Virus record (IMG/VR): IMGVR_UViG_3300046007_006509
Location: 1 to 62,088 of that record
DNA: 62,088 bases
Source of the DNA: a virus
Taxonomy: Duplodnaviria; Caudoviricetes
Direction: 5' to 3' (one strand)
Below, piece by piece: positions 1-62,088 of this stretch. The position numbers and the translations under genes are program-made. Below the pieces are notes generated by a model. The model did not search any database, was not told where the DNA came from, and saw nothing but the letters and a program-made list of their open reading frames with translations. The first letter of the stretch is position 1. Each line of letters opens with the position of its first letter.

Positions 1-53
1 AACGGATATAAAGTATACAGTGATTATGAAAAACATCAAAGAAAGATGATTGT

Positions 54-470
54 ATGATGCTCATTGGAACTAGTTTTGGTGGTTGTCTTAAATCCATCAT
101 TGCAGGTGAAGTGTCCGAGGATGACATTTTATTAATTATCACTAGAACCGATTGTCGCAATTTAGAATCTGTATTGCGGGTTGCTGAAAATTACTATTTA
201 GAGGGCAACCCCTATGCCACTATGTCAAAAAATTATTCTTTTGAAGAAAGCGATACTGACCTAGATAAAGTAAAAGAATTGGCAGCAAGGTTATATTTAG
301 CAGGTAAGTTACACCAGCCTAGAATGTATGAACATGGATCTGGGTTTATTCATCCTGAAATGAGTCGTGCGGCATTATGGATGGAGGTCAACCCAATTGG
401 ACTAAATGACAATCCTGCTGTAATTGAGGCTTATGAAAAGTATAGAGTATTGAATGCACTTACAAAATGA
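54..470 (+). CDS. hypothetical phage protein
   Basis: 138-aa ORF, ATGA-coupled to the next gene; no family recognised. Confidence 0.6.
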   Translation: MMLIGTSFGGCLKSIIAGEVSEDDILLIITRTDCRNLESVLRVAENYYLEGNPYATMSKNYSFEESDTDLDKVKELAARLYLAGKLHQPRMYEHGSGFIHPEMSRAALWMEVNPIGLNDNPAVIEAYEKYRVLNALTK

Positions 471-727
471 AATATGAAATAAATCCATTGCAATATTTTC
501 TTAAACGGGAACTATCTTTTGTTCCAAAACATTTTGTTGCGGCAAAAACTGTATTAACAAATGATAGTTACCATTGGATTTTAAGTAATCTTAGTGGTAG
601 GTTTGCTATTGAAACGAAGGCAAGCGATCCTTCTGATGAACTTGTGCTATCATTTATGACAACCAATACTGTACCTGCATTTGAAGATCCACAAGAGGCG
701 GTATTATATGAACTACGATGGTCTTAA
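467..727 (+). CDS. small protein of the LRW-ending paralog family
   Basis: Ends AFEDPQEAVLYELRWS, the same C-terminal motif as ORFs at 30835, 32544 and 32768. Confidence 0.65.
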   Translation: MKYEINPLQYFLKRELSFVPKHFVAAKTVLTNDSYHWILSNLSGRFAIETKASDPSDELVLSFMTTNTVPAFEDPQEAVLYELRWS

Positions 728-785
728 ATAATTATTTTTGATGCAATCATACACATTAAATAAGTATGATATAAGGAGAACTATT

Positions 786-1457
786 ATGAGTTTTTTAAGA
801 CATGTAGGAAAACATGGTGACCGAAAAGTCGCAGTTATTTTCAGAGAGGTCCCGGGTGAACCACATATGTGCTTAGTGACCTATACTGAACTTTTGGGTC
901 AAAATATACACGATCCCATGATGCGTTGCATTGAAAGTGATATAGGACAAACTAGTGAGCATTTAGCTGAAGCTCTTAACAGGTCCTTTACTAAAGATGG
1001 CAGACCTATTTTGCAGGTCTTACATGTGGAAGGTATGTTAAAGAAGGTCAATACAGAACTTATTGTAATGACACCTCAACCTAATACTAAAATTAAATTA
1101 AATGAATTAAACAAAATTTTAGATGAAATGAAATTGGGAGATGAGGCAGTTAAAAAATTAGCAGAAATTGATAAATCTTTAGGCATGCAGGATCCACAAG
1201 ATGTGGTTCGAAGAATGCGCGGAAACCAACAAAATAATCAACCTGTTGTTGCGTCAACAGGCGATGCTATGGGTGATAGTCAAATTGCAAACAACCTTAG
1301 ACAACAGGCATTAAAAATGAATGCTGAAGCGAAGGGATTGATGGCTGAAGCTGAAAGACTTTTAAAAGAAGCTGCAACTTTAGATCCTGTAAAACCTGTG
1401 ATTGAAAAGAAAACAGTGGCAAAGACAAAGAAAGTAAGAACTAAAGTAGTTGCATAA
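786..1457 (+). CDS. hypothetical protein with coiled-coil C-terminus (late)
   Basis: AGGAG RBS before ATG 786 (MSFLRHVG), TAAATA at 757-762; the ORF track start at 738 is probably too long. Confidence 0.7.
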   Translation: MSFLRHVGKHGDRKVAVIFREVPGEPHMCLVTYTELLGQNIHDPMMRCIESDIGQTSEHLAEALNRSFTKDGRPILQVLHVEGMLKKVNTELIVMTPQPNTKIKLNELNKILDEMKLGDEAVKKLAEIDKSLGMQDPQDVVRRMRGNQQNNQPVVASTGDAMGDSQIANNLRQQALKMNAEAKGLMAEAERLLKEAATLDPVKPVIEKKTVAKTKKVRTKVVA

Positions 1458-1753
1458 TGTCTCCAGACTTCATCAAAAAATGGGAACATATACTTGAAGA
1501 TGTTGAAAAACAAAAAATACCAGTTCAATTTATTAAAAAGATAGTGGTAAAATTGCATGGCAAAAGACAGACAACTATTAACATTGAACGGTTTTTAAAT
1601 CAAGGATTGGATCCCGAACAAATAGAGGAAGCAGTTGGTCGTAAACTGCACGAACTTGACGATGAAATAGCAAGTGTTGAGTTTGTTTTGAATGTTCAAA
1701 ATATTGCAGAAACTGTACAACCAGAAACAGATAGACTATTAGGCGGTCTATGA
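1457..1753 (+). CDS. hypothetical protein
   Basis: 98-aa ORF translationally coupled on both sides. Confidence 0.65.
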   Translation: MSPDFIKKWEHILEDVEKQKIPVQFIKKIVVKLHGKRQTTINIERFLNQGLDPEQIEEAVGRKLHELDDEIASVEFVLNVQNIAETVQPETDRLLGGL

Positions 1754-2223
1754 AATTAATTTTAGCCTGTGACTCTGAAGGAGGTATCGGTTATAAAAAC
1801 AAATTGCCCTGGAGTAAAATCGAGGGCGATTTGCCAAGATTTAAATCTTTAACAGAAGATAAGATTGTTGTAATGGGTCGTAATACATGGGAAAGTTTAC
1901 CAAAAAAACCTTTACCTAATCGCACAAATTTTGTTGTAACTTCAAATCCTTTTAGTTTACCTTATCAAGTCAATCATGAAAAAGTTTATGCGATTACAAA
2001 CTTAAGCACTTTAAACAGTTTTAATGAAAATGCATGTTTAATAGGCGGTGCAAAACTCATTGAAAGTGCTTGGCAATATATTACAACAATTCATTTAACT
2101 AAAACATTTGCCAAATATACTTGCGATACTTATATTGATTTGTTAAAATTAGAAAAAGATTTTATTTTAGAATCATCAATTCAACATATTGACCACTATT
2201 ACCAAATTTATAATAAAAAATGA
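1750..2223 (+). CDS. folA: dihydrofolate reductase
   Basis: GGIGYKNKLPW, VVMGRNTWESLP-PLPNRTNFVV, IGGA motifs; adjacent to thyA. Confidence 0.95.
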   Translation: MKLILACDSEGGIGYKNKLPWSKIEGDLPRFKSLTEDKIVVMGRNTWESLPKKPLPNRTNFVVTSNPFSLPYQVNHEKVYAITNLSTLNSFNENACLIGGAKLIESAWQYITTIHLTKTFAKYTCDTYIDLLKLEKDFILESSIQHIDHYYQIYNKK

Positions 2224-3119
2224 AACAGTATCACGACCTACTACAAGACATATTAGATAACGGAGAAATAAAAGATGATAGAACTGGCATTGGCACCTAT
2301 AGTGTTTTTGGGCGTCATCTTCGCTTTGATTTGCGTACAGGATTCCCTGCCATCACCACTAAGAAACTGGCTTGGAAAGCTGTCTGTGGCGAGTTACTAT
2401 GGTTTATTGAAGGTAGCGGAGACGAGAGGCGACTTGCGGAAATTACGCACGGGTCGAAAGACGGTACGGTTACAATCTGGAGTCCCAATGCGCTTGCTCC
2501 GTATTGGAGGTCTAAGGCGAAATACGAGGGTGACTTGGGTCGTGTTTACGGAGTTCAATGGCGCCACTGGAACAAATACACGGAAGAATTGGACTTTGGG
2601 CCGGCGCATAAAGGTGGCCAAAGGCTCGCAGTTGACAAGACGGAAGTTGACCAACTTCAAAATCTCTTACAAGGATTACAAAAAGATCCGAACGGCCGCC
2701 GGCATATATTAAGTGCTTGGAATGTATCAGAAATGGATGATATGGCTCTTCCCCCATGTCATGTTATGAGTCAGTTTTATGTTAACAAAAATAAAGAATT
2801 ATCTTGTCATATGTACCAGCGTAGTGTGGATGTTTTTCTTGGCTTACCTTTTAACATTGCTAGCTATGCGTTACTCACTTATTTAATAGCACATCATTGT
2901 GATTTTAAAGTTGGCGAATTAATTATTAGTACCGGTGACACACATATCTATAAAGATCATGTTGAACAAGTAAAAGAACAGTTGACGAGAAATGAATATC
3001 CATTACCTACACTGTATCTAAATGCAACTAAAACAAATATTTTTGAATTTAAAATGGAAGATATGGTATTAGACAATTATCAGAGTCATGGACAAATAAA
3101 GGCTAAAATGGCAGTATGA
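2220..3119 (+). CDS. thyA: thymidylate synthase
   Basis: DRTGIGT, ELLWFI, YGVQWR, catalytic LPPCH, YQRSVD..GLPFNIASY, DTHIY. Confidence 0.97.
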   Translation: MKQYHDLLQDILDNGEIKDDRTGIGTYSVFGRHLRFDLRTGFPAITTKKLAWKAVCGELLWFIEGSGDERRLAEITHGSKDGTVTIWSPNALAPYWRSKAKYEGDLGRVYGVQWRHWNKYTEELDFGPAHKGGQRLAVDKTEVDQLQNLLQGLQKDPNGRRHILSAWNVSEMDDMALPPCHVMSQFYVNKNKELSCHMYQRSVDVFLGLPFNIASYALLTYLIAHHCDFKVGELIISTGDTHIYKDHVEQVKEQLTRNEYPLPTLYLNATKTNIFEFKMEDMVLDNYQSHGQIKAKMAV

Positions 3120-3361
3120 ATGCAATAAATGTAATTGTACACAAGTTTCGTATGAGTGATGTAGAAGATCCTGAACTTTATGTAGCCGAACCATTATACC
3201 AATGGGAAAAAAGTGAAATAGGTCAATGGGTGATGAAAAATTCTATAGAGCAACCTGTTTGGAACTTGATTCCGAACCCAGATTTTTATGGACATGAAGT
3301 AATTATAAGAGCAACATTAAGACCAGAAGATTATACATATTGGAAATTAAAATATGAGTAA
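3116..3361 (+). CDS. small hypothetical protein, distant LRW-family-like
   Basis: Coupled ORF ending PEDYTYWKLKYE. Confidence 0.6.
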   Translation: MNAINVIVHKFRMSDVEDPELYVAEPLYQWEKSEIGQWVMKNSIEQPVWNLIPNPDFYGHEVIIRATLRPEDYTYWKLKYE

Positions 3362-4322
3362 AATATTAGTAACAGGTGGTTTAGGTTTGATAGGCCATCA
3401 TGTAGTTGCCAAACTTGAAAAGTTAGGACATCAAGTGGCAATAATAGATTCACAAACAAATTATGGTATCATACCTCAGGATGAAATAACCTATCTAACG
3501 AATGAACGAAAGAAAAAGATTAAAACACCTTTCGTTTATAAATTTGATATTTGTGATTACAGAAATTTAGAGTGGCTATTTGCAGGACAAAAATTTGATA
3601 CAGTGATCCATTTGGCAAGTTTTCCTAGACAAAAAGTAGTAAATGCTAATCCAATATTAGGTAGTCGGGTCATGAGTGAGGGCCTAATTAATTTATTAGA
3701 ATTTAGTAAAAGATTTAATGTAAAGCGTTTTGTTTATATTAGTTCAAGTATGGTTTATGGTGACTTTACTGACGATGTAACAGAAGATTATGATTGCAAA
3801 CCACAAGGACAATATGGAATACTCAAACTCGCCGGAGAAAGCCTTCTTAAAGATTACAGCCGCAGAGGCTGTTTTGATCATGTTATCATTCGTCCTAGTG
3901 CTGTATACGGCCCGCTTGACGTGGAAGATAGAGTTATTGCAAAATTCATGCTCACTGCGATGCGCGGCGGAGTGCTCAAGGTTAATGGAGCAAATGAAAC
4001 CCTCGACTTCACCTATGTTGAAGATGCCGCAGACGGAATCGTTGCAGCCAGCCTAAGTGAAAACACAGTTAACAAAACATATAACATCACTAAATCACAT
4101 AGTCGAACCTTATTGTATGCGGCTGAATTAGCAGTTAAAATAGTTGGTAAAGGTAGCATAGAAGTAAAAGATAGAGATTTAGATTTTCCTAGTCGCGGAG
4201 CACTTAATATTAATGCTGCAAGACAGGATTTTGATTACAATCCGCAGGTTGATGTTGAAGAAGGTTTTCAAAAATACTATGAATGGTTAAATACTAGTCC
4301 ATATTGGACTAGTAAACTATGA
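3354..4322 (+). CDS. NAD-dependent nucleotide-sugar epimerase/dehydratase (extended SDR)
   Basis: LVTGGLGLIG Rossmann motif, ISSSMVYG, catalytic YGILK (YxxxK), DFTYVEDAA. Confidence 0.93.
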   Translation: MSKILVTGGLGLIGHHVVAKLEKLGHQVAIIDSQTNYGIIPQDEITYLTNERKKKIKTPFVYKFDICDYRNLEWLFAGQKFDTVIHLASFPRQKVVNANPILGSRVMSEGLINLLEFSKRFNVKRFVYISSSMVYGDFTDDVTEDYDCKPQGQYGILKLAGESLLKDYSRRGCFDHVIIRPSAVYGPLDVEDRVIAKFMLTAMRGGVLKVNGANETLDFTYVEDAADGIVAASLSENTVNKTYNITKSHSRTLLYAAELAVKIVGKGSIEVKDRDLDFPSRGALNINAARQDFDYNPQVDVEEGFQKYYEWLNTSPYWTSKL

Positions 4323-5533
4323 ACAAAACTTTTTGTACATTACCATGGGTAAACATTAGTGTTGACCCTGATGGTTCTGTTAAACCCTGTTGTGTATCTA
4401 CAGATTTTATAACAAAAGATGATGGTACTAAATTTAATTTAGGTTACGATAACATTCAGGATATTTATAATAGTAAATGTTTTATTAACATTAGACAAAA
4501 AATGTTAAATGGGGAACCTGTACAAGGATGTACCAGGTGTTACGAACAAGAAAAAAATTCAAATAGTAGTCATAGGTTAACCTATTCGAATTTTAAAATA
4601 TTTGATTATAAACCAACGCAAGCAAATATTAGAATACAATATTTTGATTTGCGATTCGGTAATTTGTGTAATTTAAGTTGCAGAAGTTGTAACCCAACTG
4701 CAAGCAGTCAAATTGCCAAGGAAACAAAACAAATTAGTGACAGTATCTTAAATAGTTTTTGGTCAACTGATACCGTTAATGATGATATTAACAATTGGTA
4801 TTCTACAGATATATTCAATAACAATTTAAATAATCAAATTGAAAACATAAAAGTTTTATATCTTACTGGCGGAGAACCTACATTAAACGAAAATAATAAA
4901 AGATTTTTAGAAAAGTTAATTGAAAATAAAAAAACGAATATTAACATAAAGTTTAATTCAAATATGACTGCATTAAATAAACAGTTTTTTGATTTGTTAG
5001 ATAATTTTTCAAGCATAACTTTTTTTGCAAGCATCGATGGCTACACAGACATTCAAGAATGGTTACGATATCCCAGTAACTGGAAAACAATTCACGAAAA
5101 TATTGAAACCGTTGTAAAAAAACAAAAATATAATATTATTATCACTCCGGTCATACAAGTTGGCAATCTAAACAAACTTGTTGATTTATTTGAATATTGT
5201 GAAAGCTATAACAGACAATATAATAAAACTGTTATCAAAATTGATCCCATACTTTTACAACTACCCGAACATTTTAATATAAAAATATTACCCAAAGAGT
5301 TTAAATTAAAGTGTTGGGAATCAATTGAAACTTGGTATAATACAAAGTGCAAATATCAAAACTTAGTTTTTAAAGAGAAACTAAAAGGAATAAAGACTTT
5401 GTGTTTAGAAGATAATTTTGATGAAGTTCAAATCAAAAAATTTAAACAGATGAACAACATTTTGGATAATCACAGACAGCATTTTTTAAAAAATGTAAAT
5501 CCTGAACTGTTTGAAATGTTAAATAGAACATGA
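4319..5533 (+). CDS. radical SAM protein with N-terminal twitch/SPASM-like Cys cluster
   Basis: CNLSCRSC (CxxxCxxC), TGGEP, SIDG; N-terminal CTLPW..DGSVKPCC..CTRC. Confidence 0.88.
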   Translation: MNKTFCTLPWVNISVDPDGSVKPCCVSTDFITKDDGTKFNLGYDNIQDIYNSKCFINIRQKMLNGEPVQGCTRCYEQEKNSNSSHRLTYSNFKIFDYKPTQANIRIQYFDLRFGNLCNLSCRSCNPTASSQIAKETKQISDSILNSFWSTDTVNDDINNWYSTDIFNNNLNNQIENIKVLYLTGGEPTLNENNKRFLEKLIENKKTNINIKFNSNMTALNKQFFDLLDNFSSITFFASIDGYTDIQEWLRYPSNWKTIHENIETVVKKQKYNIIITPVIQVGNLNKLVDLFEYCESYNRQYNKTVIKIDPILLQLPEHFNIKILPKEFKLKCWESIETWYNTKCKYQNLVFKEKLKGIKTLCLEDNFDEVQIKKFKQMNNILDNHRQHFLKNVNPELFEMLNRT

Positions 5534-6594
5534 TACCGTTTTTCGGCCTTGCTAAACAATATAAGAATTTAAAAGATGAGTTATTAGATGCTACCGATCA
5601 GGTTTTACACTCTGGTAACCTAATGAACGGCCCGTTTACTTCAAAACTGGAAACTTGGTTAGCATTACAAACAGGATCATCATACGCTATCACTGTACAT
5701 AGCGGAACACAAGCACTAGAAATAATCGCACAGTTTACAAAACAGCAATGGTTAATTGTCACTGAGGAATTACATCCTTATGTGTATATACCTAATATTA
5801 CATATCCTGCTACCCTTAATGCTTTTATAAATGCTGGCTTTCAGATTGAATTAGTTGAAACAGATAAAAATGGACTAATTGATGAAGCTGTTATAAAAAA
5901 GTTGCCATTTTTACATAATGTAGTGCAAGTAGGATTTTGCGGGGCTAAAACTTATGAAGCAAATTCAAGTCATATTATAGATGGAGCACAGCATTGGTTA
6001 ATTGCTGATAAAAATAGCATAGGCTTGGGTATGGCAATAAGTTTTGACCCAACTAAAAATTTGCCTGCAAGCGGCAACGGCGGGGCAATACTTACAAATG
6101 ATATGGAACTATATGAATTTGCAACAAATTATCGAAGTAATGGTAAACCAGGATCACATGCTAGCTCCGGTACTAATAGCCGAATGAGTGAATTAGATTG
6201 TTCGCATGTATTAGTGAGATCAAAATATATAAATGACTGGCAATGGCGTCGTAAACAAATTCGTTATTATTATTTGGAACAGTTTAAAAATTTACCAATA
6301 CGGTGCTTAAGTAGAGATTTTACAGTTCATGCAGATCAAAAATTTGCAATTTACACAGATAATAGAGATTCCTTACAAACATATTTACAGAATCAAAAAA
6401 TAGAAACTAAAATTCATTATTCACATGCACTCAGTGAATTGGGTGTGTCAAAATATACAGAGAAAAAGCCGGATTTAATTTCTACAAGTGTCATGTTAAC
6501 AAAAGGCCTTTTAAGTTTGCCTATATATCCCGAACTATCAGATAGTGAAGTTGAGTACATTTCCACCACTGTAAAGAAGTTTTACGATAAATAA
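5530..6594 (+). CDS. DegT/DnrJ/EryC1/StrS PLP-dependent sugar aminotransferase
   Basis: SGTQAL, DGAQ, SFDPTKNL (PLP lysine), GNGGAI, NSRMSE, LSLPIYPEL. Confidence 0.92.
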   Translation: MIPFFGLAKQYKNLKDELLDATDQVLHSGNLMNGPFTSKLETWLALQTGSSYAITVHSGTQALEIIAQFTKQQWLIVTEELHPYVYIPNITYPATLNAFINAGFQIELVETDKNGLIDEAVIKKLPFLHNVVQVGFCGAKTYEANSSHIIDGAQHWLIADKNSIGLGMAISFDPTKNLPASGNGGAILTNDMELYEFATNYRSNGKPGSHASSGTNSRMSELDCSHVLVRSKYINDWQWRRKQIRYYYLEQFKNLPIRCLSRDFTVHADQKFAIYTDNRDSLQTYLQNQKIETKIHYSHALSELGVSKYTEKKPDLISTSVMLTKGLLSLPIYPELSDSEVEYISTTVKKFYDK

Positions 6595-6598
6595 TGAT

Positions 6599-7102
6599 AT
6601 GTGGATATTTAACATCATTTCTGAAACTATAGTACATACAATATTTTTTGTAGGTGTATTGGGAATTATAATTGGATTTGTATTAGGTTTTATACCTTTG
6701 GTTAACAAATATAAATTACCTATACAAATTATATCACTTTTAACTTTTGGTTTTGGTTTATTTTTAGAAGGTGGCCTCGCTAATGAAAAAGAGTGGCAAC
6801 TAAGAGTTAAAGAAGTAGAAGCGAAAGTTGCTAAAGCTGAAGCTGAATCTGCAAAATTAAACACAGAATTACAGGCTGCGCTAGCTGACAAAGGCAAGGT
6901 AATTAAAGAAAAGGGTGATACTATTGTTAGATATGTAGATAGGTACCGTGATAGAGAAGTACTTAAAACAATAGAAGGTCCTGAAAGAATTCGTGTAGAA
7001 GAAGTTATAAAATATGTAGAAAATTGCCCAGTACCTAAAGAATTGCTTGAAGTTCATAACAATGCTGCTACTCTTAACAAAAACAAAGGAGATAAAAAAT
7101 GA
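6599..7102 (+). CDS. putative inner-membrane spanin (Rz-like)
   Basis: Two N-terminal hydrophobic helices, coiled coil, single C-terminal Cys; overlaps the following lipoprotein gene. Confidence 0.65.
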   Translation: MWIFNIISETIVHTIFFVGVLGIIIGFVLGFIPLVNKYKLPIQIISLLTFGFGLFLEGGLANEKEWQLRVKEVEAKVAKAEAESAKLNTELQAALADKGKVIKEKGDTIVRYVDRYRDREVLKTIEGPERIRVEEVIKYVENCPVPKELLEVHNNAATLNKNKGDKK

Positions 7103-7374
7103 GAATTTTTATGCTCCTACCAATTCTAGCATTATCAGGATGTGCGTTTTTTAAACAGCCTGTTCCTATTGTGCCTAAATTTCCTGATGCAACACCTGAA
7201 TTATTAAAAAAATGCGAAGATTTAAAAACTGTAGAGGGTGACAAGGTTGCCATCACAGAACTGCTAAAAACGATTGTGCAAAACTATACACTATATTACG
7301 AATGTTCTAATAAAGTTGAAGGTTGGCAAGATTGGTACACACAGCAGAAAAAACTTTATGAAAATATTAAATAG
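7099..7374 (+). CDS. putative outer-membrane spanin lipoprotein (Rz1-like)
   Basis: Lipobox LSGC, Pro-rich linker, two further Cys; follows the i-spanin-like gene. Confidence 0.7.
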   Translation: MRIFMLLPILALSGCAFFKQPVPIVPKFPDATPELLKKCEDLKTVEGDKVAITELLKTIVQNYTLYYECSNKVEGWQDWYTQQKKLYENIK

Positions 7375-7395
7375 CAGTATATTAAAGGATTACAC

Positions 7396-7656
7396 ATGAA
7401 AAAAATCGTATTATTAGCTACATTGTTTTTAATTACAGGATGTGCTACAGCGAATAAAGACCAATTATATTATGATGCAGCCAAATCACTAAGTAAAGAT
7501 CAAACTGTAACACAGAGTGCTTGCTGGGCAGCAGTCGGAGAAATTGCTAAAACTGGTGACAATTCTGTTAAAATAGGTGCTATAGCTCTTGCAGAAAAAT
7601 GCAAAGCAGAGGGTATCAAACTCGTTCCGCCTAAAACGAATTGGCTAGGGCTATAA
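7396..7656 (+). CDS. small lipoprotein
   Basis: Signal peptide MKKIVLLATLFLITGC with lipobox; AAGGA RBS. Confidence 0.7.
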   Translation: MKKIVLLATLFLITGCATANKDQLYYDAAKSLSKDQTVTQSACWAAVGEIAKTGDNSVKIGAIALAEKCKAEGIKLVPPKTNWLGL

Positions 7657-7682
7657 GATAAATATATTATCAAGGATAATAT

Positions 7683-8210
7683 ATGGCACAAGAAATTATT
7701 AATATTGGAGCAACACCCAATGATGGCGAGGGTGATCCCCTTCGTGTTGCATTTCAAAAAGTTAATAATAACTTTTCTACACTTTTTGGTACAGGCTATA
7801 GCACGGCAGAGGCTACAACTACAGGACTAACTGCTAACCAAGTCATTTTTGAGATAGATGCTGATGCATTTACGCAAGGAACATTTGTTATCAGAAGTTA
7901 TGATCCTAGTACAATCGATATGCAAAATGTTACACTTTCCTCAGCAATTACAAATAACCTTGCAGGGGTTACATTTACAGGATATGCTACCACTGCACAA
8001 GGAAATGCATTATGTAATTATGATATGACAGTGAGTTCAGGTAATGTAAAAGTTCTTGTCAATCCAATCAAAAACGCTACAATTTATCATTACATAGTAT
8101 ACCAAATAACACATGAAGCATTGGTTGCAGGTGTAGGATTAATGTTAGAATCTCCTATGGGTGGGTTATTATCAACAGAAGGAAATGTTGTAATAAGCAC
8201 AGAAGGCTAA
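7683..8210 (+). CDS. baseplate/virion structural protein with a T4 gp9/gp10-like N-terminus
   Basis: INIGATPNDGEGDPLRVAFQKVNNNF motif; late promoter at 7659-7664. Confidence 0.75.
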   Translation: MAQEIINIGATPNDGEGDPLRVAFQKVNNNFSTLFGTGYSTAEATTTGLTANQVIFEIDADAFTQGTFVIRSYDPSTIDMQNVTLSSAITNNLAGVTFTGYATTAQGNALCNYDMTVSSGNVKVLVNPIKNATIYHYIVYQITHEALVAGVGLMLESPMGGLLSTEGNVVISTEG

Positions 8211-8211
8211 T

Positions 8212-8613
8212 ATGAGAGCCAAAGAGTTTATAACTGAAATGAAACTTGATCAAGTACATGATGCACTTGATACTGCTGCGGTTGCATTACCTAACGCATT
8301 TGTAATTCCTGAATTAAAAAATCAGGATTTTTATGACCTTTATCGATTTGGAGTGGCTATTGCTGATGTAAGAGGTGAAGAAGGTCAAGCTGATGGGGTA
8401 CAAAATAATTATAAACCTGCGTTTAGGCCTGAAAGCGCATGGGGAGAAAATCAAATAATAGTTTCTTTTGATCCTAATGTAGGTCAAGTAATTGATAAAG
8501 CATTGGCAAAAGTTAAAAAACATGGCAAAAAGAGTGTTGCAACTTTAAAAAGCGAAGAAATGAGTGACACAATTACTCAATCTATATTAAAACCTTTTCA
8601 AGGATACAAATAA
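8212..8613 (+). CDS. putative internal head protein (paralog A)
   Basis: N-terminus MRAKEFITE resembles the T4 capsid-targeting sequence; paralog of the next ORF. Confidence 0.6.
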   Translation: MRAKEFITEMKLDQVHDALDTAAVALPNAFVIPELKNQDFYDLYRFGVAIADVRGEEGQADGVQNNYKPAFRPESAWGENQIIVSFDPNVGQVIDKALAKVKKHGKKSVATLKSEEMSDTITQSILKPFQGYK

Positions 8614-8990
8614 TGAGAGCCAAAGATTTTGTATCCGAAGCTAAGAAAAAAATAGAATTGCGTAAAAGGCATAGACTAGCCACACGAGGCTTACATAAGT
8701 TTCGGGATGAGTCTTTAGCTGATAGGCTTTACGAACTTAATAGAATAATGATGGCAGCAGCCGCCACAGACGGAACATTTAAACCTGATATGGACCATGA
8801 AAGTTGGGCAGGTAGATACGATATTGCTGCTCCATACACACAAGAAGAACACAATATGCTTAAAATGGCATATGCAGTTAACGGTACAGAATTTAAAGAT
8901 TTAAATAAAGGTGATTTGAAAAGCCAAGAGTTGCCTGATACTAACACACAAAGTATTGTTAAACCATTTAAAGGCTACTCAAAAAAATAA
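8613..8990 (+). CDS. putative internal head protein (paralog B)
   Basis: N-terminus MRAKDFVSE; shares C-terminal TQSI.KPF.GY with the previous ORF. Confidence 0.6.
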   Translation: MRAKDFVSEAKKKIELRKRHRLATRGLHKFRDESLADRLYELNRIMMAAAATDGTFKPDMDHESWAGRYDIAAPYTQEEHNMLKMAYAVNGTEFKDLNKGDLKSQELPDTNTQSIVKPFKGYSKK

Positions 8991-9036
8991 CTGTAGAGCG
9001 TTTTAGAATAAGTAATATCAATATTACAGGATTTGT

Positions 9037-9729
9037 ATGATTGATATTAACTCAACTTTAGATTTAGTAAAACTAAAATTTTACAACGAATGGCTTTATA
9101 CAGCGCACATCTATGATGAAGGCGACAGTCAATTTCACAAAGAATTGACAACACAAGTTGTTACTACATATATAGACCCATTAAATTTACCCAAAGACGC
9201 TAAAATATTAGATTTGGGATGTGGTCCGGGTTATTTCTTAGATGAAATGAAAAAGCGTGAATACACCAATGTTACTGGTGTCACACTAAGTCCCGGAGAC
9301 ATTAAAATATGCGAAGATAAAGGGCATATAATTAAAAAGTATGACTTGAGCTTCTTACCCCAAAAAGACGGGTATCATGATGAAAGTGTAGACTTTATCT
9401 TTTTACGACATGCACTAGAACATAGTCCATACCCAATCTTTAGCTTGATGGAATATAACCGTGTATTAAAACAAGGTGGTAAAATTTATATTGAGGTTCC
9501 TGCTCCCAATTGTGAACGCAAACATGAATGGAATCTAAATCATTATAGTATATTGGGTGACCAACAATTATTGGCTTTACTAAATCGTACTGGATTTGAT
9601 GTAAACATACTTAATGCTATCGAATTTGATCTAGGAATAAAAGATCCAGTCACAGACGAAATCAAAAAAGTCAAAGAGAAATTCTATTGTTTGGTCGCTA
9701 CGAAACAACGACCATTAGATATTAAATAA
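9037..9729 (+). CDS. class I SAM-dependent methyltransferase
   Basis: ILDLGCGPG motif I, ESVDFI..HALEH, RVLKQGGKIYIEVP. Confidence 0.9.
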   Translation: MIDINSTLDLVKLKFYNEWLYTAHIYDEGDSQFHKELTTQVVTTYIDPLNLPKDAKILDLGCGPGYFLDEMKKREYTNVTGVTLSPGDIKICEDKGHIIKKYDLSFLPQKDGYHDESVDFIFLRHALEHSPYPIFSLMEYNRVLKQGGKIYIEVPAPNCERKHEWNLNHYSILGDQQLLALLNRTGFDVNILNAIEFDLGIKDPVTDEIKKVKEKFYCLVATKQRPLDIK

Positions 9730-9761
9730 AGATAAATACTCTCTATATAGAGAGTATTTTT

Positions 9762-11384
9762 ATGGCTGTCCCTACCCCCACAGAGGTAAGTCCCTGGTAT
9801 CTTCGTAACATTACCCAAGCCCTAGAGTTAAATGAGACTACAGGGCAAGTTCATGTTCGTTCAAGTATTGTTGGCGGAAATGTTACTATTGCTGGCAATG
9901 TTATTGTAAGTAATGTTACTGTAGATGCAATAGGAAACATTGATGTTTCAGGCCCAACTATGCCTGTCAGTGGCAACATCAACATTGATGCAGGTAATGT
10001 CACTGTATTTCAAGGCACTGATCCATGGATGATTGAGGGAAATGTCAATGCAAATGTGACAGGTAATGTCAACATTGATAACAGCGTAGAAGTTACACAA
10101 GGCACTGATCCTTGGATGGTTGAGGGTAATGTTGCTGTCACTGGTACAGCAAGTGTAGCATTTGCCCCGGAAGCAACAGATGCATTCGGTCGTTTGCGTG
10201 TAAGCAATCCATATACGCTATACGACACACAAGCAAGGTACTATGACCATGAACAATTTGCATCTGATGTTGACGGCACTGCAAATGTTGTTTATAGTGC
10301 AAATTCCAGCACATTTGAATTAAATGTTGGCTCCAATATTAATGACAGTGTAATTAGAGAAACTACAAAAACATTTCCATATCAGCCCGGTAAGAGTTTA
10401 CTTATTCTTAGCACATTCTGCATGAATACACCTAAGGCAAACTTAAGACAGCGTGTAGGGTATTTTGGCGCTAATAATGGTATATATTTTGAAGTAGATG
10501 GCACTACATTTAATATGGTTATCCGTAGTAGCAGTTCAGGTAGCATCGTAGAAGATAGAATACCTCAAAGCAGTTGGAACGGTGATACATTATCTGGATT
10601 AGGTGGTGCTAGCAATCCAAGCGGCATTGCATTGAATCCAGCCCTCGTACAAATTTGGTATTGTGATATCGAATGGTTAGGTGTAGGTAGTGTTCGTGTT
10701 GGATTTGTTATAAACGGCGTTTATATAACTTGCCACACATTTCATCACGCCAATACGCCGAGTACAGTTACTTCAATTAATACCACAACCTATATGACCA
10801 CTGCTACATTACCATTGCGTTATGAAATTACTAATACTGGCGCTACAGGTTCTGCAAGCATGATGAGACAAATTTGTTCTAGTGTGATTAGTGAAGGTGG
10901 ATTTCAACTTACAGGATCAGGCAACCCAAGAGCGGCATCACATGTTATAGGTAGTCCGATAACATTACCCAATGATGTAAGTTTTAAACCCGTCATTGCC
11001 ATAAGACTTAAAAGCACAATGTTAGATGCTGTAGTTGTACCGATCAACTATAGCCTTGTACCTGTACAACAAAGCATGTTCCAGTATCGAATATATAAAC
11101 GAGCAATTACAACAGGTGGTACATGGGTAGACAGTGCAGCAGACAGTGCGGTACAATATAATCTAGCACCTACTGCACTAGTAAGTGGTGATATTGCTGA
11201 ACAATCATTTATTAATAGCACTAATCAAAGTAGCGGATCTCCGACACAAGAAGCATTTGGATTTGAATATCAACTTGAGCGTGAACCATTTACAGGGGTA
11301 CCATACGAATATGTGATTATGATGGCAACAACAGGTAATGGACAAACGGTTTACGCAAGTATTGAGTGGCAAGAAATTACCTAA
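9762..11384 (+). CDS. virion structural protein (beta-rich)
   Basis: Late promoter upstream; N/V/G-rich N-terminal repeats, DAFGRLRVS and YQPGKS motifs seen in phage structural proteins. Confidence 0.65.
   Translation: MAVPTPTEVSPWYLRNITQALELNETTGQVHVRSSIVGGNVTIAGNVIVSNVTVDAIGNIDVSGPTMPVSGNINIDAGNVTVFQGTDPWMIEGNVNANVTGNVNIDNSVEVTQGTDPWMVEGNVAVTGTASVAFAPEATDAFGRLRVSNPYTLYDTQARYYDHEQFASDVDGTANVVYSANSSTFELNVGSNINDSVIRETTKTFPYQPGKSLLILSTFCMNTPKANLRQRVGYFGANNGIYFEVDGTTFNMVIRSSSSGSIVEDRIPQSSWNGDTLSGLGGASNPSGIALNPALVQIWYCDIEWLGVGSVRVGFVINGVYITCHTFHHANTPSTVTSINTTTYMTTATLPLRYEITNTGATGSASMMRQICSSVISEGGFQLTGSGNPRAASHVIGSPITLPNDVSFKPVIAIRLKSTMLDAVVVPINYSLVPVQQSMFQYRIYKRAITTGGTWVDSAADSAVQYNLAPTALVSGDIAEQSFINSTNQSSGSPTQEAFGFEYQLEREPFTGVPYEYVIMMATTGNGQTVYASIEWQEIT
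10011..10126 (+). repeat. intragenic direct repeat (QGTDPWMxEG x2)
   Basis: caaggcactgatccatggatgattgaggg at 10011 and caaggcactgatccttggatggttgaggg at 10098. Confidence 0.8.
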
Positions 11385-11414
11385 TTTGCATCCTAACATA
11401 ACATAAATACTGGT

Positions 11415-12962
11415 ATGAGTGGATCACCTAGTTTAGTAAAAACACCTTATACAAAAACACAATTTAAAACACAAAAGGATCTTGATGATTTTATAAAGTG
11501 TTGTGATCCTGACACGGGTTATTTACACTTTATGGATAATTTTTTCATGATTCAGCATCCTACCCGAGGTAGCATGGTGTATCATCCTTATCCGTATCAA
11601 AGAAGATTAATTGAAACTTATCACAATTATCGTTTTAGTATTAGTTTAATGCCTCGACAAAGTGGTAAGTCAACTAGTGCTGCAGGATATTTACTTTGGT
11701 ATGCTATGTTCGTACCAGACAGTACGATTCTTATCGCAGCACACAAATATACCGGTGCGCAGGAAATAATGCAGCGTATTCGTTATGCATATGAAAACTG
11801 CCCTGACCATATTAAAGCAGGCGTGACCACCTATAATAAAGGGTCCCTCGATTTTGAGAATGGTTCTCGTATCGTGTCAGCAACCACGACAGAAAATACA
11901 GGTCGTGGTATGTCTATTTCCTTGTTATACTTGGACGAATTTGCATTCGTTAGACCTTCCATTGCTGAATTATTTTGGACTTCTATTACGCCTACTTTAA
12001 GTACTGGTGGTAAAGCTATTATCACTAGTACACCTAATAGTGACGAAGATCAGTTTGCATTGATTTGGAAACAAGCAAACAAATGCGAAGATGCATATGG
12101 CAATGAAACTGAACTAGGGGTAAATGGATTTAAAGCGTATAAAGCACATTGGAGCGAACAACCAGGTCGTGATGACAAATGGGCAGCATCAATGAAAGCA
12201 CAATTAGGTGAAGATAGATTCCGTCGAGAAATTGGGTGTGAATTTATTATTGCTGATGAAACACTTATTGCACCTACTACACTAATTGATTTAGAAGGAA
12301 TAGAACCTGTAAGCCGAATGGGGCAAGTACGCTGGTACAAAAAGCCTGAAAAGGGTAGTATATATTGTGTTGGTTTAGATCCTAGTCTAGGTACAGGCAG
12401 TGATCCTGCTGCTATACAAATATTTGAAGCAAACAGCACAACACAAATAGGGGAATGGAAACATAACAAAACAGATATTCCAACTCAAGTAAAATTATTA
12501 GCACAGATAAACAAATACATTGAAGAATGCACCGGTGAGCCTAATAATATCTATTATAGTATTGAAAATAATAGCATTGGAGAAGCAGCATTAGTATCGC
12601 TAAATGAATACGGAGAAAGTAATATCCCGGGTATTTTCTTAAGTGAACGAGGAAAAAAACGCCGCGGATTTAACACTACACAAAAGGTAAAAATTACAGC
12701 CTGCGCCAAATTAAAAAGCCTCATTGAAAGTAAAAAAATGAGGATTCACAGCAAATCCTTAGTATCTGAACTTAAAACATTTGTAGCAAACGCTGGAAGT
12801 TATGCTGCAAAAACAGGAAACACTGACGATTTAGTAATGGCCAGTTTATTAACAGTAAGGATGTTACAGGAATTATCAGAATATCATTTGACTTTAGAAG
12901 AACAAATTCGTGACCATGATGAAATGATACAACCTTTACCCTTCTTTGCTGTGATAAACTGA
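11415..12962 (+). CDS. gp17: terminase large subunit (T4 gp17-like)
   Basis: Walker A PRQSGKST, Walker B LLYLDEFAF, ITSTPN, nuclease GLDPS and DDLVMA. Confidence 0.95.
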   Translation: MSGSPSLVKTPYTKTQFKTQKDLDDFIKCCDPDTGYLHFMDNFFMIQHPTRGSMVYHPYPYQRRLIETYHNYRFSISLMPRQSGKSTSAAGYLLWYAMFVPDSTILIAAHKYTGAQEIMQRIRYAYENCPDHIKAGVTTYNKGSLDFENGSRIVSATTTENTGRGMSISLLYLDEFAFVRPSIAELFWTSITPTLSTGGKAIITSTPNSDEDQFALIWKQANKCEDAYGNETELGVNGFKAYKAHWSEQPGRDDKWAASMKAQLGEDRFRREIGCEFIIADETLIAPTTLIDLEGIEPVSRMGQVRWYKKPEKGSIYCVGLDPSLGTGSDPAAIQIFEANSTTQIGEWKHNKTDIPTQVKLLAQINKYIEECTGEPNNIYYSIENNSIGEAALVSLNEYGESNIPGIFLSERGKKRRGFNTTQKVKITACAKLKSLIESKKMRIHSKSLVSELKTFVANAGSYAAKTGNTDDLVMASLLTVRMLQELSEYHLTLEEQIRDHDEMIQPLPFFAVIN

Positions 12963-12972
12963 TAAATACACT

Positions 12973-15078
12973 ATGCCAATTCAAACTGACTCATTAAACA
13001 GAAAATTATATGACCTGCTAAATTCTAGGGGTTATAATCCTATTCCTAGAGATAGCGATGTAAATAATGCGGGCAAAACTGTCGCCCCAGAAGAAGCGGA
13101 TGTTTTTAAATTTACATTTAAACAGGACAATAAGGAAATTGATGATGTTTGGGTAACCATCGATGGTGCTGAAAAATTAACAGTTTATTATGACCAATCG
13201 ATTGCAAGCAAAGCACAATCAAAAACTCCAGGTGCTGAAATTGATGATAGTTGGTATGGACTACTAAAATTTTTGAAAAAATGGTCTTTAAATAAGCAAT
13301 TAAGTTTTGCTTTAGAACCAAAAGAAAAAATAGATAGCGATATGGCGCAAAGGACTTATATGAAAAAGAAAGAACAAATCGCAGAGGGATATTACCCAAT
13401 GGGTAAGTCTGCAAGTTATAATGACAATATTCCAACTGTAAAAATTATATTACAGCACACTCGACAAATTCAAGAAGGTGAACAGCGTTATCGTAATGTT
13501 GCAAAAATTTTCTTAGAAAATACCCAAGGCGAAAGAATTCTTGCGCCAACAGTTAAGCCTGGTATTGCACAAATTTACGCAAGACATTTAGCTGAAGGCG
13601 GTGTCCCAAATGATGAACGTTGGAATCATATTAAATCCTTGTGCGAAGAATATACTAAAATGGCTGGATTTGTTCGTGCTGTTCGCGGTAATCAATTTAA
13701 TGAATCTGCACAAAGATTAGTTGAAGCAGGGCTAAATCATTATACAAGTTTGCGTGAATCATTAGGTAGAATGCGCGGACATCGTGGATACACTGCATAC
13801 TTTGAAAGTTGGACACCTACATTAATGGAAAATGAAGGTGATGAATCTACACTTAATGAATTATTTGTGCAAGAAACATTAGATCCAAGAATTGAAAGCG
13901 TTATTCCAATTCTTAATAAGTTAAGTAAAAATCTTGGAGAAATGAAAGAAGTTAAAGAATTGGAAGAGTGGGCAGAAGGTTTATTAGAGGCTCCGGGTGC
14001 TGAAACTTTAGCACACAATCAGCAAACAGAACTAAAGCGAATGAAGGCTTTAGATATGGATGAGTCAGAAGATGCCGAAGCTGCACATAAAAAGTCACAG
14101 GTACCAGCATTCATGCGTAAACAAAGTGGCGATCCTGATTGGAAAACAACTACACAAGATTTAGAAAAAGCTAAAGAGCGTAACATCAGTGGTAAAGAAG
14201 GATTAGCAGCATTAGCTAAACGCCTGGATCAAATTGATGAAGAAGAAGTTGAAGAAAGCGGACTACAAGCATACTTAGGTAATAAGAAGTATGGTAAAGA
14301 CGGTATGGACGCATTACGCAAAGCAGGTCGTGATGGTGCTAGCAAAGAAAAGATGGCAAGTATTCGTGCTAAGTATGACAAGTTAGATGAAGTTGAAATG
14401 GAAGAAGGTTTGGATGATGTCCGCAAACGCAGATTATACGATTTGATAGAGTTATTCCGTGACGCTACCGATCCAAGCGATTATTACGACCGTGACATTG
14501 AAGAACCCGAAGAAGTTCTCGCAATGATAGGAAAAGAATTTGGTAGCAAAATTGCTGACCAAGTATCTTCAGGTGCATATAAAATGCACTTCCCTAGACA
14601 TGAAATTCAACGCAGTGATCCACTAGGTTGGAAAAAACCTGTAGACAGAATTACAAAAGCAGGCAAGATGTATAAACAAGACAGCGATTACATGAAAAAC
14701 ACAATCAAGTCACGCTACAATTTGTCAGGTAAAAGTGCTACAGAGGATGTTGAAGAAGGACTTGATGCTAACCAAAAGCGTGTAGGACAATTAGGCCCAA
14801 CTGAGAAAGTTAAAAACAATAACATTGGTAAACTTGTTGGCGCAAATGAAAGTGTAGAGTTAAGTGAAATGGATAAATCACAACCTTCTAGCGATAGAGG
14901 CGGTGAGAGTTCGGGAGATCCGTATGCTAAAGGCAGTAAGGCTACACCAAGCAAAGCCAAAGACGCTGAGAAAGATGCTGAAAAGGTATTGAACAAGTCA
15001 ATGGATAAGGCTCACAAGAAAGATGTGAAAGAGGGTCAAGAAGACCTCGATGCCATACTAAGAATTATTAGAAAGTAA
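12973..15078 (+). CDS. large late protein, probable prohead core/internal head polyprotein
   Basis: Late promoter; acidic C-terminal half of short modules separated by V/L-x-E sites. Confidence 0.55.
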   Translation: MPIQTDSLNRKLYDLLNSRGYNPIPRDSDVNNAGKTVAPEEADVFKFTFKQDNKEIDDVWVTIDGAEKLTVYYDQSIASKAQSKTPGAEIDDSWYGLLKFLKKWSLNKQLSFALEPKEKIDSDMAQRTYMKKKEQIAEGYYPMGKSASYNDNIPTVKIILQHTRQIQEGEQRYRNVAKIFLENTQGERILAPTVKPGIAQIYARHLAEGGVPNDERWNHIKSLCEEYTKMAGFVRAVRGNQFNESAQRLVEAGLNHYTSLRESLGRMRGHRGYTAYFESWTPTLMENEGDESTLNELFVQETLDPRIESVIPILNKLSKNLGEMKEVKELEEWAEGLLEAPGAETLAHNQQTELKRMKALDMDESEDAEAAHKKSQVPAFMRKQSGDPDWKTTTQDLEKAKERNISGKEGLAALAKRLDQIDEEEVEESGLQAYLGNKKYGKDGMDALRKAGRDGASKEKMASIRAKYDKLDEVEMEEGLDDVRKRRLYDLIELFRDATDPSDYYDRDIEEPEEVLAMIGKEFGSKIADQVSSGAYKMHFPRHEIQRSDPLGWKKPVDRITKAGKMYKQDSDYMKNTIKSRYNLSGKSATEDVEEGLDANQKRVGQLGPTEKVKNNNIGKLVGANESVELSEMDKSQPSSDRGGESSGDPYAKGSKATPSKAKDAEKDAEKVLNKSMDKAHKKDVKEGQEDLDAILRIIRK

Positions 15079-15087
15079 TTCTCCCAA

Positions 15088-15111
15088 AAACCGCAGAAAA
15101 ATCTGCGGTTT
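15088..15111. terminator. stem-loop, probable terminator
   Basis: aaaccgcaga-aaaa-tctgcggttt, 10-bp stem after the stop at 15078. Confidence 0.6.
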
Positions 15112-15133
15112 CCCACATCTGGAATAAATACTA

Positions 15134-15162
15134 TTGACAGGGTGATGTTGTACTGCTATACT
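15134..15162 (+). promoter_or_regulatory. sigma70-type promoter for gp32
   Basis: TTGACA, 17-nt spacer ending TGc, TATACT; late TAAATA just upstream at 15125-15130. Confidence 0.75.
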
Positions 15163-15241
15163 TCATCATCGTGTTAGTCGTTTCATGGTGAGGCGGCGAA
15201 TATTAAAACGAGACCATCTCAATTTTATAAGGAAAAATATC

Positions 15242-16246
15242 ATGGCATCATTAGCAGAAATTCGTGCCCGTATCGCGGCACAAGAAAACAAACAACAAAA
15301 AGGCGCAGCAGGCGCTACATCTGATAACGCAATCTATCCCCACTGGAACATGGACGAAGGTACTACAGCGACCATTCGTTTTTTGCCGGATGCAAATAGT
15401 TCTAATACATTCTTTTGGGTAGAGCGTCAAATTATTAAACTTCCATTCAACGGCGTTAAGGGCGATCCTAATGTCAAGCAAGTCCAAGTTCAAGTTCCAT
15501 GTGTAGAAATGTATGGAGATAATTGTCCTATTCTTGCAGAGGTTCGTCCTTGGTATAAGGACGAGACATTGAAGGAAATGGCTAACAAGTACTGGAAGAA
15601 GCGTAGTTATTTGTTCCAAGGTTTTGTTCGTCAAAATCCTCTAGGAGATGACAAGACTCCTGCGAACCCTATTCGCAGATTTGTAATCAGTCCGCAAATC
15701 TTTGCAATCATCAAATCTAGCTTGATGGATCCTGAAATGGAAGAATTGCCAACTGATTATATGCGTGGTCTTGACTTTAATGTTAAGAAGACCAGCAAGG
15801 GCGGTTATGCTGATTATTCAACTAGTAATTGGGCCCGCAAAGAAAGTGCATTGACTGAGGCTGAACAAGCCGCACTTGAAAGTCATGGATTGTTTAATCT
15901 TACTGACTTTTTGCCCAAGAAGCCTACTGAGGCAGAATTGAAAATTATTAAGGAAATGTTTGAAGCAAGTGTTGAAGGCAAACCTTATGATAACGAACGC
16001 TGGGGTAATTACTATCGTCCGTATGGGTTGGATGCACCTGCAGGCTCGACCGCGGCTGAACCTACTGTGACTGCTGATACCAGCACACCCGCGAAGAAGC
16101 CCGTAGCAGAAAGCACACCCCCTTGGGATGCCGATGATGAATCTCAAACAAGTTCACAACCTGTACAGGTTCCAAAGACAACCTCAAGTGATAAAGCACA
16201 GGACATTCTAGCAATGATCCGTGCTAGACAAAACAAGTCTGCGTAA
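15242..16246 (+). CDS. gp32: single-stranded DNA-binding protein (T4 gp32-like)
   Basis: ATIRFLP, PC..YG..CPI, GLDF..KT.KGGYADYSTS; acidic tail; AAGGA RBS before ATG 15242; upstream of uvsX. Confidence 0.9.
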   Translation: MASLAEIRARIAAQENKQQKGAAGATSDNAIYPHWNMDEGTTATIRFLPDANSSNTFFWVERQIIKLPFNGVKGDPNVKQVQVQVPCVEMYGDNCPILAEVRPWYKDETLKEMANKYWKKRSYLFQGFVRQNPLGDDKTPANPIRRFVISPQIFAIIKSSLMDPEMEELPTDYMRGLDFNVKKTSKGGYADYSTSNWARKESALTEAEQAALESHGLFNLTDFLPKKPTEAELKIIKEMFEASVEGKPYDNERWGNYYRPYGLDAPAGSTAAEPTVTADTSTPAKKPVAESTPPWDADDESQTSSQPVQVPKTTSSDKAQDILAMIRARQNKSA

Positions 16247-16286
16247 ATTAAGTGGGGAGCTTTGCTCCCTGCCTAAGGAGAAAACC

Positions 16287-16520
16287 ATGACGCTACCAGA
16301 CGAAAGATACCGTGCATTAAAGCAAGGAAAAAAATTGCTTGAAGAACTTTGTGATCCTGGAAGAACTCCTAGAGTTCCAGCATTAGTCAGAGACAGAGCA
16401 AGAGGAGTGTTGAGACATTATCCTAGTGATTATGAACTAGAGCGAATCGCTGATAACTGTCCAGAATTTCTTGACAAAATTCCCTTTGCTGATAGACTGT
16501 ATCTAAACGCACAAAAATAA
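16287..16520 (+). CDS. small protein, BPSL0761-like family
   Basis: MTLPDERYRAL...PRVP..VR.RA..LRHYP pattern; AAGGAG RBS. Confidence 0.6.
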   Translation: MTLPDERYRALKQGKKLLEELCDPGRTPRVPALVRDRARGVLRHYPSDYELERIADNCPEFLDKIPFADRLYLNAQK

Positions 16521-16533
16521 TAAGGAGAATTTT

Positions 16534-16719
16534 ATGAAACTAGAAAAATTGGCTAAAGTCAATGATTCCTTTTCCGTCTATCGTTATGACAACGGTTGGA
16601 TGTTTGAGGTTAATGGACGAGATAGCAAAGAAGAATGGAAAGGTGCTAAAATTATTTGTAATACAGAAGAAGAATTGCTAGCACTGGTTAAAGAATATAA
16701 CTCACTGGAATTGGAGTAA
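16534..16719 (+). CDS. hypothetical protein
   Basis: AAGGAG RBS, 61 aa. Confidence 0.65.
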   Translation: MKLEKLAKVNDSFSVYRYDNGWMFEVNGRDSKEEWKGAKIICNTEEELLALVKEYNSLELE

Positions 16720-16721
16720 AC

Positions 16722-17789
16722 ATGGGAAAACCATTTGATGTTAGTAAATTTAGAAAAGATATCACCAAATCCATTGAAGGACTTAGTATCGGATTTAATG
16801 ACCCAACTGACTGGGTTAGTACCGGCAATCATGCCCTCAATTATCTCATTAGTGGTGATTTTAATAAAGGCGTACCTCTTGGCAAAGTTACTGTCTTTGC
16901 CGGAGAGAGTGGATCAGGAAAATCATATATCTGTTCAGGCAACCTCGTCCGACACGCACAACAACAAGGCATCTTTGTTGTCTTGGTTGATTCAGAAAAT
17001 GCATTGGACGAAGATTGGTTGAAGGCACTTGGTGTTGACACCAGCGAAGATAAGTTATTGAAACTCAATATGGCAATGATTGATGATGTTGCTAAGACAA
17101 TTAGTGAGTTTATGAAAAGTTACAAGGCTCTTCCTGCAGAGGATAAGCCTAAAGTTCTTTTTATTATTGACAGCCTTGGTATGTTGTTAACACCAACTGA
17201 TGTCAATCAGTTTGAAGCAGGTGACATGAAGGGTGATATGGGTCGTAAGCCTAAGGCACTTACAAGTCTTGTTCGTAACTGTGTTAACATGTTCGGCAGT
17301 CACAATGTTGGTCTAGTCGCAACTAATCACACTTATGCTTCACAAGACATGTTTGACCCTGACGATAAAATTTCAGGTGGTCAGGGCTTTATCTATGCAA
17401 GTAGTATTGTTGTCGCCATGAAGAAACTAAAACTCAAAGAGGATGATGACGGCAACAAGGTCAGCGAAGTTCGCGGTATTCGTAGTGCTTGTAAGGTAAT
17501 GAAAACACGTTACGCAAAGCCCTTCGAAAGTGTGCAGGTTAAAATTCCTTACGAGACTGGCATGAACCCATACAGTGGCTTGCTTGATTTGTTTGAGAAA
17601 GCAGGCTTGTTAACTAAAGAAGGTAATCGTTTATCATATACTACCGATGACGGTGAAGTTCTCAAGTTCTTCCGTAAGGGTTGGGAATCAAATGACGATG
17701 GCTGCTTGGATAAGGTAATGGTTGAATACCAGAAAAAAAATCAAAATAAACTAAGTACTGTAACTACTGAGGAGGAAGTTACAGAATGA
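16722..17789 (+). CDS. uvsX: RecA-like recombinase UvsX
   Basis: Walker A GESGSGKS, DSENAL, IIDSLG, TNHTY, SGGQG. Confidence 0.93.
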   Translation: MGKPFDVSKFRKDITKSIEGLSIGFNDPTDWVSTGNHALNYLISGDFNKGVPLGKVTVFAGESGSGKSYICSGNLVRHAQQQGIFVVLVDSENALDEDWLKALGVDTSEDKLLKLNMAMIDDVAKTISEFMKSYKALPAEDKPKVLFIIDSLGMLLTPTDVNQFEAGDMKGDMGRKPKALTSLVRNCVNMFGSHNVGLVATNHTYASQDMFDPDDKISGGQGFIYASSIVVAMKKLKLKEDDDGNKVSEVRGIRSACKVMKTRYAKPFESVQVKIPYETGMNPYSGLLDLFEKAGLLTKEGNRLSYTTDDGEVLKFFRKGWESNDDGCLDKVMVEYQKKNQNKLSTVTTEEEVTE

Positions 17790-18040
17790 GTATATCGTGT
17801 TTGAATATGGCATCAGAGGTATGGGATGCCTTAAGGTCTCATGTTGATTTATCAGAAAGAAAAGATGCGGCAGATACTCTTGTCAATCTATTAATTGATG
17901 CAGGCTATGATGCCGATGAAATTAAAGAATCGTTTCGCGGTGATAAAGACATTGGTAACGCACTGAAATTTTTCAAAGAGCAAAATGATACCGAGGAAGA
18001 ATACGAAGAATTTGATGAAGATGAAGATGAAGAATGGTGA
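17786..18040 (+). CDS. small acidic hypothetical protein
   Basis: Coupled to uvsX; poly-acidic C-terminus. Confidence 0.65.
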   Translation: MSISCLNMASEVWDALRSHVDLSERKDAADTLVNLLIDAGYDADEIKESFRGDKDIGNALKFFKEQNDTEEEYEEFDEDEDEEW

Positions 18041-18043
18041 TCA

Positions 18044-18502
18044 ATGAATTGGTACACAAAAATATCACAGAACCTTTCTGTGATACCAGACTTCATCACA
18101 CATTATGAATCTGAATTATCAGAGGCAAAAAAAGAAGTAAAAATTTATGGCAATGTAGAAAAGAACATTGCCAATTTGCCTGGTGTAACTGAACATAGAT
18201 TTAATCAGCTTCAAGAAATTGAGGCTGTATTAAACTACCTCAACATTAAATTAAGGCAAATTCGCCGAAAACATTTTCAAAAATATTTAGAAGCGTATAA
18301 TAGAGCATTGACTAGCCGTGATGCTGAAAAGTATGTTGATGGTGAAGATGAAGTCATTGACTTTGAAACCATTATCAATGAAGTAGCACTACTACGCAAT
18401 CGTTGGTTAGGCATTATGAAAGGTCTTGAAGCCAAACAATGGCAGATGGGACATATTGTAAGATTACGAACAGCCGGCATGGAGGACATTTCAATTGGGT
18501 AA
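18044..18502 (+). CDS. uvsY: recombination mediator UvsY-like
   Basis: All-helical 152 aa with DAEKYVDGE and C-terminal LRTAG; located near uvsX. Confidence 0.75.
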   Translation: MNWYTKISQNLSVIPDFITHYESELSEAKKEVKIYGNVEKNIANLPGVTEHRFNQLQEIEAVLNYLNIKLRQIRRKHFQKYLEAYNRALTSRDAEKYVDGEDEVIDFETIINEVALLRNRWLGIMKGLEAKQWQMGHIVRLRTAGMEDISIG

Positions 18503-19331
18503 TGTATATAATATTAAAACACAAGGTGCTATTGCAGGTGCAGGCCAACAAAATAGTGCAGGTTTGAATTTGGGATCGGTAATGACTACTAGTTCACAAG
18601 GTTTAAATTTAAATAGTATCAATGGAAATATAGGTGATTTACTTAAACAAATTACACCTTCAGGGCATATTAAAAAATATGAAGTTTATGAAAGCGAAGA
18701 AGATTTTCTAGCACTAAGCGTAGCTTGGTATAGGCTACGCAAAGAAAAAGATGCAGGAAAATTAATAGGTTATATTAACATTTCCTCACTTACAGATCAG
18801 GATTTGTACAAATGTGTAACCTCTGATGATAGGATAAAGGCAGAAGAAATTCGTGACTTTTATCAAAAGAAATTTCTTATGCTGACACTAAAAAGTAAGT
18901 CTCTTACAATGTTTAGAAAAGATTTGTGCGAATATGTTAATGGCAATAGTAAAATTGTGCAAGAAAAATTATTGCCAATGATTTATCGTTTACCTGAATT
19001 TTACGAATATGATATAGATTTTGATGATCTTAAAAGAGATTTTAATCATGAATTAAACGAACAACGAGTTCAAGGAAAACCTAGATCAGTGAAAAAACTT
19101 TTTCCTATACGGAAACTAAGTAAGAATACTAAGCGCATGAAGTATCATGAATATTGGATGCACACACCTGATAATGATTTAGTTGTCATGGTCTTGGATT
19201 TAAAAAATCCATTACAGCATCTATGGGAAAAAGAATTTGATAAACAATTTATTTCCATAGAGGCATACTATATGCCTAAGGTTCGTGATGACCTTCAGTA
19301 TTATCAATTAGGAAATTGGCAGGTTGTTTAA
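18495..19331 (+). CDS. hypothetical protein
   Basis: 278-aa ORF, TTG start after GGAGG. Confidence 0.65.
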   Translation: MGNVYNIKTQGAIAGAGQQNSAGLNLGSVMTTSSQGLNLNSINGNIGDLLKQITPSGHIKKYEVYESEEDFLALSVAWYRLRKEKDAGKLIGYINISSLTDQDLYKCVTSDDRIKAEEIRDFYQKKFLMLTLKSKSLTMFRKDLCEYVNGNSKIVQEKLLPMIYRLPEFYEYDIDFDDLKRDFNHELNEQRVQGKPRSVKKLFPIRKLSKNTKRMKYHEYWMHTPDNDLVVMVLDLKNPLQHLWEKEFDKQFISIEAYYMPKVRDDLQYYQLGNWQVV

Positions 19332-19514
19332 ATGCCACTTAGATTGCGACCATTCAATTTAAAAGCTCCGCCGGAGACCATTAAGTTGAGAAGTAAGTTG
19401 TGCAGTCAATGTGAACATTACAGACAAATTATTGATGTTTGTGATAAATGTGGTTGTTTCATGTTAGCTAAAAAAGCCATGAAAAACACGAAATGTCCTA
19501 TAGGTAAATGGTAA
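19332..19514 (+). CDS. small Cys-rich metal-binding protein (DUF6171-like)
   Basis: CSQC..CDKCGCFM..K...CPIGKW. Confidence 0.65.
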   Translation: MPLRLRPFNLKAPPETIKLRSKLCSQCEHYRQIIDVCDKCGCFMLAKKAMKNTKCPIGKW

Positions 19515-19599
19515 TATGTAATGTTATTGAGTAAAGTCCTTACACTTAATAGTGTGCCAATATATGGTAAATACTAGTTTGTGAAAGGAAACAAAAAAT

Positions 19600-19839
19600 A
19601 TGGAACATGTTAGCAAAGCATTTGGCATGGCGGGAGATTTCTTAAGTCATGTAATGAATTTAGGAATCAAACTGATTGCCGTAGGCGTTGTTCTACAAAT
19701 TCTATTCGGCGCAGGCGTACCTTTCTTAGGCATCGATGTAGTTGGTGCAATTACTAAGTTTGTTGGTGCTCTAGGTGAGAAGGGTCTTGTAGGCTTGATC
19801 GCATTAGCAGTTATATTTTGGTCATTCAACAAAAAATAA
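19600..19839 (+). CDS. small membrane protein (late)
   Basis: Two hydrophobic segments, AAGGA RBS, TAAATA at 19568-19573, followed by a terminator. Confidence 0.7.
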   Translation: MEHVSKAFGMAGDFLSHVMNLGIKLIAVGVVLQILFGAGVPFLGIDVVGAITKFVGALGEKGLVGLIALAVIFWSFNKK

Positions 19840-19857
19840 CTAATCACACACTAACAC

Positions 19858-19882
19858 AAAACCCGCCTAGTGCGGGTTTTTT
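19858..19882 (+). terminator. rho-independent terminator
   Basis: aaaacccgc-ctagt-gcgggtttttt. Confidence 0.85.
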
Positions 19883-19883
19883 A

Positions 19884-19912
19884 TTGACAATAAATGGTTC
19901 CTGTGCTAAACT
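19884..19912 (+). promoter_or_regulatory. early sigma70 promoter cassette 1
   Basis: TTGACAataaatgg, 17-nt spacer, TAAACT. Confidence 0.8.
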
Positions 19913-19933
19913 AAGTTTTTAGTAAGGAACTGT

Positions 19934-20080
19934 ATGAACTACACACTGGTTACTCCCCAAGGTCGTATCTACACTTTCTACATTGAAGCAACCGCCCTGT
20001 GCTACCAACAAGCATACGGCGGTGTTGTTTTTTCGCAACAGATTTTGGAAGTTGAAAATGTCGAAGATTCCGTACAATAA
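19934..20080 (+). CDS. 48-aa early protein (absent from the ORF track)
   Basis: AAGGA RBS; MNYTLVTPQGRIYTFYIEATALCYQQAYGGVVFSQQILEVENVEDSVQ directly after promoter 1. Confidence 0.65.
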   Translation: MNYTLVTPQGRIYTFYIEATALCYQQAYGGVVFSQQILEVENVEDSVQ

Positions 20081-20339
20081 AGAACTAAAGTGTAAAGATT
20101 GTAAAAACGCCAAAGCTACCTGGTTTAGCCGTCTTACTCGGGCCAGTCACTTTTTTGAGTGTACTATTCCCGAATCTTGGAATGAAGAAAAGTACGATCC
20201 TGTATTTGGTAAGACTACCCCTGGCTTCAATAGTTCATGTAATGTCATGCGCGGATCCTATAGTGCATGTGGTCCCGACGCTAAAAAGTGGGTTCCCCGT
20301 TCTAGCAAACTAATATTCCTAGCATTGAAAAACGGTTGA
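20058..20339 (+). CDS. Cys-rich early hypothetical protein
   Basis: MSKIPYNKELKCKDC...C...C...CGPDAKKW. Confidence 0.6.
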   Translation: MSKIPYNKELKCKDCKNAKATWFSRLTRASHFFECTIPESWNEEKYDPVFGKTTPGFNSSCNVMRGSYSACGPDAKKWVPRSSKLIFLALKNG

Positions 20340-20364
20340 CAATAAATGGATTTGGGCATATAAT
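20336..20364 (+). promoter_or_regulatory. early sigma70 promoter cassette 2
   Basis: TTGACA-17-TATAAT perfect consensus. Confidence 0.9.
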
Positions 20365-20397
20365 AGAGACTTAGACAGTTAGATAACGGAGCAAAAA

Positions 20398-20667
20398 ATG
20401 CGTACTAAGCGATACATCACTGGTCTTGACAATAGCCGTAAAATCCGTGTGATTTGCAATGGCGTTGGTTTCTATACCACTGTTAAGGGTGCATTTGATA
20501 TGGCATTCCATGACCAGCGAGTTGCAGTAACTAGTGCTTTGGTTTCGCTTGGCTGTGACCAACTTCTGCCTGAAGGCAAGCGTCCTACAGGGTTCGGTAC
20601 TCGGATGAAGGTGTACAATGGTCAAGGCGAACAGGTTTATGTTGATGTTCAAGTAGATTTGGTGTAA
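20398..20667 (+). CDS. early hypothetical protein
   Basis: GGAG RBS in the repeated leader. Confidence 0.7.
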   Translation: MRTKRYITGLDNSRKIRVICNGVGFYTTVKGAFDMAFHDQRVAVTSALVSLGCDQLLPEGKRPTGFGTRMKVYNGQGEQVYVDVQVDLV

Positions 20668-20668
20668 T

Positions 20669-21010
20669 ATGGTACATTCATTAGATGTTTTGGCTGAGCG
20701 GGTAGTCCGTGACGGCCGAGTAGCGGTATTAGTATCGCCGGGTTTCGGAGCAGGTTGGTCTACTTGGGCTGACCGTGAATTGCGTGAGCGCCTGCTGTTC
20801 GACCCTGAGGTAGTTGCTTGGGTAGAAGGTGGCAAGGAAGGCCCACTGCCGGACCTTGAAGCCAAGTATGGTGATGCCTATTTTTATGATGGTGGCGCCA
20901 GTGACCTTATGATAGAGTGGGTACCGGTCGGAGCAAAGTTCCGCATACATGAGTATGACGGATCAGAATCACTGGTCCGTGAATCTGAAGAAGAATGGTT
21001 CGTGGCTTGA
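20669..21010 (+). CDS. early hypothetical protein
   Basis: VAVLVSPGFGAGWSTW..FRIHEYDGSES, a recurrent phage small-protein pattern. Confidence 0.75.
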   Translation: MVHSLDVLAERVVRDGRVAVLVSPGFGAGWSTWADRELRERLLFDPEVVAWVEGGKEGPLPDLEAKYGDAYFYDGGASDLMIEWVPVGAKFRIHEYDGSESLVRESEEEWFVA

Positions 21011-21035
21011 CAATAAATGGATAAGGCTATATAAT
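21007..21035 (+). promoter_or_regulatory. early sigma70 promoter cassette 3
   Basis: TTGACA-17-TATAAT. Confidence 0.9.
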
Positions 21036-21065
21036 AGAGTCTTATTCAGTCACAAGGAGATCCTG

Positions 21066-21278
21066 ATGGGATATCGTGTTTTGGGTCGTACCGAGGATGT
21101 GATGCGTGGCTATGGTCCTCGTAAGGGTCTTGAGGGTCCGTTTGCATTTGTCGGCGGTCGTGTGTTGTACTATGATCCGAAGGAAGGCAAGTACTACGAT
21201 CCGACTACCGACTTCTATGTTGAGCAGGAAGAAATGGACCTGCTGAATCGTGATTTGGTTAAGTTTTTTTCCCGTTAA
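21066..21278 (+). CDS. early protein with OCRE-like YYDP repeats
   Basis: AAGGAG RBS; LYYDPKEGKYYDPTTDFY. Confidence 0.7.
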   Translation: MGYRVLGRTEDVMRGYGPRKGLEGPFAFVGGRVLYYDPKEGKYYDPTTDFYVEQEEMDLLNRDLVKFFSR

Positions 21279-21292
21279 AAGGTTGACAATAA

Positions 21293-21466
21293 ATGTCTAA
21301 GATGAGCGAAATTTCCCTTGAAATTCAGGACCTACTGGTCGAGGGAGTGCATCCTACTAAAATTGCAAAAATCCTGCAAGTGCCCTTGGCTTGGGTGTAT
21401 GATACCCTGGAAATGATGGAATCTGAGTCCGAACAATACGATCCTTATAATACAGTCAATTCTTAA
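21293..21466 (+). CDS. 57-aa HTH-like early protein (absent from the ORF track)
   Basis: MSKMSEISLEIQDLLVEGVHPTKIAKILQVPLAWVYDTLEMMESESEQYDPYNTVNS fills the gap between promoter repeats. Confidence 0.6.
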   Translation: MSKMSEISLEIQDLLVEGVHPTKIAKILQVPLAWVYDTLEMMESESEQYDPYNTVNS

Positions 21467-21469
21467 AGG

Positions 21470-21498
21470 TTGACAATAAATGGGTTTTAGTCTATAAT
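21470..21498 (+). promoter_or_regulatory. early sigma70 promoter cassette 4
   Basis: TTGACA-17-TATAAT. Confidence 0.9.
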
Positions 21499-21533
21499 AG
21501 AGGCTTAGACAGTTAGATAACGGAGCAAACGAA

Positions 21534-21854
21534 ATGGCCAAAATTCTCATCTCTACCCAAGTTTACGAAAACTATGGTGCCCATGATTGGGACGGTCAAG
21601 GCGAGTGCCCCCAGTACTGGAAAGCTAAGGGCGGTAATGAGTATGTTATTAAGAATTTTAAGGGTAATGACCGCAATGCTACCGAACTCACGATGGTAGC
21701 AAGTGCCCAAATTGAGCAGGATGACCAGTACTTCCGTGAACATATCATCGATTTTCGAATTGTCGCGGATGACTACCTCACCCAGTTTGAGAAGGACCAA
21801 CTGGAATACGAAGGCCGCATTTATTATCCTGCTAAGGAAATTGTGTTGGCATGA
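21534..21854 (+). CDS. early hypothetical protein
   Basis: TQVYENYGAHDWDG..PQYWKAKGG; GGAG RBS. Confidence 0.75.
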   Translation: MAKILISTQVYENYGAHDWDGQGECPQYWKAKGGNEYVIKNFKGNDRNATELTMVASAQIEQDDQYFREHIIDFRIVADDYLTQFEKDQLEYEGRIYYPAKEIVLA

Positions 21855-21856
21855 GG

Positions 21857-21885
21857 TTGACAATAAATGGATTTGGGTATATAAT
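21857..21885 (+). promoter_or_regulatory. early sigma70 promoter cassette 5
   Basis: TTGACA-17-TATAAT. Confidence 0.9.
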
Positions 21886-21918
21886 ACATACATAGACAGT
21901 TAAGACACAGGAGCAAAT

Positions 21919-22941
21919 ATGTCAACAATTCGCATTCTTTCTGGTTCATATCGCAATCAAGCGGTCCGCAATGAAGTTTTTACCCTTGTCAAGGGTTTTC
22001 AAACTGGTAAAAAAGGTAACTATGTTACTGTTAAAAATGACGGCCAGTTTGATATTGATATTGAAGTTGTCAAGGTAAAGGTTCCTAATATGCAGGCTAT
22101 TGAGTTTTTGAACGGTGCACCGATTGTTGCACAAGTGTCCGAACCTGTCGCTGAGGTCGTTACTGAGACTGATGACGAGGCTATGGACCGTATCGCTACT
22201 CGGTTCGGCATTCTTGATGAAATGTCTAAGGCATGTATCAATGGTGATATCCGTGCAATGATTGTGACTGGCCCTCCCGGTGTCGGCAAGAGTTTCGGTG
22301 TTACTCGGCAAATGGAAAAGGCTACTCTGTTTGATCAGGTTGCAGGCAAGCGTTTGCGTTTTGAGATTGTCAAGGGTACTATGTCTGCTATCGGCTTGTT
22401 CGCATTGCTCTACAAGTACTCCGATGCTAAGAATGTGTTGGTCTTTGACGATTGCGATATCTGGGAAGATCAGGATGCTGTGAACATTCTGAAGGGTGCT
22501 TTGGATAGTGGCAAGACCCGTCGTATCAGTTACAACAAGGATAGCCGACTGTTGCGTGAAGAAGGTGTTCCTAACACTTTCGATTTTCACGGTTCGATAA
22601 TCTTTATCACTAACAAGACCTTCGACAACAAGCGAGCCACTAAGATTCAGCCGCACTTGGATGCATTGCAATCTCGCAGTCACTTCTTGGATCTGACTAT
22701 CAACACCGAGCGTGACAAGATGCTCCGTATCAAGCAAGTGCATCGTGATGCTGACCCCGGATTGTTTGTTGATTATGGTTTCGACAAGGCTCAAGAAGAA
22801 ATGGTTCTTGACTTCATGTGGGACAATCACAACAAGTTGCGTGAAGTGTCCTTGCGTATGACTCTCAAGATTGCCGATCTTGTCAAGATCAGCCCGAACA
22901 ACTGGCGCGAACTTGCTAAGGCAACTTGCATGAAGGCTTAA
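21919..22941 (+). CDS. AAA+ ATPase (early)
   Basis: Walker A GPPGVGKS, Walker B VLVFDD, IIFITN sensor 1, ALQSR arginine finger. Confidence 0.88.
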   Translation: MSTIRILSGSYRNQAVRNEVFTLVKGFQTGKKGNYVTVKNDGQFDIDIEVVKVKVPNMQAIEFLNGAPIVAQVSEPVAEVVTETDDEAMDRIATRFGILDEMSKACINGDIRAMIVTGPPGVGKSFGVTRQMEKATLFDQVAGKRLRFEIVKGTMSAIGLFALLYKYSDAKNVLVFDDCDIWEDQDAVNILKGALDSGKTRRISYNKDSRLLREEGVPNTFDFHGSIIFITNKTFDNKRATKIQPHLDALQSRSHFLDLTINTERDKMLRIKQVHRDADPGLFVDYGFDKAQEEMVLDFMWDNHNKLREVSLRMTLKIADLVKISPNNWRELAKATCMKA

Positions 22942-22943
22942 AT

Positions 22944-22965
22944 AAAAGGGACTTGTGTCCCTTTT
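22944..22965 (+). terminator. rho-independent terminator
   Basis: aaaagggac-ttgt-gtccctttt. Confidence 0.85.
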
Positions 22966-23023
22966 ACTTTGTAATTTTAATTTATTACTATATAATAAGA
23001 GGACTCAAAGGTCCTCTTACCAT

Positions 23024-23662
23024 ATGAAAAAAAATACTTTATTCAGTTTTGACACTTACAATTTTGAATGTGATAACCAATTAGTTGATATAGTTTACAA
23101 TGAAATTGTTACCCTTGACAAAAACAAACAGATTTTTTGGAACCACAATGGTTCTAATCCATCACTTGAATCATATAATGGTTATTTAAACCCTGAAACT
23201 ACAAAGTGCTTTTATAATAAAGAACTTTTAGATTGGGTTACAGAGTGCTTCAATAAAGTCAGCCAAGAGAAATACAAACAAAATTTATCTGTAGTTGATA
23301 GTTGGGTCACGAAAACAAAGTTTTTAGCTGGATCAGGCTGGCATGACCATACTATGTCAATTCTAAGTGGGGTGCTTTATTTTGACGATTCAAGTCCAAT
23401 TGAATTCAAGTATACTGATCCATATCATATTCATACTGGACTTTTTAGACATCCCGATTTTCTTAAAGCTAGCGATATTACTACAAAAGTAAATCCAACT
23501 AAAGGTAACTTTATGATATTTCCTAGTCATCTTGCACATAGGATCACACCAAATAAAAATAAATCTGATAGGTATTCACTAGCATTTAATACATTTTTTA
23601 CAGGTGAACTTTCTAATTTTAGAACTACTCGTTTGGCTTTAACTACTAAAGAACTTGAATAA
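23024..23662 (+). CDS. 2OG-Fe(II) oxygenase-like protein (TIGR02466-like)
   Basis: SW..HDH..LSGVLY..IFPSHLAH..RYSLAFN. Confidence 0.82.
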   Translation: MKKNTLFSFDTYNFECDNQLVDIVYNEIVTLDKNKQIFWNHNGSNPSLESYNGYLNPETTKCFYNKELLDWVTECFNKVSQEKYKQNLSVVDSWVTKTKFLAGSGWHDHTMSILSGVLYFDDSSPIEFKYTDPYHIHTGLFRHPDFLKASDITTKVNPTKGNFMIFPSHLAHRITPNKNKSDRYSLAFNTFFTGELSNFRTTRLALTTKELE

Positions 23663-23665
23663 GAT

Positions 23666-24310
23666 ATGAAACAAATTAACTTATTTGACATAAACCTATT
23701 TGAATTTCAGTGTGATAATAAATTAACAAAGTTTGTATATGATGAAATCATCCAATTAGATAGGAATCAACAAATATTTTGGAATAAAACTCGCGGAGAT
23801 AATCCAGGAAATGCAGGATATCTCAACAAAGAAACCTCTAAATTTTATTATAATAAAGAATTGTATAATTGGTTTGACACTTGTATTGAAAGCGTAAGTA
23901 CATCTGTACTTAAAAGAAAACAAGTTATTTGTGATACTTGGATTACCAAACATCAATTTTTAGAATATTCAGATTTTCATAAACATAGTTTTTCTGTGCT
24001 TAGTGGAGTTTTTTATTTTAACGACGGCAGTCCTATTGAATTTCAAATGCAACATCCGTGGTTAAGCAATTTGAAATTCTTTTATCCTGACGATACCACT
24101 GTATTAAAATCATCCTACACTCCTAGTGCAGGAAAATTAATTTTATTTCCTAGTGATATACAACATAAAGTAAGCGTAAACAAAACTAAAGAACCTAGAT
24201 ATTCTTTAGTTTTTAATACTTTTTTCGATGGTCTGATTTCCTCTCATCATACAGGTAAGTTAAATTTAAGTACAGCACCTGTGAAAAACTTTTCAGAAAA
24301 TACTATTTAA
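23666..24310 (+). CDS. 2OG-Fe(II) oxygenase-like protein (TIGR02466-like), tandem paralog
   Basis: TW..HKH..LSGVFY..LFPSDIQH..RYSLVFN. Confidence 0.82.
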   Translation: MKQINLFDINLFEFQCDNKLTKFVYDEIIQLDRNQQIFWNKTRGDNPGNAGYLNKETSKFYYNKELYNWFDTCIESVSTSVLKRKQVICDTWITKHQFLEYSDFHKHSFSVLSGVFYFNDGSPIEFQMQHPWLSNLKFFYPDDTTVLKSSYTPSAGKLILFPSDIQHKVSVNKTKEPRYSLVFNTFFDGLISSHHTGKLNLSTAPVKNFSENTI

Positions 24311-25332
24311 TGAATGTCTTACACATAAAATGCAATGAACATCTTTTGTATTTCATGCAATGTGGGATGATGAGGTTAAGTGCTTATGACCTTAAATTCA
24401 TTCAAAATTTGCAAACAATAATTGCATCGGCAAATAAAATTACCTCAAATCAAGTAGCTCTTTTTGATAAATTGGTTTTGAAATATGGCAGACAATTTTT
24501 AAAACATAAAATTTCTCCAGAGCATATTTCTACTTTACAGTGGAACACTCCTATGGTGATGAGTGATCCGAAATTTACTGAAGCCTATATTTGCATTGAA
24601 AACGATATAATAAAATTTCGTTCACCATTTTCTAAAAAATTTGTTGATGCTATGAGAAATAATAAACATCATAGTTTTAAATGGATTAAGGATACTAAGA
24701 ATTATCAAACAAATTTTAATGCAAACTCCTTTAAGGTCATTGTTGATTTAGCACATGAACATTATGAAAGACTTAATTTTTGTCCTATTACAAAAGAATT
24801 ACTACTTGATTTAATTGAAAAGTACGGAGAGGTAAAGTATTGGGCACCTACACTAGTCAAAATTAACAATCAGTACATGATTGCCGCAATAAATAATCAT
24901 GTCAATTCTGCTATTGAAAATATTACATTATCGGATGATCCTTTTTGCTTATCTACATTATCTGTATATGGTGTGGATATATGCGATTCAATAATTCAAA
25001 ATAATAAACTGTTAAAATTCTCGGGTACCTATGCACCTGAGGTAGACATTCACACTGAAGATATTGTATCATACTTAAAAGCAATAGAATGTGATGCAGT
25101 ATTTTTTGCAGGAAAGAGTTTTTTAAATAAAGCGGCTATTTATCCGCAACTACTTCAAAAACTCAATGACGAGAAAATTATCTATCACGTTAAGTTTGAT
25201 CCAAGTCAACATGAACTTGTAAAAAAATATAACAGACCTGTGCTGATTAACTTTGCCTACAATTTCTCGCCGGGGGCCCATTTTCTTAAGATAATTAAAG
25301 TAAAAAATTCGATTGAAGTTAATATTAAATGA
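24310..25332 (+). CDS. hypothetical protein upstream of uvsW
   Basis: 340-aa ORF coupled to uvsW. Confidence 0.65.
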   Translation: MNVLHIKCNEHLLYFMQCGMMRLSAYDLKFIQNLQTIIASANKITSNQVALFDKLVLKYGRQFLKHKISPEHISTLQWNTPMVMSDPKFTEAYICIENDIIKFRSPFSKKFVDAMRNNKHHSFKWIKDTKNYQTNFNANSFKVIVDLAHEHYERLNFCPITKELLLDLIEKYGEVKYWAPTLVKINNQYMIAAINNHVNSAIENITLSDDPFCLSTLSVYGVDICDSIIQNNKLLKFSGTYAPEVDIHTEDIVSYLKAIECDAVFFAGKSFLNKAAIYPQLLQKLNDEKIIYHVKFDPSQHELVKKYNRPVLINFAYNFSPGAHFLKIIKVKNSIEVNIK

Positions 25333-26786
25333 AACAATGTAAATTAGTCATCAAAGATGAGGTTAATGTAAAACTAGAAGGGTTAGAATTAGCCGATCGT
25401 AAAACATTAATGAAAATGTTTGAGTATGAAAAGCCGGGGGCAAGATATCTACCTTCGGTACGATTGGGCAGATGGAATGGTAAGATAAGTTATTTTAGTT
25501 TAGGCGGATCAACATATGTAAATTTGTTACCTGAAATATTACCGCTATTAGATCAAGCTGGATATGATATTGAATTGGATGATCAACGCACATATCGCAC
25601 TACTTTTAGTTTCACTCAAGTGTCCGAAAATACTTTTTCTAACTTTACATGGCCAAAAGGTCATCCAAGATCAGGCGAACCTATTATTTTGCGTGACTAT
25701 CAAGTGCAAGTAATTAATGACTTCTTAGCTAATCCACAATCAATACAAGAAGTTGCAACTGGCGCAGGTAAAACAATTACTACAGCGGCGCTAAGTTATA
25801 GTGTGCAAGAGTATGGTCGCAGTATTATTATTGTTCCTAACAAAAGTCTAGTTACACAAACAGAAGAAGATTACAAAAATGTAGGATTGGATGTAGGTGT
25901 ATACTTTGGTGACAGAAAAGAATGGGGTAAGACACATACAATTTGTACTTGGCAAAGTCTTAATAATTTACTTAAAGACACACAATCAAAAACAGCAGAG
26001 TTTACCATTCAAGAATTCATCGAAGATGTTGTTTGTGTTATGGTTGATGAAGTACATATGGCGAAAGCAGATGCACTTAAAACATTACTAACAGGGGTGT
26101 TTAGTCATGTGCCCATTCGCTGGGGTCTTACTGGCACGATACCTAAAGAAAAGTATAATGCACAGGCGTTGTATATAAGTTTAGGAAATGTAATTGGCAA
26201 ATTGTCTGCAAGTGAATTACAGGATAAGGGTGTACTTGCTCAATGTCACGTCAATATTGTTCAGCTACAAGATAATGTAGAATTTACAAATTATCAAAGT
26301 GAGCTTAAACATTTGTTAGAGGATACAAACAGGTTAGATAAAGTTGCAGAATTAATTACAAAAATAAAAGAATCGGGAAACACACTTATACTAGTTGATA
26401 GAGTTGCAGCAGGTCGAGAATTAGTTAGTAGAATAAAAGATGCTGTATTTGTAAGTGGTGAAACCAAATTAACTGAGCGTAAGGAAGAATATGATGAAAT
26501 TGCGACATCTACTAACAAGGTTATTGTGGCGACTTATGGTGTGGCCGCTGTGGGTATTAATATTCCTAGGATTTTTAATCTGGTTCTTCTGGAACCCGGA
26601 AAGAGCTTTGTTAGGGTTATACAATCAATTGGGCGAGGTATTAGAAAAGCTGAGGACAAAGAGTTCGTACAAATCTGGGACATAACTAGCAGTTGCAAAT
26701 TCGCCAAACGACATTTAACCCAAAGAAAATCGTTTTATAAGGAAGCAAACTATCCATTTGACTTGGAAAAAATGACTTACCGATGA
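25329..26786 (+). CDS. uvsW: SF2 DNA helicase UvsW
   Basis: LRDYQ, ATGAGKT, DEVH, GLTGT, GINIP, QSIGRGIR. Confidence 0.93.
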   Translation: MKQCKLVIKDEVNVKLEGLELADRKTLMKMFEYEKPGARYLPSVRLGRWNGKISYFSLGGSTYVNLLPEILPLLDQAGYDIELDDQRTYRTTFSFTQVSENTFSNFTWPKGHPRSGEPIILRDYQVQVINDFLANPQSIQEVATGAGKTITTAALSYSVQEYGRSIIIVPNKSLVTQTEEDYKNVGLDVGVYFGDRKEWGKTHTICTWQSLNNLLKDTQSKTAEFTIQEFIEDVVCVMVDEVHMAKADALKTLLTGVFSHVPIRWGLTGTIPKEKYNAQALYISLGNVIGKLSASELQDKGVLAQCHVNIVQLQDNVEFTNYQSELKHLLEDTNRLDKVAELITKIKESGNTLILVDRVAAGRELVSRIKDAVFVSGETKLTERKEEYDEIATSTNKVIVATYGVAAVGINIPRIFNLVLLEPGKSFVRVIQSIGRGIRKAEDKEFVQIWDITSSCKFAKRHLTQRKSFYKEANYPFDLEKMTYR

Positions 26787-26798
26787 TATAATATACAT

Positions 26799-27299
26799 AT
26801 GAGAATTCTTACACTCGACAATCGTTTTTACAATCTGGAAACATTACCAGATGAGATAGATGACCTGCGCTTTGCGATACTAGACAATAGTAATCCAGCT
26901 AATGTTGACTATCATTACATACCACTAATATTTTTAGAATCATTTAGTTCTCCTGCTCTTGTATTGAAAATAGGAGATACTAAAATTAAAATGCCAGTAG
27001 ACTGGCAAATACTTATTGGCGAAAAAGATCATGGCGATCTTGAAACATTACCACTAACAAGTGTGAATGACAGAGGTTTTAGCGCATTTGAGTTTAACCC
27101 ACTCAGTAGTTTTAGTCCAAGTTTTTTACCAATTGAAATTGTAGATATCTACCATGATGTAACATGGTATGCTCCTAGATTAAAGAATGGTCAATTTTTA
27201 TGTGTTCCCATTGACGATGGTCCTGAACCCAGATGTGTTTACTTTGTTAAAGAGATTAGTAGAAACTGTGAGATTGTGGATTACAGTCAGGCGTTTTAA
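26799..27299 (+). CDS. hypothetical protein with a degenerate Hint (intein-like) fold pattern
   Basis: Pattern similarity to intein blocks A, B and F by eye; extended -10 TGaTATAAT at 26784-26792. Confidence 0.55.
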   Translation: MRILTLDNRFYNLETLPDEIDDLRFAILDNSNPANVDYHYIPLIFLESFSSPALVLKIGDTKIKMPVDWQILIGEKDHGDLETLPLTSVNDRGFSAFEFNPLSSFSPSFLPIEIVDIYHDVTWYAPRLKNGQFLCVPIDDGPEPRCVYFVKEISRNCEIVDYSQAF

Positions 27300-27892
27300 T
27301 GGCAACTAAAAAATCAGTACCCAAAGAAGAAAAGTTTGAAAAACAAGATATTGACTTGTTTGAAGTTCTTGCCGCTTTAGATAAAAAAGATTATGGGTAT
27401 TATGATAGATTGACTGAAGATCAGAAACGCAAGTTTGTGCCATTCATGCTAACACATTGGATGAGTGCAATCAAGGCTAATGAGGGTTTATCAAGATATT
27501 ATGTGATGAGTACCAACGAATATGCAAACAAATATTTGTTTAATGAGTTTATTGGCAAGCACCCGAAGTTACAATGGTTGATGTTGTGTAGTTCAAGTCC
27601 AGGTTTAGGTAAGCAATTTCATCAATGGATACCTCACATTAGAGATAAAGTGACAAAATTCAAAGAAAATGCTACAATTAAAGAAATCAAAGAATACTAT
27701 GCAAAGATTTATCCAAAAGCAGATGATTCTTCTTTGCAAGAAATAGCAAAAACTTTTGTCGAAGAACAAAAAAGAAAAATGTACTTGGCAAAAGTTTATC
27801 CCAATATGAAAATAACTGATATAGAAGCGTTAAATCAAATTGTTACAGATAAAGATATTGAGCAATATGAAAAAGACAGAGGTAACATCTAA
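27299..27892 (+). CDS. clamp-loader small subunit (T4 gp62-like)
   Basis: KFVPFMLTHWMS..NE..HPKLQW..KQFHQWI resembles gp62-type proteins. Confidence 0.55.
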   Translation: MATKKSVPKEEKFEKQDIDLFEVLAALDKKDYGYYDRLTEDQKRKFVPFMLTHWMSAIKANEGLSRYYVMSTNEYANKYLFNEFIGKHPKLQWLMLCSSSPGLGKQFHQWIPHIRDKVTKFKENATIKEIKEYYAKIYPKADDSSLQEIAKTFVEEQKRKMYLAKVYPNMKITDIEALNQIVTDKDIEQYEKDRGNI

Positions 27893-28568
27893 AGGTTCTT
27901 TTGGATGTGAGTTTTGTGGCCGCAGTTTTATTCGTGAGTCAACAGTACTCAAACATATCTGCGAGTATAAACATCGATGGCTTGAAAAAGATAGACCAAG
28001 TAACCGTATAGGTTTTCAGGCTTGGATTCAATTTTACAAAAAGAATTCTGCAAGTAAAAAGAATAAGACTTACGAAGAATTTATTAAATCCCAATACTAT
28101 GCTGCCTTCATTAAATTTGGTATGTATTGCGTAGATGCAAATGTTATTAATGTTTCTAGGTATGCAGACTGGCTTGTAAAAAATCAAATTAAAATTGATA
28201 CATGGAACACAGATACAAACTACACAAAATTTCTAGTAGAATATTTGCGAGTTGAAGATCCATTGGATGCAATTCATAGAAGTATTGAAACTTGTGTCGA
28301 GTTAACAATAGATCAAAGCATATTATCAAAGGATGTTTTAAGGTACGCAAATAAAAACCGTGTTTGTTTTCAAATCACAAAAGGTAAAATCAGCCCATGG
28401 ATGCTATATCATAGTGAAAGCGGTTTAGAATTTCTTGCAAGTATCGATAGCACTCAACAAAAAATGATTATGGATTATATTAATCCTGAACAATGGGCAA
28501 TCAAATTTAAACGCAACTCAGATTCTGTAACACAAGTTAAAGAAATTTTATCAACCGCAGGCTATTAA
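27867..28568 (+). CDS. zinc-finger-containing hypothetical protein
   Basis: CEFCGRSF..LKHIC (C2H-C finger) at the N-terminus. Confidence 0.65.
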   Translation: MKKTEVTSKGSFGCEFCGRSFIRESTVLKHICEYKHRWLEKDRPSNRIGFQAWIQFYKKNSASKKNKTYEEFIKSQYYAAFIKFGMYCVDANVINVSRYADWLVKNQIKIDTWNTDTNYTKFLVEYLRVEDPLDAIHRSIETCVELTIDQSILSKDVLRYANKNRVCFQITKGKISPWMLYHSESGLEFLASIDSTQQKMIMDYINPEQWAIKFKRNSDSVTQVKEILSTAGY

Positions 28569-28577
28569 GGAGCAGCC

Positions 28578-30638
28578 ATGAAGTTAAAAACACTAGCATT
28601 TAGTATTGCATTAATGATGGGTAATGCATATGGTCAAACTACTAAGTTTGAAACTAGTGAGTATCTACTAAGTAAATCACTTAAATTAATTAATGCAAGT
28701 TCTGCTTATAATCGCGGATATACAGGTAAAGATAGTGTGATTGGTGTTATCGATACTGGTATCGATACCAGTAATGACCAGTTTAAAAATAAAATTCTTT
28801 TTGTAAATGATTTTTCAAGTAGTGGAACCATAATTGATAGAGTTGGTCATGGTACTCACGTTGCAGGTATTGCCGCCGCAGCCAGAGATGGTATAGGAGT
28901 TCACGGCGTAGCTTATGATGCAAAATTAATTATCGCCAAGGTAACAGATAACGGATCAGTCGGTACTGCTAACTTGATTAATGCCCTGTCATGGGTTAAC
29001 AGCACCGGAGCAGATGTCGTTAATATGAGTTTAGGCTGGATGGTATCAAGTAACTATTCTATGGCCAAACAAATCGGAACTGGTCTTTATTCAACAAAAT
29101 TTTCTAATACAGGTACTCTTCCAATTGGTAGTTTATTTGATGTGCCTGCCCTAGTAAAGTCTTTGCAAAGTGAAATGGTAATTGTTGTTTCAGCAGGCAA
29201 CGATAAAACAAAATGGTCACAGGGATTGGCAGGACTGGCAACTCTTACTGACAGTAAAGGGAATCTCGCACTAGGCGGTAGAATGATTATTGCCGGTAAC
29301 TACGATCAAAATTCAAATCAAGTTAATCCAACAAGTAATGGTGCAGCGCATTTATGCCAAAATGTTGTCAAGGGTGTAATGAATCAAGAATATTGTGCTG
29401 ATAAATTCAAGACATGGGAGTTTTACATTTTGGCACCAGGCACAAGTATTATTAGCACCGTGCCCAAGATAGATGGAATTCCACAAAAATTAGATTCATC
29501 GTTTAATCCAACCGGATTAGCTACAATGACAGGCACATCAATGTCAGCACCTGCAGTATCTGGAGCTGTTGCAATTATACATCAAATGTGGCCGCAAATG
29601 AAAGGTGCTAATATAGTAAGGTTGTTGCTTGTAACAGCAAACAAAACTATTCCCAATTACAATTTGTATGTACATGGACAAGGGTTGCTTGACCTAGAAA
29701 AAGCGACACGCCCTATCGGCAATTTGGGTATCCCAACAACAGGTAGGTTGTCTGGTCCCAATCTCACTAATGTCCGTCCGTTAGTTTATACGGGTGGTAG
29801 CGCAAGCACAGGTGGGTTGACTAATGTTATGGTTGTCGATGAATTTGAACGAGACTTTTATACTGATAGTAAATTGCTTACAGCCTATAAAGTTAAACCT
29901 CAATTCAATTTAAACCAAATGATGTTTACTTATGAAGGCAAAAATCCTTATGTGTTGTTTAATAATTACTCACATAAACACATTACAGGAAACAATTCTA
30001 TTGAATTTTCCATGTATAGAGATTTATACAACATGCAAAGCAATGTAGGTATGTTAGAGTTTGGATATAAAAAAGAGTATGATTATGCAAATGTAAAATT
30101 CATCGGTGGTTATTTTAACGAAGCAAACACTTGGTTGGGCAACACCATTGGTAGTTTTGCAGGTGAGGGTAATAATAAAAATAGTCATACTACTTACATG
30201 GGTCTGCATGTAAACAAGCAACTATCTAACACCAACTTATACGCTAGTTTTATTACAGGGGTAACCAATACAAATTCTAATAGTGAAAACATTACAAGTA
30301 TTGGCAAAGCATATAGTAATACCTATACTATGGGAGCAGAACATAATGTTGGAAATAATACCTTTGGATTAATGTACTATAAACCGGTAACTGTACATAG
30401 AGCTATGGCTGATATTGTTGCCCCTGTGGGATTAGATAATGAATTTAATATTATTCAAAACTCAAGAGCTAATCTGGCTGCATCAGTAAAAGAACATAGA
30501 CTTGGATTTTATCATAAGTTCGAAGATAAGAAGTATTATAAATCTATGGCATTTATCGAATCAAGGTATAATTATAGAGGTCAAGAAGGCATGAAAGACA
30601 CAGCAGTGGGTGTAAATTTTACTAAATACTTTCATTAA
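28578..30638 (+). CDS. secreted subtilisin-like S8 serine peptidase with a beta-rich C-terminal domain
   Basis: Signal peptide; triad motifs VIDTG, HGTHVAG, GTSMSAPAVSG; oxyanion SAGND. Confidence 0.93.
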   Translation: MKLKTLAFSIALMMGNAYGQTTKFETSEYLLSKSLKLINASSAYNRGYTGKDSVIGVIDTGIDTSNDQFKNKILFVNDFSSSGTIIDRVGHGTHVAGIAAAARDGIGVHGVAYDAKLIIAKVTDNGSVGTANLINALSWVNSTGADVVNMSLGWMVSSNYSMAKQIGTGLYSTKFSNTGTLPIGSLFDVPALVKSLQSEMVIVVSAGNDKTKWSQGLAGLATLTDSKGNLALGGRMIIAGNYDQNSNQVNPTSNGAAHLCQNVVKGVMNQEYCADKFKTWEFYILAPGTSIISTVPKIDGIPQKLDSSFNPTGLATMTGTSMSAPAVSGAVAIIHQMWPQMKGANIVRLLLVTANKTIPNYNLYVHGQGLLDLEKATRPIGNLGIPTTGRLSGPNLTNVRPLVYTGGSASTGGLTNVMVVDEFERDFYTDSKLLTAYKVKPQFNLNQMMFTYEGKNPYVLFNNYSHKHITGNNSIEFSMYRDLYNMQSNVGMLEFGYKKEYDYANVKFIGGYFNEANTWLGNTIGSFAGEGNNKNSHTTYMGLHVNKQLSNTNLYASFITGVTNTNSNSENITSIGKAYSNTYTMGAEHNVGNNTFGLMYYKPVTVHRAMADIVAPVGLDNEFNIIQNSRANLAASVKEHRLGFYHKFEDKKYYKSMAFIESRYNYRGQEGMKDTAVGVNFTKYFH

Positions 30639-30838
30639 TGTCAGAATTTAATCATACAATTAGAATATCATGGAAGCACGGTGATGAAATAAGTAATTGG
30701 AATGAAAAGTGTGTGTATGCTTTAGAAAATTTCGGCTTGCCGGGTGATCGTTTTATAACCCATTGCAATGAAGATTATATGGAGTTTATATTTAAAAAAG
30801 AAGTTGATGCTATTCATTTTGCCCTAGCAGTATTATGA
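30638..30838 (+). CDS. small LRW-family-like protein
   Basis: ENFGLPGDRF..FIFKKEVDAIHFAL. Confidence 0.6.
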   Translation: MSEFNHTIRISWKHGDEISNWNEKCVYALENFGLPGDRFITHCNEDYMEFIFKKEVDAIHFALAVL

Positions 30839-31083
30839 CTATTGTAGAAAACTATTTTGATTATACTAGAGGGTGGGAAAATACCAATGCAGGGTGGTAT
30901 GAAGTGCAATTACCTTGGACCACAAGAAATAAAAGTAAAGAGGCTAAGGAAATGATACAGTGGATGTATGATAATCTAGATGGTACTGAAAAACATGCAA
31001 GGTGGATAGCTTTTGAAGATTGTGCTAAATTTAAGTTTAGATATGAGCGTGATGCTATAATGTTTACATTAAGATGGTCTTAA
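30835..31083 (+). CDS. small LRW-family protein
   Basis: FKFRYERDAIMFTLRWS. Confidence 0.65.
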   Translation: MTIVENYFDYTRGWENTNAGWYEVQLPWTTRNKSKEAKEMIQWMYDNLDGTEKHARWIAFEDCAKFKFRYERDAIMFTLRWS

Positions 31084-31280
31084 ATTATAAATGGACATTG
31101 TCCCAACATAAAGAGGTTAACAGAGCACTAGAAATAGTACTCTACTTGAAACAACAAGGATTAGTAAATAATACAGATTTTACTTTTAGTGTAAATCCTG
31201 AAACTGAAAACACAGAATTTTTCTTCCACAAAGAAAATGCAGAAAAATATGCATCGATGATTTCACTTAAATTTTTATGA
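31074..31280 (+). CDS. small LRW-family-like protein
   Basis: FFFHKENAEKYASMISLKFL; coupled. Confidence 0.55.
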   Translation: MVLNYKWTLSQHKEVNRALEIVLYLKQQGLVNNTDFTFSVNPETENTEFFFHKENAEKYASMISLKFL

Positions 31281-31630
31281 CAAGTCCAATCGTAAAATAT
31301 TCACACAAAAACAAACATGTTGTAGAATGGCCTAGTATTGGACCAGTTAAAACAATAACCAGCCGTATGAAGTTATTGGAACTTATCTTTAATGAAGCAA
31401 AAGCATTTGAAGCGGGTTTGATGATTCAACTACAAGGATCACAATGTGATATATTGTGGCTAGATTTTACTGCGTTTGCTCAGGATGCTAATAGTTACTA
31501 TTCTGATTATTTACAAGATATGTATATTATACGGGGTGTGGTTTTTACTGAACAAAAATGTGCAGATATGTTTTACGATATTTTAGATAAAAAATTAATG
31601 TGGAGAATTCTAAGTGGCAGTACCGTTTGA
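31277..31630 (+). CDS. hypothetical protein
   Basis: Coupled ORF; VVFTEQKCADMFY resembles the family motif. Confidence 0.55.
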   Translation: MTSPIVKYSHKNKHVVEWPSIGPVKTITSRMKLLELIFNEAKAFEAGLMIQLQGSQCDILWLDFTAFAQDANSYYSDYLQDMYIIRGVVFTEQKCADMFYDILDKKLMWRILSGSTV

Positions 31631-31859
31631 ACAAATCAGCCCGTTCATCGAATTTGTTGAATATGAGATTGTAAACCCAAAAGACACAGGTAAAAAAGTA
31701 TTTCGTTGTAAGGGCGATCCAACAACAGTTATTAAATGGTGTAGAAAAAATTTCGGAAATAGGGGAGATGGCTGGGACTTTTCAGGTTCAGGCAAAACGC
31801 TAGATATAACAATATGGTCTAGTAGATTAATAACAATGTACACATTATGGCAAGAATAG
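31614..31859 (+). CDS. small LRW-family-like protein
   Basis: IKWCRKNFGNRGDGW, similar to NWCENTFGQGG of the ORF at 32544. Confidence 0.6.
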   Translation: MAVPFEQISPFIEFVEYEIVNPKDTGKKVFRCKGDPTTVIKWCRKNFGNRGDGWDFSGSGKTLDITIWSSRLITMYTLWQE

Positions 31860-32551
31860 TAAAATCACAATTAACAGAAAATACAGGATATATCGTTTTA
31901 GAAAAAATTATTCCTGATCACTTGGTCGATAGTATAGTTGCAAAATTAGATACACTGTATCCTGTTCGTGCTTCAAGTTCAACTAAAAAATATGCAGAAA
32001 AAGATGATATTAAAAATTTGACTGACATAAGTGTTTGGTGGAGTCAAATGGTTATGGATTGGCCAGAGGTTATTGAAATTAATAACCTAATCATCGATAA
32101 AGTTAAAGAACATTTACATAATGCTGAATGGTATGCTAGTGATATTGTGACCATTGAAAAACATAGTAAATGGATAAACCCCCATATAGACACACCGCAT
32201 CGTTTTAAAAAATATAACTATGATAGAAGATTACTAGGTGTTCAGGCTATTGTCTCACTTTTTGATTTAGATAAAACTACAGGTGTTACGGGTGTCGTTC
32301 CTAGAAGTCAAACACAAGATTTTAATATAAATTTATGTTATCAAGGTTTTTATAATACTTGGTTCATGAAAAACTGTGTTCAACCTAATTTACCCAAAGG
32401 TAGTGTTTTGTTTTATAATTGCAGAGTTTTACACAGCAGTATGCCAAATGAACAAAATAGTCCTCGCCCAGCATTATTGTTAAATTACTTGGATGGTAGT
32501 ATAATTGAAGATGTAAAGACTATGGACAATATTTGGGCAAGTAATGGTTGA
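31847..32551 (+). CDS. phytanoyl-CoA dioxygenase (PhyH)-family 2OG-Fe(II) oxygenase
   Basis: PHID (HxD), GVVPRS, KGSVLFY..VLHSSMPN..RPALLLNY. Confidence 0.85.
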   Translation: MARIVKSQLTENTGYIVLEKIIPDHLVDSIVAKLDTLYPVRASSSTKKYAEKDDIKNLTDISVWWSQMVMDWPEVIEINNLIIDKVKEHLHNAEWYASDIVTIEKHSKWINPHIDTPHRFKKYNYDRRLLGVQAIVSLFDLDKTTGVTGVVPRSQTQDFNINLCYQGFYNTWFMKNCVQPNLPKGSVLFYNCRVLHSSMPNEQNSPRPALLLNYLDGSIIEDVKTMDNIWASNG

Positions 32552-32777
32552 ACGAAAAAGCAAACATGAATACAGGGTACATCTAAGTAAGATTACTCCT
32601 AGGCCTACTTCCGCTGACGAATTGCGTGAGGCACAAAATTGGTGTGAAAATACATTTGGCCAAGGCGGCAGAAACAAAAAATATCGTTGGAGATATGGAT
32701 GGGTACAACGGACTACTGATGTTTTCTATTTCCGTAATGAAAAAGATGCATTGTTTTTTGTTTTAAGGTGGTCATGA
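32544..32777 (+). CDS. small LRW-family protein
   Basis: WCENTFG..RW..FYFRNEKDALFFVLRWS. Confidence 0.7.
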   Translation: MVERKSKHEYRVHLSKITPRPTSADELREAQNWCENTFGQGGRNKKYRWRYGWVQRTTDVFYFRNEKDALFFVLRWS

Positions 32778-33001
32778 ATAAATTTGATTTAGGTCCAAAT
32801 ATGGCCGATTGTCCAAATTACTGGGTCAACTTTATTGCTGAGATAAACAAGAAGCCCGGACTTGATGTGCCTATACGCAGAATTCAAAGTGAATTGAAAA
32901 AGTATAATGCAAGGTACAGATTTAGAGGTTCTTATCCATGTGATTACATTGAGTTTGAAAGTGAAAAAGACTATACATTTTTTGTATTAAGGTGGGCATG
33001 A
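32774..33001 (+). CDS. small LRW-family protein
   Basis: IEFESEKDYTFFVLRWA; ATGA overlap with the previous stop. Confidence 0.7.
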   Translation: MNKFDLGPNMADCPNYWVNFIAEINKKPGLDVPIRRIQSELKKYNARYRFRGSYPCDYIEFESEKDYTFFVLRWA

Positions 33002-33249
33002 TTTGGCAACTATCAAGGCATCATATGCTTCAAGACCGTTATAAGAATTTAGAAGTAGGTACAGTCGTAGGAATAGAACATGACTGGGTTCCTACATTCG
33101 CACTATTGCCTCATAGAACTATCAGTAAAAAATGGATATGGTTGCGTAAAATTTATATGCGTAGAGTTTGGGTTTATACAGGCTTTATTGATGAACCAGA
33201 AACACACTATGCTGAATTGTTCGATATATTGAAAGATAGCGATGGCTAA
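32998..33249 (+). CDS. small hypothetical protein
   Basis: W..FALLP.RTI..KWIWLRKIY pattern; ATGA overlap. Confidence 0.6.
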   Translation: MIWQLSRHHMLQDRYKNLEVGTVVGIEHDWVPTFALLPHRTISKKWIWLRKIYMRRVWVYTGFIDEPETHYAELFDILKDSDG

Positions 33250-33799
33250 TGATATAATGATTGATCTGGAGACACTTGACACAACTCCATACTGTGTCAT
33301 ACTGACTATTGGAGCTGTGAGATTTGATCCAAAGGGTATGGGAGTTGTTGAAAGATTAGAATTGCGTCCTACGATTGAGGATCAAACAGAAATACATAAT
33401 AGGATTATCAATGAAGATACATTACGATGGTGGTCTACACAGAGCCCTGAGGCACTTGAAGAAGCATTGGGAGACAGGGGACGCATATCATTTAGAGAGT
33501 GCATGGAGACCCTTTATAAGTTTTGTTGGAACCGTCGTGCTGTTTGGAGTAATGGTGCAGGCTTTGATATCGTAGCATGTGAAACTGGTATGCGACAAAC
33601 ACTAACCGAATATCCTAATCCTATTCCTTGGCCCTTCTATACCGCTAGAGATACTAGAACATTGTATGAGATTGCTGGTGTCAAGTTAAAAGATGGTGGA
33701 CATGTGACAAGTCACAAAGCAGTAGAAGATGCTGAACGACAGGCTATTGTCGTGCAACAAGCATATATAAAATTAATGAAAGCAGGATTAGCGACATGA
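33242..33799 (+). CDS. DEDDh 3'-5' exonuclease
   Basis: ExoI MIDLETL, ExoII WSNGAGFD, RDTRT, ExoIII HKAVEDA. Confidence 0.9.
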   Translation: MANDIMIDLETLDTTPYCVILTIGAVRFDPKGMGVVERLELRPTIEDQTEIHNRIINEDTLRWWSTQSPEALEEALGDRGRISFRECMETLYKFCWNRRAVWSNGAGFDIVACETGMRQTLTEYPNPIPWPFYTARDTRTLYEIAGVKLKDGGHVTSHKAVEDAERQAIVVQQAYIKLMKAGLAT

Positions 33800-34260
33800 A
33801 AATTTACGGGCAAATTTTACCCGGTATAAAACTTATAGAGCATAAAAAGCATATAGACCATAGAGGTGATTTTTGTGAGTTATGGAAAATCAACGAGGAT
33901 GCTATGCGCGGTACTTACAGACAGCTTAATTTAGCAACATCTACTAAAGGTGTTTTGCGCGGTATGCATCGCCAAGATCAAACTAAATTTGTAACCGCAG
34001 TAGTCGGAACAGTGTTTGATGTGGCTTTAGATGTTAATACTAAACAATGGGTCGCTGTAGAGTTAGACGGATCAAATGCGATACTGATACCGCCACAATA
34101 TGCACATGGTTATTTGGTGTTGTCGGACATGGCAAAAGTACAATATATGGTGGACGCGCCTTACAATAAAGCACAAGAAGAAAATTTTAATTACAATGAT
34201 TATGGCATTATTTGGCCTGCTGACATAGAGGTAATTTTAAGTGAAAAGGATAGTAAATGA
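33796..34260 (+). CDS. rmlC: dTDP-4-dehydrorhamnose 3,5-epimerase
   Basis: DHRGDFCE, GVLRGMH, VFDVALD, IPPQYAHGY, ILSEKD. Confidence 0.88.
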   Translation: MKIYGQILPGIKLIEHKKHIDHRGDFCELWKINEDAMRGTYRQLNLATSTKGVLRGMHRQDQTKFVTAVVGTVFDVALDVNTKQWVAVELDGSNAILIPPQYAHGYLVLSDMAKVQYMVDAPYNKAQEENFNYNDYGIIWPADIEVILSEKDSK

Positions 34261-34739
34261 AGATAGGATTTAATTGTAGTAGCTTCGACCTTTTCCATGC
34301 AGGTCATGTTACTATGCTTAAAATGGAAAAACAATTGTGTGATTATTTGATTGTAGCACTACAAGTAGATCCTACAGTTGACAGACCCGGAGTAAAAAAC
34401 AAACCTACTCAAAGTGTTTATGAGCGGTATGTGCAATTACAAGCATGTAAGTATGTAGATGAAATTCTAGTTTATTCGACAGAATACGATTTGTTACAAT
34501 TGCTTATGACACAAACAATCCATATTCGTTTCTTAAGTGAGGAGTATTTAAACCGCGACTTTACGGGTAAACAATATTGCATTCAAAACGGAATTGAATT
34601 ACACTATCATAAAAGACAGCACAACTATAGTTCTAGTGAATTACGAGCAAGAGTACATAAATTAGAATCATTAAAAAATAGTGAAAGTTTAGATAATGAC
34701 CATCCACAATATTCTCCGGAATTAATTAAAAATCCATGA
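34257..34739 (+). CDS. cytidylyltransferase-family (TagD-like) nucleotidyltransferase
   Basis: FDLFHAGH (HxGH), KYVDE, YSSSELR. Confidence 0.88.
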   Translation: MKIGFNCSSFDLFHAGHVTMLKMEKQLCDYLIVALQVDPTVDRPGVKNKPTQSVYERYVQLQACKYVDEILVYSTEYDLLQLLMTQTIHIRFLSEEYLNRDFTGKQYCIQNGIELHYHKRQHNYSSSELRARVHKLESLKNSESLDNDHPQYSPELIKNP

Positions 34740-35317
34740 AATTCAAGAGCGACATTGACATCGATTTCGGTGACAGGGAAAAAATATTGTCATTAATTGA
34801 ACATATTCCTGCCGCTATGCGTAAAGTTAGTCCCATGCGTAAACATGCTACCGGCGTATATGTTACAGAAATTCCATATGATCCTGTAAATGACATGGCA
34901 GCAATAGATTACGCTGAAGCAGAAACACGAGGATATTTAAAACTAGATTTTTTAAATGTGCATGTTTATAATCAGGTTCGTGATGAGCAACATTTAATAG
35001 AATTGATGCGTGAACCTAATTGGGACAATCTTAAAAATAAAGATTTTGTTGAAAAATTAATTCATTTGGGAAATCAATATTCAACTCTGCGTAATATGCC
35101 TGAACCAGTGAATAGTATTCCAAGATTAGCAATGTTTCTAGCTATTATTAGGCCAGGTAAAAAACATTTAATCGGAAAGTCTTGGCAAGATGTTGCAAAA
35201 ACGGTATGGGCTAAGGATCAAACAGGTTATACTTTTAAGAAAAGTCACGCTGTTGCTTATGCACACCTAGTTGTTGTGCATATGAATTTGTTAGAAGAAA
35301 CTACGGTAATCGTTTAA
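34736..35317 (+). CDS. miniature DNA polymerase III alpha (DnaE)-like catalytic subunit
   Basis: SDIDIDF, KHATGVY, GYLKLDFL, LAIIRPG, FKKSHAVAYA occur in DnaE order within 193 aa. Confidence 0.85.
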   Translation: MKFKSDIDIDFGDREKILSLIEHIPAAMRKVSPMRKHATGVYVTEIPYDPVNDMAAIDYAEAETRGYLKLDFLNVHVYNQVRDEQHLIELMREPNWDNLKNKDFVEKLIHLGNQYSTLRNMPEPVNSIPRLAMFLAIIRPGKKHLIGKSWQDVAKTVWAKDQTGYTFKKSHAVAYAHLVVVHMNLLEETTVIV

Positions 35318-35681
35318 CTAATGTTATACTACGTCTTTTCGACCTTCTTTTATGAAGTTCGTTCATACTAGTTACAGGTCCATGTAATACCATTAAACTT
35401 TTGTTCATAAAAGTGCGAAGATAGGGCTTGAAAGGAGCCCATTCATCCTTAAGGAAAAGGTTTATGGGGATAAGTCTATTACTTTCCCACCACCAAATAT
35501 CACCCAATTCTAAGAATTTAGCCTTTATATCAGGTTCAACTATGGAACCATAGTCATATATTGTTGTTACAATATCATCTCTGTTTTGTATTATGCCAAC
35601 ATAATCTTGGTTGGCATACGAACAAACTGTTATAAAAGGGTGATTTTCACTAAGTTTCTTAAAAAACTCATTCTGTAGCAT
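35301..35681 (-). CDS. hypothetical protein (late, divergent)
   Basis: 126-aa ORF with basic C-terminus; reverse TAAATA at 35707-35712. Confidence 0.7.
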   Translation of the reverse strand: MLQNEFFKKLSENHPFITVCSYANQDYVGIIQNRDDIVTTIYDYGSIVEPDIKAKFLELGDIWWWESNRLIPINLFLKDEWAPFKPYLRTFMNKSLMVLHGPVTSMNELHKRRSKRRSITLVKRLP

Positions 35682-35776
35682 TATTTTTTATTTTTCAAAT
35701 ATTGATTATTTAATCTGGGTAACCCGAAGTAATAATTTAATATTTAAGGCACTAAATAATAAAAAGGAATACATTT

Positions 35777-36559
35777 GTGTACTCAACCGCAGTTTTCATT
35801 TATACTCAAAGACAAATCGTTGTACTTTTATCCGGTAATTCAGCGAGGAGATATATGCCAGTCTATGCCAAACCATTAACCCTACATAAGGGTGTTGATA
35901 ATCAGATACAATTTCAATTCTTAAATCAGGAACAAAAACCAGTAGATATTACTGGCAAGTCTATTACTTGCAGAATTATTAGTTATGACGGGAGTGAAGT
36001 TTTACTAAGAAAAGCACTAACTCCAACATACGCACTTAATGGTTTAGCTGTGCTTACTGTTAATGCTGCCGACATTGAAGATATAGATGCACAGGCTGCA
36101 CACTATTCTTTAGAAATTCCAGTTGGAGAATTTGACTTTCCAGTATTCGTGGATCAAAATGCAGGTGCCCGTGGGGATATGAACATCGTTAATTCAATAC
36201 TTCCAGCTTTCATACCTTCGTCTAATATAACCATTCCCACTGGGCAACCTTTTCCTAACTTAGATCCTAATAATAATCAAGCAAATACCTTACCAAATGC
36301 AAACATATACTATAGTAGTGTTATCAATACTGAGGATAATCCAATCTTAACACTTCAAACCTCTATGATTGAATATAATGGATATATTAATATTGAAGGC
36401 TCTACGATAGTCGATGGGGATTGGTATAACATTTTTACAAGTACAGAATATGCTAATAACAGTAATACTCAAGGATATACGATAACTGGATACCATCCGT
36501 ATGTAAGAATGGTTTTTACAAGTAACACGGGCGCAATAACTAATATCCTTGCAAGGTAA
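35777..36559 (+). CDS. virion structural protein (BppU-like beta sandwich)
   Basis: TAAATA at 35753, AAGGA RBS, GTG start; FQFLNQEQKPVDITG. Confidence 0.6.
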   Translation: MYSTAVFIYTQRQIVVLLSGNSARRYMPVYAKPLTLHKGVDNQIQFQFLNQEQKPVDITGKSITCRIISYDGSEVLLRKALTPTYALNGLAVLTVNAADIEDIDAQAAHYSLEIPVGEFDFPVFVDQNAGARGDMNIVNSILPAFIPSSNITIPTGQPFPNLDPNNNQANTLPNANIYYSSVINTEDNPILTLQTSMIEYNGYINIEGSTIVDGDWYNIFTSTEYANNSNTQGYTITGYHPYVRMVFTSNTGAITNILAR

Positions 36560-36572
36560 AATGCCAAGATAC

Positions 36573-36601
36573 TTGTAAAAACATACATACTATGCTAGAA
36601 T
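36573..36601 (+). promoter_or_regulatory. sigma70-type promoter for primase-helicase
   Basis: TTGTAA, 17-nt spacer ending TGc, TAGAAT, 6 nt before ATG 36608. Confidence 0.6.
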
Positions 36602-36607
36602 ATTAGT

Positions 36608-37579
36608 ATGTTTGATATCCTATCTGTAGTCCCGGGCAGAAAAAAACTCACGCAAAGTGGATGGTATAGTTTCAATGCCGTTTGCTGCCATCATCGCGGT
36701 CATAAACCCGACAAAAGAAGTCGCGGCGGAATCAAAACAGATGGCGACAATTGGAGTATGCATTGTTTCAATTGTGGCTTTAAATGCGGATTCACATTAG
36801 GAAAAAGTTTAACAAAAAACACAAAGCAATTACTTACTTGGTCGGGTATTGACGATTCGCAAATTAGTAAATGGAACCTTGAAAGTTTACAACACAAAGA
36901 TTTATTAAGTTATGTAAACATAAAAAAACAAAAGAAAAAAATAAAATTTAAAGATCATGTATTACCTGAAGGTGAATTGCTTGATGAGACAAATCCATTA
37001 CACAAATTATATGTTGATTATGTGCAATCTCGGGGTATAAATGTACGTGACTACCCCTTTATGATTACGCCAAACGATGTTGGTCGTCAAGGTAATAGAA
37101 TCATTATTCCATATACATATCAAAATAAAATCGTAGGTCATACAAGTCGTTTTATTGACAATAAAATACCTAAATACATTAATGAGCAACAGCCCGGTTA
37201 TGTGTTCGGAATAGATTTTCAGAAGCCAGAATGGCAAGTTTGCATATTGGTAGAAGGAATATTTGATGCACTAAGTTTAAATGCCTGTGCATTAACGCAT
37301 AACACTATAAATGATGATCAAGTTGAATTGCTAGCACAATTAAATAGAAAAATTATTTTTGTGCCTGATCATGATAAAACAGGATTAGCAACTTGTGATA
37401 GAGCGTTAGAGTTAGGATATAGTGTTAGTATTCCTGAATGGGATGTCGATGTTAAAGATGTAAATGATGCAGTTGTAAAATATGGTAAACTTGTAACATT
37501 AATTAGTATATTACAAAATGCAACAACAAGTAAAGTAAAAATCGGAATACAAAGGAGAAAACTTGAGCATAGAATATAA
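36608..37579 (+). CDS. gp61: DNA primase (T4 gp61-like)
   Basis: Zn-binding CC..HCFNCG, RIIIPY, TOPRIM VEGIFDA and DHD, KDVND. Confidence 0.92.
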   Translation: MFDILSVVPGRKKLTQSGWYSFNAVCCHHRGHKPDKRSRGGIKTDGDNWSMHCFNCGFKCGFTLGKSLTKNTKQLLTWSGIDDSQISKWNLESLQHKDLLSYVNIKKQKKKIKFKDHVLPEGELLDETNPLHKLYVDYVQSRGINVRDYPFMITPNDVGRQGNRIIIPYTYQNKIVGHTSRFIDNKIPKYINEQQPGYVFGIDFQKPEWQVCILVEGIFDALSLNACALTHNTINDDQVELLAQLNRKIIFVPDHDKTGLATCDRALELGYSVSIPEWDVDVKDVNDAVVKYGKLVTLISILQNATTSKVKIGIQRRKLEHRI

Positions 37580-38987
37580 TCATGAAATGCAACTATTATT
37601 TTTGCGTATGATGGTAACAAACGCAGAACTTTATACTAGAGTTATGAATATTATGAACCCTAGTAATTTTGATAAAAAATTAAAACCGGTAGCAGAATTT
37701 TTAGTACAACATAGTAAAAAATACAATGTAATGCCTGAACCTACGCAAATTAAAGCTGCGTCGGGAGTTGAAGTTGAATGTATACATGAACTTGATGAAG
37801 GACATTATGATTGGTTTTTAGATGAATTTGAAAAATTTACAAAAAGGCAAGAGCTTGAACGAGCCATTCTAAAGTCAGCAGACTTGTTAGAGAAAGGTGA
37901 TTATGGTCCTGTAGAAAAATTAATTAAAGATGCTGTACAAATTAGTTTACAGAAAGATATGGGTACAGACTATTTTGCTGATCCTAGAGCTAGACTAATG
38001 GCACTTAAATCTAATAACGGACAAAATAGTACAGGTTGGCCTAGCATGGATCAGAAACTTTATGGTGGTTTTAATCGAGGCGAACTGCAAATATTTGCAG
38101 GTGGATCAGGTTCAGGCAAGAGTCTTTTCATGCAAAACTTAGCAGTCAATTGGGCACAAGCAGGTTTAAATGGTACATACATCACCCTAGAACTAAGTGA
38201 GGGTCTATGTAGTATGCGTATTGATAGTATGATGACCGATACTAGCAGCAGAGAAATCTTCAAAGATATTGACAATGTTGAAATGAAGGTAAAAATGCTT
38301 GCTAAAAAAGCTGGCAAACTTCGAATAAAATATATGCCAGCGCAAAGCACTGTAAATGATTTAAGAGCATACTGCAAAGAACTACAAATTCAAACAGGAG
38401 TTGGAATAGATTTTCTTTGTGTCGATTATTTGGATTTGTTAATGCCAGTCAGTGCTAAGGTCAGTCCTAGCGATTTGTTCGTTAAAGACAAATATGTATC
38501 AGAAGAACTACGAAATTTAGCAAAGGAATTAAATGTTTTATTCGTCACAGCAAGTCAACTTAACAGATCAGCCGTTGAAGAAATTGAATTTGATCACAGT
38601 CATATCTCGGGTGGTATTAGCAAGATTAATACTGCGGACAATGTTTTTGGCATTTTTACTAGCCGTAGTATGCGTGAGCGCGGCCAATACCAACTTCAAT
38701 TAATGAAAACTCGCAGCAGTTCTGGTGTAGGTCAGAAAATTGAACTAGAATTCAATGTTGAAACATTGCGTATTACAGACCCTGATCCTGACGGCAGTAA
38801 CAATGCATATAGGACAGGAAATCCGCAACCTAGTCCTAGTGATTTAATGAATAAATTAAAGCCTCAATCTACTGTAACGGAAAAAATAGACGCTGTTACA
38901 GGAGAAATAGAACCTGAAAATAAGCGTGTGGTAGCAGATGTGCAGGGTGCAAAACTCAAAGCCTTACTAAACTCATTAAAGAAGTAA
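37563..38987 (+). CDS. gp41: DnaB-like replicative helicase (T4 gp41-like)
   Basis: GGSGSGKS, ITLELSE, VDYLDL, TASQLNR, MKTRSS; TTG start after AAGGAG. Confidence 0.93.
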   Translation: MSIEYNHEMQLLFLRMMVTNAELYTRVMNIMNPSNFDKKLKPVAEFLVQHSKKYNVMPEPTQIKAASGVEVECIHELDEGHYDWFLDEFEKFTKRQELERAILKSADLLEKGDYGPVEKLIKDAVQISLQKDMGTDYFADPRARLMALKSNNGQNSTGWPSMDQKLYGGFNRGELQIFAGGSGSGKSLFMQNLAVNWAQAGLNGTYITLELSEGLCSMRIDSMMTDTSSREIFKDIDNVEMKVKMLAKKAGKLRIKYMPAQSTVNDLRAYCKELQIQTGVGIDFLCVDYLDLLMPVSAKVSPSDLFVKDKYVSEELRNLAKELNVLFVTASQLNRSAVEEIEFDHSHISGGISKINTADNVFGIFTSRSMRERGQYQLQLMKTRSSSGVGQKIELEFNVETLRITDPDPDGSNNAYRTGNPQPSPSDLMNKLKPQSTVTEKIDAVTGEIEPENKRVVADVQGAKLKALLNSLKK

Positions 38988-39015
38988 ATAACCGAATATA
39001 GCATAAATACACATT

Positions 39016-39264
39016 ATGCAAAAGAAAACACGCTCCCTTTTGGAAGAATTAGAGGCTGTAGGTAGTAACCGTGATGTAAAACATATCATTGAAAGCCGAG
39101 CCCATAATATAATTACCAGCGCAATCAATTTAATCGAAATGATCAATAAACATTACGATAAAAATACATCAGAAATATTAGAAAGAAAATTACTTAGTGC
39201 GATAAAGGGACGAGATCAAGCAAGATTTGCTAAGAGTATAAGGAAAAATAATGAGGCTGAGTGA
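39016..39264 (+). CDS. small late hypothetical protein
   Basis: TAAATA at 39004-39009. Confidence 0.7.
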   Translation: MQKKTRSLLEELEAVGSNRDVKHIIESRAHNIITSAINLIEMINKHYDKNTSEILERKLLSAIKGRDQARFAKSIRKNNEAE

Positions 39265-40531
39265 CATCAAAAAACCTAAAAAAATTACCAATGAAAGACT
39301 TGCGGATTATGTCGGTAGTTCAGGTGCAGCACAATTAAAACAATTTGCTAACAAATTTTTACCAGGTGGCGACCGTAGGGAAGGTATGCTAAGTGCTGGA
39401 GACAAAGCCAGAAAAGAAGAATTTATTAGCAACTTTATAAGTGCAGCATACCGTTCACTTAACGCAGAAATTGACTCTGGTAGAGTAGATCCAAGTTTAA
39501 AAAGCGAACCCGGTGGTTCAACTCAAGAACCACCAAAGCCTGCTCAACCTCCTGCTACTGAACCTGCTGCTCCTGCTGCAACTAATGCAACTCCTAAAGT
39601 TGCCCCTGGGAACGCAAAAGCTCCGGGTGTTGGTCAAAGACAAACATCACAAAACATTAATAACTATGTTCGTGGGATAGCAACAAGTTTAAATGCTGAA
39701 CCTGACAAAGCTAAAAAGATGGCTCTTGCTAAAGAACTTGTGAATTTCATGGCGGACAGAAAAGATTATCCAGAATGGCAAAACGCATTAGCTTCAGCAC
39801 AGCAAATTATTAAAAAGGGTATTGCTGACCCTAATTTTGCTAATTCTGCCATTAACAGATTAAAAGCTGGACAAATGATGGAAGCCTGGCAAGTTTATTG
39901 GATTAACAAATTATTAGAATCTATCGGTTTTACATTCAAAGATTTGGGTCTAACACTTTTAAAAGAAAATAAAAGAAACGGTAATTATATTCTTGCTGAA
40001 ACGAAATTTTATAAGTTAAACATGATATTTGAAGGTATGTTGACTGAGGCAGAATCGGTAGAGCAGTGGATAAAACGCTGGGTTCCTGCGTATACAAAAG
40101 TTCCAGTTAATAATACATACCTTCAGAGTTTAATGAAGGCTGCGGCTGATTCATTTGATACAAAAAATATTAAACCATTTAATGCTGCTTTAGAAAAATT
40201 AGCTACGGGATTGTTTGCTGATGCTGAAGCGCCTGGCATAGGTGGTGGTCAGGAAACAACATCAGGTGCCGGCGGTCAGCAAAAACCAACAGCTCCTGCT
40301 GCTACTGAACCTGCACAACCGCAAAAAACAGGAACAAGCACGGACACAATAGTTAATTCAATACAAAGTTTATTGTCAAAATTAAAGGGTATTGATCCAG
40401 CATTACACGCAGATATTGTTAAAAAGATAGGTGCAGGTCAGTCATTACAAGGTTTACCCGGTGGCGGAAGTAAACCTGCAGCTACGCCTGCAGCCCCTGT
40501 AAGCGAATCAAAAAGAAAAATTAGAAAATGA
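39251..40531 (+). CDS. putative internal head protein with Pro/Ala-rich linkers
   Basis: MRLSDI..ITNE N-terminus; repeated ATEPA linkers. Confidence 0.55.
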   Translation: MRLSDIKKPKKITNERLADYVGSSGAAQLKQFANKFLPGGDRREGMLSAGDKARKEEFISNFISAAYRSLNAEIDSGRVDPSLKSEPGGSTQEPPKPAQPPATEPAAPAATNATPKVAPGNAKAPGVGQRQTSQNINNYVRGIATSLNAEPDKAKKMALAKELVNFMADRKDYPEWQNALASAQQIIKKGIADPNFANSAINRLKAGQMMEAWQVYWINKLLESIGFTFKDLGLTLLKENKRNGNYILAETKFYKLNMIFEGMLTEAESVEQWIKRWVPAYTKVPVNNTYLQSLMKAAADSFDTKNIKPFNAALEKLATGLFADAEAPGIGGGQETTSGAGGQQKPTAPAATEPAQPQKTGTSTDTIVNSIQSLLSKLKGIDPALHADIVKKIGAGQSLQGLPGGGSKPAATPAAPVSESKRKIRK

Positions 40532-41694
40532 ATTTATCCGAATCCCTTGCTAAATTAAGAGATTCAATAGCGGTCCTCGAGGAATCTCAAACACCTGTAA
40601 AGGAAGATAAGGGTCATTTAGACCATCCTGAAGATTTGGTGTTCTTAGGTGGCAGTCAAGGAGCTAATAGAGCGGTGCAGGCTGCGATAGATACAGTTCA
40701 AAATCCAGCTAAGGTTACTATAAAATGGGACGGATATCCAGCACTTATATTTGGTCGTGACAGTCAAGGCCGTTTCAGTATTATGGACAAGCATATGTTC
40801 AATAAGAAAGATGGCAGTGGCAGACAGGTGTATAGTCCCGATCAGTTTGTAAAATATGACCAAGAGCGCGGCGTCGATAGAAGTCAATTGCATCAACTTA
40901 TAGCAAATGTTTGGCCAGGATTAGAAAAAGCAGATAGAAGTAAAGGTTATTATTGGGGTGATTTATTGTTCAGTCAACCTTTGAAAGCAGGTTCTGATGG
41001 GCTGTACAAATTTAAGGCAAATCCTAACGGCATCACTTATACGGTTGATGCAGATAGTGAAATTGGTAAAGAGTTAACAGATAAAACAGCAGGTATCGTA
41101 GTGCATCAATATATTGATGCAAATGCATCGTCAACAGATGATGCGACACCGTTGGATGGGACAATAGGTTCATTAAAAAATAATAGTAACGTTGCAATAG
41201 TTCCTGCTAAGATGCCTATTACTCCGAATCTTAAAATAAATACGAAACTTGTTAAAAATGCCCAGGACAAAATAAACAAATACGGCTCTGAAGTTGATAA
41301 CTTATTTGATACTGCCCCTCAAGCAAGAAATACTTTTAATCAACTTTTTACTACATTTATTAATAAAAGAATTGTAGCAGGTGATTTAAATAATTTGTTG
41401 CCTGGATTTATGGATTATGTGCAAACAAGACCTATGACAGATTCAATGCGTAGCAAAATAACAGCACATTTACAGCAAAATAGTGAAGGATTAAAGGGCG
41501 CCTTCGAAATCTGGGCAGCAATTTATGCTCTAAAAATGTCAATTGTAGAACAATTAAACAAGGCAGCAGAGTCAGCACCAGTTAAGGGTTATTTACAAGA
41601 TGGTACACAAACACAAGAAGGATTTGTCAGTCACGGATTAAAATTTGTTGACCGTATGGGCTTTAGCCGTCAAAATTTGGCAGGAAGAACATAA
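40528..41694 (+). CDS. RNA-ligase-like covalent nucleotidyltransferase (DUF6267-like)
   Basis: Motif I TIKWDG, YWGDL, motif IV QEGFV, motif V KFVDR. Confidence 0.65.
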   Translation: MNLSESLAKLRDSIAVLEESQTPVKEDKGHLDHPEDLVFLGGSQGANRAVQAAIDTVQNPAKVTIKWDGYPALIFGRDSQGRFSIMDKHMFNKKDGSGRQVYSPDQFVKYDQERGVDRSQLHQLIANVWPGLEKADRSKGYYWGDLLFSQPLKAGSDGLYKFKANPNGITYTVDADSEIGKELTDKTAGIVVHQYIDANASSTDDATPLDGTIGSLKNNSNVAIVPAKMPITPNLKINTKLVKNAQDKINKYGSEVDNLFDTAPQARNTFNQLFTTFINKRIVAGDLNNLLPGFMDYVQTRPMTDSMRSKITAHLQQNSEGLKGAFEIWAAIYALKMSIVEQLNKAAESAPVKGYLQDGTQTQEGFVSHGLKFVDRMGFSRQNLAGRT

Positions 41695-41773
41695 CCAAAA
41701 CCAGTATTTTTTTGTTCCAGGCATAAATATGTTTATGAGGCAGTAGGCTTCAACAAACATAAGGAATACGAAA

Positions 41774-42145
41774 ATGGCACAATTTACAAGAGTTAATGGT
41801 GACTTTTTACCAGTCATCAACTATGATAGCTTTGCATACACAAACAGTGGTGTAAACGCAGTTTCTTCAGCAAATACAGTTCAGCCTCAAGGTCCAAAAC
41901 TTGAGTTCTTTACAATTGTATTGGCTGACGTTGCAGCAAATACAACTATTGCTAATACAGTTATTACAACTGTTGAGCAGTTAGCTACAATTCATATCTA
42001 TGAATTTACTGACACTGGTACTGATACACTAGCATTAGCTGTATATCCAGTAGGTGCATGGACAACAGCTACTTTAACTACTGCTGTTGATACTGCTACA
42101 GGCGGTAGTTCAACAGTTAACGGAAACGCAACATTTACAAACTAA
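41774..42145 (+). CDS. small abundant virion protein (possible head decoration protein)
   Basis: Own late promoter (41724-41729), RBS and terminator; T/A/V-rich. Confidence 0.6.
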   Translation: MAQFTRVNGDFLPVINYDSFAYTNSGVNAVSSANTVQPQGPKLEFFTIVLADVAANTTIANTVITTVEQLATIHIYEFTDTGTDTLALAVYPVGAWTTATLTTAVDTATGGSSTVNGNATFTN

Positions 42146-42166
42146 TCTAATTTTTAGATTAAAAAG

Positions 42167-42193
42167 AACCCGAGATTTATTCTCGGGTTTTTT
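42167..42193 (+). terminator. rho-independent terminator
   Basis: aacccgaga-tttat-tctcgggtt followed by a T run. Confidence 0.85.
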
Positions 42194-42212
42194 CATGCCT
42201 ATAAATATCATT

Positions 42213-42665
42213 ATGAGTTTTCGAATTTCTTGTTACACACTGTTTGATATTACTCAAACAGGGGTTTTAAACCGTTCTAAACCCGGTGCGGATCAAGAAT
42301 ACAATGTTTGGGCAAAACAAAGAAATTCACAAGCTAATTTTGATACAATTTTACAAATAATTAATTTACGCAGTCAACCTGAAAATATAACTTCACCAAA
42401 AAAGTTTGACATTCAATTTGATATGTTTGAAAATTTTGGTTTTCTCTTTACACAGCAAGATGATGAATCATATCCATGCTGGACTTTTGATTTTGAAATT
42501 CAACATATGAGTGTATTTGATGATGGAAAAAATGAATTAGGTTTTTTATATAATGATTGTGATGGTGTACCTATGATATTATGCGGGACTGAGTGGAATA
42601 AACTACCGTCTTTTTTAGACACAAGTAATGAATTAAAAAATATATTCTTTAAAAAATATGAATAA
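42213..42665 (+). CDS. late hypothetical protein
   Basis: TAAATA at 42202-42207, ATG 42213 (MSFRISCYTLFDIT). Confidence 0.7.
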   Translation: MSFRISCYTLFDITQTGVLNRSKPGADQEYNVWAKQRNSQANFDTILQIINLRSQPENITSPKKFDIQFDMFENFGFLFTQQDDESYPCWTFDFEIQHMSVFDDGKNELGFLYNDCDGVPMILCGTEWNKLPSFLDTSNELKNIFFKKYE

Positions 42666-43125
42666 AAAAATTATTGAAAAAGTATCACAGTTTTTACAAC
42701 GTGAATATTACTCTAATCTTGAAAATGTTTCTATTTTTCAAGACGATGATGGCAGTTATGAATTTTTTAATAGGTATGTTATAGCCAAAGAAAATGAAGG
42801 TTACCTTGTAATACTGAAATATAACTCTGAAACCAAAAAATTTGGATCGCTTAAAAATGCTGTATCATGGTGTATATTTGATATTAGAAACAAATTTGCT
42901 AGGGCACAAAGAGTAGAATATTTAGATAGAATTATAAGTGCAATCGATGTAAATATTCTTGTACATAAAAACTTAGTTAAAAAAGCCAAAGACTTAGATA
43001 CAAAGTTAATATATTTGGCTAAATTAAGTGAAGATCAACTTAAAAGAAAAGCCTATATTACTGAAATGGGAAATTACTTTCATGAATCGAAACTTTTGCA
43101 AGCACAGAAGTTTTCTATGAAATGA
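42658..43125 (+). CDS. hypothetical protein
   Basis: 155-aa coupled ORF. Confidence 0.6.
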   Translation: MNKKIIEKVSQFLQREYYSNLENVSIFQDDDGSYEFFNRYVIAKENEGYLVILKYNSETKKFGSLKNAVSWCIFDIRNKFARAQRVEYLDRIISAIDVNILVHKNLVKKAKDLDTKLIYLAKLSEDQLKRKAYITEMGNYFHESKLLQAQKFSMK

Positions 43126-43156
43126 TAAATACACTATAACGTTTGGAATAAAAACT

Positions 43157-43873
43157 ATGAAACTGACCGATTTTGACAAAAAAGCATATGCGCCTAGAGC
43201 GTTACAAGAAACCTACAAAATGTCTTTTGATGTTGCTAATTTGGGTAAAATGGAAACAAAAAAGATGTTGCAAAAAGTTCGTTCACTAGCTAACGAAGCT
43301 AGAGAGTCTCCTGATTTTCATAAGCAACAAACTAGTCCTAGTTACATGAAACTTGTTTTTATGGAACAGGCTCTTGTTACTCATTATAATGATTTAGCAT
43401 TGCAACCGCAACCACAAATTGTTATTGAAAATGAAGAAGTTGAAAAATCACAAGTTGTCCTAGCAGCACAGGACATGGTTGATAGTATACAAAAGATGCT
43501 TGAAGATATTGGACAAATGCAAGTGAAAGAATTACCTGCATTAGTTGATAGTATCGAAAGTGAAATCGGAGTCAATGAAGCGCAAGCATACAATGATCAG
43601 GTTTCTTCTCAGCTTGATACATTAAGTGGTGCGATGAAGGCTGCTTTTGCTGCATTAAAATCTGCTAGAGATACAATAACAGGCCAAGGTGGAAGTTTTA
43701 CTGAACCTGCTATGGATGCAGGACTTGAAACAGGTATGGGTGATGAGATGGCGGGTATGGATGCAGGTATGGATGCTGAAGCAGGCGCAGATTTAGAGGC
43801 ACCTGCTCCTGAATTGCCTGCTGAAGAACCTGAAGTTGAACCATTGGGCGGGGCAGGCCGCGCAAAGAGGTAA
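43157..43873 (+). CDS. putative prohead core/scaffold-like protein
   Basis: TAAATA at 43126; MKLTDF N-terminus, helical, acidic low-complexity tail ending GRAKR. Confidence 0.55.
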   Translation: MKLTDFDKKAYAPRALQETYKMSFDVANLGKMETKKMLQKVRSLANEARESPDFHKQQTSPSYMKLVFMEQALVTHYNDLALQPQPQIVIENEEVEKSQVVLAAQDMVDSIQKMLEDIGQMQVKELPALVDSIESEIGVNEAQAYNDQVSSQLDTLSGAMKAAFAALKSARDTITGQGGSFTEPAMDAGLETGMGDEMAGMDAGMDAEAGADLEAPAPELPAEEPEVEPLGGAGRAKR

Positions 43874-43876
43874 TTT

Positions 43877-44206
43877 ATGCGCCTTTATGAGTTCGCCGGA
43901 CCTGATCCCATGGTTACGAAACTCGTAGCAGTAACGGATCAGTTGAAAAGTGATTTGCAAAAGGGAACTGCCGACCCAAACATGACAGTTCCCGATTTTT
44001 TGCAATATCTTAAAAAATTTGATATACTTGTTGACAAGACCGATTTGTACGACATGATCAAAACACTACCATTAAAAAATCTTATAACTAACATTCAGGG
44101 TGATAAAATTGTTTTTAAGGGCTTCGGAACTCCCGAACCACCGCCCGATGAAGAAAGCAAAAAAATTGTCGCAGGAATGGCACAGCAAGCGGCTGGTCAA
44201 CAATAA
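43877..44206 (+). CDS. putative head-associated protein
   Basis: MRLYEF N-terminus. Confidence 0.55.
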   Translation: MRLYEFAGPDPMVTKLVAVTDQLKSDLQKGTADPNMTVPDFLQYLKKFDILVDKTDLYDMIKTLPLKNLITNIQGDKIVFKGFGTPEPPPDEESKKIVAGMAQQAAGQQ

Positions 44207-44208
44207 GA

Positions 44209-44529
44209 ATGATCACAGCTACAGAAGCCGCAGTTAAAAAAATCAATCAACAATTACAACGCAGAGGAAAAGGATTAGGAATCCGTGTTGGTGTCAAAAC
44301 TACAGGTTGTTCTGGTTTAGCTTATGTGTTAGAATTCGTTGACACACCGCAAGATATGGATTATAAACTCCAATGTGAAGGATGTGCAATATTTGTAGAT
44401 CCTAAAAGTTGTCCATATTTGCAAGGTTTAACAATTGATTATGTAAAGAACGGATTGAACGAAGGGTTTGAATTTATCAATCCAAATGAAAAAGATAAAT
44501 GCGGATGTGGTGAAAGTTTTAGGGTATGA
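44209..44529 (+). CDS. iscA: iron-sulfur cluster assembly protein IscA/HesB
   Basis: GVKTTGCSGLAY and CGCGESF, the three conserved Cys. Confidence 0.95.
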   Translation: MITATEAAVKKINQQLQRRGKGLGIRVGVKTTGCSGLAYVLEFVDTPQDMDYKLQCEGCAIFVDPKSCPYLQGLTIDYVKNGLNEGFEFINPNEKDKCGCGESFRV

Positions 44530-45230
44530 ATTGTGATTGCTTATATGTAATAGGTGATAGTTTTGCAGCAGGACACGAAGTTAGCACAGAAGATAACTTT
44601 GCAAGCATAATAGGACGAAACTATAATATACCTGTAATTAATAAGGGTGTGCCTGGCGCATCTAATTTTTACACATTTCGACAAATTTATTTGGACATTC
44701 CAAAACTATTGCACGAAAAAAAGAAACCTTTAGTAATAGTCATATATACTCAGTGGTCCAGAGAAGAATTTTTTGTGCAAGATTATGTTAAAAAAAACAA
44801 TGACGGTTTAGTTACATTATCGACTCATCCATGGCTTGATAATGAATTTTTTAAAATTTATTATAAAGATCATTATGATGAAAATTATACCTTTAACAAA
44901 ACTTTGTTGTACATCAATGCAATTCAAAATTTATTAAAAGTAAACAATATTCCAAGATTAGAATGTTTTTCGATGACGCACTATAATCATGTTTCACATA
45001 TAAAGCAATATGAACTAGACGAAACTTGTATGATGCCTATAGATTTAATTGAAAAAGGTGGTCTTAATAAATTTTATACCCCACATGATTTACAAACAAA
45101 TTCAGGACCAAACGGACATCTAACCGAACTAGGCAATAAAATAGTTGCAGATTGGTTTATTGAAAAAATTACAAACTTGTATGGAAATATCGCAAATGGA
45201 AATATCACATCTAGTAGTTGCAGGGTGTAG
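44526..45230 (+). CDS. SGNH/GDSL-hydrolase-like protein
   Basis: VIGDSF, NKGVPGASN, C-terminal GHLTELGN. Confidence 0.7.
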   Translation: MNCDCLYVIGDSFAAGHEVSTEDNFASIIGRNYNIPVINKGVPGASNFYTFRQIYLDIPKLLHEKKKPLVIVIYTQWSREEFFVQDYVKKNNDGLVTLSTHPWLDNEFFKIYYKDHYDENYTFNKTLLYINAIQNLLKVNNIPRLECFSMTHYNHVSHIKQYELDETCMMPIDLIEKGGLNKFYTPHDLQTNSGPNGHLTELGNKIVADWFIEKITNLYGNIANGNITSSSCRV

Positions 45231-45945
45231 TTGGACTTACTGTCAAGGAATAAACTTTCATAAACTAAAAGGTTGGCCAGCTTTATTAGCAAAAAAATTA
45301 AATGTTCCTGTTGTAAATTTAGCTTTACCTGGATTGGGAAATGATGCTATTCACAGGCGCACATATGAGTATTTTTTTGAAGATTTACCTAATAATAATA
45401 ATCCATTTTATGTAATCGCTTGGACACAACTATGGCGTCGTGAGGCTTGGTGTAGACAATATTATCAAAAGAATAGACCAAATAATTATTGTATTATTAG
45501 CATGCCTAATGATTTACCTGAAAATCCATATGAACAGGCAATTTTAGATAACTGGTCAGATGAAGATTTTTATAGAAGAACCGTCAAGTATCGTTTATCC
45601 ATACAGTCTTTGTTTAAAGCGCATAACACGCCATATTTTGAATCCTTTTTTTCAAATGATCAATTTTTAGGCTACGATATTTTATCAGAAAGATTTGCCG
45701 GGATTACGAAAGCACTTGAATCAACCAAGAATAGATTACAAAATTTTCAAGAAATAGTTGCGCCCTATCCTAACTTGCCTTGTGGGCATCATGGTTATGA
45801 ATCGATGCCTGTTCTAGCAGACTACATTTATAATGAATTAATTCAACGATATGGACAAGTAAAATCAGTGAACAAAAATTATCTTAAACTAAAAGACTAC
45901 CATCGAATTGATAATTTTAATACTAATCACGATTATTGGGAATAA
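45181..45945 (+). CDS. SGNH/GDSL-hydrolase-like protein
   Basis: VAGCSWT, NLALPGLGN, CGHH; start at 45181 or 45196. Confidence 0.7.
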   Translation: MEISQMEISHLVVAGCSWTYCQGINFHKLKGWPALLAKKLNVPVVNLALPGLGNDAIHRRTYEYFFEDLPNNNNPFYVIAWTQLWRREAWCRQYYQKNRPNNYCIISMPNDLPENPYEQAILDNWSDEDFYRRTVKYRLSIQSLFKAHNTPYFESFFSNDQFLGYDILSERFAGITKALESTKNRLQNFQEIVAPYPNLPCGHHGYESMPVLADYIYNELIQRYGQVKSVNKNYLKLKDYHRIDNFNTNHDYWE

Positions 45946-45946
45946 A

Positions 45947-46630
45947 ATGTTTATTAAAAAGTTTAATTATGTCAACATGAATAGAGTTGAAACGGCTGAG
46001 GGCCGTAGATATGCGACACCAGATGGTGAAAAATTACCTAGTGTTACAACAATACTAGATGCTACTAAATCAGAAGAATCTAAAAAGGCATTGCGTGAAT
46101 GGCGCAACCGTGTCGGTCATAAACAAGCGCAGGCAATTACTACTGAGGCTGCGGGCCGAGGTACAAGAATGCACAAATGGCTAGAAAATTATGTTAAGAC
46201 TGGTGAAATTGGAGAGCCTGGCAGTAATCCATATAGTCAACAAAGTTATCAAATGGCAATGTCAATCATTCAGCAAGGATTAGTTAAATGTGATGAATTT
46301 TGGGGCACAGAAGTCGGACTATATTATCCTAAAATATACGCAGGAACAACTGATTTAATCGGAGTGCATGATGGTTCAGAAGCAATTATGGATCATAAAC
46401 AGAGTAATAAACTTAAAAAGCGTGAATGGATTGACGATTATTTTATTCAACTCGCGGCATATGCAGCAGCCCACAATGAAGTATATGGTACAAAAATAAG
46501 AAAAGGCGTTATTTTTATGTGTACTGCTGATAATGTTTACCAAGAATTTATAATTGAAAATGAAGAATTTGACCAATGGACTGATCGTTGGTTTAAGCGT
46601 GTCGAAGAATATTACATGAAGTTTCTATAA
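45947..46630 (+). CDS. PD-(D/E)xK exonuclease
   Basis: LPSVTTIL, RGTRMH, E..YAGTTD..MDHKQS, QLAAY. Confidence 0.88.
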   Translation: MFIKKFNYVNMNRVETAEGRRYATPDGEKLPSVTTILDATKSEESKKALREWRNRVGHKQAQAITTEAAGRGTRMHKWLENYVKTGEIGEPGSNPYSQQSYQMAMSIIQQGLVKCDEFWGTEVGLYYPKIYAGTTDLIGVHDGSEAIMDHKQSNKLKKREWIDDYFIQLAAYAAAHNEVYGTKIRKGVIFMCTADNVYQEFIIENEEFDQWTDRWFKRVEEYYMKFL

Positions 46631-46674
46631 TGGTATAGAGATAAATAAGTGTATAATCTGAAAAGAATACACTT

Positions 46675-49600
46675 ATGGCTATAGTACAGATATCAAAACT
46701 ACAACAACGAGCAGGTAATATTGTTGATTTACCACAGCTAGATGAGGCTGAATTTGGTTTCGCCAGTGATGCTAAACGCTTGTTTATTGGTAAAGTAAGT
46801 CCAAATGAAAATATTGAGGTACTAACCTCTTATTCAAATATATCTTTTAGTCAAATTCAAGGGGCTGAAGGTAACCTAGATATTTCCGCTATTACAGTTG
46901 ATGATGGACAGGTCCTTACTTATGACGGTACAAATTGGGTAAATCGCGGTGGTGATGCTGGCGGACTTATTACCTTAGGTGATGTAGGAAATGTAAGAAT
47001 TGATGGCGGGGCTATTGGTTATGTATTAGAAACTGATGGCACAGGAAATTTAACTTGGGCACCGAAAACAACCGTAACTTCCTTTATACAAAATGCTACT
47101 CAGGCTAATCCCTGTGTTATTACAACTACCCAAGACAATTTCTTCACAGAGGGAGCAGAAGTTACTATAACGAATGTTCCAGGAATGACACAACTAAACG
47201 GCAATAGCTATTATGCAAATGTAATTAGTTCCAATTCTTTTTCACTATACTCTGACGCAGGCTTGACTACTCCTGTAAATTCAGGAGGGTTCAGTGCTTT
47301 CCCGACTACCACTGCTACTGCAACTACAGCAGGAACAAATATTATTACAGTGGGATCAAGTGCTGCCTTTACAATTGGTAATCCTGTAAATTTAGTAGGC
47401 ACAGCTATTGGTGGATTAAGCACTGACACTACATATTATGTAAAAACAAAACCTAGCGGCACTGAAATAACAGTCTCATTAACTGCTGGTGGTGCGAATG
47501 TAGCACTAACTACTGCTTCAGGTTCGTTCACTATTTTTGAAACAGGCGGCAGAGTTATTTCTTCCGTCAGTGGTAGTGGATCAGCTACAGCTGGTGGTGC
47601 AAACACAACAATACAATTTAATAACAATAATATATTAGACGGCGATGCCGATTTTACTTGGAATTATTTAACTAATGTTTTAAATGTTAATGGCAACGCA
47701 AATGTTGGCAATTTAAATGCCACATCCAGCGTCATTGCTAGTACATTAACAAGTAATGTTGCAACAGGAACAGCACCGTTAACAGTTTCAAGTACCACAA
47801 GAGTTAATAATTTAAATGTAGCTTATGCTAATGTCAGTGATTTTGAAGTTGTTACTGCACAAACCACAGGCACATTCTTTCCTGTGTTTGTAAATGGTAG
47901 TGCGACAGCAAATAGAGCACTGGCAGCTAACGCAAATTTAGGCTTTAATGCTGCAACAGGTAATTTATCAGCTACCATACTTTATGCTAATTCAACAATT
48001 ACAGCAGTAGGCAATATAGTAGGTGCTAATATTGATACAGCAGGTAATGTTACAGCAAGTCGTTTAATATCAAATGTATCAACAGGCACTGCACCGTTAG
48101 CAGTAACTAGTACAACCAGAGTGAACAACTTAAATGTAGCATATGCGAATGTTGCAGACCATGTGAATGTTGCAGATGTTTCGACAGGAACTTACTATCC
48201 AATACTAGCTAATGCAGCAACAGGCAATGTAGCTGAGGGTTCAAATACAGCCTTAACTTTTAATGCAGCCACTGGCGCATTAAATGCTACTTTACTAGGT
48301 GGTACACTTACTACAGCGGCGCAGCCGAATATAACTAGTTTAGGAACACTAACAAGTTTAACTGTTTTTGGCACACTAACCGCTAACGACATAGCAACAT
48401 TTGGCACAGCCGGCGATGCGTTAAATATCACAGGCGCAGGCAATACCAATGTTAATGGCGCTGGCGGATTAATTAATATTGCTGCGGCTCAGGGAAATGG
48501 CACAGGTGCAGGCGGCGCAATAACACTTGCGGGAGGTAACGCAAATACTTCAGGAAATGCAGCAGGTGGCATTGCTACATTAACAGCAGGCAATGCATCA
48601 GGACAAGGTCAAGGCGGTACTGTTGGAATCTATTCAGGTTCTTCATCAAACGCTACCGGCGGTTTAGGTGGAAATATAGTTATTACCGGAGGCGTATTTG
48701 ACGGTGATGGCGGTGATATAACGATCTCAGCAGGAAATGCCACTAGCACAAATAGAACCGGTGGGGATGTTTTAATTAAAGCAGGTCCTTCTACAGGCAG
48801 TCAGGCTGTAGGAAAAATAACATTTCAAACATCAACTCCCGGTAGTTCAGGCGCAACAGTACAAACATTAACAGATAGAGTTATAATTGATGATACGCAA
48901 ATGAATGTGCGTTTCACAACCGCATCTACATCAACTACAACTGGTGCATTAGAAGTTGCAGGTGGAGTTGGCGTAGTAGGTAATGTCTTTGCCGCGGCTT
49001 TTTATGGAGCAGCAACAGGTCTTACTGGTTTAGTAGGTGCCAATGTGACAGGTACTGTAGCAAATGCTACACATGCGTCAACTGCAAATACTGTAACAAA
49101 TGCTGCTCAGTCGAATATTACATCAGTAGGAACACTTTTATCATTACAGGCTAATACAGGATCATTAACAACAGTAAGTGCTCCATTTATATTTGACCAA
49201 GTTTGGAATAATTCTAGTGTAGTGTTTACTGCAATTAAACAAAATATAACAGATACTGCAAGCGATGGTGCAAGTAGGTTAATTGATTTACAAGTAGCTG
49301 GAGTAAGCAAATTCTATGTCGATAAGGTAGGCAATGTAATTGCAGGTAATTTGTCATTATCATCTACTGGCACTGCTATTCTCGGTGCTATTTCAACAGG
49401 TGCAAACACTACACCCGGCAATATTACAGGCAATTGGACATTAACATCAGGTTCAAGATTTAATGCTACCTATGCTGACTTAGCAGAATATTACGAAGCA
49501 GACGGATTATATGATGCAGGGACAGTATTAGAATTTGGTGGCGAAAAAGAAGTGACAATAGCTAGTGATGGCACCACAAGAGTTGCAGGCGTTGTGTCTA

Positions 49601-49839
49601 CTGATCCTGCATTTGCAATGCATGCCAAATGCAATGGATTGGCAGTGCCAATAGCACTTCAGGGTCGTGTACCAGTTAAAGTCAGAGGTCAAATACGCAA
49701 AGGCGACATGATGATAAGTGGTGGAGGTGGGTTTGCTAGACCAAGCAAATCACCATTAATGGGCAGTGTAATTGGTAAAGCATTAGAAAATTTTGATGGC
49801 GTTGAGGGCGTTATTGAAATTGCAATAGGCAGATTATAA
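46675..49839 (+). CDS. long tail fibre/virion fibre with a C-terminal peptidase-G2/IMC-like domain
   Basis: MAIVQISKLQQRAG..LPQLDEAEFG N-terminus; G/T/A/N-rich shaft; ADLAEYY..ALQGRVPVKV..IGKALE C-terminus. Confidence 0.82.
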   Translation: MAIVQISKLQQRAGNIVDLPQLDEAEFGFASDAKRLFIGKVSPNENIEVLTSYSNISFSQIQGAEGNLDISAITVDDGQVLTYDGTNWVNRGGDAGGLITLGDVGNVRIDGGAIGYVLETDGTGNLTWAPKTTVTSFIQNATQANPCVITTTQDNFFTEGAEVTITNVPGMTQLNGNSYYANVISSNSFSLYSDAGLTTPVNSGGFSAFPTTTATATTAGTNIITVGSSAAFTIGNPVNLVGTAIGGLSTDTTYYVKTKPSGTEITVSLTAGGANVALTTASGSFTIFETGGRVISSVSGSGSATAGGANTTIQFNNNNILDGDADFTWNYLTNVLNVNGNANVGNLNATSSVIASTLTSNVATGTAPLTVSSTTRVNNLNVAYANVSDFEVVTAQTTGTFFPVFVNGSATANRALAANANLGFNAATGNLSATILYANSTITAVGNIVGANIDTAGNVTASRLISNVSTGTAPLAVTSTTRVNNLNVAYANVADHVNVADVSTGTYYPILANAATGNVAEGSNTALTFNAATGALNATLLGGTLTTAAQPNITSLGTLTSLTVFGTLTANDIATFGTAGDALNITGAGNTNVNGAGGLINIAAAQGNGTGAGGAITLAGGNANTSGNAAGGIATLTAGNASGQGQGGTVGIYSGSSSNATGGLGGNIVITGGVFDGDGGDITISAGNATSTNRTGGDVLIKAGPSTGSQAVGKITFQTSTPGSSGATVQTLTDRVIIDDTQMNVRFTTASTSTTTGALEVAGGVGVVGNVFAAAFYGAATGLTGLVGANVTGTVANATHASTANTVTNAAQSNITSVGTLLSLQANTGSLTTVSAPFIFDQVWNNSSVVFTAIKQNITDTASDGASRLIDLQVAGVSKFYVDKVGNVIAGNLSLSSTGTAILGAISTGANTTPGNITGNWTLTSGSRFNATYADLAEYYEADGLYDAGTVLEFGGEKEVTIASDGTTRVAGVVSTDPAFAMHAKCNGLAVPIALQGRVPVKVRGQIRKGDMMISGGGGFARPSKSPLMGSVIGKALENFDGVEGVIEIAIGRL
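47752..48153 (+). repeat. internal duplication in the fibre (SNVxTGTAPLxVxSTTRVNNLNVAYANV x2)
   Basis: Near-identical 28-aa units at about 47752 and 48070. Confidence 0.8.
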
Positions 49840-49848
49840 GGAATAAAA

Positions 49849-50412
49849 ATGGCATCTTATGTATATACAGCAACAGGATCAGCAGCAAGTTCAGCAAACA
49901 TTGCCACTGACAAAGTAAGAATAGCAACTACGGACAGTCCTATTCATTACACAACTAGCTTCCCTAACGTAGCTTTGTCTGGTACAGTAACCTGTGCAAC
50001 AAACAGTAAAACAGTTACTGGTTCGAGTACACAATTCCTAACACAATTAAATGTTGGAGCTTGGATAGGTAATACTAGTGGTAACACAGTTGGGATAGTG
50101 GATGCAATTGCAAATAATACAAGTTTAACTTTGGTTGCAAATGCTGCTGTAGCAATAAGTGGCGGAACAGCAAGATATAATCCATACGGTGTTCCATATA
50201 GTACAGTAGATGCTAATAGCACAATTATTCCTGCAAACTCAGTGGAAAATAGTATAGTTGTTGGTCAGGGAAACATTGTATCATTTATGGAAGTGACTGG
50301 TGTAGTGGCAACTTCAGCACCCTTTAGTATAACAGAACTAGGTATGCCACATCCAAATACAGGTACAACAGGAGTACTTGCTACTCCGGCAAATGACGGA
50401 CCTTTAACTTAA
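49849..50412 (+). CDS. virion structural protein
   Basis: Follows the fibre gene; VTGSSTQF..IANNTSLTL fibre-type motif. Confidence 0.6.
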   Translation: MASYVYTATGSAASSANIATDKVRIATTDSPIHYTTSFPNVALSGTVTCATNSKTVTGSSTQFLTQLNVGAWIGNTSGNTVGIVDAIANNTSLTLVANAAVAISGGTARYNPYGVPYSTVDANSTIIPANSVENSIVVGQGNIVSFMEVTGVVATSAPFSITELGMPHPNTGTTGVLATPANDGPLT

Positions 50413-51464
50413 GGTTTAGCTTTAGCTTGTGGCCAATTTAGTATTTTTGTAGGATCACAATTGGCCATTTCAAACATTCTTTTTCTATTATATAACAACA
50501 TTTCGTACATATCTTCCCAAGTTTTATAATATTCTTCTGCTGGAAGTTTGTATAGTTGTTTAAGCTGATCTACTACACTTGTATAATGGCAATCTAATTT
50601 ATTATTTTTGAAAAAATCTTTAGGTGTATAAAAACCTAATCTTTCTAATACATCATATACTTCTCTACGACCATTGATTAAAAAAGGTCTTAATCCAAAA
50701 ATAGGTTTCCAGGTTTTTTCAGATAGTTGATAGGGATCATCATGGTCTGTTTCACTTGTAACAATCACAAAACTATTTTGCCATATTTCTAAATCCCCAA
50801 CACTTAATATATCTTCAGGGCGAGAAAATCTTTTATCAGTCGTATGTTTATCCTGATCTGTTTCTGCGCTTCTGCCATCTATTTCAGGATAATGGCCCTT
50901 TTCGAAAGTAACCCAGCCTTTATCAAGCAATTTTTCCTTTATCAAACTTTCTATAAGCCAAGTTCTATGTATTCTAGGTTTTCTATTGTAGCACAGATAA
51001 AGATACTTTGGGTTTGTATTTAATATAAAATCTTCTACATTTGCTCTTAAGTTATTATTAATAAACCATTCAGGATACCATGAATACCAGTGCTCGCCTG
51101 CATAACCTACAAAGGAATGTGCGTACCCGCAACGGACAAAGTAATGATAAAAATCCATATGCTTCTGCTTGATCCAATGGTTCCCATCAACAGTGCCGAC
51201 ATACCATATTTTTACATGTTCAGTTGGTCCTAGACTGTGTACTAATTTTCTTAATGGCTCAGTTTCCTCCCAGTTAGCTCTAAACCATGTAAGATTACAA
51301 ACTACATTGTGTTCATATTGACTTGTTTCTGCTATTTCTTTTTTAAGATTATTAAGCCATTCACGCTCCATAGTACCGACATCATGCGGTTCATTAATGT
51401 AATATAATCTGTTATCATCACATGGCTCACATGCCCTACCATCGTATTCATAGATTTTTTTCAT
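50409..51464 (-). CDS. glycosyltransferase-like protein
   Basis: YLCYNRKPRIHR, IVTSET, LSEKTWKPI..PFL resemble a GT-B/GT10-like C-terminal motif; reverse TAAATA at 51482-51487. Confidence 0.55.
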   Translation of the reverse strand: MKKIYEYDGRACEPCDDNRLYYINEPHDVGTMEREWLNNLKKEIAETSQYEHNVVCNLTWFRANWEETEPLRKLVHSLGPTEHVKIWYVGTVDGNHWIKQKHMDFYHYFVRCGYAHSFVGYAGEHWYSWYPEWFINNNLRANVEDFILNTNPKYLYLCYNRKPRIHRTWLIESLIKEKLLDKGWVTFEKGHYPEIDGRSAETDQDKHTTDKRFSRPEDILSVGDLEIWQNSFVIVTSETDHDDPYQLSEKTWKPIFGLRPFLINGRREVYDVLERLGFYTPKDFFKNNKLDCHYTSVVDQLKQLYKLPAEEYYKTWEDMYEMLLYNRKRMFEMANCDPTKILNWPQAKAKP

Positions 51465-51526
51465 AATTTTTACCTGTAAAATATTTATTGGGCAAAATGG
51501 TTACTAAATAAAATTGGAGGGTATTC

Positions 51527-51889
51527 ATGTTTCAATTGGCACTAATAGAACTAGTAGATAGATATTGCATAGCAAAAGTAAAATTTTCTAAACTAGGCAA
51601 CAATAGCGAAGAAGTAGAATTTTACACAGAACAAATGCAAAAATTCGGTATGGCTAAAATTGAACATGATTTAGAAGAACTAATTCAAATTCACACTCAA
51701 ATATGGGATATGGAAGATGATTTTAAAAAATGCGTAGTTGAACTAAAATACCCTATGGATGAAATTGGAAGACGAGCAATTAAAATAAGAGATATTAATA
51801 TTGACCGTTATGCAATAAAAAATAAAATTGCCGAAAAATTAAACGATCCTATCAGAGAACGAAAAAAATATTATAATCAAGTCATTTGA
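51527..51889 (+). CDS. DUF6165-like helical protein
   Basis: ELVDR..I..K..IWDMED..N.DR..IKNKI; TAAATA at 51505, GGAGG RBS. Confidence 0.6.
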   Translation: MFQLALIELVDRYCIAKVKFSKLGNNSEEVEFYTEQMQKFGMAKIEHDLEELIQIHTQIWDMEDDFKKCVVELKYPMDEIGRRAIKIRDINIDRYAIKNKIAEKLNDPIRERKKYYNQVI

Positions 51890-53076
51890 AAATTAAATTT
51901 ATTTCTACTTTTTAAATGCTGCAAATTATATTCAGTGATGTCCCTACAAAAACTAGCAAATTCATTAAGTTCAAAACTATTTAAGTTTACAAGTCTTTTT
52001 GCTTCTTTTGCAATTTTGTAAATTCTTTTATGACCATCTGATTCATCATCGTAAGATTCATCAATATATGGGCTAAAAGTTTTGTATCCTAGTTGTTTAA
52101 GTGTTTTTAATATTCCTTTTACTCCTACAATCATAAATGGATGACAATTCATAATTGGTTTAAAAGTTTTTTCGCTTAGTGCTCTACCTAAGGTTATCCC
52201 TGCTCCAGATTCATCTGGATTACATAAGGTTTCTGTAACGATAGAGAAGTAGGTATTTTCATACAACTTTTTATCTGCGCTATAATAAGGAGCTCCGTTC
52301 CAATTTTGATTTGGATCGGTATCAATATACAGTCTGTTTAGTTGTTTTACTTTTTTCTCATTTTGCATCAACAAATTATAGGCGCAAGTATTATCTTTAT
52401 TCCATTGTAAAATCCTAGGAAACATGTCATCCATTGACGGGATTTCACAAGGTACAGCATTTAAACTAACATAACCTTGTTCTCTTATATTAAATGCTTC
52501 TAAAAAACTTACTAATTCTAAACGATGTGGTCTCCACAAACCATTAAATGATAAAAATTTTTTTGTGTAGTCTAAACGATTAAGTGTATCAGTTGTGAAA
52601 CAATCGTTGCGATTTTCGATTTCATATTTTCCAACATACTCAAATAAACTTATAAATTCTGATCTTATTTTGGGTAAGTTATATTTTTTACTAATGGCAT
52701 CAATTTCATTTCCTATATCAAACGAGTTTGAAAGGTATAAAATATTAGATGGTGGTATTTTAGAAGCAATCACCACATCTTTGTAGATGTCCTCTATAAC
52801 ATAATGATATGCTTCATGTATATGGGATATACAAAGAGTTATGGAACCATTTAGAATTTTTTGATATGTTTCATAATCTACTAATTTTTCAATGGGATGG
52901 TGATAAAACGCATCACCATTTATGAACTCAACATAATAGTAATCCTTATCGTCCCATTTCCTTATACCAGTACCCGGCCAACCGCCGTGAACTCGCACCT
53001 CAGGTTTCTCACATTTGCCTTCTCTATTATTAAATGAGTTAATATAGTAGTAGTTATATTGATTTAAAATTGCCAT
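51877..53076 (-). CDS. glycosyltransferase-like protein (paralog of 50409-51464)
   Basis: FLSFNGLWRPHR, FSIVTET, LSEKTFKPI..HPF, LGYKTF..IDESYD. Confidence 0.55.
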   Translation of the reverse strand: MAILNQYNYYYINSFNNREGKCEKPEVRVHGGWPGTGIRKWDDKDYYYVEFINGDAFYHHPIEKLVDYETYQKILNGSITLCISHIHEAYHYVIEDIYKDVVIASKIPPSNILYLSNSFDIGNEIDAISKKYNLPKIRSEFISLFEYVGKYEIENRNDCFTTDTLNRLDYTKKFLSFNGLWRPHRLELVSFLEAFNIREQGYVSLNAVPCEIPSMDDMFPRILQWNKDNTCAYNLLMQNEKKVKQLNRLYIDTDPNQNWNGAPYYSADKKLYENTYFSIVTETLCNPDESGAGITLGRALSEKTFKPIMNCHPFMIVGVKGILKTLKQLGYKTFSPYIDESYDDESDGHKRIYKIAKEAKRLVNLNSFELNEFASFCRDITEYNLQHLKSRNKFNFQMT

Positions 53077-53127
53077 GACAGTATTTAACTGGGGTGTTAA
53101 AATCCAAAAAATTGATAAATACTTTGT

Positions 53128-53184
53128 TCAGTGCGTTGTTGTACTGATTTATGCGGTCCCCGCCGCGTAGTGGCTAGAACCCAC
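53128..53184 (+). ncRNA. candidate structured 5' leader RNA (three tandem hairpins)
   Basis: GC-rich stems tcagtgc/gtactga, tatgcgg/ccgcgta and gtgg/ccac between TAAATA (53116) and the RBS. Confidence 0.45.
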
Positions 53185-53206
53185 ACATTATAAGGAGAAA
53201 AAACAA

Positions 53207-54478
53207 ATGGGACGCCCTTTAAAAATCGCAAAGTCACAAGCTGTTATTACGATTACTGCTGTAAGCGGTACAACAGATTTAGTGACAACAAGTAATAATT
53301 TTACAACATTAGGTATCATTGCAGGTATGAGTTTTATTCCTCATACAACAACTGGTAACTTAGTAGCTGGAACACAATATTGGATTCTAAAAGTTGTTAA
53401 CGCAGGAAACAACAGTACTTTCCAAGTTTCTGCAACCCAGTTGTCAGCTAACCCTACTTATACAGTATTTGATCCAGGTACAGCAGGTCCTGTTACTAAC
53501 TTGGCCTCAGTTAATGTGGTAGATGCATATTTTAACAATCCACTAAGTGGTACTGGTTATCCAGCAACTAATACTGCAACTTACAGCGTTGTTGGTGGTA
53601 ACACAGCAATATACGGAAAGCAGGTCCTTTGCTCTGTTGCAATCGGACAAAATGGTACAGGTACAATATATACTGATACAGGTAGTGCTGATATATATGG
53701 TGCTGGCACAGATTTTGCCAATACAGTTGTTGCAGGCTCTGCTATACAAATTGTAAGTCAACAAACAGGAGCTCCTGTCAACATTGGTTTTGTAAGCTCA
53801 ATTGGTGGTTATACCACTGAAACTATTACAGATACAGAAGCAACAGGCTCATTTGTCGTTACATCAGGTGATGCTACAAACTTTGCAGTAGATCAACCAA
53901 TTGTGTTTGACGGTAATATTGGTGGTTTAACAACAGGTACAACATACTTCGTATTAACTGGTGCTAATACAACTCACTTCCAAGTTAGTTCAACACTTGG
54001 TGGCGCAGCAGTTCCTGTAACTAACGATACAGTAACAGTAGACGCTACACAGGATGTATTAACATTGGCTGCATCCGCATCAGCAAATTCAACATTTAAT
54101 TCATGGCCTATGGCAAGTTGGATTTATGCAAACGATGAGGCAGGATTCATTGTTCGTCAAAAAGGCAAACAAAAATATCTTGTCAAAGGTGCAACATCTA
54201 ACTTAGTTGCACAATGTTTTACAGCAAATCTTGCAAATACTGCATTGACACCAAACACAATGACTATCACTGGAACCTATGCTAATGCATCTACAGTTAA
54301 AGTTCAGTCATTGAGTGATCATACTGCTGAGTTGTTTACAGCAACATCTGGTCCTGTTGCAACAGGTAATATTGTTCTTGCCAACGCAAATCCTGCGTTC
54401 TCAACTTTCAATACTGCTTATGCAGCAAATACATATGGTGGACAACCTTACCCAATCGTAACAATAGGCTCAGCATAA
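53207..54478 (+). CDS. virion structural protein
   Basis: Late promoter, AAGGAG RBS, T/A/G/N-rich, IVRQKGKQKYLV motif. Confidence 0.7.
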   Translation: MGRPLKIAKSQAVITITAVSGTTDLVTTSNNFTTLGIIAGMSFIPHTTTGNLVAGTQYWILKVVNAGNNSTFQVSATQLSANPTYTVFDPGTAGPVTNLASVNVVDAYFNNPLSGTGYPATNTATYSVVGGNTAIYGKQVLCSVAIGQNGTGTIYTDTGSADIYGAGTDFANTVVAGSAIQIVSQQTGAPVNIGFVSSIGGYTTETITDTEATGSFVVTSGDATNFAVDQPIVFDGNIGGLTTGTTYFVLTGANTTHFQVSSTLGGAAVPVTNDTVTVDATQDVLTLAASASANSTFNSWPMASWIYANDEAGFIVRQKGKQKYLVKGATSNLVAQCFTANLANTALTPNTMTITGTYANASTVKVQSLSDHTAELFTATSGPVATGNIVLANANPAFSTFNTAYAANTYGGQPYPIVTIGSA

Positions 54479-54479
54479 T

Positions 54480-54791
54480 ATGCCCGTGGCAAGAATGTCA
54501 TCCCCTAAGCAGACTGAAACTGAAGTCGCAATTTTACAGGTTCAATATAAAAATCTTGACGATAAAGTTGAGGAAATTAAAGATGAACTCAAAGAATTGC
54601 GTCATCACATGACCAATGAAAATGAGGATATGAAGAAGTTTCTCAAAGAAATGCGAGATAGCGACAACAATGCTCATCTTGAACTTGGGAAAAAGGTTTC
54701 AGCTTTAGAAAAGTGGAGGTGGATGATGATGGGAGCCGGAGTTGTTATCGGTGCATTAGGTTTTGATACAATTGCAAAATTGTTAAAATAA
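54480..54791 (+). CDS. XhlA/holin-like coiled-coil membrane protein
   Basis: Coiled coil followed by LEKWRW and one C-terminal TM helix. Confidence 0.55.
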   Translation: MPVARMSSPKQTETEVAILQVQYKNLDDKVEEIKDELKELRHHMTNENEDMKKFLKEMRDSDNNAHLELGKKVSALEKWRWMMMGAGVVIGALGFDTIAKLLK

Positions 54792-54794
54792 AAC

Positions 54795-54818
54795 AAAAGG
54801 GGACTCAGGTCCCCTTTT
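54795..54818. terminator. bidirectional rho-independent terminator
   Basis: aaaaggggac-tcag-gtcccctttt between convergent genes. Confidence 0.85.
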
Positions 54819-55212
54819 CAGTTAGTGCTTTTAATTTATCTTGAACTAAATCAAAATTAACAGTATTAAAGAGCCCTGGATGTAGGGGTTTCGGATAATG
54901 TTGTTCTCCTACCCATGCGTAACCGCAATGTTCGTTATTTAATTTTGGTACAAATTCTTCACTTAGTGAACAAAAAAATGTATGATATACAAAATTACCG
55001 TTCACAAATTTTTGAATAGGAATTAATTTCCATTCGACATTCCAAACTTGTATTTCTTCTAAACATTCTCGCTCTAAACCTTCAAGCAATGTTTCATCTT
55101 TTTCAATTTTCCCGCCTGGTATACTCCATGTAGGATTCTTTTCAGACCTTAATAGATAAAGATATCTGTTTGTTTTATTACAAAAAAAGAATATACCTGC
55201 TGCGATACTCAT
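54805..55212 (-). CDS. Nudix hydrolase
   Basis: Nudix box GGKIEKDETLLEGLERECLEEI. Confidence 0.9.
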   Translation of the reverse strand: MSIAAGIFFFCNKTNRYLYLLRSEKNPTWSIPGGKIEKDETLLEGLERECLEEIQVWNVEWKLIPIQKFVNGNFVYHTFFCSLSEEFVPKLNNEHCGYAWVGEQHYPKPLHPGLFNTVNFDLVQDKLKALTEKGT

Positions 55213-55229
55213 ATTATGATTTATCAAAA

Positions 55230-56597
55230 TTAAATCACAATAGAATAATCTCCTTGATCATACCATCCTTCGTAAGATTTCATCCATACGCCTTCAGCAG
55301 GTACATATCTATATTGAACATTTGTATTAAGATTTGTTACATACTGCAATGAAGTAGTTGCAGATGCGTTAAATGCAACAACCCATGCTGTCCCGTTATA
55401 TTCAATAATATCATTTGCTTCTGCTTGTACATTACCCCAGGCGATAGTGGGAGCACTTCCTCCCATATTTTCAACAATGAGATATCTTCTTCCTGGTATC
55501 GGCGCAGGTAATCCCGCACCCGGGCCTGATGTCAGTGGGTTAATAACAGCGTCAACAGGATCCAGAGTGTTTTCAGGAAGTGTGTCAGTATCTATATTAT
55601 AAATTAACAATCTATCATCAAGTGGATCTACTACAATTGTACCAACAATTTCTGTTTCCATATATGGATTTTGCAACCATATTTGAGATATTCCAGGCTT
55701 ATACGCACCGTATACTTGTAGTAACGATGTCCAATACAATGATGTATCAGGCGGATTGGGTAACGATAAGTTTACATTGCTAGGATCGAACGCCTCATCA
55801 GCGGGAAGTAACTGCAAGGTGTTATTCAATAACAAAACCTTATAACCATATGGTGTAATTTTTTGTCTTGTGCCAAGTAACAAATCCTCATTTGCAGTTG
55901 CATCCAGTGAGTCCCCTCTAAAAATGCTAGCAATAATTTTATGTATGACCCCGTACTTTTTAAGTTTACTTGCAGTACTCAACCAAATGGGCATCTTAAA
56001 CTTCCATGTTAAAATATCAATCGGGTTTCCTGTTCCTTGAGGTATGCTGCGTGAACTAAAGGTTAAACCGTCTTGGTATACAACAGATAAAGAAGTCCAA
56101 TCAATAAAATTGTCTGTACTTTGTATTTCAAGTGCAGGATTGAAAAGTGTACCCAACTGTTCTATAAGTTCTAATTTTTGATTGTAATTTGTTGTCCAAA
56201 AATCGACTGTTACTCTAAGTGTATATGGAACAGGCATGAGTCTTTCTACAGTAAATGCTTGTCCCTGCGTAGTTTCATATGATTGACTAGAGGCATCATA
56301 TGTTCGTTGTCTAACATTCAGTTTATCAACAAAAGTCGGGTCTTGTGTCCTTGATTGGTCATATTCCAAGCCACTTATGTAATATGTTATTAATGGAGCA
56401 CTTGGTAAATTACTTGCACTATTATTTGCTATAACCGTACTTGCTTGCCTGCTTTGATCACCGTACATGATCGGTACACGCATTAAAATCTCATTTCCTG
56501 CAGGATCCTTGCCTTTGGTAACATACCAATTACTAAAGATTTTTGCAAATTGTAATAAGAATCTGCGTATTTGTGCGTCATAAAAAAATTGTGCCAT
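55230..56597 (-). CDS. gp15: tail sheath stabiliser/tail terminator (T4 gp15-like) with C-terminal extension
   Basis: FFYD.QIRR....F..IFS, RVPIMYG, MPVPY.L, IEQL..LFNP; downstream of the gp14-like gene. Confidence 0.8.
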   Translation of the reverse strand: MAQFFYDAQIRRFLLQFAKIFSNWYVTKGKDPAGNEILMRVPIMYGDQSRQASTVIANNSASNLPSAPLITYYISGLEYDQSRTQDPTFVDKLNVRQRTYDASSQSYETTQGQAFTVERLMPVPYTLRVTVDFWTTNYNQKLELIEQLGTLFNPALEIQSTDNFIDWTSLSVVYQDGLTFSSRSIPQGTGNPIDILTWKFKMPIWLSTASKLKKYGVIHKIIASIFRGDSLDATANEDLLLGTRQKITPYGYKVLLLNNTLQLLPADEAFDPSNVNLSLPNPPDTSLYWTSLLQVYGAYKPGISQIWLQNPYMETEIVGTIVVDPLDDRLLIYNIDTDTLPENTLDPVDAVINPLTSGPGAGLPAPIPGRRYLIVENMGGSAPTIAWGNVQAEANDIIEYNGTAWVVAFNASATTSLQYVTNLNTNVQYRYVPAEGVWMKSYEGWYDQGDYSIVI

Positions 56598-56599
56598 AA

Positions 56600-58303
56600 T
56601 TATTCAACTGGTGGTAGTGGATCAGGTGCTATTGTTAATATAGTTGACAATGGTTGTGCTTCAGGAATAAGTTGTTGCTCTGCGTTACTGTATATCACAC
56701 CTGTATCATTTATAAAGCCTGATAATAATGATTTATCTTGTTCTGTAAAGCCCGTTTCCGTTCTTACATTTGTTGACATTCTGACCCATATAGTACCGTC
56801 CCAACGGAATAAAACATTTGGTAGATAATCTATACGAAGGAAATAATCGCCAACTTGAGGATTATTGGGGAAAGCTATTCCTGTGCCAGTTGGTAGTCCA
56901 TTTGGTGCAGTGCCATCACCTGTTAAATAGCCATTTGTATAACTAAAACTTCTTGGGGTGTATCTAGATATATATTGGAATCTAGGATCGCAATCTGCAC
57001 GGAAGTCCATTTGTTGACTGATAGTGCCACTAAAGCCTGGCTGAGTGGGATCCTGATCCGCTGTTGCATATGTATTGTCAGCAGTTCCATATGGTCCTGT
57101 AATTTGGCCTAAACTTTGTAATGTAAGAATATTAGTGCCACTTACTTGACCTGAACCGGTTGATAATCTTTCAGGAGCTTTTTCAATCACTTGTAAACTT
57201 GCTTGCACAAATTTGTCTAAAATATCTGAAGGATCTGAATCAACTGTCATATCCCAAATACTTTGCATTGCTGCTTTAGAAATTTTTATTGCAGGACTTG
57301 CTTTCTTATATTTAGGATTGCGTATCATTGTTACAGAGCCAGGAATGCCGCTACTTGATACTACTATGTCTATAGGTGGTGCAGGCTGATTAATTTTCTT
57401 TGATAATACACCATTTTCTTCCCATACACCATATGTAGGAACAACATATAACTCACTGGTATCGTAACCTGATTTAGGTACAATTCGTTTAGCTTCGTTA
57501 ATTACAGCATCATTAACTGCAATGTTTTTGTTATAAGTACCTAAAATATCTCTTAAATTATCTGCTGTATCAAGTTCCCAATAAGTTTCATTTGGTGGTG
57601 CGATACCTACAGGCACATCAATTTTTGCTTTGTAATTTTTGTCACCGTAAGTTATTACATAACCAGCGGGGTATGTTTTTGTACTATCCCATAAACCAAG
57701 ATATGTGTCTTGATTAATAGGCTGTTGTAATATTTGACTAAATTCTTGACTATCAACTAAAGGTTCGCATTTTATTCGCCACAAATGCGGGAACCAAGTT
57801 TGACTGAAGCCCTCACTAGCATAGTTCGCATCAGTTATTTGCATGAAACGCTTAAGCGCAACAGGTATTGTTTCTTTTAATGGATTATAATCTAGCAAGT
57901 GTGGCAACTCAATAACATCACCTACCATTAGTTTACGACCAACTATTTCTATCATATCATTATAGTGAACTGTGATAAAAATAATATCATTATTTAAGAA
58001 TAAACCAAATTGACTTAAATCGAAATCTAAGTTTTGAACATTGTAATGTCCGCGTAATCTATAAATATTTGGGTCATATGTCCTATCTCTATTCTCCAAA
58101 AACAATAAATCCTGTATATTTGTAGGATCAAGTTTGTTATATTGAGGTTGTGTATAGTCAATACTAGGACCTTGGTCAGTTGGACCCAAATACTTATGTA
58201 TGTACAAATCGGTACCGCCCACAGTTAATTGTTCAGAAATATTTCTGTCCAAAAATCTGTAGTCGTTTTGTTTATTTTCGCGGTATAGGCTTAACTTTGG
58301 CAT
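56600..58303 (-). CDS. gp14: neck/head-closure protein (T4 gp14-like), extended
   Basis: GTDLYIHKY, DLSQFGL..D..FIT, GDVIELP; start MPKLSLY at 58303 after reverse TAAATA. Confidence 0.7.
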   Translation of the reverse strand: MPKLSLYRENKQNDYRFLDRNISEQLTVGGTDLYIHKYLGPTDQGPSIDYTQPQYNKLDPTNIQDLLFLENRDRTYDPNIYRLRGHYNVQNLDFDLSQFGLFLNNDIIFITVHYNDMIEIVGRKLMVGDVIELPHLLDYNPLKETIPVALKRFMQITDANYASEGFSQTWFPHLWRIKCEPLVDSQEFSQILQQPINQDTYLGLWDSTKTYPAGYVITYGDKNYKAKIDVPVGIAPPNETYWELDTADNLRDILGTYNKNIAVNDAVINEAKRIVPKSGYDTSELYVVPTYGVWEENGVLSKKINQPAPPIDIVVSSSGIPGSVTMIRNPKYKKASPAIKISKAAMQSIWDMTVDSDPSDILDKFVQASLQVIEKAPERLSTGSGQVSGTNILTLQSLGQITGPYGTADNTYATADQDPTQPGFSGTISQQMDFRADCDPRFQYISRYTPRSFSYTNGYLTGDGTAPNGLPTGTGIAFPNNPQVGDYFLRIDYLPNVLFRWDGTIWVRMSTNVRTETGFTEQDKSLLSGFINDTGVIYSNAEQQLIPEAQPLSTILTIAPDPLPPVE

Positions 58304-58324
58304 ATTGTATTTATCGGACAAGGC

Positions 58325-58353
58325 TTGACAATAAATCGGAAAACATATATAAT
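58325..58353 (+). promoter_or_regulatory. early sigma70 promoter cassette 6
   Basis: TTGACAataaat, 17-nt spacer, TATAAT; back-to-back with the gp14 late promoter. Confidence 0.88.
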
Positions 58354-58383
58354 GAGTAATCATGTACATTTGTTGGAGCAAGT

Positions 58384-59580
58384 ATGGTACGCAAATCTGT
58401 TAAAAAGCCTGCTGACCCTTCTGTAGTCAAGGCATTGGATCCTAAAGATCCCGATACAAAATATTATGGTAGCGAACCGTTTTTTGCGGATGAGATGCCA
58501 AATCGAACTGCACAACTTGGACAAGGACTAAGTTGGTACAGCCGTTTTTACGGTCGCAAAGATGCGAAAGAAATGCTGGTACAGTATCTTGATTTGACTG
58601 GCAATCAAGGTTTGGCAAAAGTAATTCGCAAAGTTGAAGAAAGTCAACTAAATCCTAGTATGTGCTGGGTAGCAAGGATGACTTTGCGCGGATTAAAACT
58701 GTCCGAAATTGAAAGTCAACGATTGAAGGACGAAATTAATCGCCTTGTACTAACAGTACAAAAGCCAGAAACAAACAAGATTTCCCAAACTGGTGGAAAG
58801 AAAACAGATAAAACAGAAAAAGAAGTTGCACATAAAGCAAATGTGCAAGAGATTATGAAAGAACGGACCCGAGAAGCCGCAGGTGAAATTGAGGGTATGT
58901 TCGATGATTATATTCTTGCAGGTGCAAAATCCACATTTAATTATAAGCCTATTGATGAACTAGCAAAAAAGAATGTGTTGCCGCAACACATTTACATTTT
59001 GAATACTATTTGGCAAAAGCGCCGTGATGAGTATTTGGAAGTGCTTGAAGGTAAGGATAGCCAGTTAGTTCAGGCGTATGGGCATTTGACAAAAACACAA
59101 ATCAAAAACGTTTTGAAACTTATCGACCAGTTTCTATCTGATTTTAATAGCTATATTTCTATTAAGAAGGCCAATAAAGCTCCCCGAGCCCGTAAGGCAG
59201 TTCCTGTTGAAAAGATTGTAAGCAAACTAAAGTATCTCAAAGAATTTAAAGATCCTGCAATGAAGTTGGATCTTACAAGTTTGCATCCTGTAAAACTGCA
59301 TGGTGCTAGTGAGGCTTGGGTTTATGATACAGCAAAGCGTAAATTGCATCACTATATAGCTGATGAATATAGCAAGTCATTTAGTGTCAAGGGTAATACA
59401 ATTATCGGCTTTGATAATAAAACCAGTGAAGTAAAAACTCTACGCAAGCCCGGTGAGCAGTTGAAAGAAATAATGGGTAGTAAGCCCGCCGCTCGTAAAT
59501 ACTTCAAGGAAATCAAGGCAGTTTCTACAAGCCCTAATGGTAGGTTCAACGATGCTATGATTATTTTGAAAGCGTTTTAA
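58384..59580 (+). CDS. basic early hypothetical protein
   Basis: 398 aa, GGAG RBS, C-terminal KTLRKP..NGRFN. Confidence 0.75.
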   Translation: MVRKSVKKPADPSVVKALDPKDPDTKYYGSEPFFADEMPNRTAQLGQGLSWYSRFYGRKDAKEMLVQYLDLTGNQGLAKVIRKVEESQLNPSMCWVARMTLRGLKLSEIESQRLKDEINRLVLTVQKPETNKISQTGGKKTDKTEKEVAHKANVQEIMKERTREAAGEIEGMFDDYILAGAKSTFNYKPIDELAKKNVLPQHIYILNTIWQKRRDEYLEVLEGKDSQLVQAYGHLTKTQIKNVLKLIDQFLSDFNSYISIKKANKAPRARKAVPVEKIVSKLKYLKEFKDPAMKLDLTSLHPVKLHGASEAWVYDTAKRKLHHYIADEYSKSFSVKGNTIIGFDNKTSEVKTLRKPGEQLKEIMGSKPAARKYFKEIKAVSTSPNGRFNDAMIILKAF

Positions 59581-60170
59581 TGGATAAACTTCTAATCTGC
59601 GGTGATAGTTTTGCCGCTGATTGGACTGTAAAACATAAAGGATATGGTTGGGTAAATCTGCTTGAGCAAAATTATAAGGTTACAAACCTAGCTCAAGCAG
59701 GTTGTAGTGAATATAAAATCCTAAAACAGTTACAGTCAGTCGATTTAAATAAATTTGATTTAGTGCTAGTATCTCATACTAGCCCTTACCGCCTTTTTGT
59801 TAAAGAACATCCTGTTCATTCAAAAGACAGGTTACACAAAAATAGTTGTTTGTTATATAGTGATATCATCGAACACTTACCTGAACATTCAAATTTGCAA
59901 CCCGTTGCAGATTACTTTGACAAATATTTTGATTTAGAATATGCAGAGTTTATGCATAATCTATTACTTGAAAAGATAGATAGTCTTTGCGGAAGCAACA
60001 CTTTGCATATTTCACACATCGAGTGGGACAATTTATACAAGTTTAAAAATTTTATTAACTTTAAAAAAATTTTTGAAAAATATCGAGGATCAATGAATCA
60101 TTATAATCCTCAAGGCAATGATATAGTATATGAAAGAGTTTTAGCAAAACTTAGAGGTATATATGAGTAA
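59580..60170 (+). CDS. SGNH/GDSL-hydrolase-like protein
   Basis: ICGDSF, NLAQAGCS, MNHY. Confidence 0.7.
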   Translation: MDKLLICGDSFAADWTVKHKGYGWVNLLEQNYKVTNLAQAGCSEYKILKQLQSVDLNKFDLVLVSHTSPYRLFVKEHPVHSKDRLHKNSCLLYSDIIEHLPEHSNLQPVADYFDKYFDLEYAEFMHNLLLEKIDSLCGSNTLHISHIEWDNLYKFKNFINFKKIFEKYRGSMNHYNPQGNDIVYERVLAKLRGIYE

Positions 60171-60924
60171 AAAAATAATGTTAATAGCAGGCGGAAGTGA
60201 TCCTGCAGGCTCTGAAATTGATGGATCTTGTGATAGTGAATACAATCGTAAAAATAGTTTTGGTAATTTACTAGCAAATAAGTTGGGATATGAACCTATC
60301 AATATAGCAATTGCAGGATCAGCGAATGGCGGAATTGTTCGAAGTGTCCTTGACTGGTTCAATCACGAATATGATCCCTATGATGAAGTATTTGTTTTAG
60401 TAGGATGGGCCGATGGCATACGAATGGAGGTGCCCTTTTATCAAAAAACATGGTATAAAAATGAATGGGATAAACATGTCGATTGGTATAGTCCTACACA
60501 TGACGATTATATCCGTATAAACTTAGGTTACAAAGGTAACGGCAGTAAAGAGCAAGATTTCATAGAGGGTTACCATAGATTTATGGTAGATAATGAATTA
60601 TTCCTTGAAATATTGAGTGCGACCTATGTAACGCAACTTCAGTATTTTTTAAAAATGAACAAAATTAAATACCTGTTTGTAAATACTTTGTATATGTTTA
60701 CACAACACCATGTCACATTAGATTGGTATAAAGAACAGATTGATAGAAAACGATTCTTAGACTTTGATAACAATGCTGAGCCGTTCTATTATAAGTATGC
60801 TAATATGGGTTATAAGAACGCAAAAGCACAATATTATCACCATGATGAGGTTCCGCACAAGTTATATGCAGAACATTTGTATGATTACATTACAAAAAAT
60901 AATTTACATTTAAATTTTAAATAA
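60163..60924 (+). CDS. SGNH/GDSL-hydrolase-like protein
   Basis: IAGGSD, NIAIAGSAN, VLVGW, YYHH..H. Confidence 0.65.
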   Translation: MSKKIMLIAGGSDPAGSEIDGSCDSEYNRKNSFGNLLANKLGYEPINIAIAGSANGGIVRSVLDWFNHEYDPYDEVFVLVGWADGIRMEVPFYQKTWYKNEWDKHVDWYSPTHDDYIRINLGYKGNGSKEQDFIEGYHRFMVDNELFLEILSATYVTQLQYFLKMNKIKYLFVNTLYMFTQHHVTLDWYKEQIDRKRFLDFDNNAEPFYYKYANMGYKNAKAQYYHHDEVPHKLYAEHLYDYITKNNLHLNFK

Positions 60925-60934
60925 GGATAAAAAT

Positions 60935-61372
60935 ATGAGTGGAGTTGATTTAAACAGATACCAAGAGTTTGTAAAAGCTGTAACAAGTGAACCTAGTAAT
61001 GATTTAACTACATTTATGAATCGTTGCGATTTACTAGATGGCAATTATGACTTTACAAACAATCAACATGGCCCGGATATTAATGTCCCACTATTGCTAA
61101 CAGCATGTTTAGGACTTGCCGCAGAAAGTGGTGAGTTTTGCGAGATTCCTAAAAAGATTTTCTTTCAAGGCAAACCACTAAATGAAGAAAATGTGTTTCA
61201 TATGAAGCGTGAACTAGGTGATATCATGTGGTATTGGATCAATGCTTGCAGGGCATTGAATCTTGACCCAAATGATGTTATTGCTGAAAATGTTCGCAAA
61301 CTGGAAACTAGATATCCTGGTGGAAAGTTTGACATTTACCAAAGTGAAAACCGTAAAGCAGGCGACCTATAG
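60935..61372 (+). CDS. mazG: MazG-like nucleotide pyrophosphohydrolase
   Basis: GLAAESGEFCE..KK, KRELGDIMWY, NVRKLETRY. Confidence 0.88.
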   Translation: MSGVDLNRYQEFVKAVTSEPSNDLTTFMNRCDLLDGNYDFTNNQHGPDINVPLLLTACLGLAAESGEFCEIPKKIFFQGKPLNEENVFHMKRELGDIMWYWINACRALNLDPNDVIAENVRKLETRYPGGKFDIYQSENRKAGDL

Positions 61373-61406
61373 ACACCCGATAAATACATTATAACGGGGA
61401 CTAAAA

Positions 61407-62088
61407 ATGGTTGCAAGCGTATTAACAACACCTACAAATTTAACATTAGATGAATTAAAAGAGGCACTTTTCAATAACTTAAGACTGCGTTTGGGCGGCG
61501 ATATTATTGATTTGGAATTAGATCCTCAGCATTATGAGGCAGCTTTTAATTATGCTATCAAAATTTATAGACAAAGAGCACAAAATGCAACTGTCGAATC
61601 ATATACATTAATGACGGTAATTAAAAATGTTGACACATATACTTTACCGCAAGAATTTATTAATGTACGAAGTCTATTCCGTAGAACTGTAGGTTTAGAA
61701 ACAGGCCCAAGCTCAACATCATTCGATCCATTTAGTAGTGCTATTTTAAATACATATTTGTTGAATTATAACTACACCGGTGGTATGGCAACATATGATT
61801 TCTATGCAGGATATGTTGAATTAGCTGCTAGAATGTTCGGTGGTTATGTAACATATACTTTTAATCCAGTTACCAAAGTCTTAAAAGTGGTTAGAGATTT
61901 TAAAGGAACCGGCGAAAGAATATTAATATGGGCCGATGTGCAGCGTCCTGTAGAAGAACTTATACAGGATCCTGGTGCTGGTGTTTGGATTGGTGACTTT
62001 ACATTAGCAGTCCTTAAAGGGATAATTGGCGAAGCCCGTGAAAAATTTGGTAGTATTGCAGGTCCAGGTGGCGGTACAACTCTTAACC
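61407..62088 (+). CDS. gp13: neck protein (T4 gp13-like), truncated by the window end
   Basis: TAAATA at 61381; MVASVL..LRLRLGGDIIDLELD..GEAREKFGSIAGPGGGTTLN; not in the ORF track. Confidence 0.85.
   Translation, partial: MVASVLTTPTNLTLDELKEALFNNLRLRLGGDIIDLELDPQHYEAAFNYAIKIYRQRAQNATVESYTLMTVIKNVDTYTLPQEFINVRSLFRRTVGLETGPSSTSFDPFSSAILNTYLLNYNYTGGMATYDFYAGYVELAARMFGGYVTYTFNPVTKVLKVVRDFKGTGERILIWADVQRPVEELIQDPGAGVWIGDFTLAVLKGIIGEAREKFGSIAGPGGGTTLN

Follow-up and report, generated by a model that had tools for sequence, protein, structure and literature searches.

A split minimal Pol III alpha-like enzyme of jumbo phages: its C-terminal unit in a genome fragment of an uncultivated phage

The locus described here raises the question of what a protein of 193 amino acids, carrying the motifs of bacterial DnaE in about one sixth of its length, does in a phage. 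It was originally predicted to be a stripped C-family polymerase core within a T4-type replisome, either a split or minimal polymerase with its GRGS-containing half encoded elsewhere or a repurposed nucleotidyltransferase. The stretch of DNA analysed (the window) is 62,088 nucleotides long and comprises the entire IMG/VR record, whose completeness was estimated by CheckV at 18 %. The gene and its motifs are located as follows.

34736-35317, plus strand: gene for the C-terminal unit (metal-binding palm and reduced fingers) of a split minimal Pol III alpha-like enzyme, 193 aa in the ORF list
34751-34765, plus strand: DIDID, residues 6-10; D6 and D8 correspond to the metal ligands D401 and D403 of E. 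coli alpha, D10 to D405
34841-34861, plus strand: KHATGVY, residues 36-42, counterpart of E. coli KHAGGVV at 510
34940-34948, plus strand: K69-L70-D71, counterpart of E. coli K553-F554-D555, with the third catalytic Asp
35150-35158, plus strand: R139-P140-G141 (fingers), counterpart of E. coli R639-P640-G641
35234-35263, plus strand: FKKSHAVAYA, residues 167-176, counterpart of E. coli FNKSHSAAYA at 756-765

The ATG of the gene shares an ATGA overlap with the stop codon of the preceding gene, and its TAA lies at 35315-35317. The five DnaE-like motifs SDIDIDF, KHATGVY, KLDFL, IRPG and FKKSHAVAYA start at residues 5, 36, 69, 138 and 167, respectively. The E. coli motifs with which the original prediction had compared them do occur in K-12 DnaE, where their order is identical (GRGS at 361, PDFDVDF at 400, KHAGGVV at 510, KFDFL at 553, FRPG at 638 and FNKSHSAAYA at 756), and all five motifs of the phage protein are collinear with E. 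coli alpha. A degenerate pattern of the five motifs in this order was matched by one of the 87 stop-to-stop frames of at least 100 aa in the window and by none of 20,000 shuffles of the 193-aa protein.

The spacing of the motifs differs from that in E. coli. DxD and KHxxG are separated by 30 residues in the 193-aa protein versus 109 in E. coli (79 fewer), RPG and FxKSH by 28 versus 117 (89 fewer). Lamers et al. are said to have assigned, in 2006, the E. coli alpha residues between DxD and KHxxG to the thumb. The shortening of the former interval implies that the thumb is absent from the phage protein, and that of the latter that a large share of the fingers is absent. The window protein has the palm beta-sheet and the motif order in common with bacterial DnaE (E. 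coli K-12 b0184, 1160 aa; PDB 2hnh, 5fku; Taq 2hpi, 3e0d), together with the three Asp and the KxD, RPG and KSH motifs. Unlike DnaE, it lacks a PHP domain, carries no GS motif within its own chain (the enzyme being encoded by two genes) and has no counterpart of the ~395 residues that follow the KSH motif. The DnaE stretches missing here we take to be the thumb, the full fingers, the clamp-binding/HhH region and the OB domain. The fold match spans E. coli residues 398-781 and covers about half of that span, in agreement with the predicted lack of PHP, GRGS, HhH, OB and most of the thumb and fingers. These absences had been read as internal in-frame deletions from a full DnaE; the opposite, an ancestral minimal form, is argued in the available text of Iyer et al. 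2021 (PMC7824862).

The link to DnaE needs a profile or a fold, since Pfam and single-sequence PDB searches find nothing relevant. No Pfam family was matched by the 193-aa protein at E up to 10, and unlike canonical DnaE the protein lies below PF07733 detection. Single-sequence phmmer against the PDB returned nothing relevant (a chance thioredoxin reductase at E 1), and megablast of the polymerase region gave no match in phage records. The profile phrog_11778, annotated as 'DNA polymerase', was matched with an E of 5.7e-58, residues 2-190 lying on profile positions 4-195 of 197, and the FKKSHAVAYA stretch also weakly matched long DnaE PHROGs. When a profile built from 79 diverse homologues, 30-60 % identical to the window protein, was compared with PDB chains, all nine matches were Pol III alpha (best E 1.6e-5). 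The alignment with the E. coli protein is collinear, residues 54-140 pairing with 538-641 and 151-180 with 739-769; profile positions 4-20 were aligned with 399-417 in a match that is not significant on its own. From this collinearity D6, D8 and D71 are equated with D401, D403 and D555 of E. coli, and the retention of all three catalytic Asp was thus confirmed.

The AF2 model of the 193-aa protein (pLDDT 95.7, pTM 0.89) matched family C polymerases over its full length in the kind of fold comparison that had been proposed with the original prediction. In Foldseek ranks 1-9 were Pol III alpha chains, with a probability of 1.00 at ranks 1-7, followed by a weak tail of other nucleotidyltransferases (MenT, Cid1) at E 0.29 or worse and a probability of 0.14 or less. 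In VIA each of the nine best matches was a family C polymerase (Z between 9.6 and 6.2; 184-190 of the 193 residues aligned), and the next, an unrelated chain, had a Z of 3.5. The best structural score belonged to PolC of Firmicutes (PDB 3f2b; Z 9.6, rmsd 3.5, 188 residues, chain range 968-1299), with 14 % identity over the aligned residues. PolC is a single chain of ~1,400 residues with inserted exonuclease and PHP domains. The 193-aa protein is assigned with high confidence to the DnaE-like C-terminal unit family.

The window gene is the C-terminal unit (C-unit) of a split minimal Pol III alpha, an already described family (Iyer et al. 2021). In the available text of that work (PMC7824862), 'group 2.2' jumbo phages are described as having a minimal, phage-specific form of Pol III alpha. 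It comes in two parts, an N-terminal one (N-unit) that binds NTP and a C-terminal one that binds Mg and template; reconstitution of an active polymerase by the two units is a deduction there too. The group 2.2 holders are Rak2/121Q/GAP32, PA5oct, Atu_ph07, XacN1 and many uncultivated relatives. The window protein falls into the same length class as the C-units Atu_ph07 gp074, Ettore_0017 and GAP32_282, has the same profile and motifs and differs from the known C-units in sequence only, belonging to an abundant, uncultivated lineage. It is very probably the C-terminal subunit of a minimal Pol III alpha-like nucleotidyltransferase that consists of two pieces and is restricted to group 2.2 jumbo phages.

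The family is very common in metagenomes, its homologues falling into 391 clusters when grouped at 50 % identity and into at least 7,996 at 90 % (E<=0.001, among 8,000 candidates scored). Of 50,697 phage records 96 matched the C-unit, none with more than 49 % identity, and all 96 listed are jumbo phages or their fragments. A C-unit relative is encoded by 472 IMG/VR stretches, of which the 80 that are 70-88 % identical were kept. The reading frame is intact at 79 of these 80 loci (187-206 aa) and cut by the contig end at the remaining one. D6, D8, K69, D71, R139 and P140 are invariant both in the 79 diverse homologues and in 53 unique close relatives, whereas D10, H37, G40, K168 and H171 are identical in the close relatives and present in at least 90 % of the diverse ones. 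The dN/dS of the window gene itself is unreliable because its dS versus the closest relatives is saturated (1.6 to undefined). For this reason the value was taken from relatives only, using the 59 of 1378 pairs that are less diverged (0.05<dS<1), which gave a median of 0.070 (range 0.011-0.241). The C-unit is under strong purifying selection, and the comparison of homologues for dN/dS, frameshifts and loss of the Asp residues, suggested with the original prediction, gave no sign of decay.

The GRGS-containing half was searched for with the Ettore N-unit protein as a query, and no GRGS partner was found within the 62-kb window; a scan of the whole window for PF07733 (DNA_pol3_alpha) was likewise negative at E up to 10. 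Coming from a genome fragment, these negatives carry no weight. The partner does exist as a separate ORF in both cultured and IMG/VR relatives. In the cultured ones a separate protein of ~170 aa that ends in the GRGS motif is encoded 34-182 kb from the C-unit gene, and in the IMG/VR relatives the N-unit gene lies ~43-46 kb downstream of it. Pfam DNA_pol3_alpha scored above the cut-off (35-37 bits, model positions ~18-99) in a ~170-aa ORF of all three cultured reference phages, and such an ORF was also present in three of five long IMG/VR relatives, including both of those at least 90 % complete. GRGS is invariant in 39 N-units. The N-unit ends at approximately residue 392 of E. coli alpha and the alignment of the window protein begins at approximately 398. 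The two units are found in nearly equal numbers of the 50,697 phage records (C-unit in 96, N-unit in 97), with near-identical organism tallies, and rare natural fused forms of 375-376 aa join them via an 11-residue linker. The predicted fold of one fused form, P0181, was poor (pLDDT 49.1, pTM 0.41). Compared with the PDB, the N-unit profile gave no significant match (E 0.17-0.9, the top row being an unrelated structural protein); its Pol III alpha rows were weak (E 0.24-0.9) and informative in their register only. Collinear relatives place the N-unit ~44 kb downstream of the C-unit gene, ~19 kb past the window end, and since neither this partner nor a family B polymerase lies in the window, their presence in this genome is an extrapolation from such relatives. 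The partner seen in relatives and the split described by Iyer et al. 2021 support the predicted split minimal C-family polymerase with its GRGS half elsewhere.

Assembly of the two halves was assessed by complex prediction, a check also named in the original prediction. With an N-unit stand-in from a relative whose C-unit is 87 % identical, ipSAE was 0.89 in three runs versus 0.00 for the best of three controls, which favours the predicted assembly. Of 80 solved complexes 58 reach this ipSAE mark, and of 110 mismatched pairs 2 do; with own alignments these figures are rough. The runs agreed in at least 97 % of contacts, the partner pLDDT was at least 87, and the predicted interface brings C-unit residues 2-12 together with N-unit residues 128-141. 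The score may stem from the model's memory of solved DnaE palms and so reflect likeness rather than binding. Formation of a heterodimer by the two halves is considered likely. In cyanobacteria a split dnaE is joined by a split intein, and there too a C-family polymerase gene is found in two distant pieces. Joining by a split intein was rejected for the phage pair: only 5 residues precede DxD in the window protein, and the N-units stop immediately behind the GRGS helix. As this leaves no space for the halves of an intein, the two units would need to associate non-covalently.

The genes that follow the C-unit gene in the window include the following.

35301-35681, minus strand: convergent gene, 126 aa, phrog_11637 (unknown function), from the ORF list; it and the polymerase gene share 17 nt at their 3' ends
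36608-37579, plus strand: Toprim primase (gp61-like), two genes downstream, Pfam Toprim_2 at E 2.3e-6; same place in Ettore and GAP32
37563-38987, plus strand: DnaB-like replicative helicase (gp41-like), phrog_19 at E 3.4e-73, Pfam DnaB_C at E 8.7e-21

The tail-to-tail pair of C-unit and convergent gene is also present in Atu_ph07, Ettore and GAP32, and so is the DnaB-like helicase at the same position. The product of the convergent gene is 42 % identical to its Ettore counterpart (E 2e-38), and phrog_11637 was found in 89 phage records. The window and group 2.2 phages thus have in common a neighbourhood of a small convergent ORF, a ~260-320-aa protein, a primase and a DnaB helicase, and the gene order around the C-unit is conserved from Agrobacterium to Escherichia phages. 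The window also encodes the SSB phrog_1192, a UvsX-like recombinase, a helicase matching phrog_16 'DNA helicase', the tail sheath phrog_11196 and a large terminase, and it fits the background of a group 2-type jumbo myovirus (gp32-type SSB, DnaB helicase, contractile tail). Of the gp41, gp61, gp32 and clamp proteins with which the enzyme had been predicted to work, the SSB, the primase and the DnaB-type helicase were found, and no clamp family was matched among the 36 distinct ORFs scanned of the 78 listed in the window. An Rv2179c-like DEDD exonuclease encoded 1 kb upstream (33242-33799) was considered as a conserved proofreading partner and rejected, the genes at the counterpart position being unrelated (E 3.1 in Ettore, 1.6 in GAP32 and 0.57 in Atu_ph07).

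The original prediction had also remarked that no gp43 is present in the window. As an observation this stands, since no family B polymerase was found within the 62 kb; as a hint of true absence it does not. An intact family B polymerase of 901-917 aa is encoded by the IMG/VR relatives G001, G002 and G005, a set made up of the closest long contig and the two relatives with a completeness of 90 % or more. With a window 18 % complete and relatives that carry a ~900-aa enzyme, the lack of gp43 is explained as an effect of the fragment. The relatives pair the C-unit with a distant GRGS unit and a family B polymerase, as group 2.2 phages do, and the available text of Iyer et al. 2021 (PMC7824862) reports the minimal enzyme to accompany a family B polymerase in that group.

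In the proposed enzyme the two proteins would assemble non-covalently into a single Pol-beta-type active site, in which two Mg ions would be held by D6, D8 and D71 and the incoming nucleotide triphosphate by the N-unit together with K69, R139, K168 and H171. Jointly the two units would elongate a primer from its 3' end along a template. The enzyme could be a short-patch one that assists the family B replicase, and low processivity would be expected because the thumb, clamp-binding and proofreading parts are missing. Its tasks might include extending the products of the primase encoded two genes downstream, or gap filling in recombination-dependent replication. The pair is probably an active nucleotidyltransferase; that it is a templated DNA polymerase is an evenly balanced proposition, and a primer-extension role appears rather unlikely. 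Processive templated synthesis is doubtful, the thumb and all DNA-holding C-terminal domains having been lost.

The pair could instead be an active two-piece Pol-beta-fold nucleotidyltransferase that is not a templated polymerase, repurposed after loss of the DNA-gripping domains, whose products might be untemplated additions to DNA or RNA ends or a nucleotide-derived product. This would suit a motif spacing that implies no thumb, the absence of a clamp-binding or OB region in the 193 residues, the occurrence of MenT and Cid1 in the weak Foldseek tail and a genome group that has a complete family B replicase anyway. Such a repurposing is opposed by two motifs of the fingers, RPG and F-x-K-S-H-A-x-A-Y-A, which are invariant or nearly so; they are, to our knowledge, specific to family C polymerases, in which they are turned towards the incoming nucleotide and the template. 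It is also opposed by the strong fold matches, which are to family C polymerases only and extend across all 193 residues, and the conserved position beside a primase and a replicative helicase. The non-templated enzyme is accordingly regarded as improbable. Much less probable still is a non-catalytic accessory protein of the replisome or a structural one, a pseudo-enzyme with a DnaE-like fold. The activity of the C-unit is a predicted one, and some phage records call it 'putative membrane protein' or 'hypothetical protein'; but pseudo-enzymes usually lose catalytic residues, and here the three Asp, K69, R139, K168 and H171 are invariant or nearly so in 79 sequences, and the GRGS loop of the partner likewise.

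The absence of a family B polymerase from the 62-kb window could suggest that the minimal enzyme is the sole replicative polymerase, replacing a T4-type gp43. The window holds 18 % of the genome, both near-complete relatives and the closest long contig encode an intact family B polymerase, and Iyer et al. 2021 (PMC7824862), in the text available, pair the two enzymes; the sole-replicase reading was rejected, its probability being close to nil. The least probable explanation, with a practically negligible chance, is that a bacterial dnaE was captured and that the gene is a decaying remnant of it, as the length of one sixth of DnaE and the lack of recognition by Pfam might suggest. It was rejected in view of the 79 intact loci of 187-206 aa, the median dN/dS of 0.07, the numerous clusters at both identity levels and the gene order kept between Agrobacterium and Escherichia phages. 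The preferred reading, a two-piece minimal Pol III alpha-like nucleotidyltransferase, can be extended to a bolder and unlikely one, in which the ~360-residue pair is a working thumb-less, clamp-independent C-family polymerase, the second in a two-polymerase replisome, that would extend primase products and then hand them off to the family B enzyme, the product of the convergent gene being perhaps a third subunit. The primer-extension role and phrog_11637 as a third subunit are speculation.

Were this true, no smaller core of a C-family polymerase would be known, and the pair would serve as a living model of how the bacterial replicase arose; the idea of such an origin is already proposed in the available text of Iyer et al. 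2021 (PMC7824862). The window adds no new principle; it confirms the published family in one more uncultivated phage. What makes the family remarkable is a C-family core of ~360 residues, encoded by two distant genes, beside an archaeo-eukaryotic-type family B replicase. No biochemical or experimental work on the split mini-DnaE was found in the published literature, which makes the family a good target for biochemistry, with questions such as the minimal needs of C-family polymerases and why jumbo phages keep two polymerases. The reading of raw sequence alone can recover the split mini-DnaE family and even predict that a GRGS partner is encoded at a distance.

The region directly upstream of the polymerase gene is organized differently from that in the three reference phages: in the window it carries two sugar-nucleotide genes, for an RmlC-like epimerase and a cytidylyltransferase.

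The original prediction saw five DnaE motifs in the C-unit, the C-terminal (Mg- and template-binding) unit of a split minimal Pol III alpha, which is listed below with the other features of the window.

34736-35317, plus strand: C-unit ORF of 193 residues
35301-35681, minus strand: convergent gene for a 126-aa protein (phrog_11637), 3' overlap of 17 nt with the C-unit gene
15185-16246: gp32-like SSB
16722-17789: UvsX-like recombinase
25329-26786: helicase, PHROG 'DNA helicase' match
36608-37579: Toprim primase
37563-38987: DnaB-like helicase
Within the window: large terminase and tail sheath

The five motifs were located in DnaE order at C-unit residues 5, 36, 69, 138 and 167, and their E. coli versions were confirmed in K-12 DnaE, where the order is GRGS 361, PDFDVDF 400, KHAGGVV 510, KFDFL 553, FRPG 638 and FNKSHSAAYA 756. 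A degenerate pattern of the five ordered motifs matched one of the 87 long frames of the window and none of 20,000 shuffles of the C-unit protein. The noted absence of large stretches, which may have been deleted or never acquired, was evident from the residue counts: DxD is preceded by 5 residues in the C-unit and by 400 in E. coli DnaE, the DxD-to-KHxxG and RPG-to-FxKSH gaps are shorter by 79 and 89 residues, respectively, and the KSH motif is followed by approximately 17 instead of approximately 395 residues. In terms of the E. coli alpha structure, what is absent would be the PHP domain with the N-terminal palm, the thumb, a portion of the fingers, and the domains for clamp binding and the OB fold.

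Single-sequence searches with the C-unit protein gave no Pfam family at E up to 10 and only a chance hit in the PDB. Among PHROGs it matched phrog_11778 'DNA polymerase' over the full length (E 5.7e-58), and residues 143-186 showed weak, local matches to long DnaE-type families. A deep search (E<=0.001) yielded 391 clusters when grouped at 50 % identity, and the window protein was aligned with 78 near-full-length representatives from among the 150 listed. The profile of this alignment matched nine PDB sequences, all of them Pol III alpha (best E 1.6e-5), with profile positions 54-140 and 151-180 corresponding to E. coli 538-641 and 739-769; positions 4-20 aligned collinearly with 399-417, a stretch that is not significant alone. 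Because these stretches are collinear, D6, D8 and D71 are the counterparts of E. coli D401, D403 and D555, so that the three catalytic Asp residues are kept as predicted. They are invariant in the 79 sequences together with K69, R139 and P140, and D10, H37, G40, K168 and H171 are conserved at 90 % or more.

The AlphaFold2 model of the C-unit, built with the same alignment, had a pLDDT of 95.7 and a pTM of 0.89. In Foldseek, ranks 1-9 were Pol III alpha chains (probability 1.00 for ranks 1-7; TM-score 0.42-0.50 on query length; E<=0.001 for one match only), and rank 10 was an unrelated toxin-antitoxin complex with a probability of 0.14. The top nine matches of a second structural aligner were all family C polymerases, each aligned over 184-190 of the 193 residues. 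Z values (PolC 9.6, Taq alpha 9.3, 5lew 8.9, E. coli alpha 7.9) of such size can be common, but the family C matches stood far above the rest (best unrelated chain, Z 3.5) and spanned the whole protein. The suggested fold comparison with DnaE thus placed the model among family C polymerases, and the C-unit constitutes a family C core of palm and fingers whose metal site is intact.

The GRGS-containing half was expected to be encoded elsewhere, and a separate N-unit (the NTP-binding partner protein of about 170 aa) was present in all three cultured reference phages, Atu_ph07, Ettore and GAP32, and in three of five long IMG/VR relatives, including both of those with a completeness of 90 % or more; the relatives with no N-unit match are 40 % and 58 % complete. 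Pfam DNA_pol3_alpha gave one above-cut-off match per reference genome (35.9-37.3 bits, model positions ~18-98) and one additional sub-threshold match in GAP32. The reference N-units are ORFs of 169-188 aa, distant from the C-unit, that end in GRGS and then a short helix, and GRGS was invariant in 39 of 39 N-units. Since the N-unit ends at approximately E. coli residue 392, according to a weak profile match (E 0.24-0.9), and the C-unit alignment begins at 398-399, the break lies within the loop that links the GS helix to the DxD strand. N-units occurred in 97 phage records, with organism tallies nearly the same as those of the C-unit; the two units strictly co-occur.

Natural fusions are rare: three proteins (P0181, P0271 and P0272, 375-376 aa; 3 of 16 matches at E<=0.001, 4,262 candidates examined) carry both parts in one chain with an 11-residue joint and could provide single-chain versions for biochemistry. 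These metagenome proteins have Pfam PF07733 on record and all lie on short contigs.

Co-folding of the window C-unit with the N-unit of the closest long relative gave a predicted complex scoring 0.89 in three runs, in comparison to 0.00 for the best of three controls; of 80 solved complexes 58 reached the mark for this score, as did 2 of 110 mismatched pairs, although with self-made alignments these counts hold only approximately. Contact agreement between runs was at least 97 % and the partner pLDDT at least 87. The predicted interface brings the C-unit DxD strand (residues 2-12) against N-unit residues 128-141, GRGS included. The prediction supports assembly of the two units, with the partner being a stand-in and the model possibly recalling solved DnaE palms.

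The N-unit neighbourhood is conserved as well: a ~110-140-aa protein with 'VGNMxVNARGD' comes next, followed by a ~108-122-aa protein, possibly GroES-like by the look of its sequence. This order is common to Agrobacterium and Pseudomonas phages and IMG/VR relatives (loci L089, L090, L005, L006, L007).

The C-unit protein was detected by tblastn in 96 of 50,697 phage records, all of them, among the matches listed, jumbo phages or jumbo-phage fragments. Identity was 49 % to the PA5oct group, 46 % to Atu_ph07 and ~40 % to the Rak2/121Q/GAP32 group, and XacN1 and SCTP-2 were also matched. The homologues are annotated as 'hypothetical protein', 'putative membrane protein' or 'DNA polymerase', and in one record as 'DnaE-like DNA polymerase III alpha'. 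A word-based search gave at least 7,996 matches (E<=0.001) among 8,000 scored candidates, the best 120 being 79-99 % identical and 192-198 aa long (exactly 193 aa in 112).

The split minimal Pol III alpha family of 'group 2.2' jumbo phages, where it accompanies a family B polymerase, is described in Iyer et al. 2021 (PMC7824862); the window contributes a new, uncultivated member of it, encoding the C-terminal unit. A Pol III alpha subunit had already been annotated in Atu_ph07 by Attai et al. 2018 (PMC6102473). As the family was published in 2021, the discovery value of the gene is moderate to low; the family, with its predicted activity, is an attractive target for biochemistry, and literature outside subscription journals yielded no biochemical follow-up.

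Homologues, predicted structure and the partner in relatives together support the main interpretation, a split minimal C-family polymerase. That the gene is a decaying fragment is scarcely credible, since 79 of the 80 related loci in IMG/VR have an intact frame (aligned start and stop, 187-206 aa), the remaining one running off the contig end, and the median dN/dS was 0.070 (range 0.011-0.241) in the 59 of 1378 pairs with 0.05<dS<1, the 80 genes encoding 53 unique proteins. The catalytic-type residues, the Asp included, were identical across these 53 proteins; the gene is live and under strong constraint. A pseudo-enzyme is improbable, and a non-templated transferase, although unlikely, is the least improbable of the alternatives.

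A role as sole replicase is very improbable, given that the long relatives G001, G002 and G005 carry an intact family B polymerase (901-917 aa), a replicase that coexists there with the split enzyme. The reported absence of gp43 held for the window, which is an entire record yet, by CheckV, 18 % complete. The window is collinear with G005, its closest long relative (34,736 = 15,482; 46,675 = 27,154; 58,402 = 36,562), in which the N-unit starts at ~59,018 and the gene for the family B polymerase at ~84,000; the window therefore stops ~19 kb short of the expected partner. Cooperation of the two polymerases on one strand or in repair is suggested by Iyer et al. 2021 (PMC7824862).

In the split polymerase, the N-unit and C-unit would join non-covalently into a single Pol-beta-type active site capable of Mg-dependent primer extension, probably short-patch because the DNA-gripping, clamp-binding and proofreading parts are absent. 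With the primase encoded close by, it is tempting to speculate that the enzyme serves in primer extension. The window and the three reference phages share one gene order: C-unit, small convergent ORF, 260-320-aa protein, primase and DnaB helicase. As for the proposed T4-type replisome, SSB, primase and DnaB-like helicase were present, and no clamp was found among the 36 distinct window ORFs scanned (78 listed).

The final 17 bases of the C-unit ORF are shared with the end of the convergent gene, and a tail-to-tail overlap of 14-17 nt is kept in the three reference phages. The convergent-gene protein is 42 % identical to its Ettore counterpart (E 2e-38). It is present in 89 phage records, and its taxon tallies are those of the two polymerase units. 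The conserved overlap could reflect coupled regulation or shared function.

The segment directly 5' of the C-unit (33242-34739, plus strand) encodes an Rv2179c-like 3'-5' exonuclease (E 2.3e-29), with no counterpart at that position in the reference phages, a dTDP-4-dehydrorhamnose 3,5-epimerase-like protein (E 3.1e-34) and, last, a cytidylyltransferase-like protein (E 2.6e-13), whose TGA shares ATGA with the C-unit ATG. The plus-strand stretches 3354-6594 and 22955-24310 hold sugar-nucleotide and modification-type genes, among them one for a nucleotide-sugar epimerase, one for a radical SAM protein, one with a weak match to aminotransferases and two neighbouring paralogues for 2OG-Fe(II) oxygenases; a PhyH-like dioxygenase is encoded at 31847-32551. 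Such modification-type genes, with the sugar genes 5' of the C-unit, might serve DNA or surface-glycan modification. The plus strand also encodes a 686-aa subtilase-family protease (28578-30638; Pfam Peptidase_S8, E 5.7e-38) and, at 46675-49839, a protein of 1054 aa whose C-terminus resembles a tail fibre; this protein has weaker paralogous matches elsewhere in G005.
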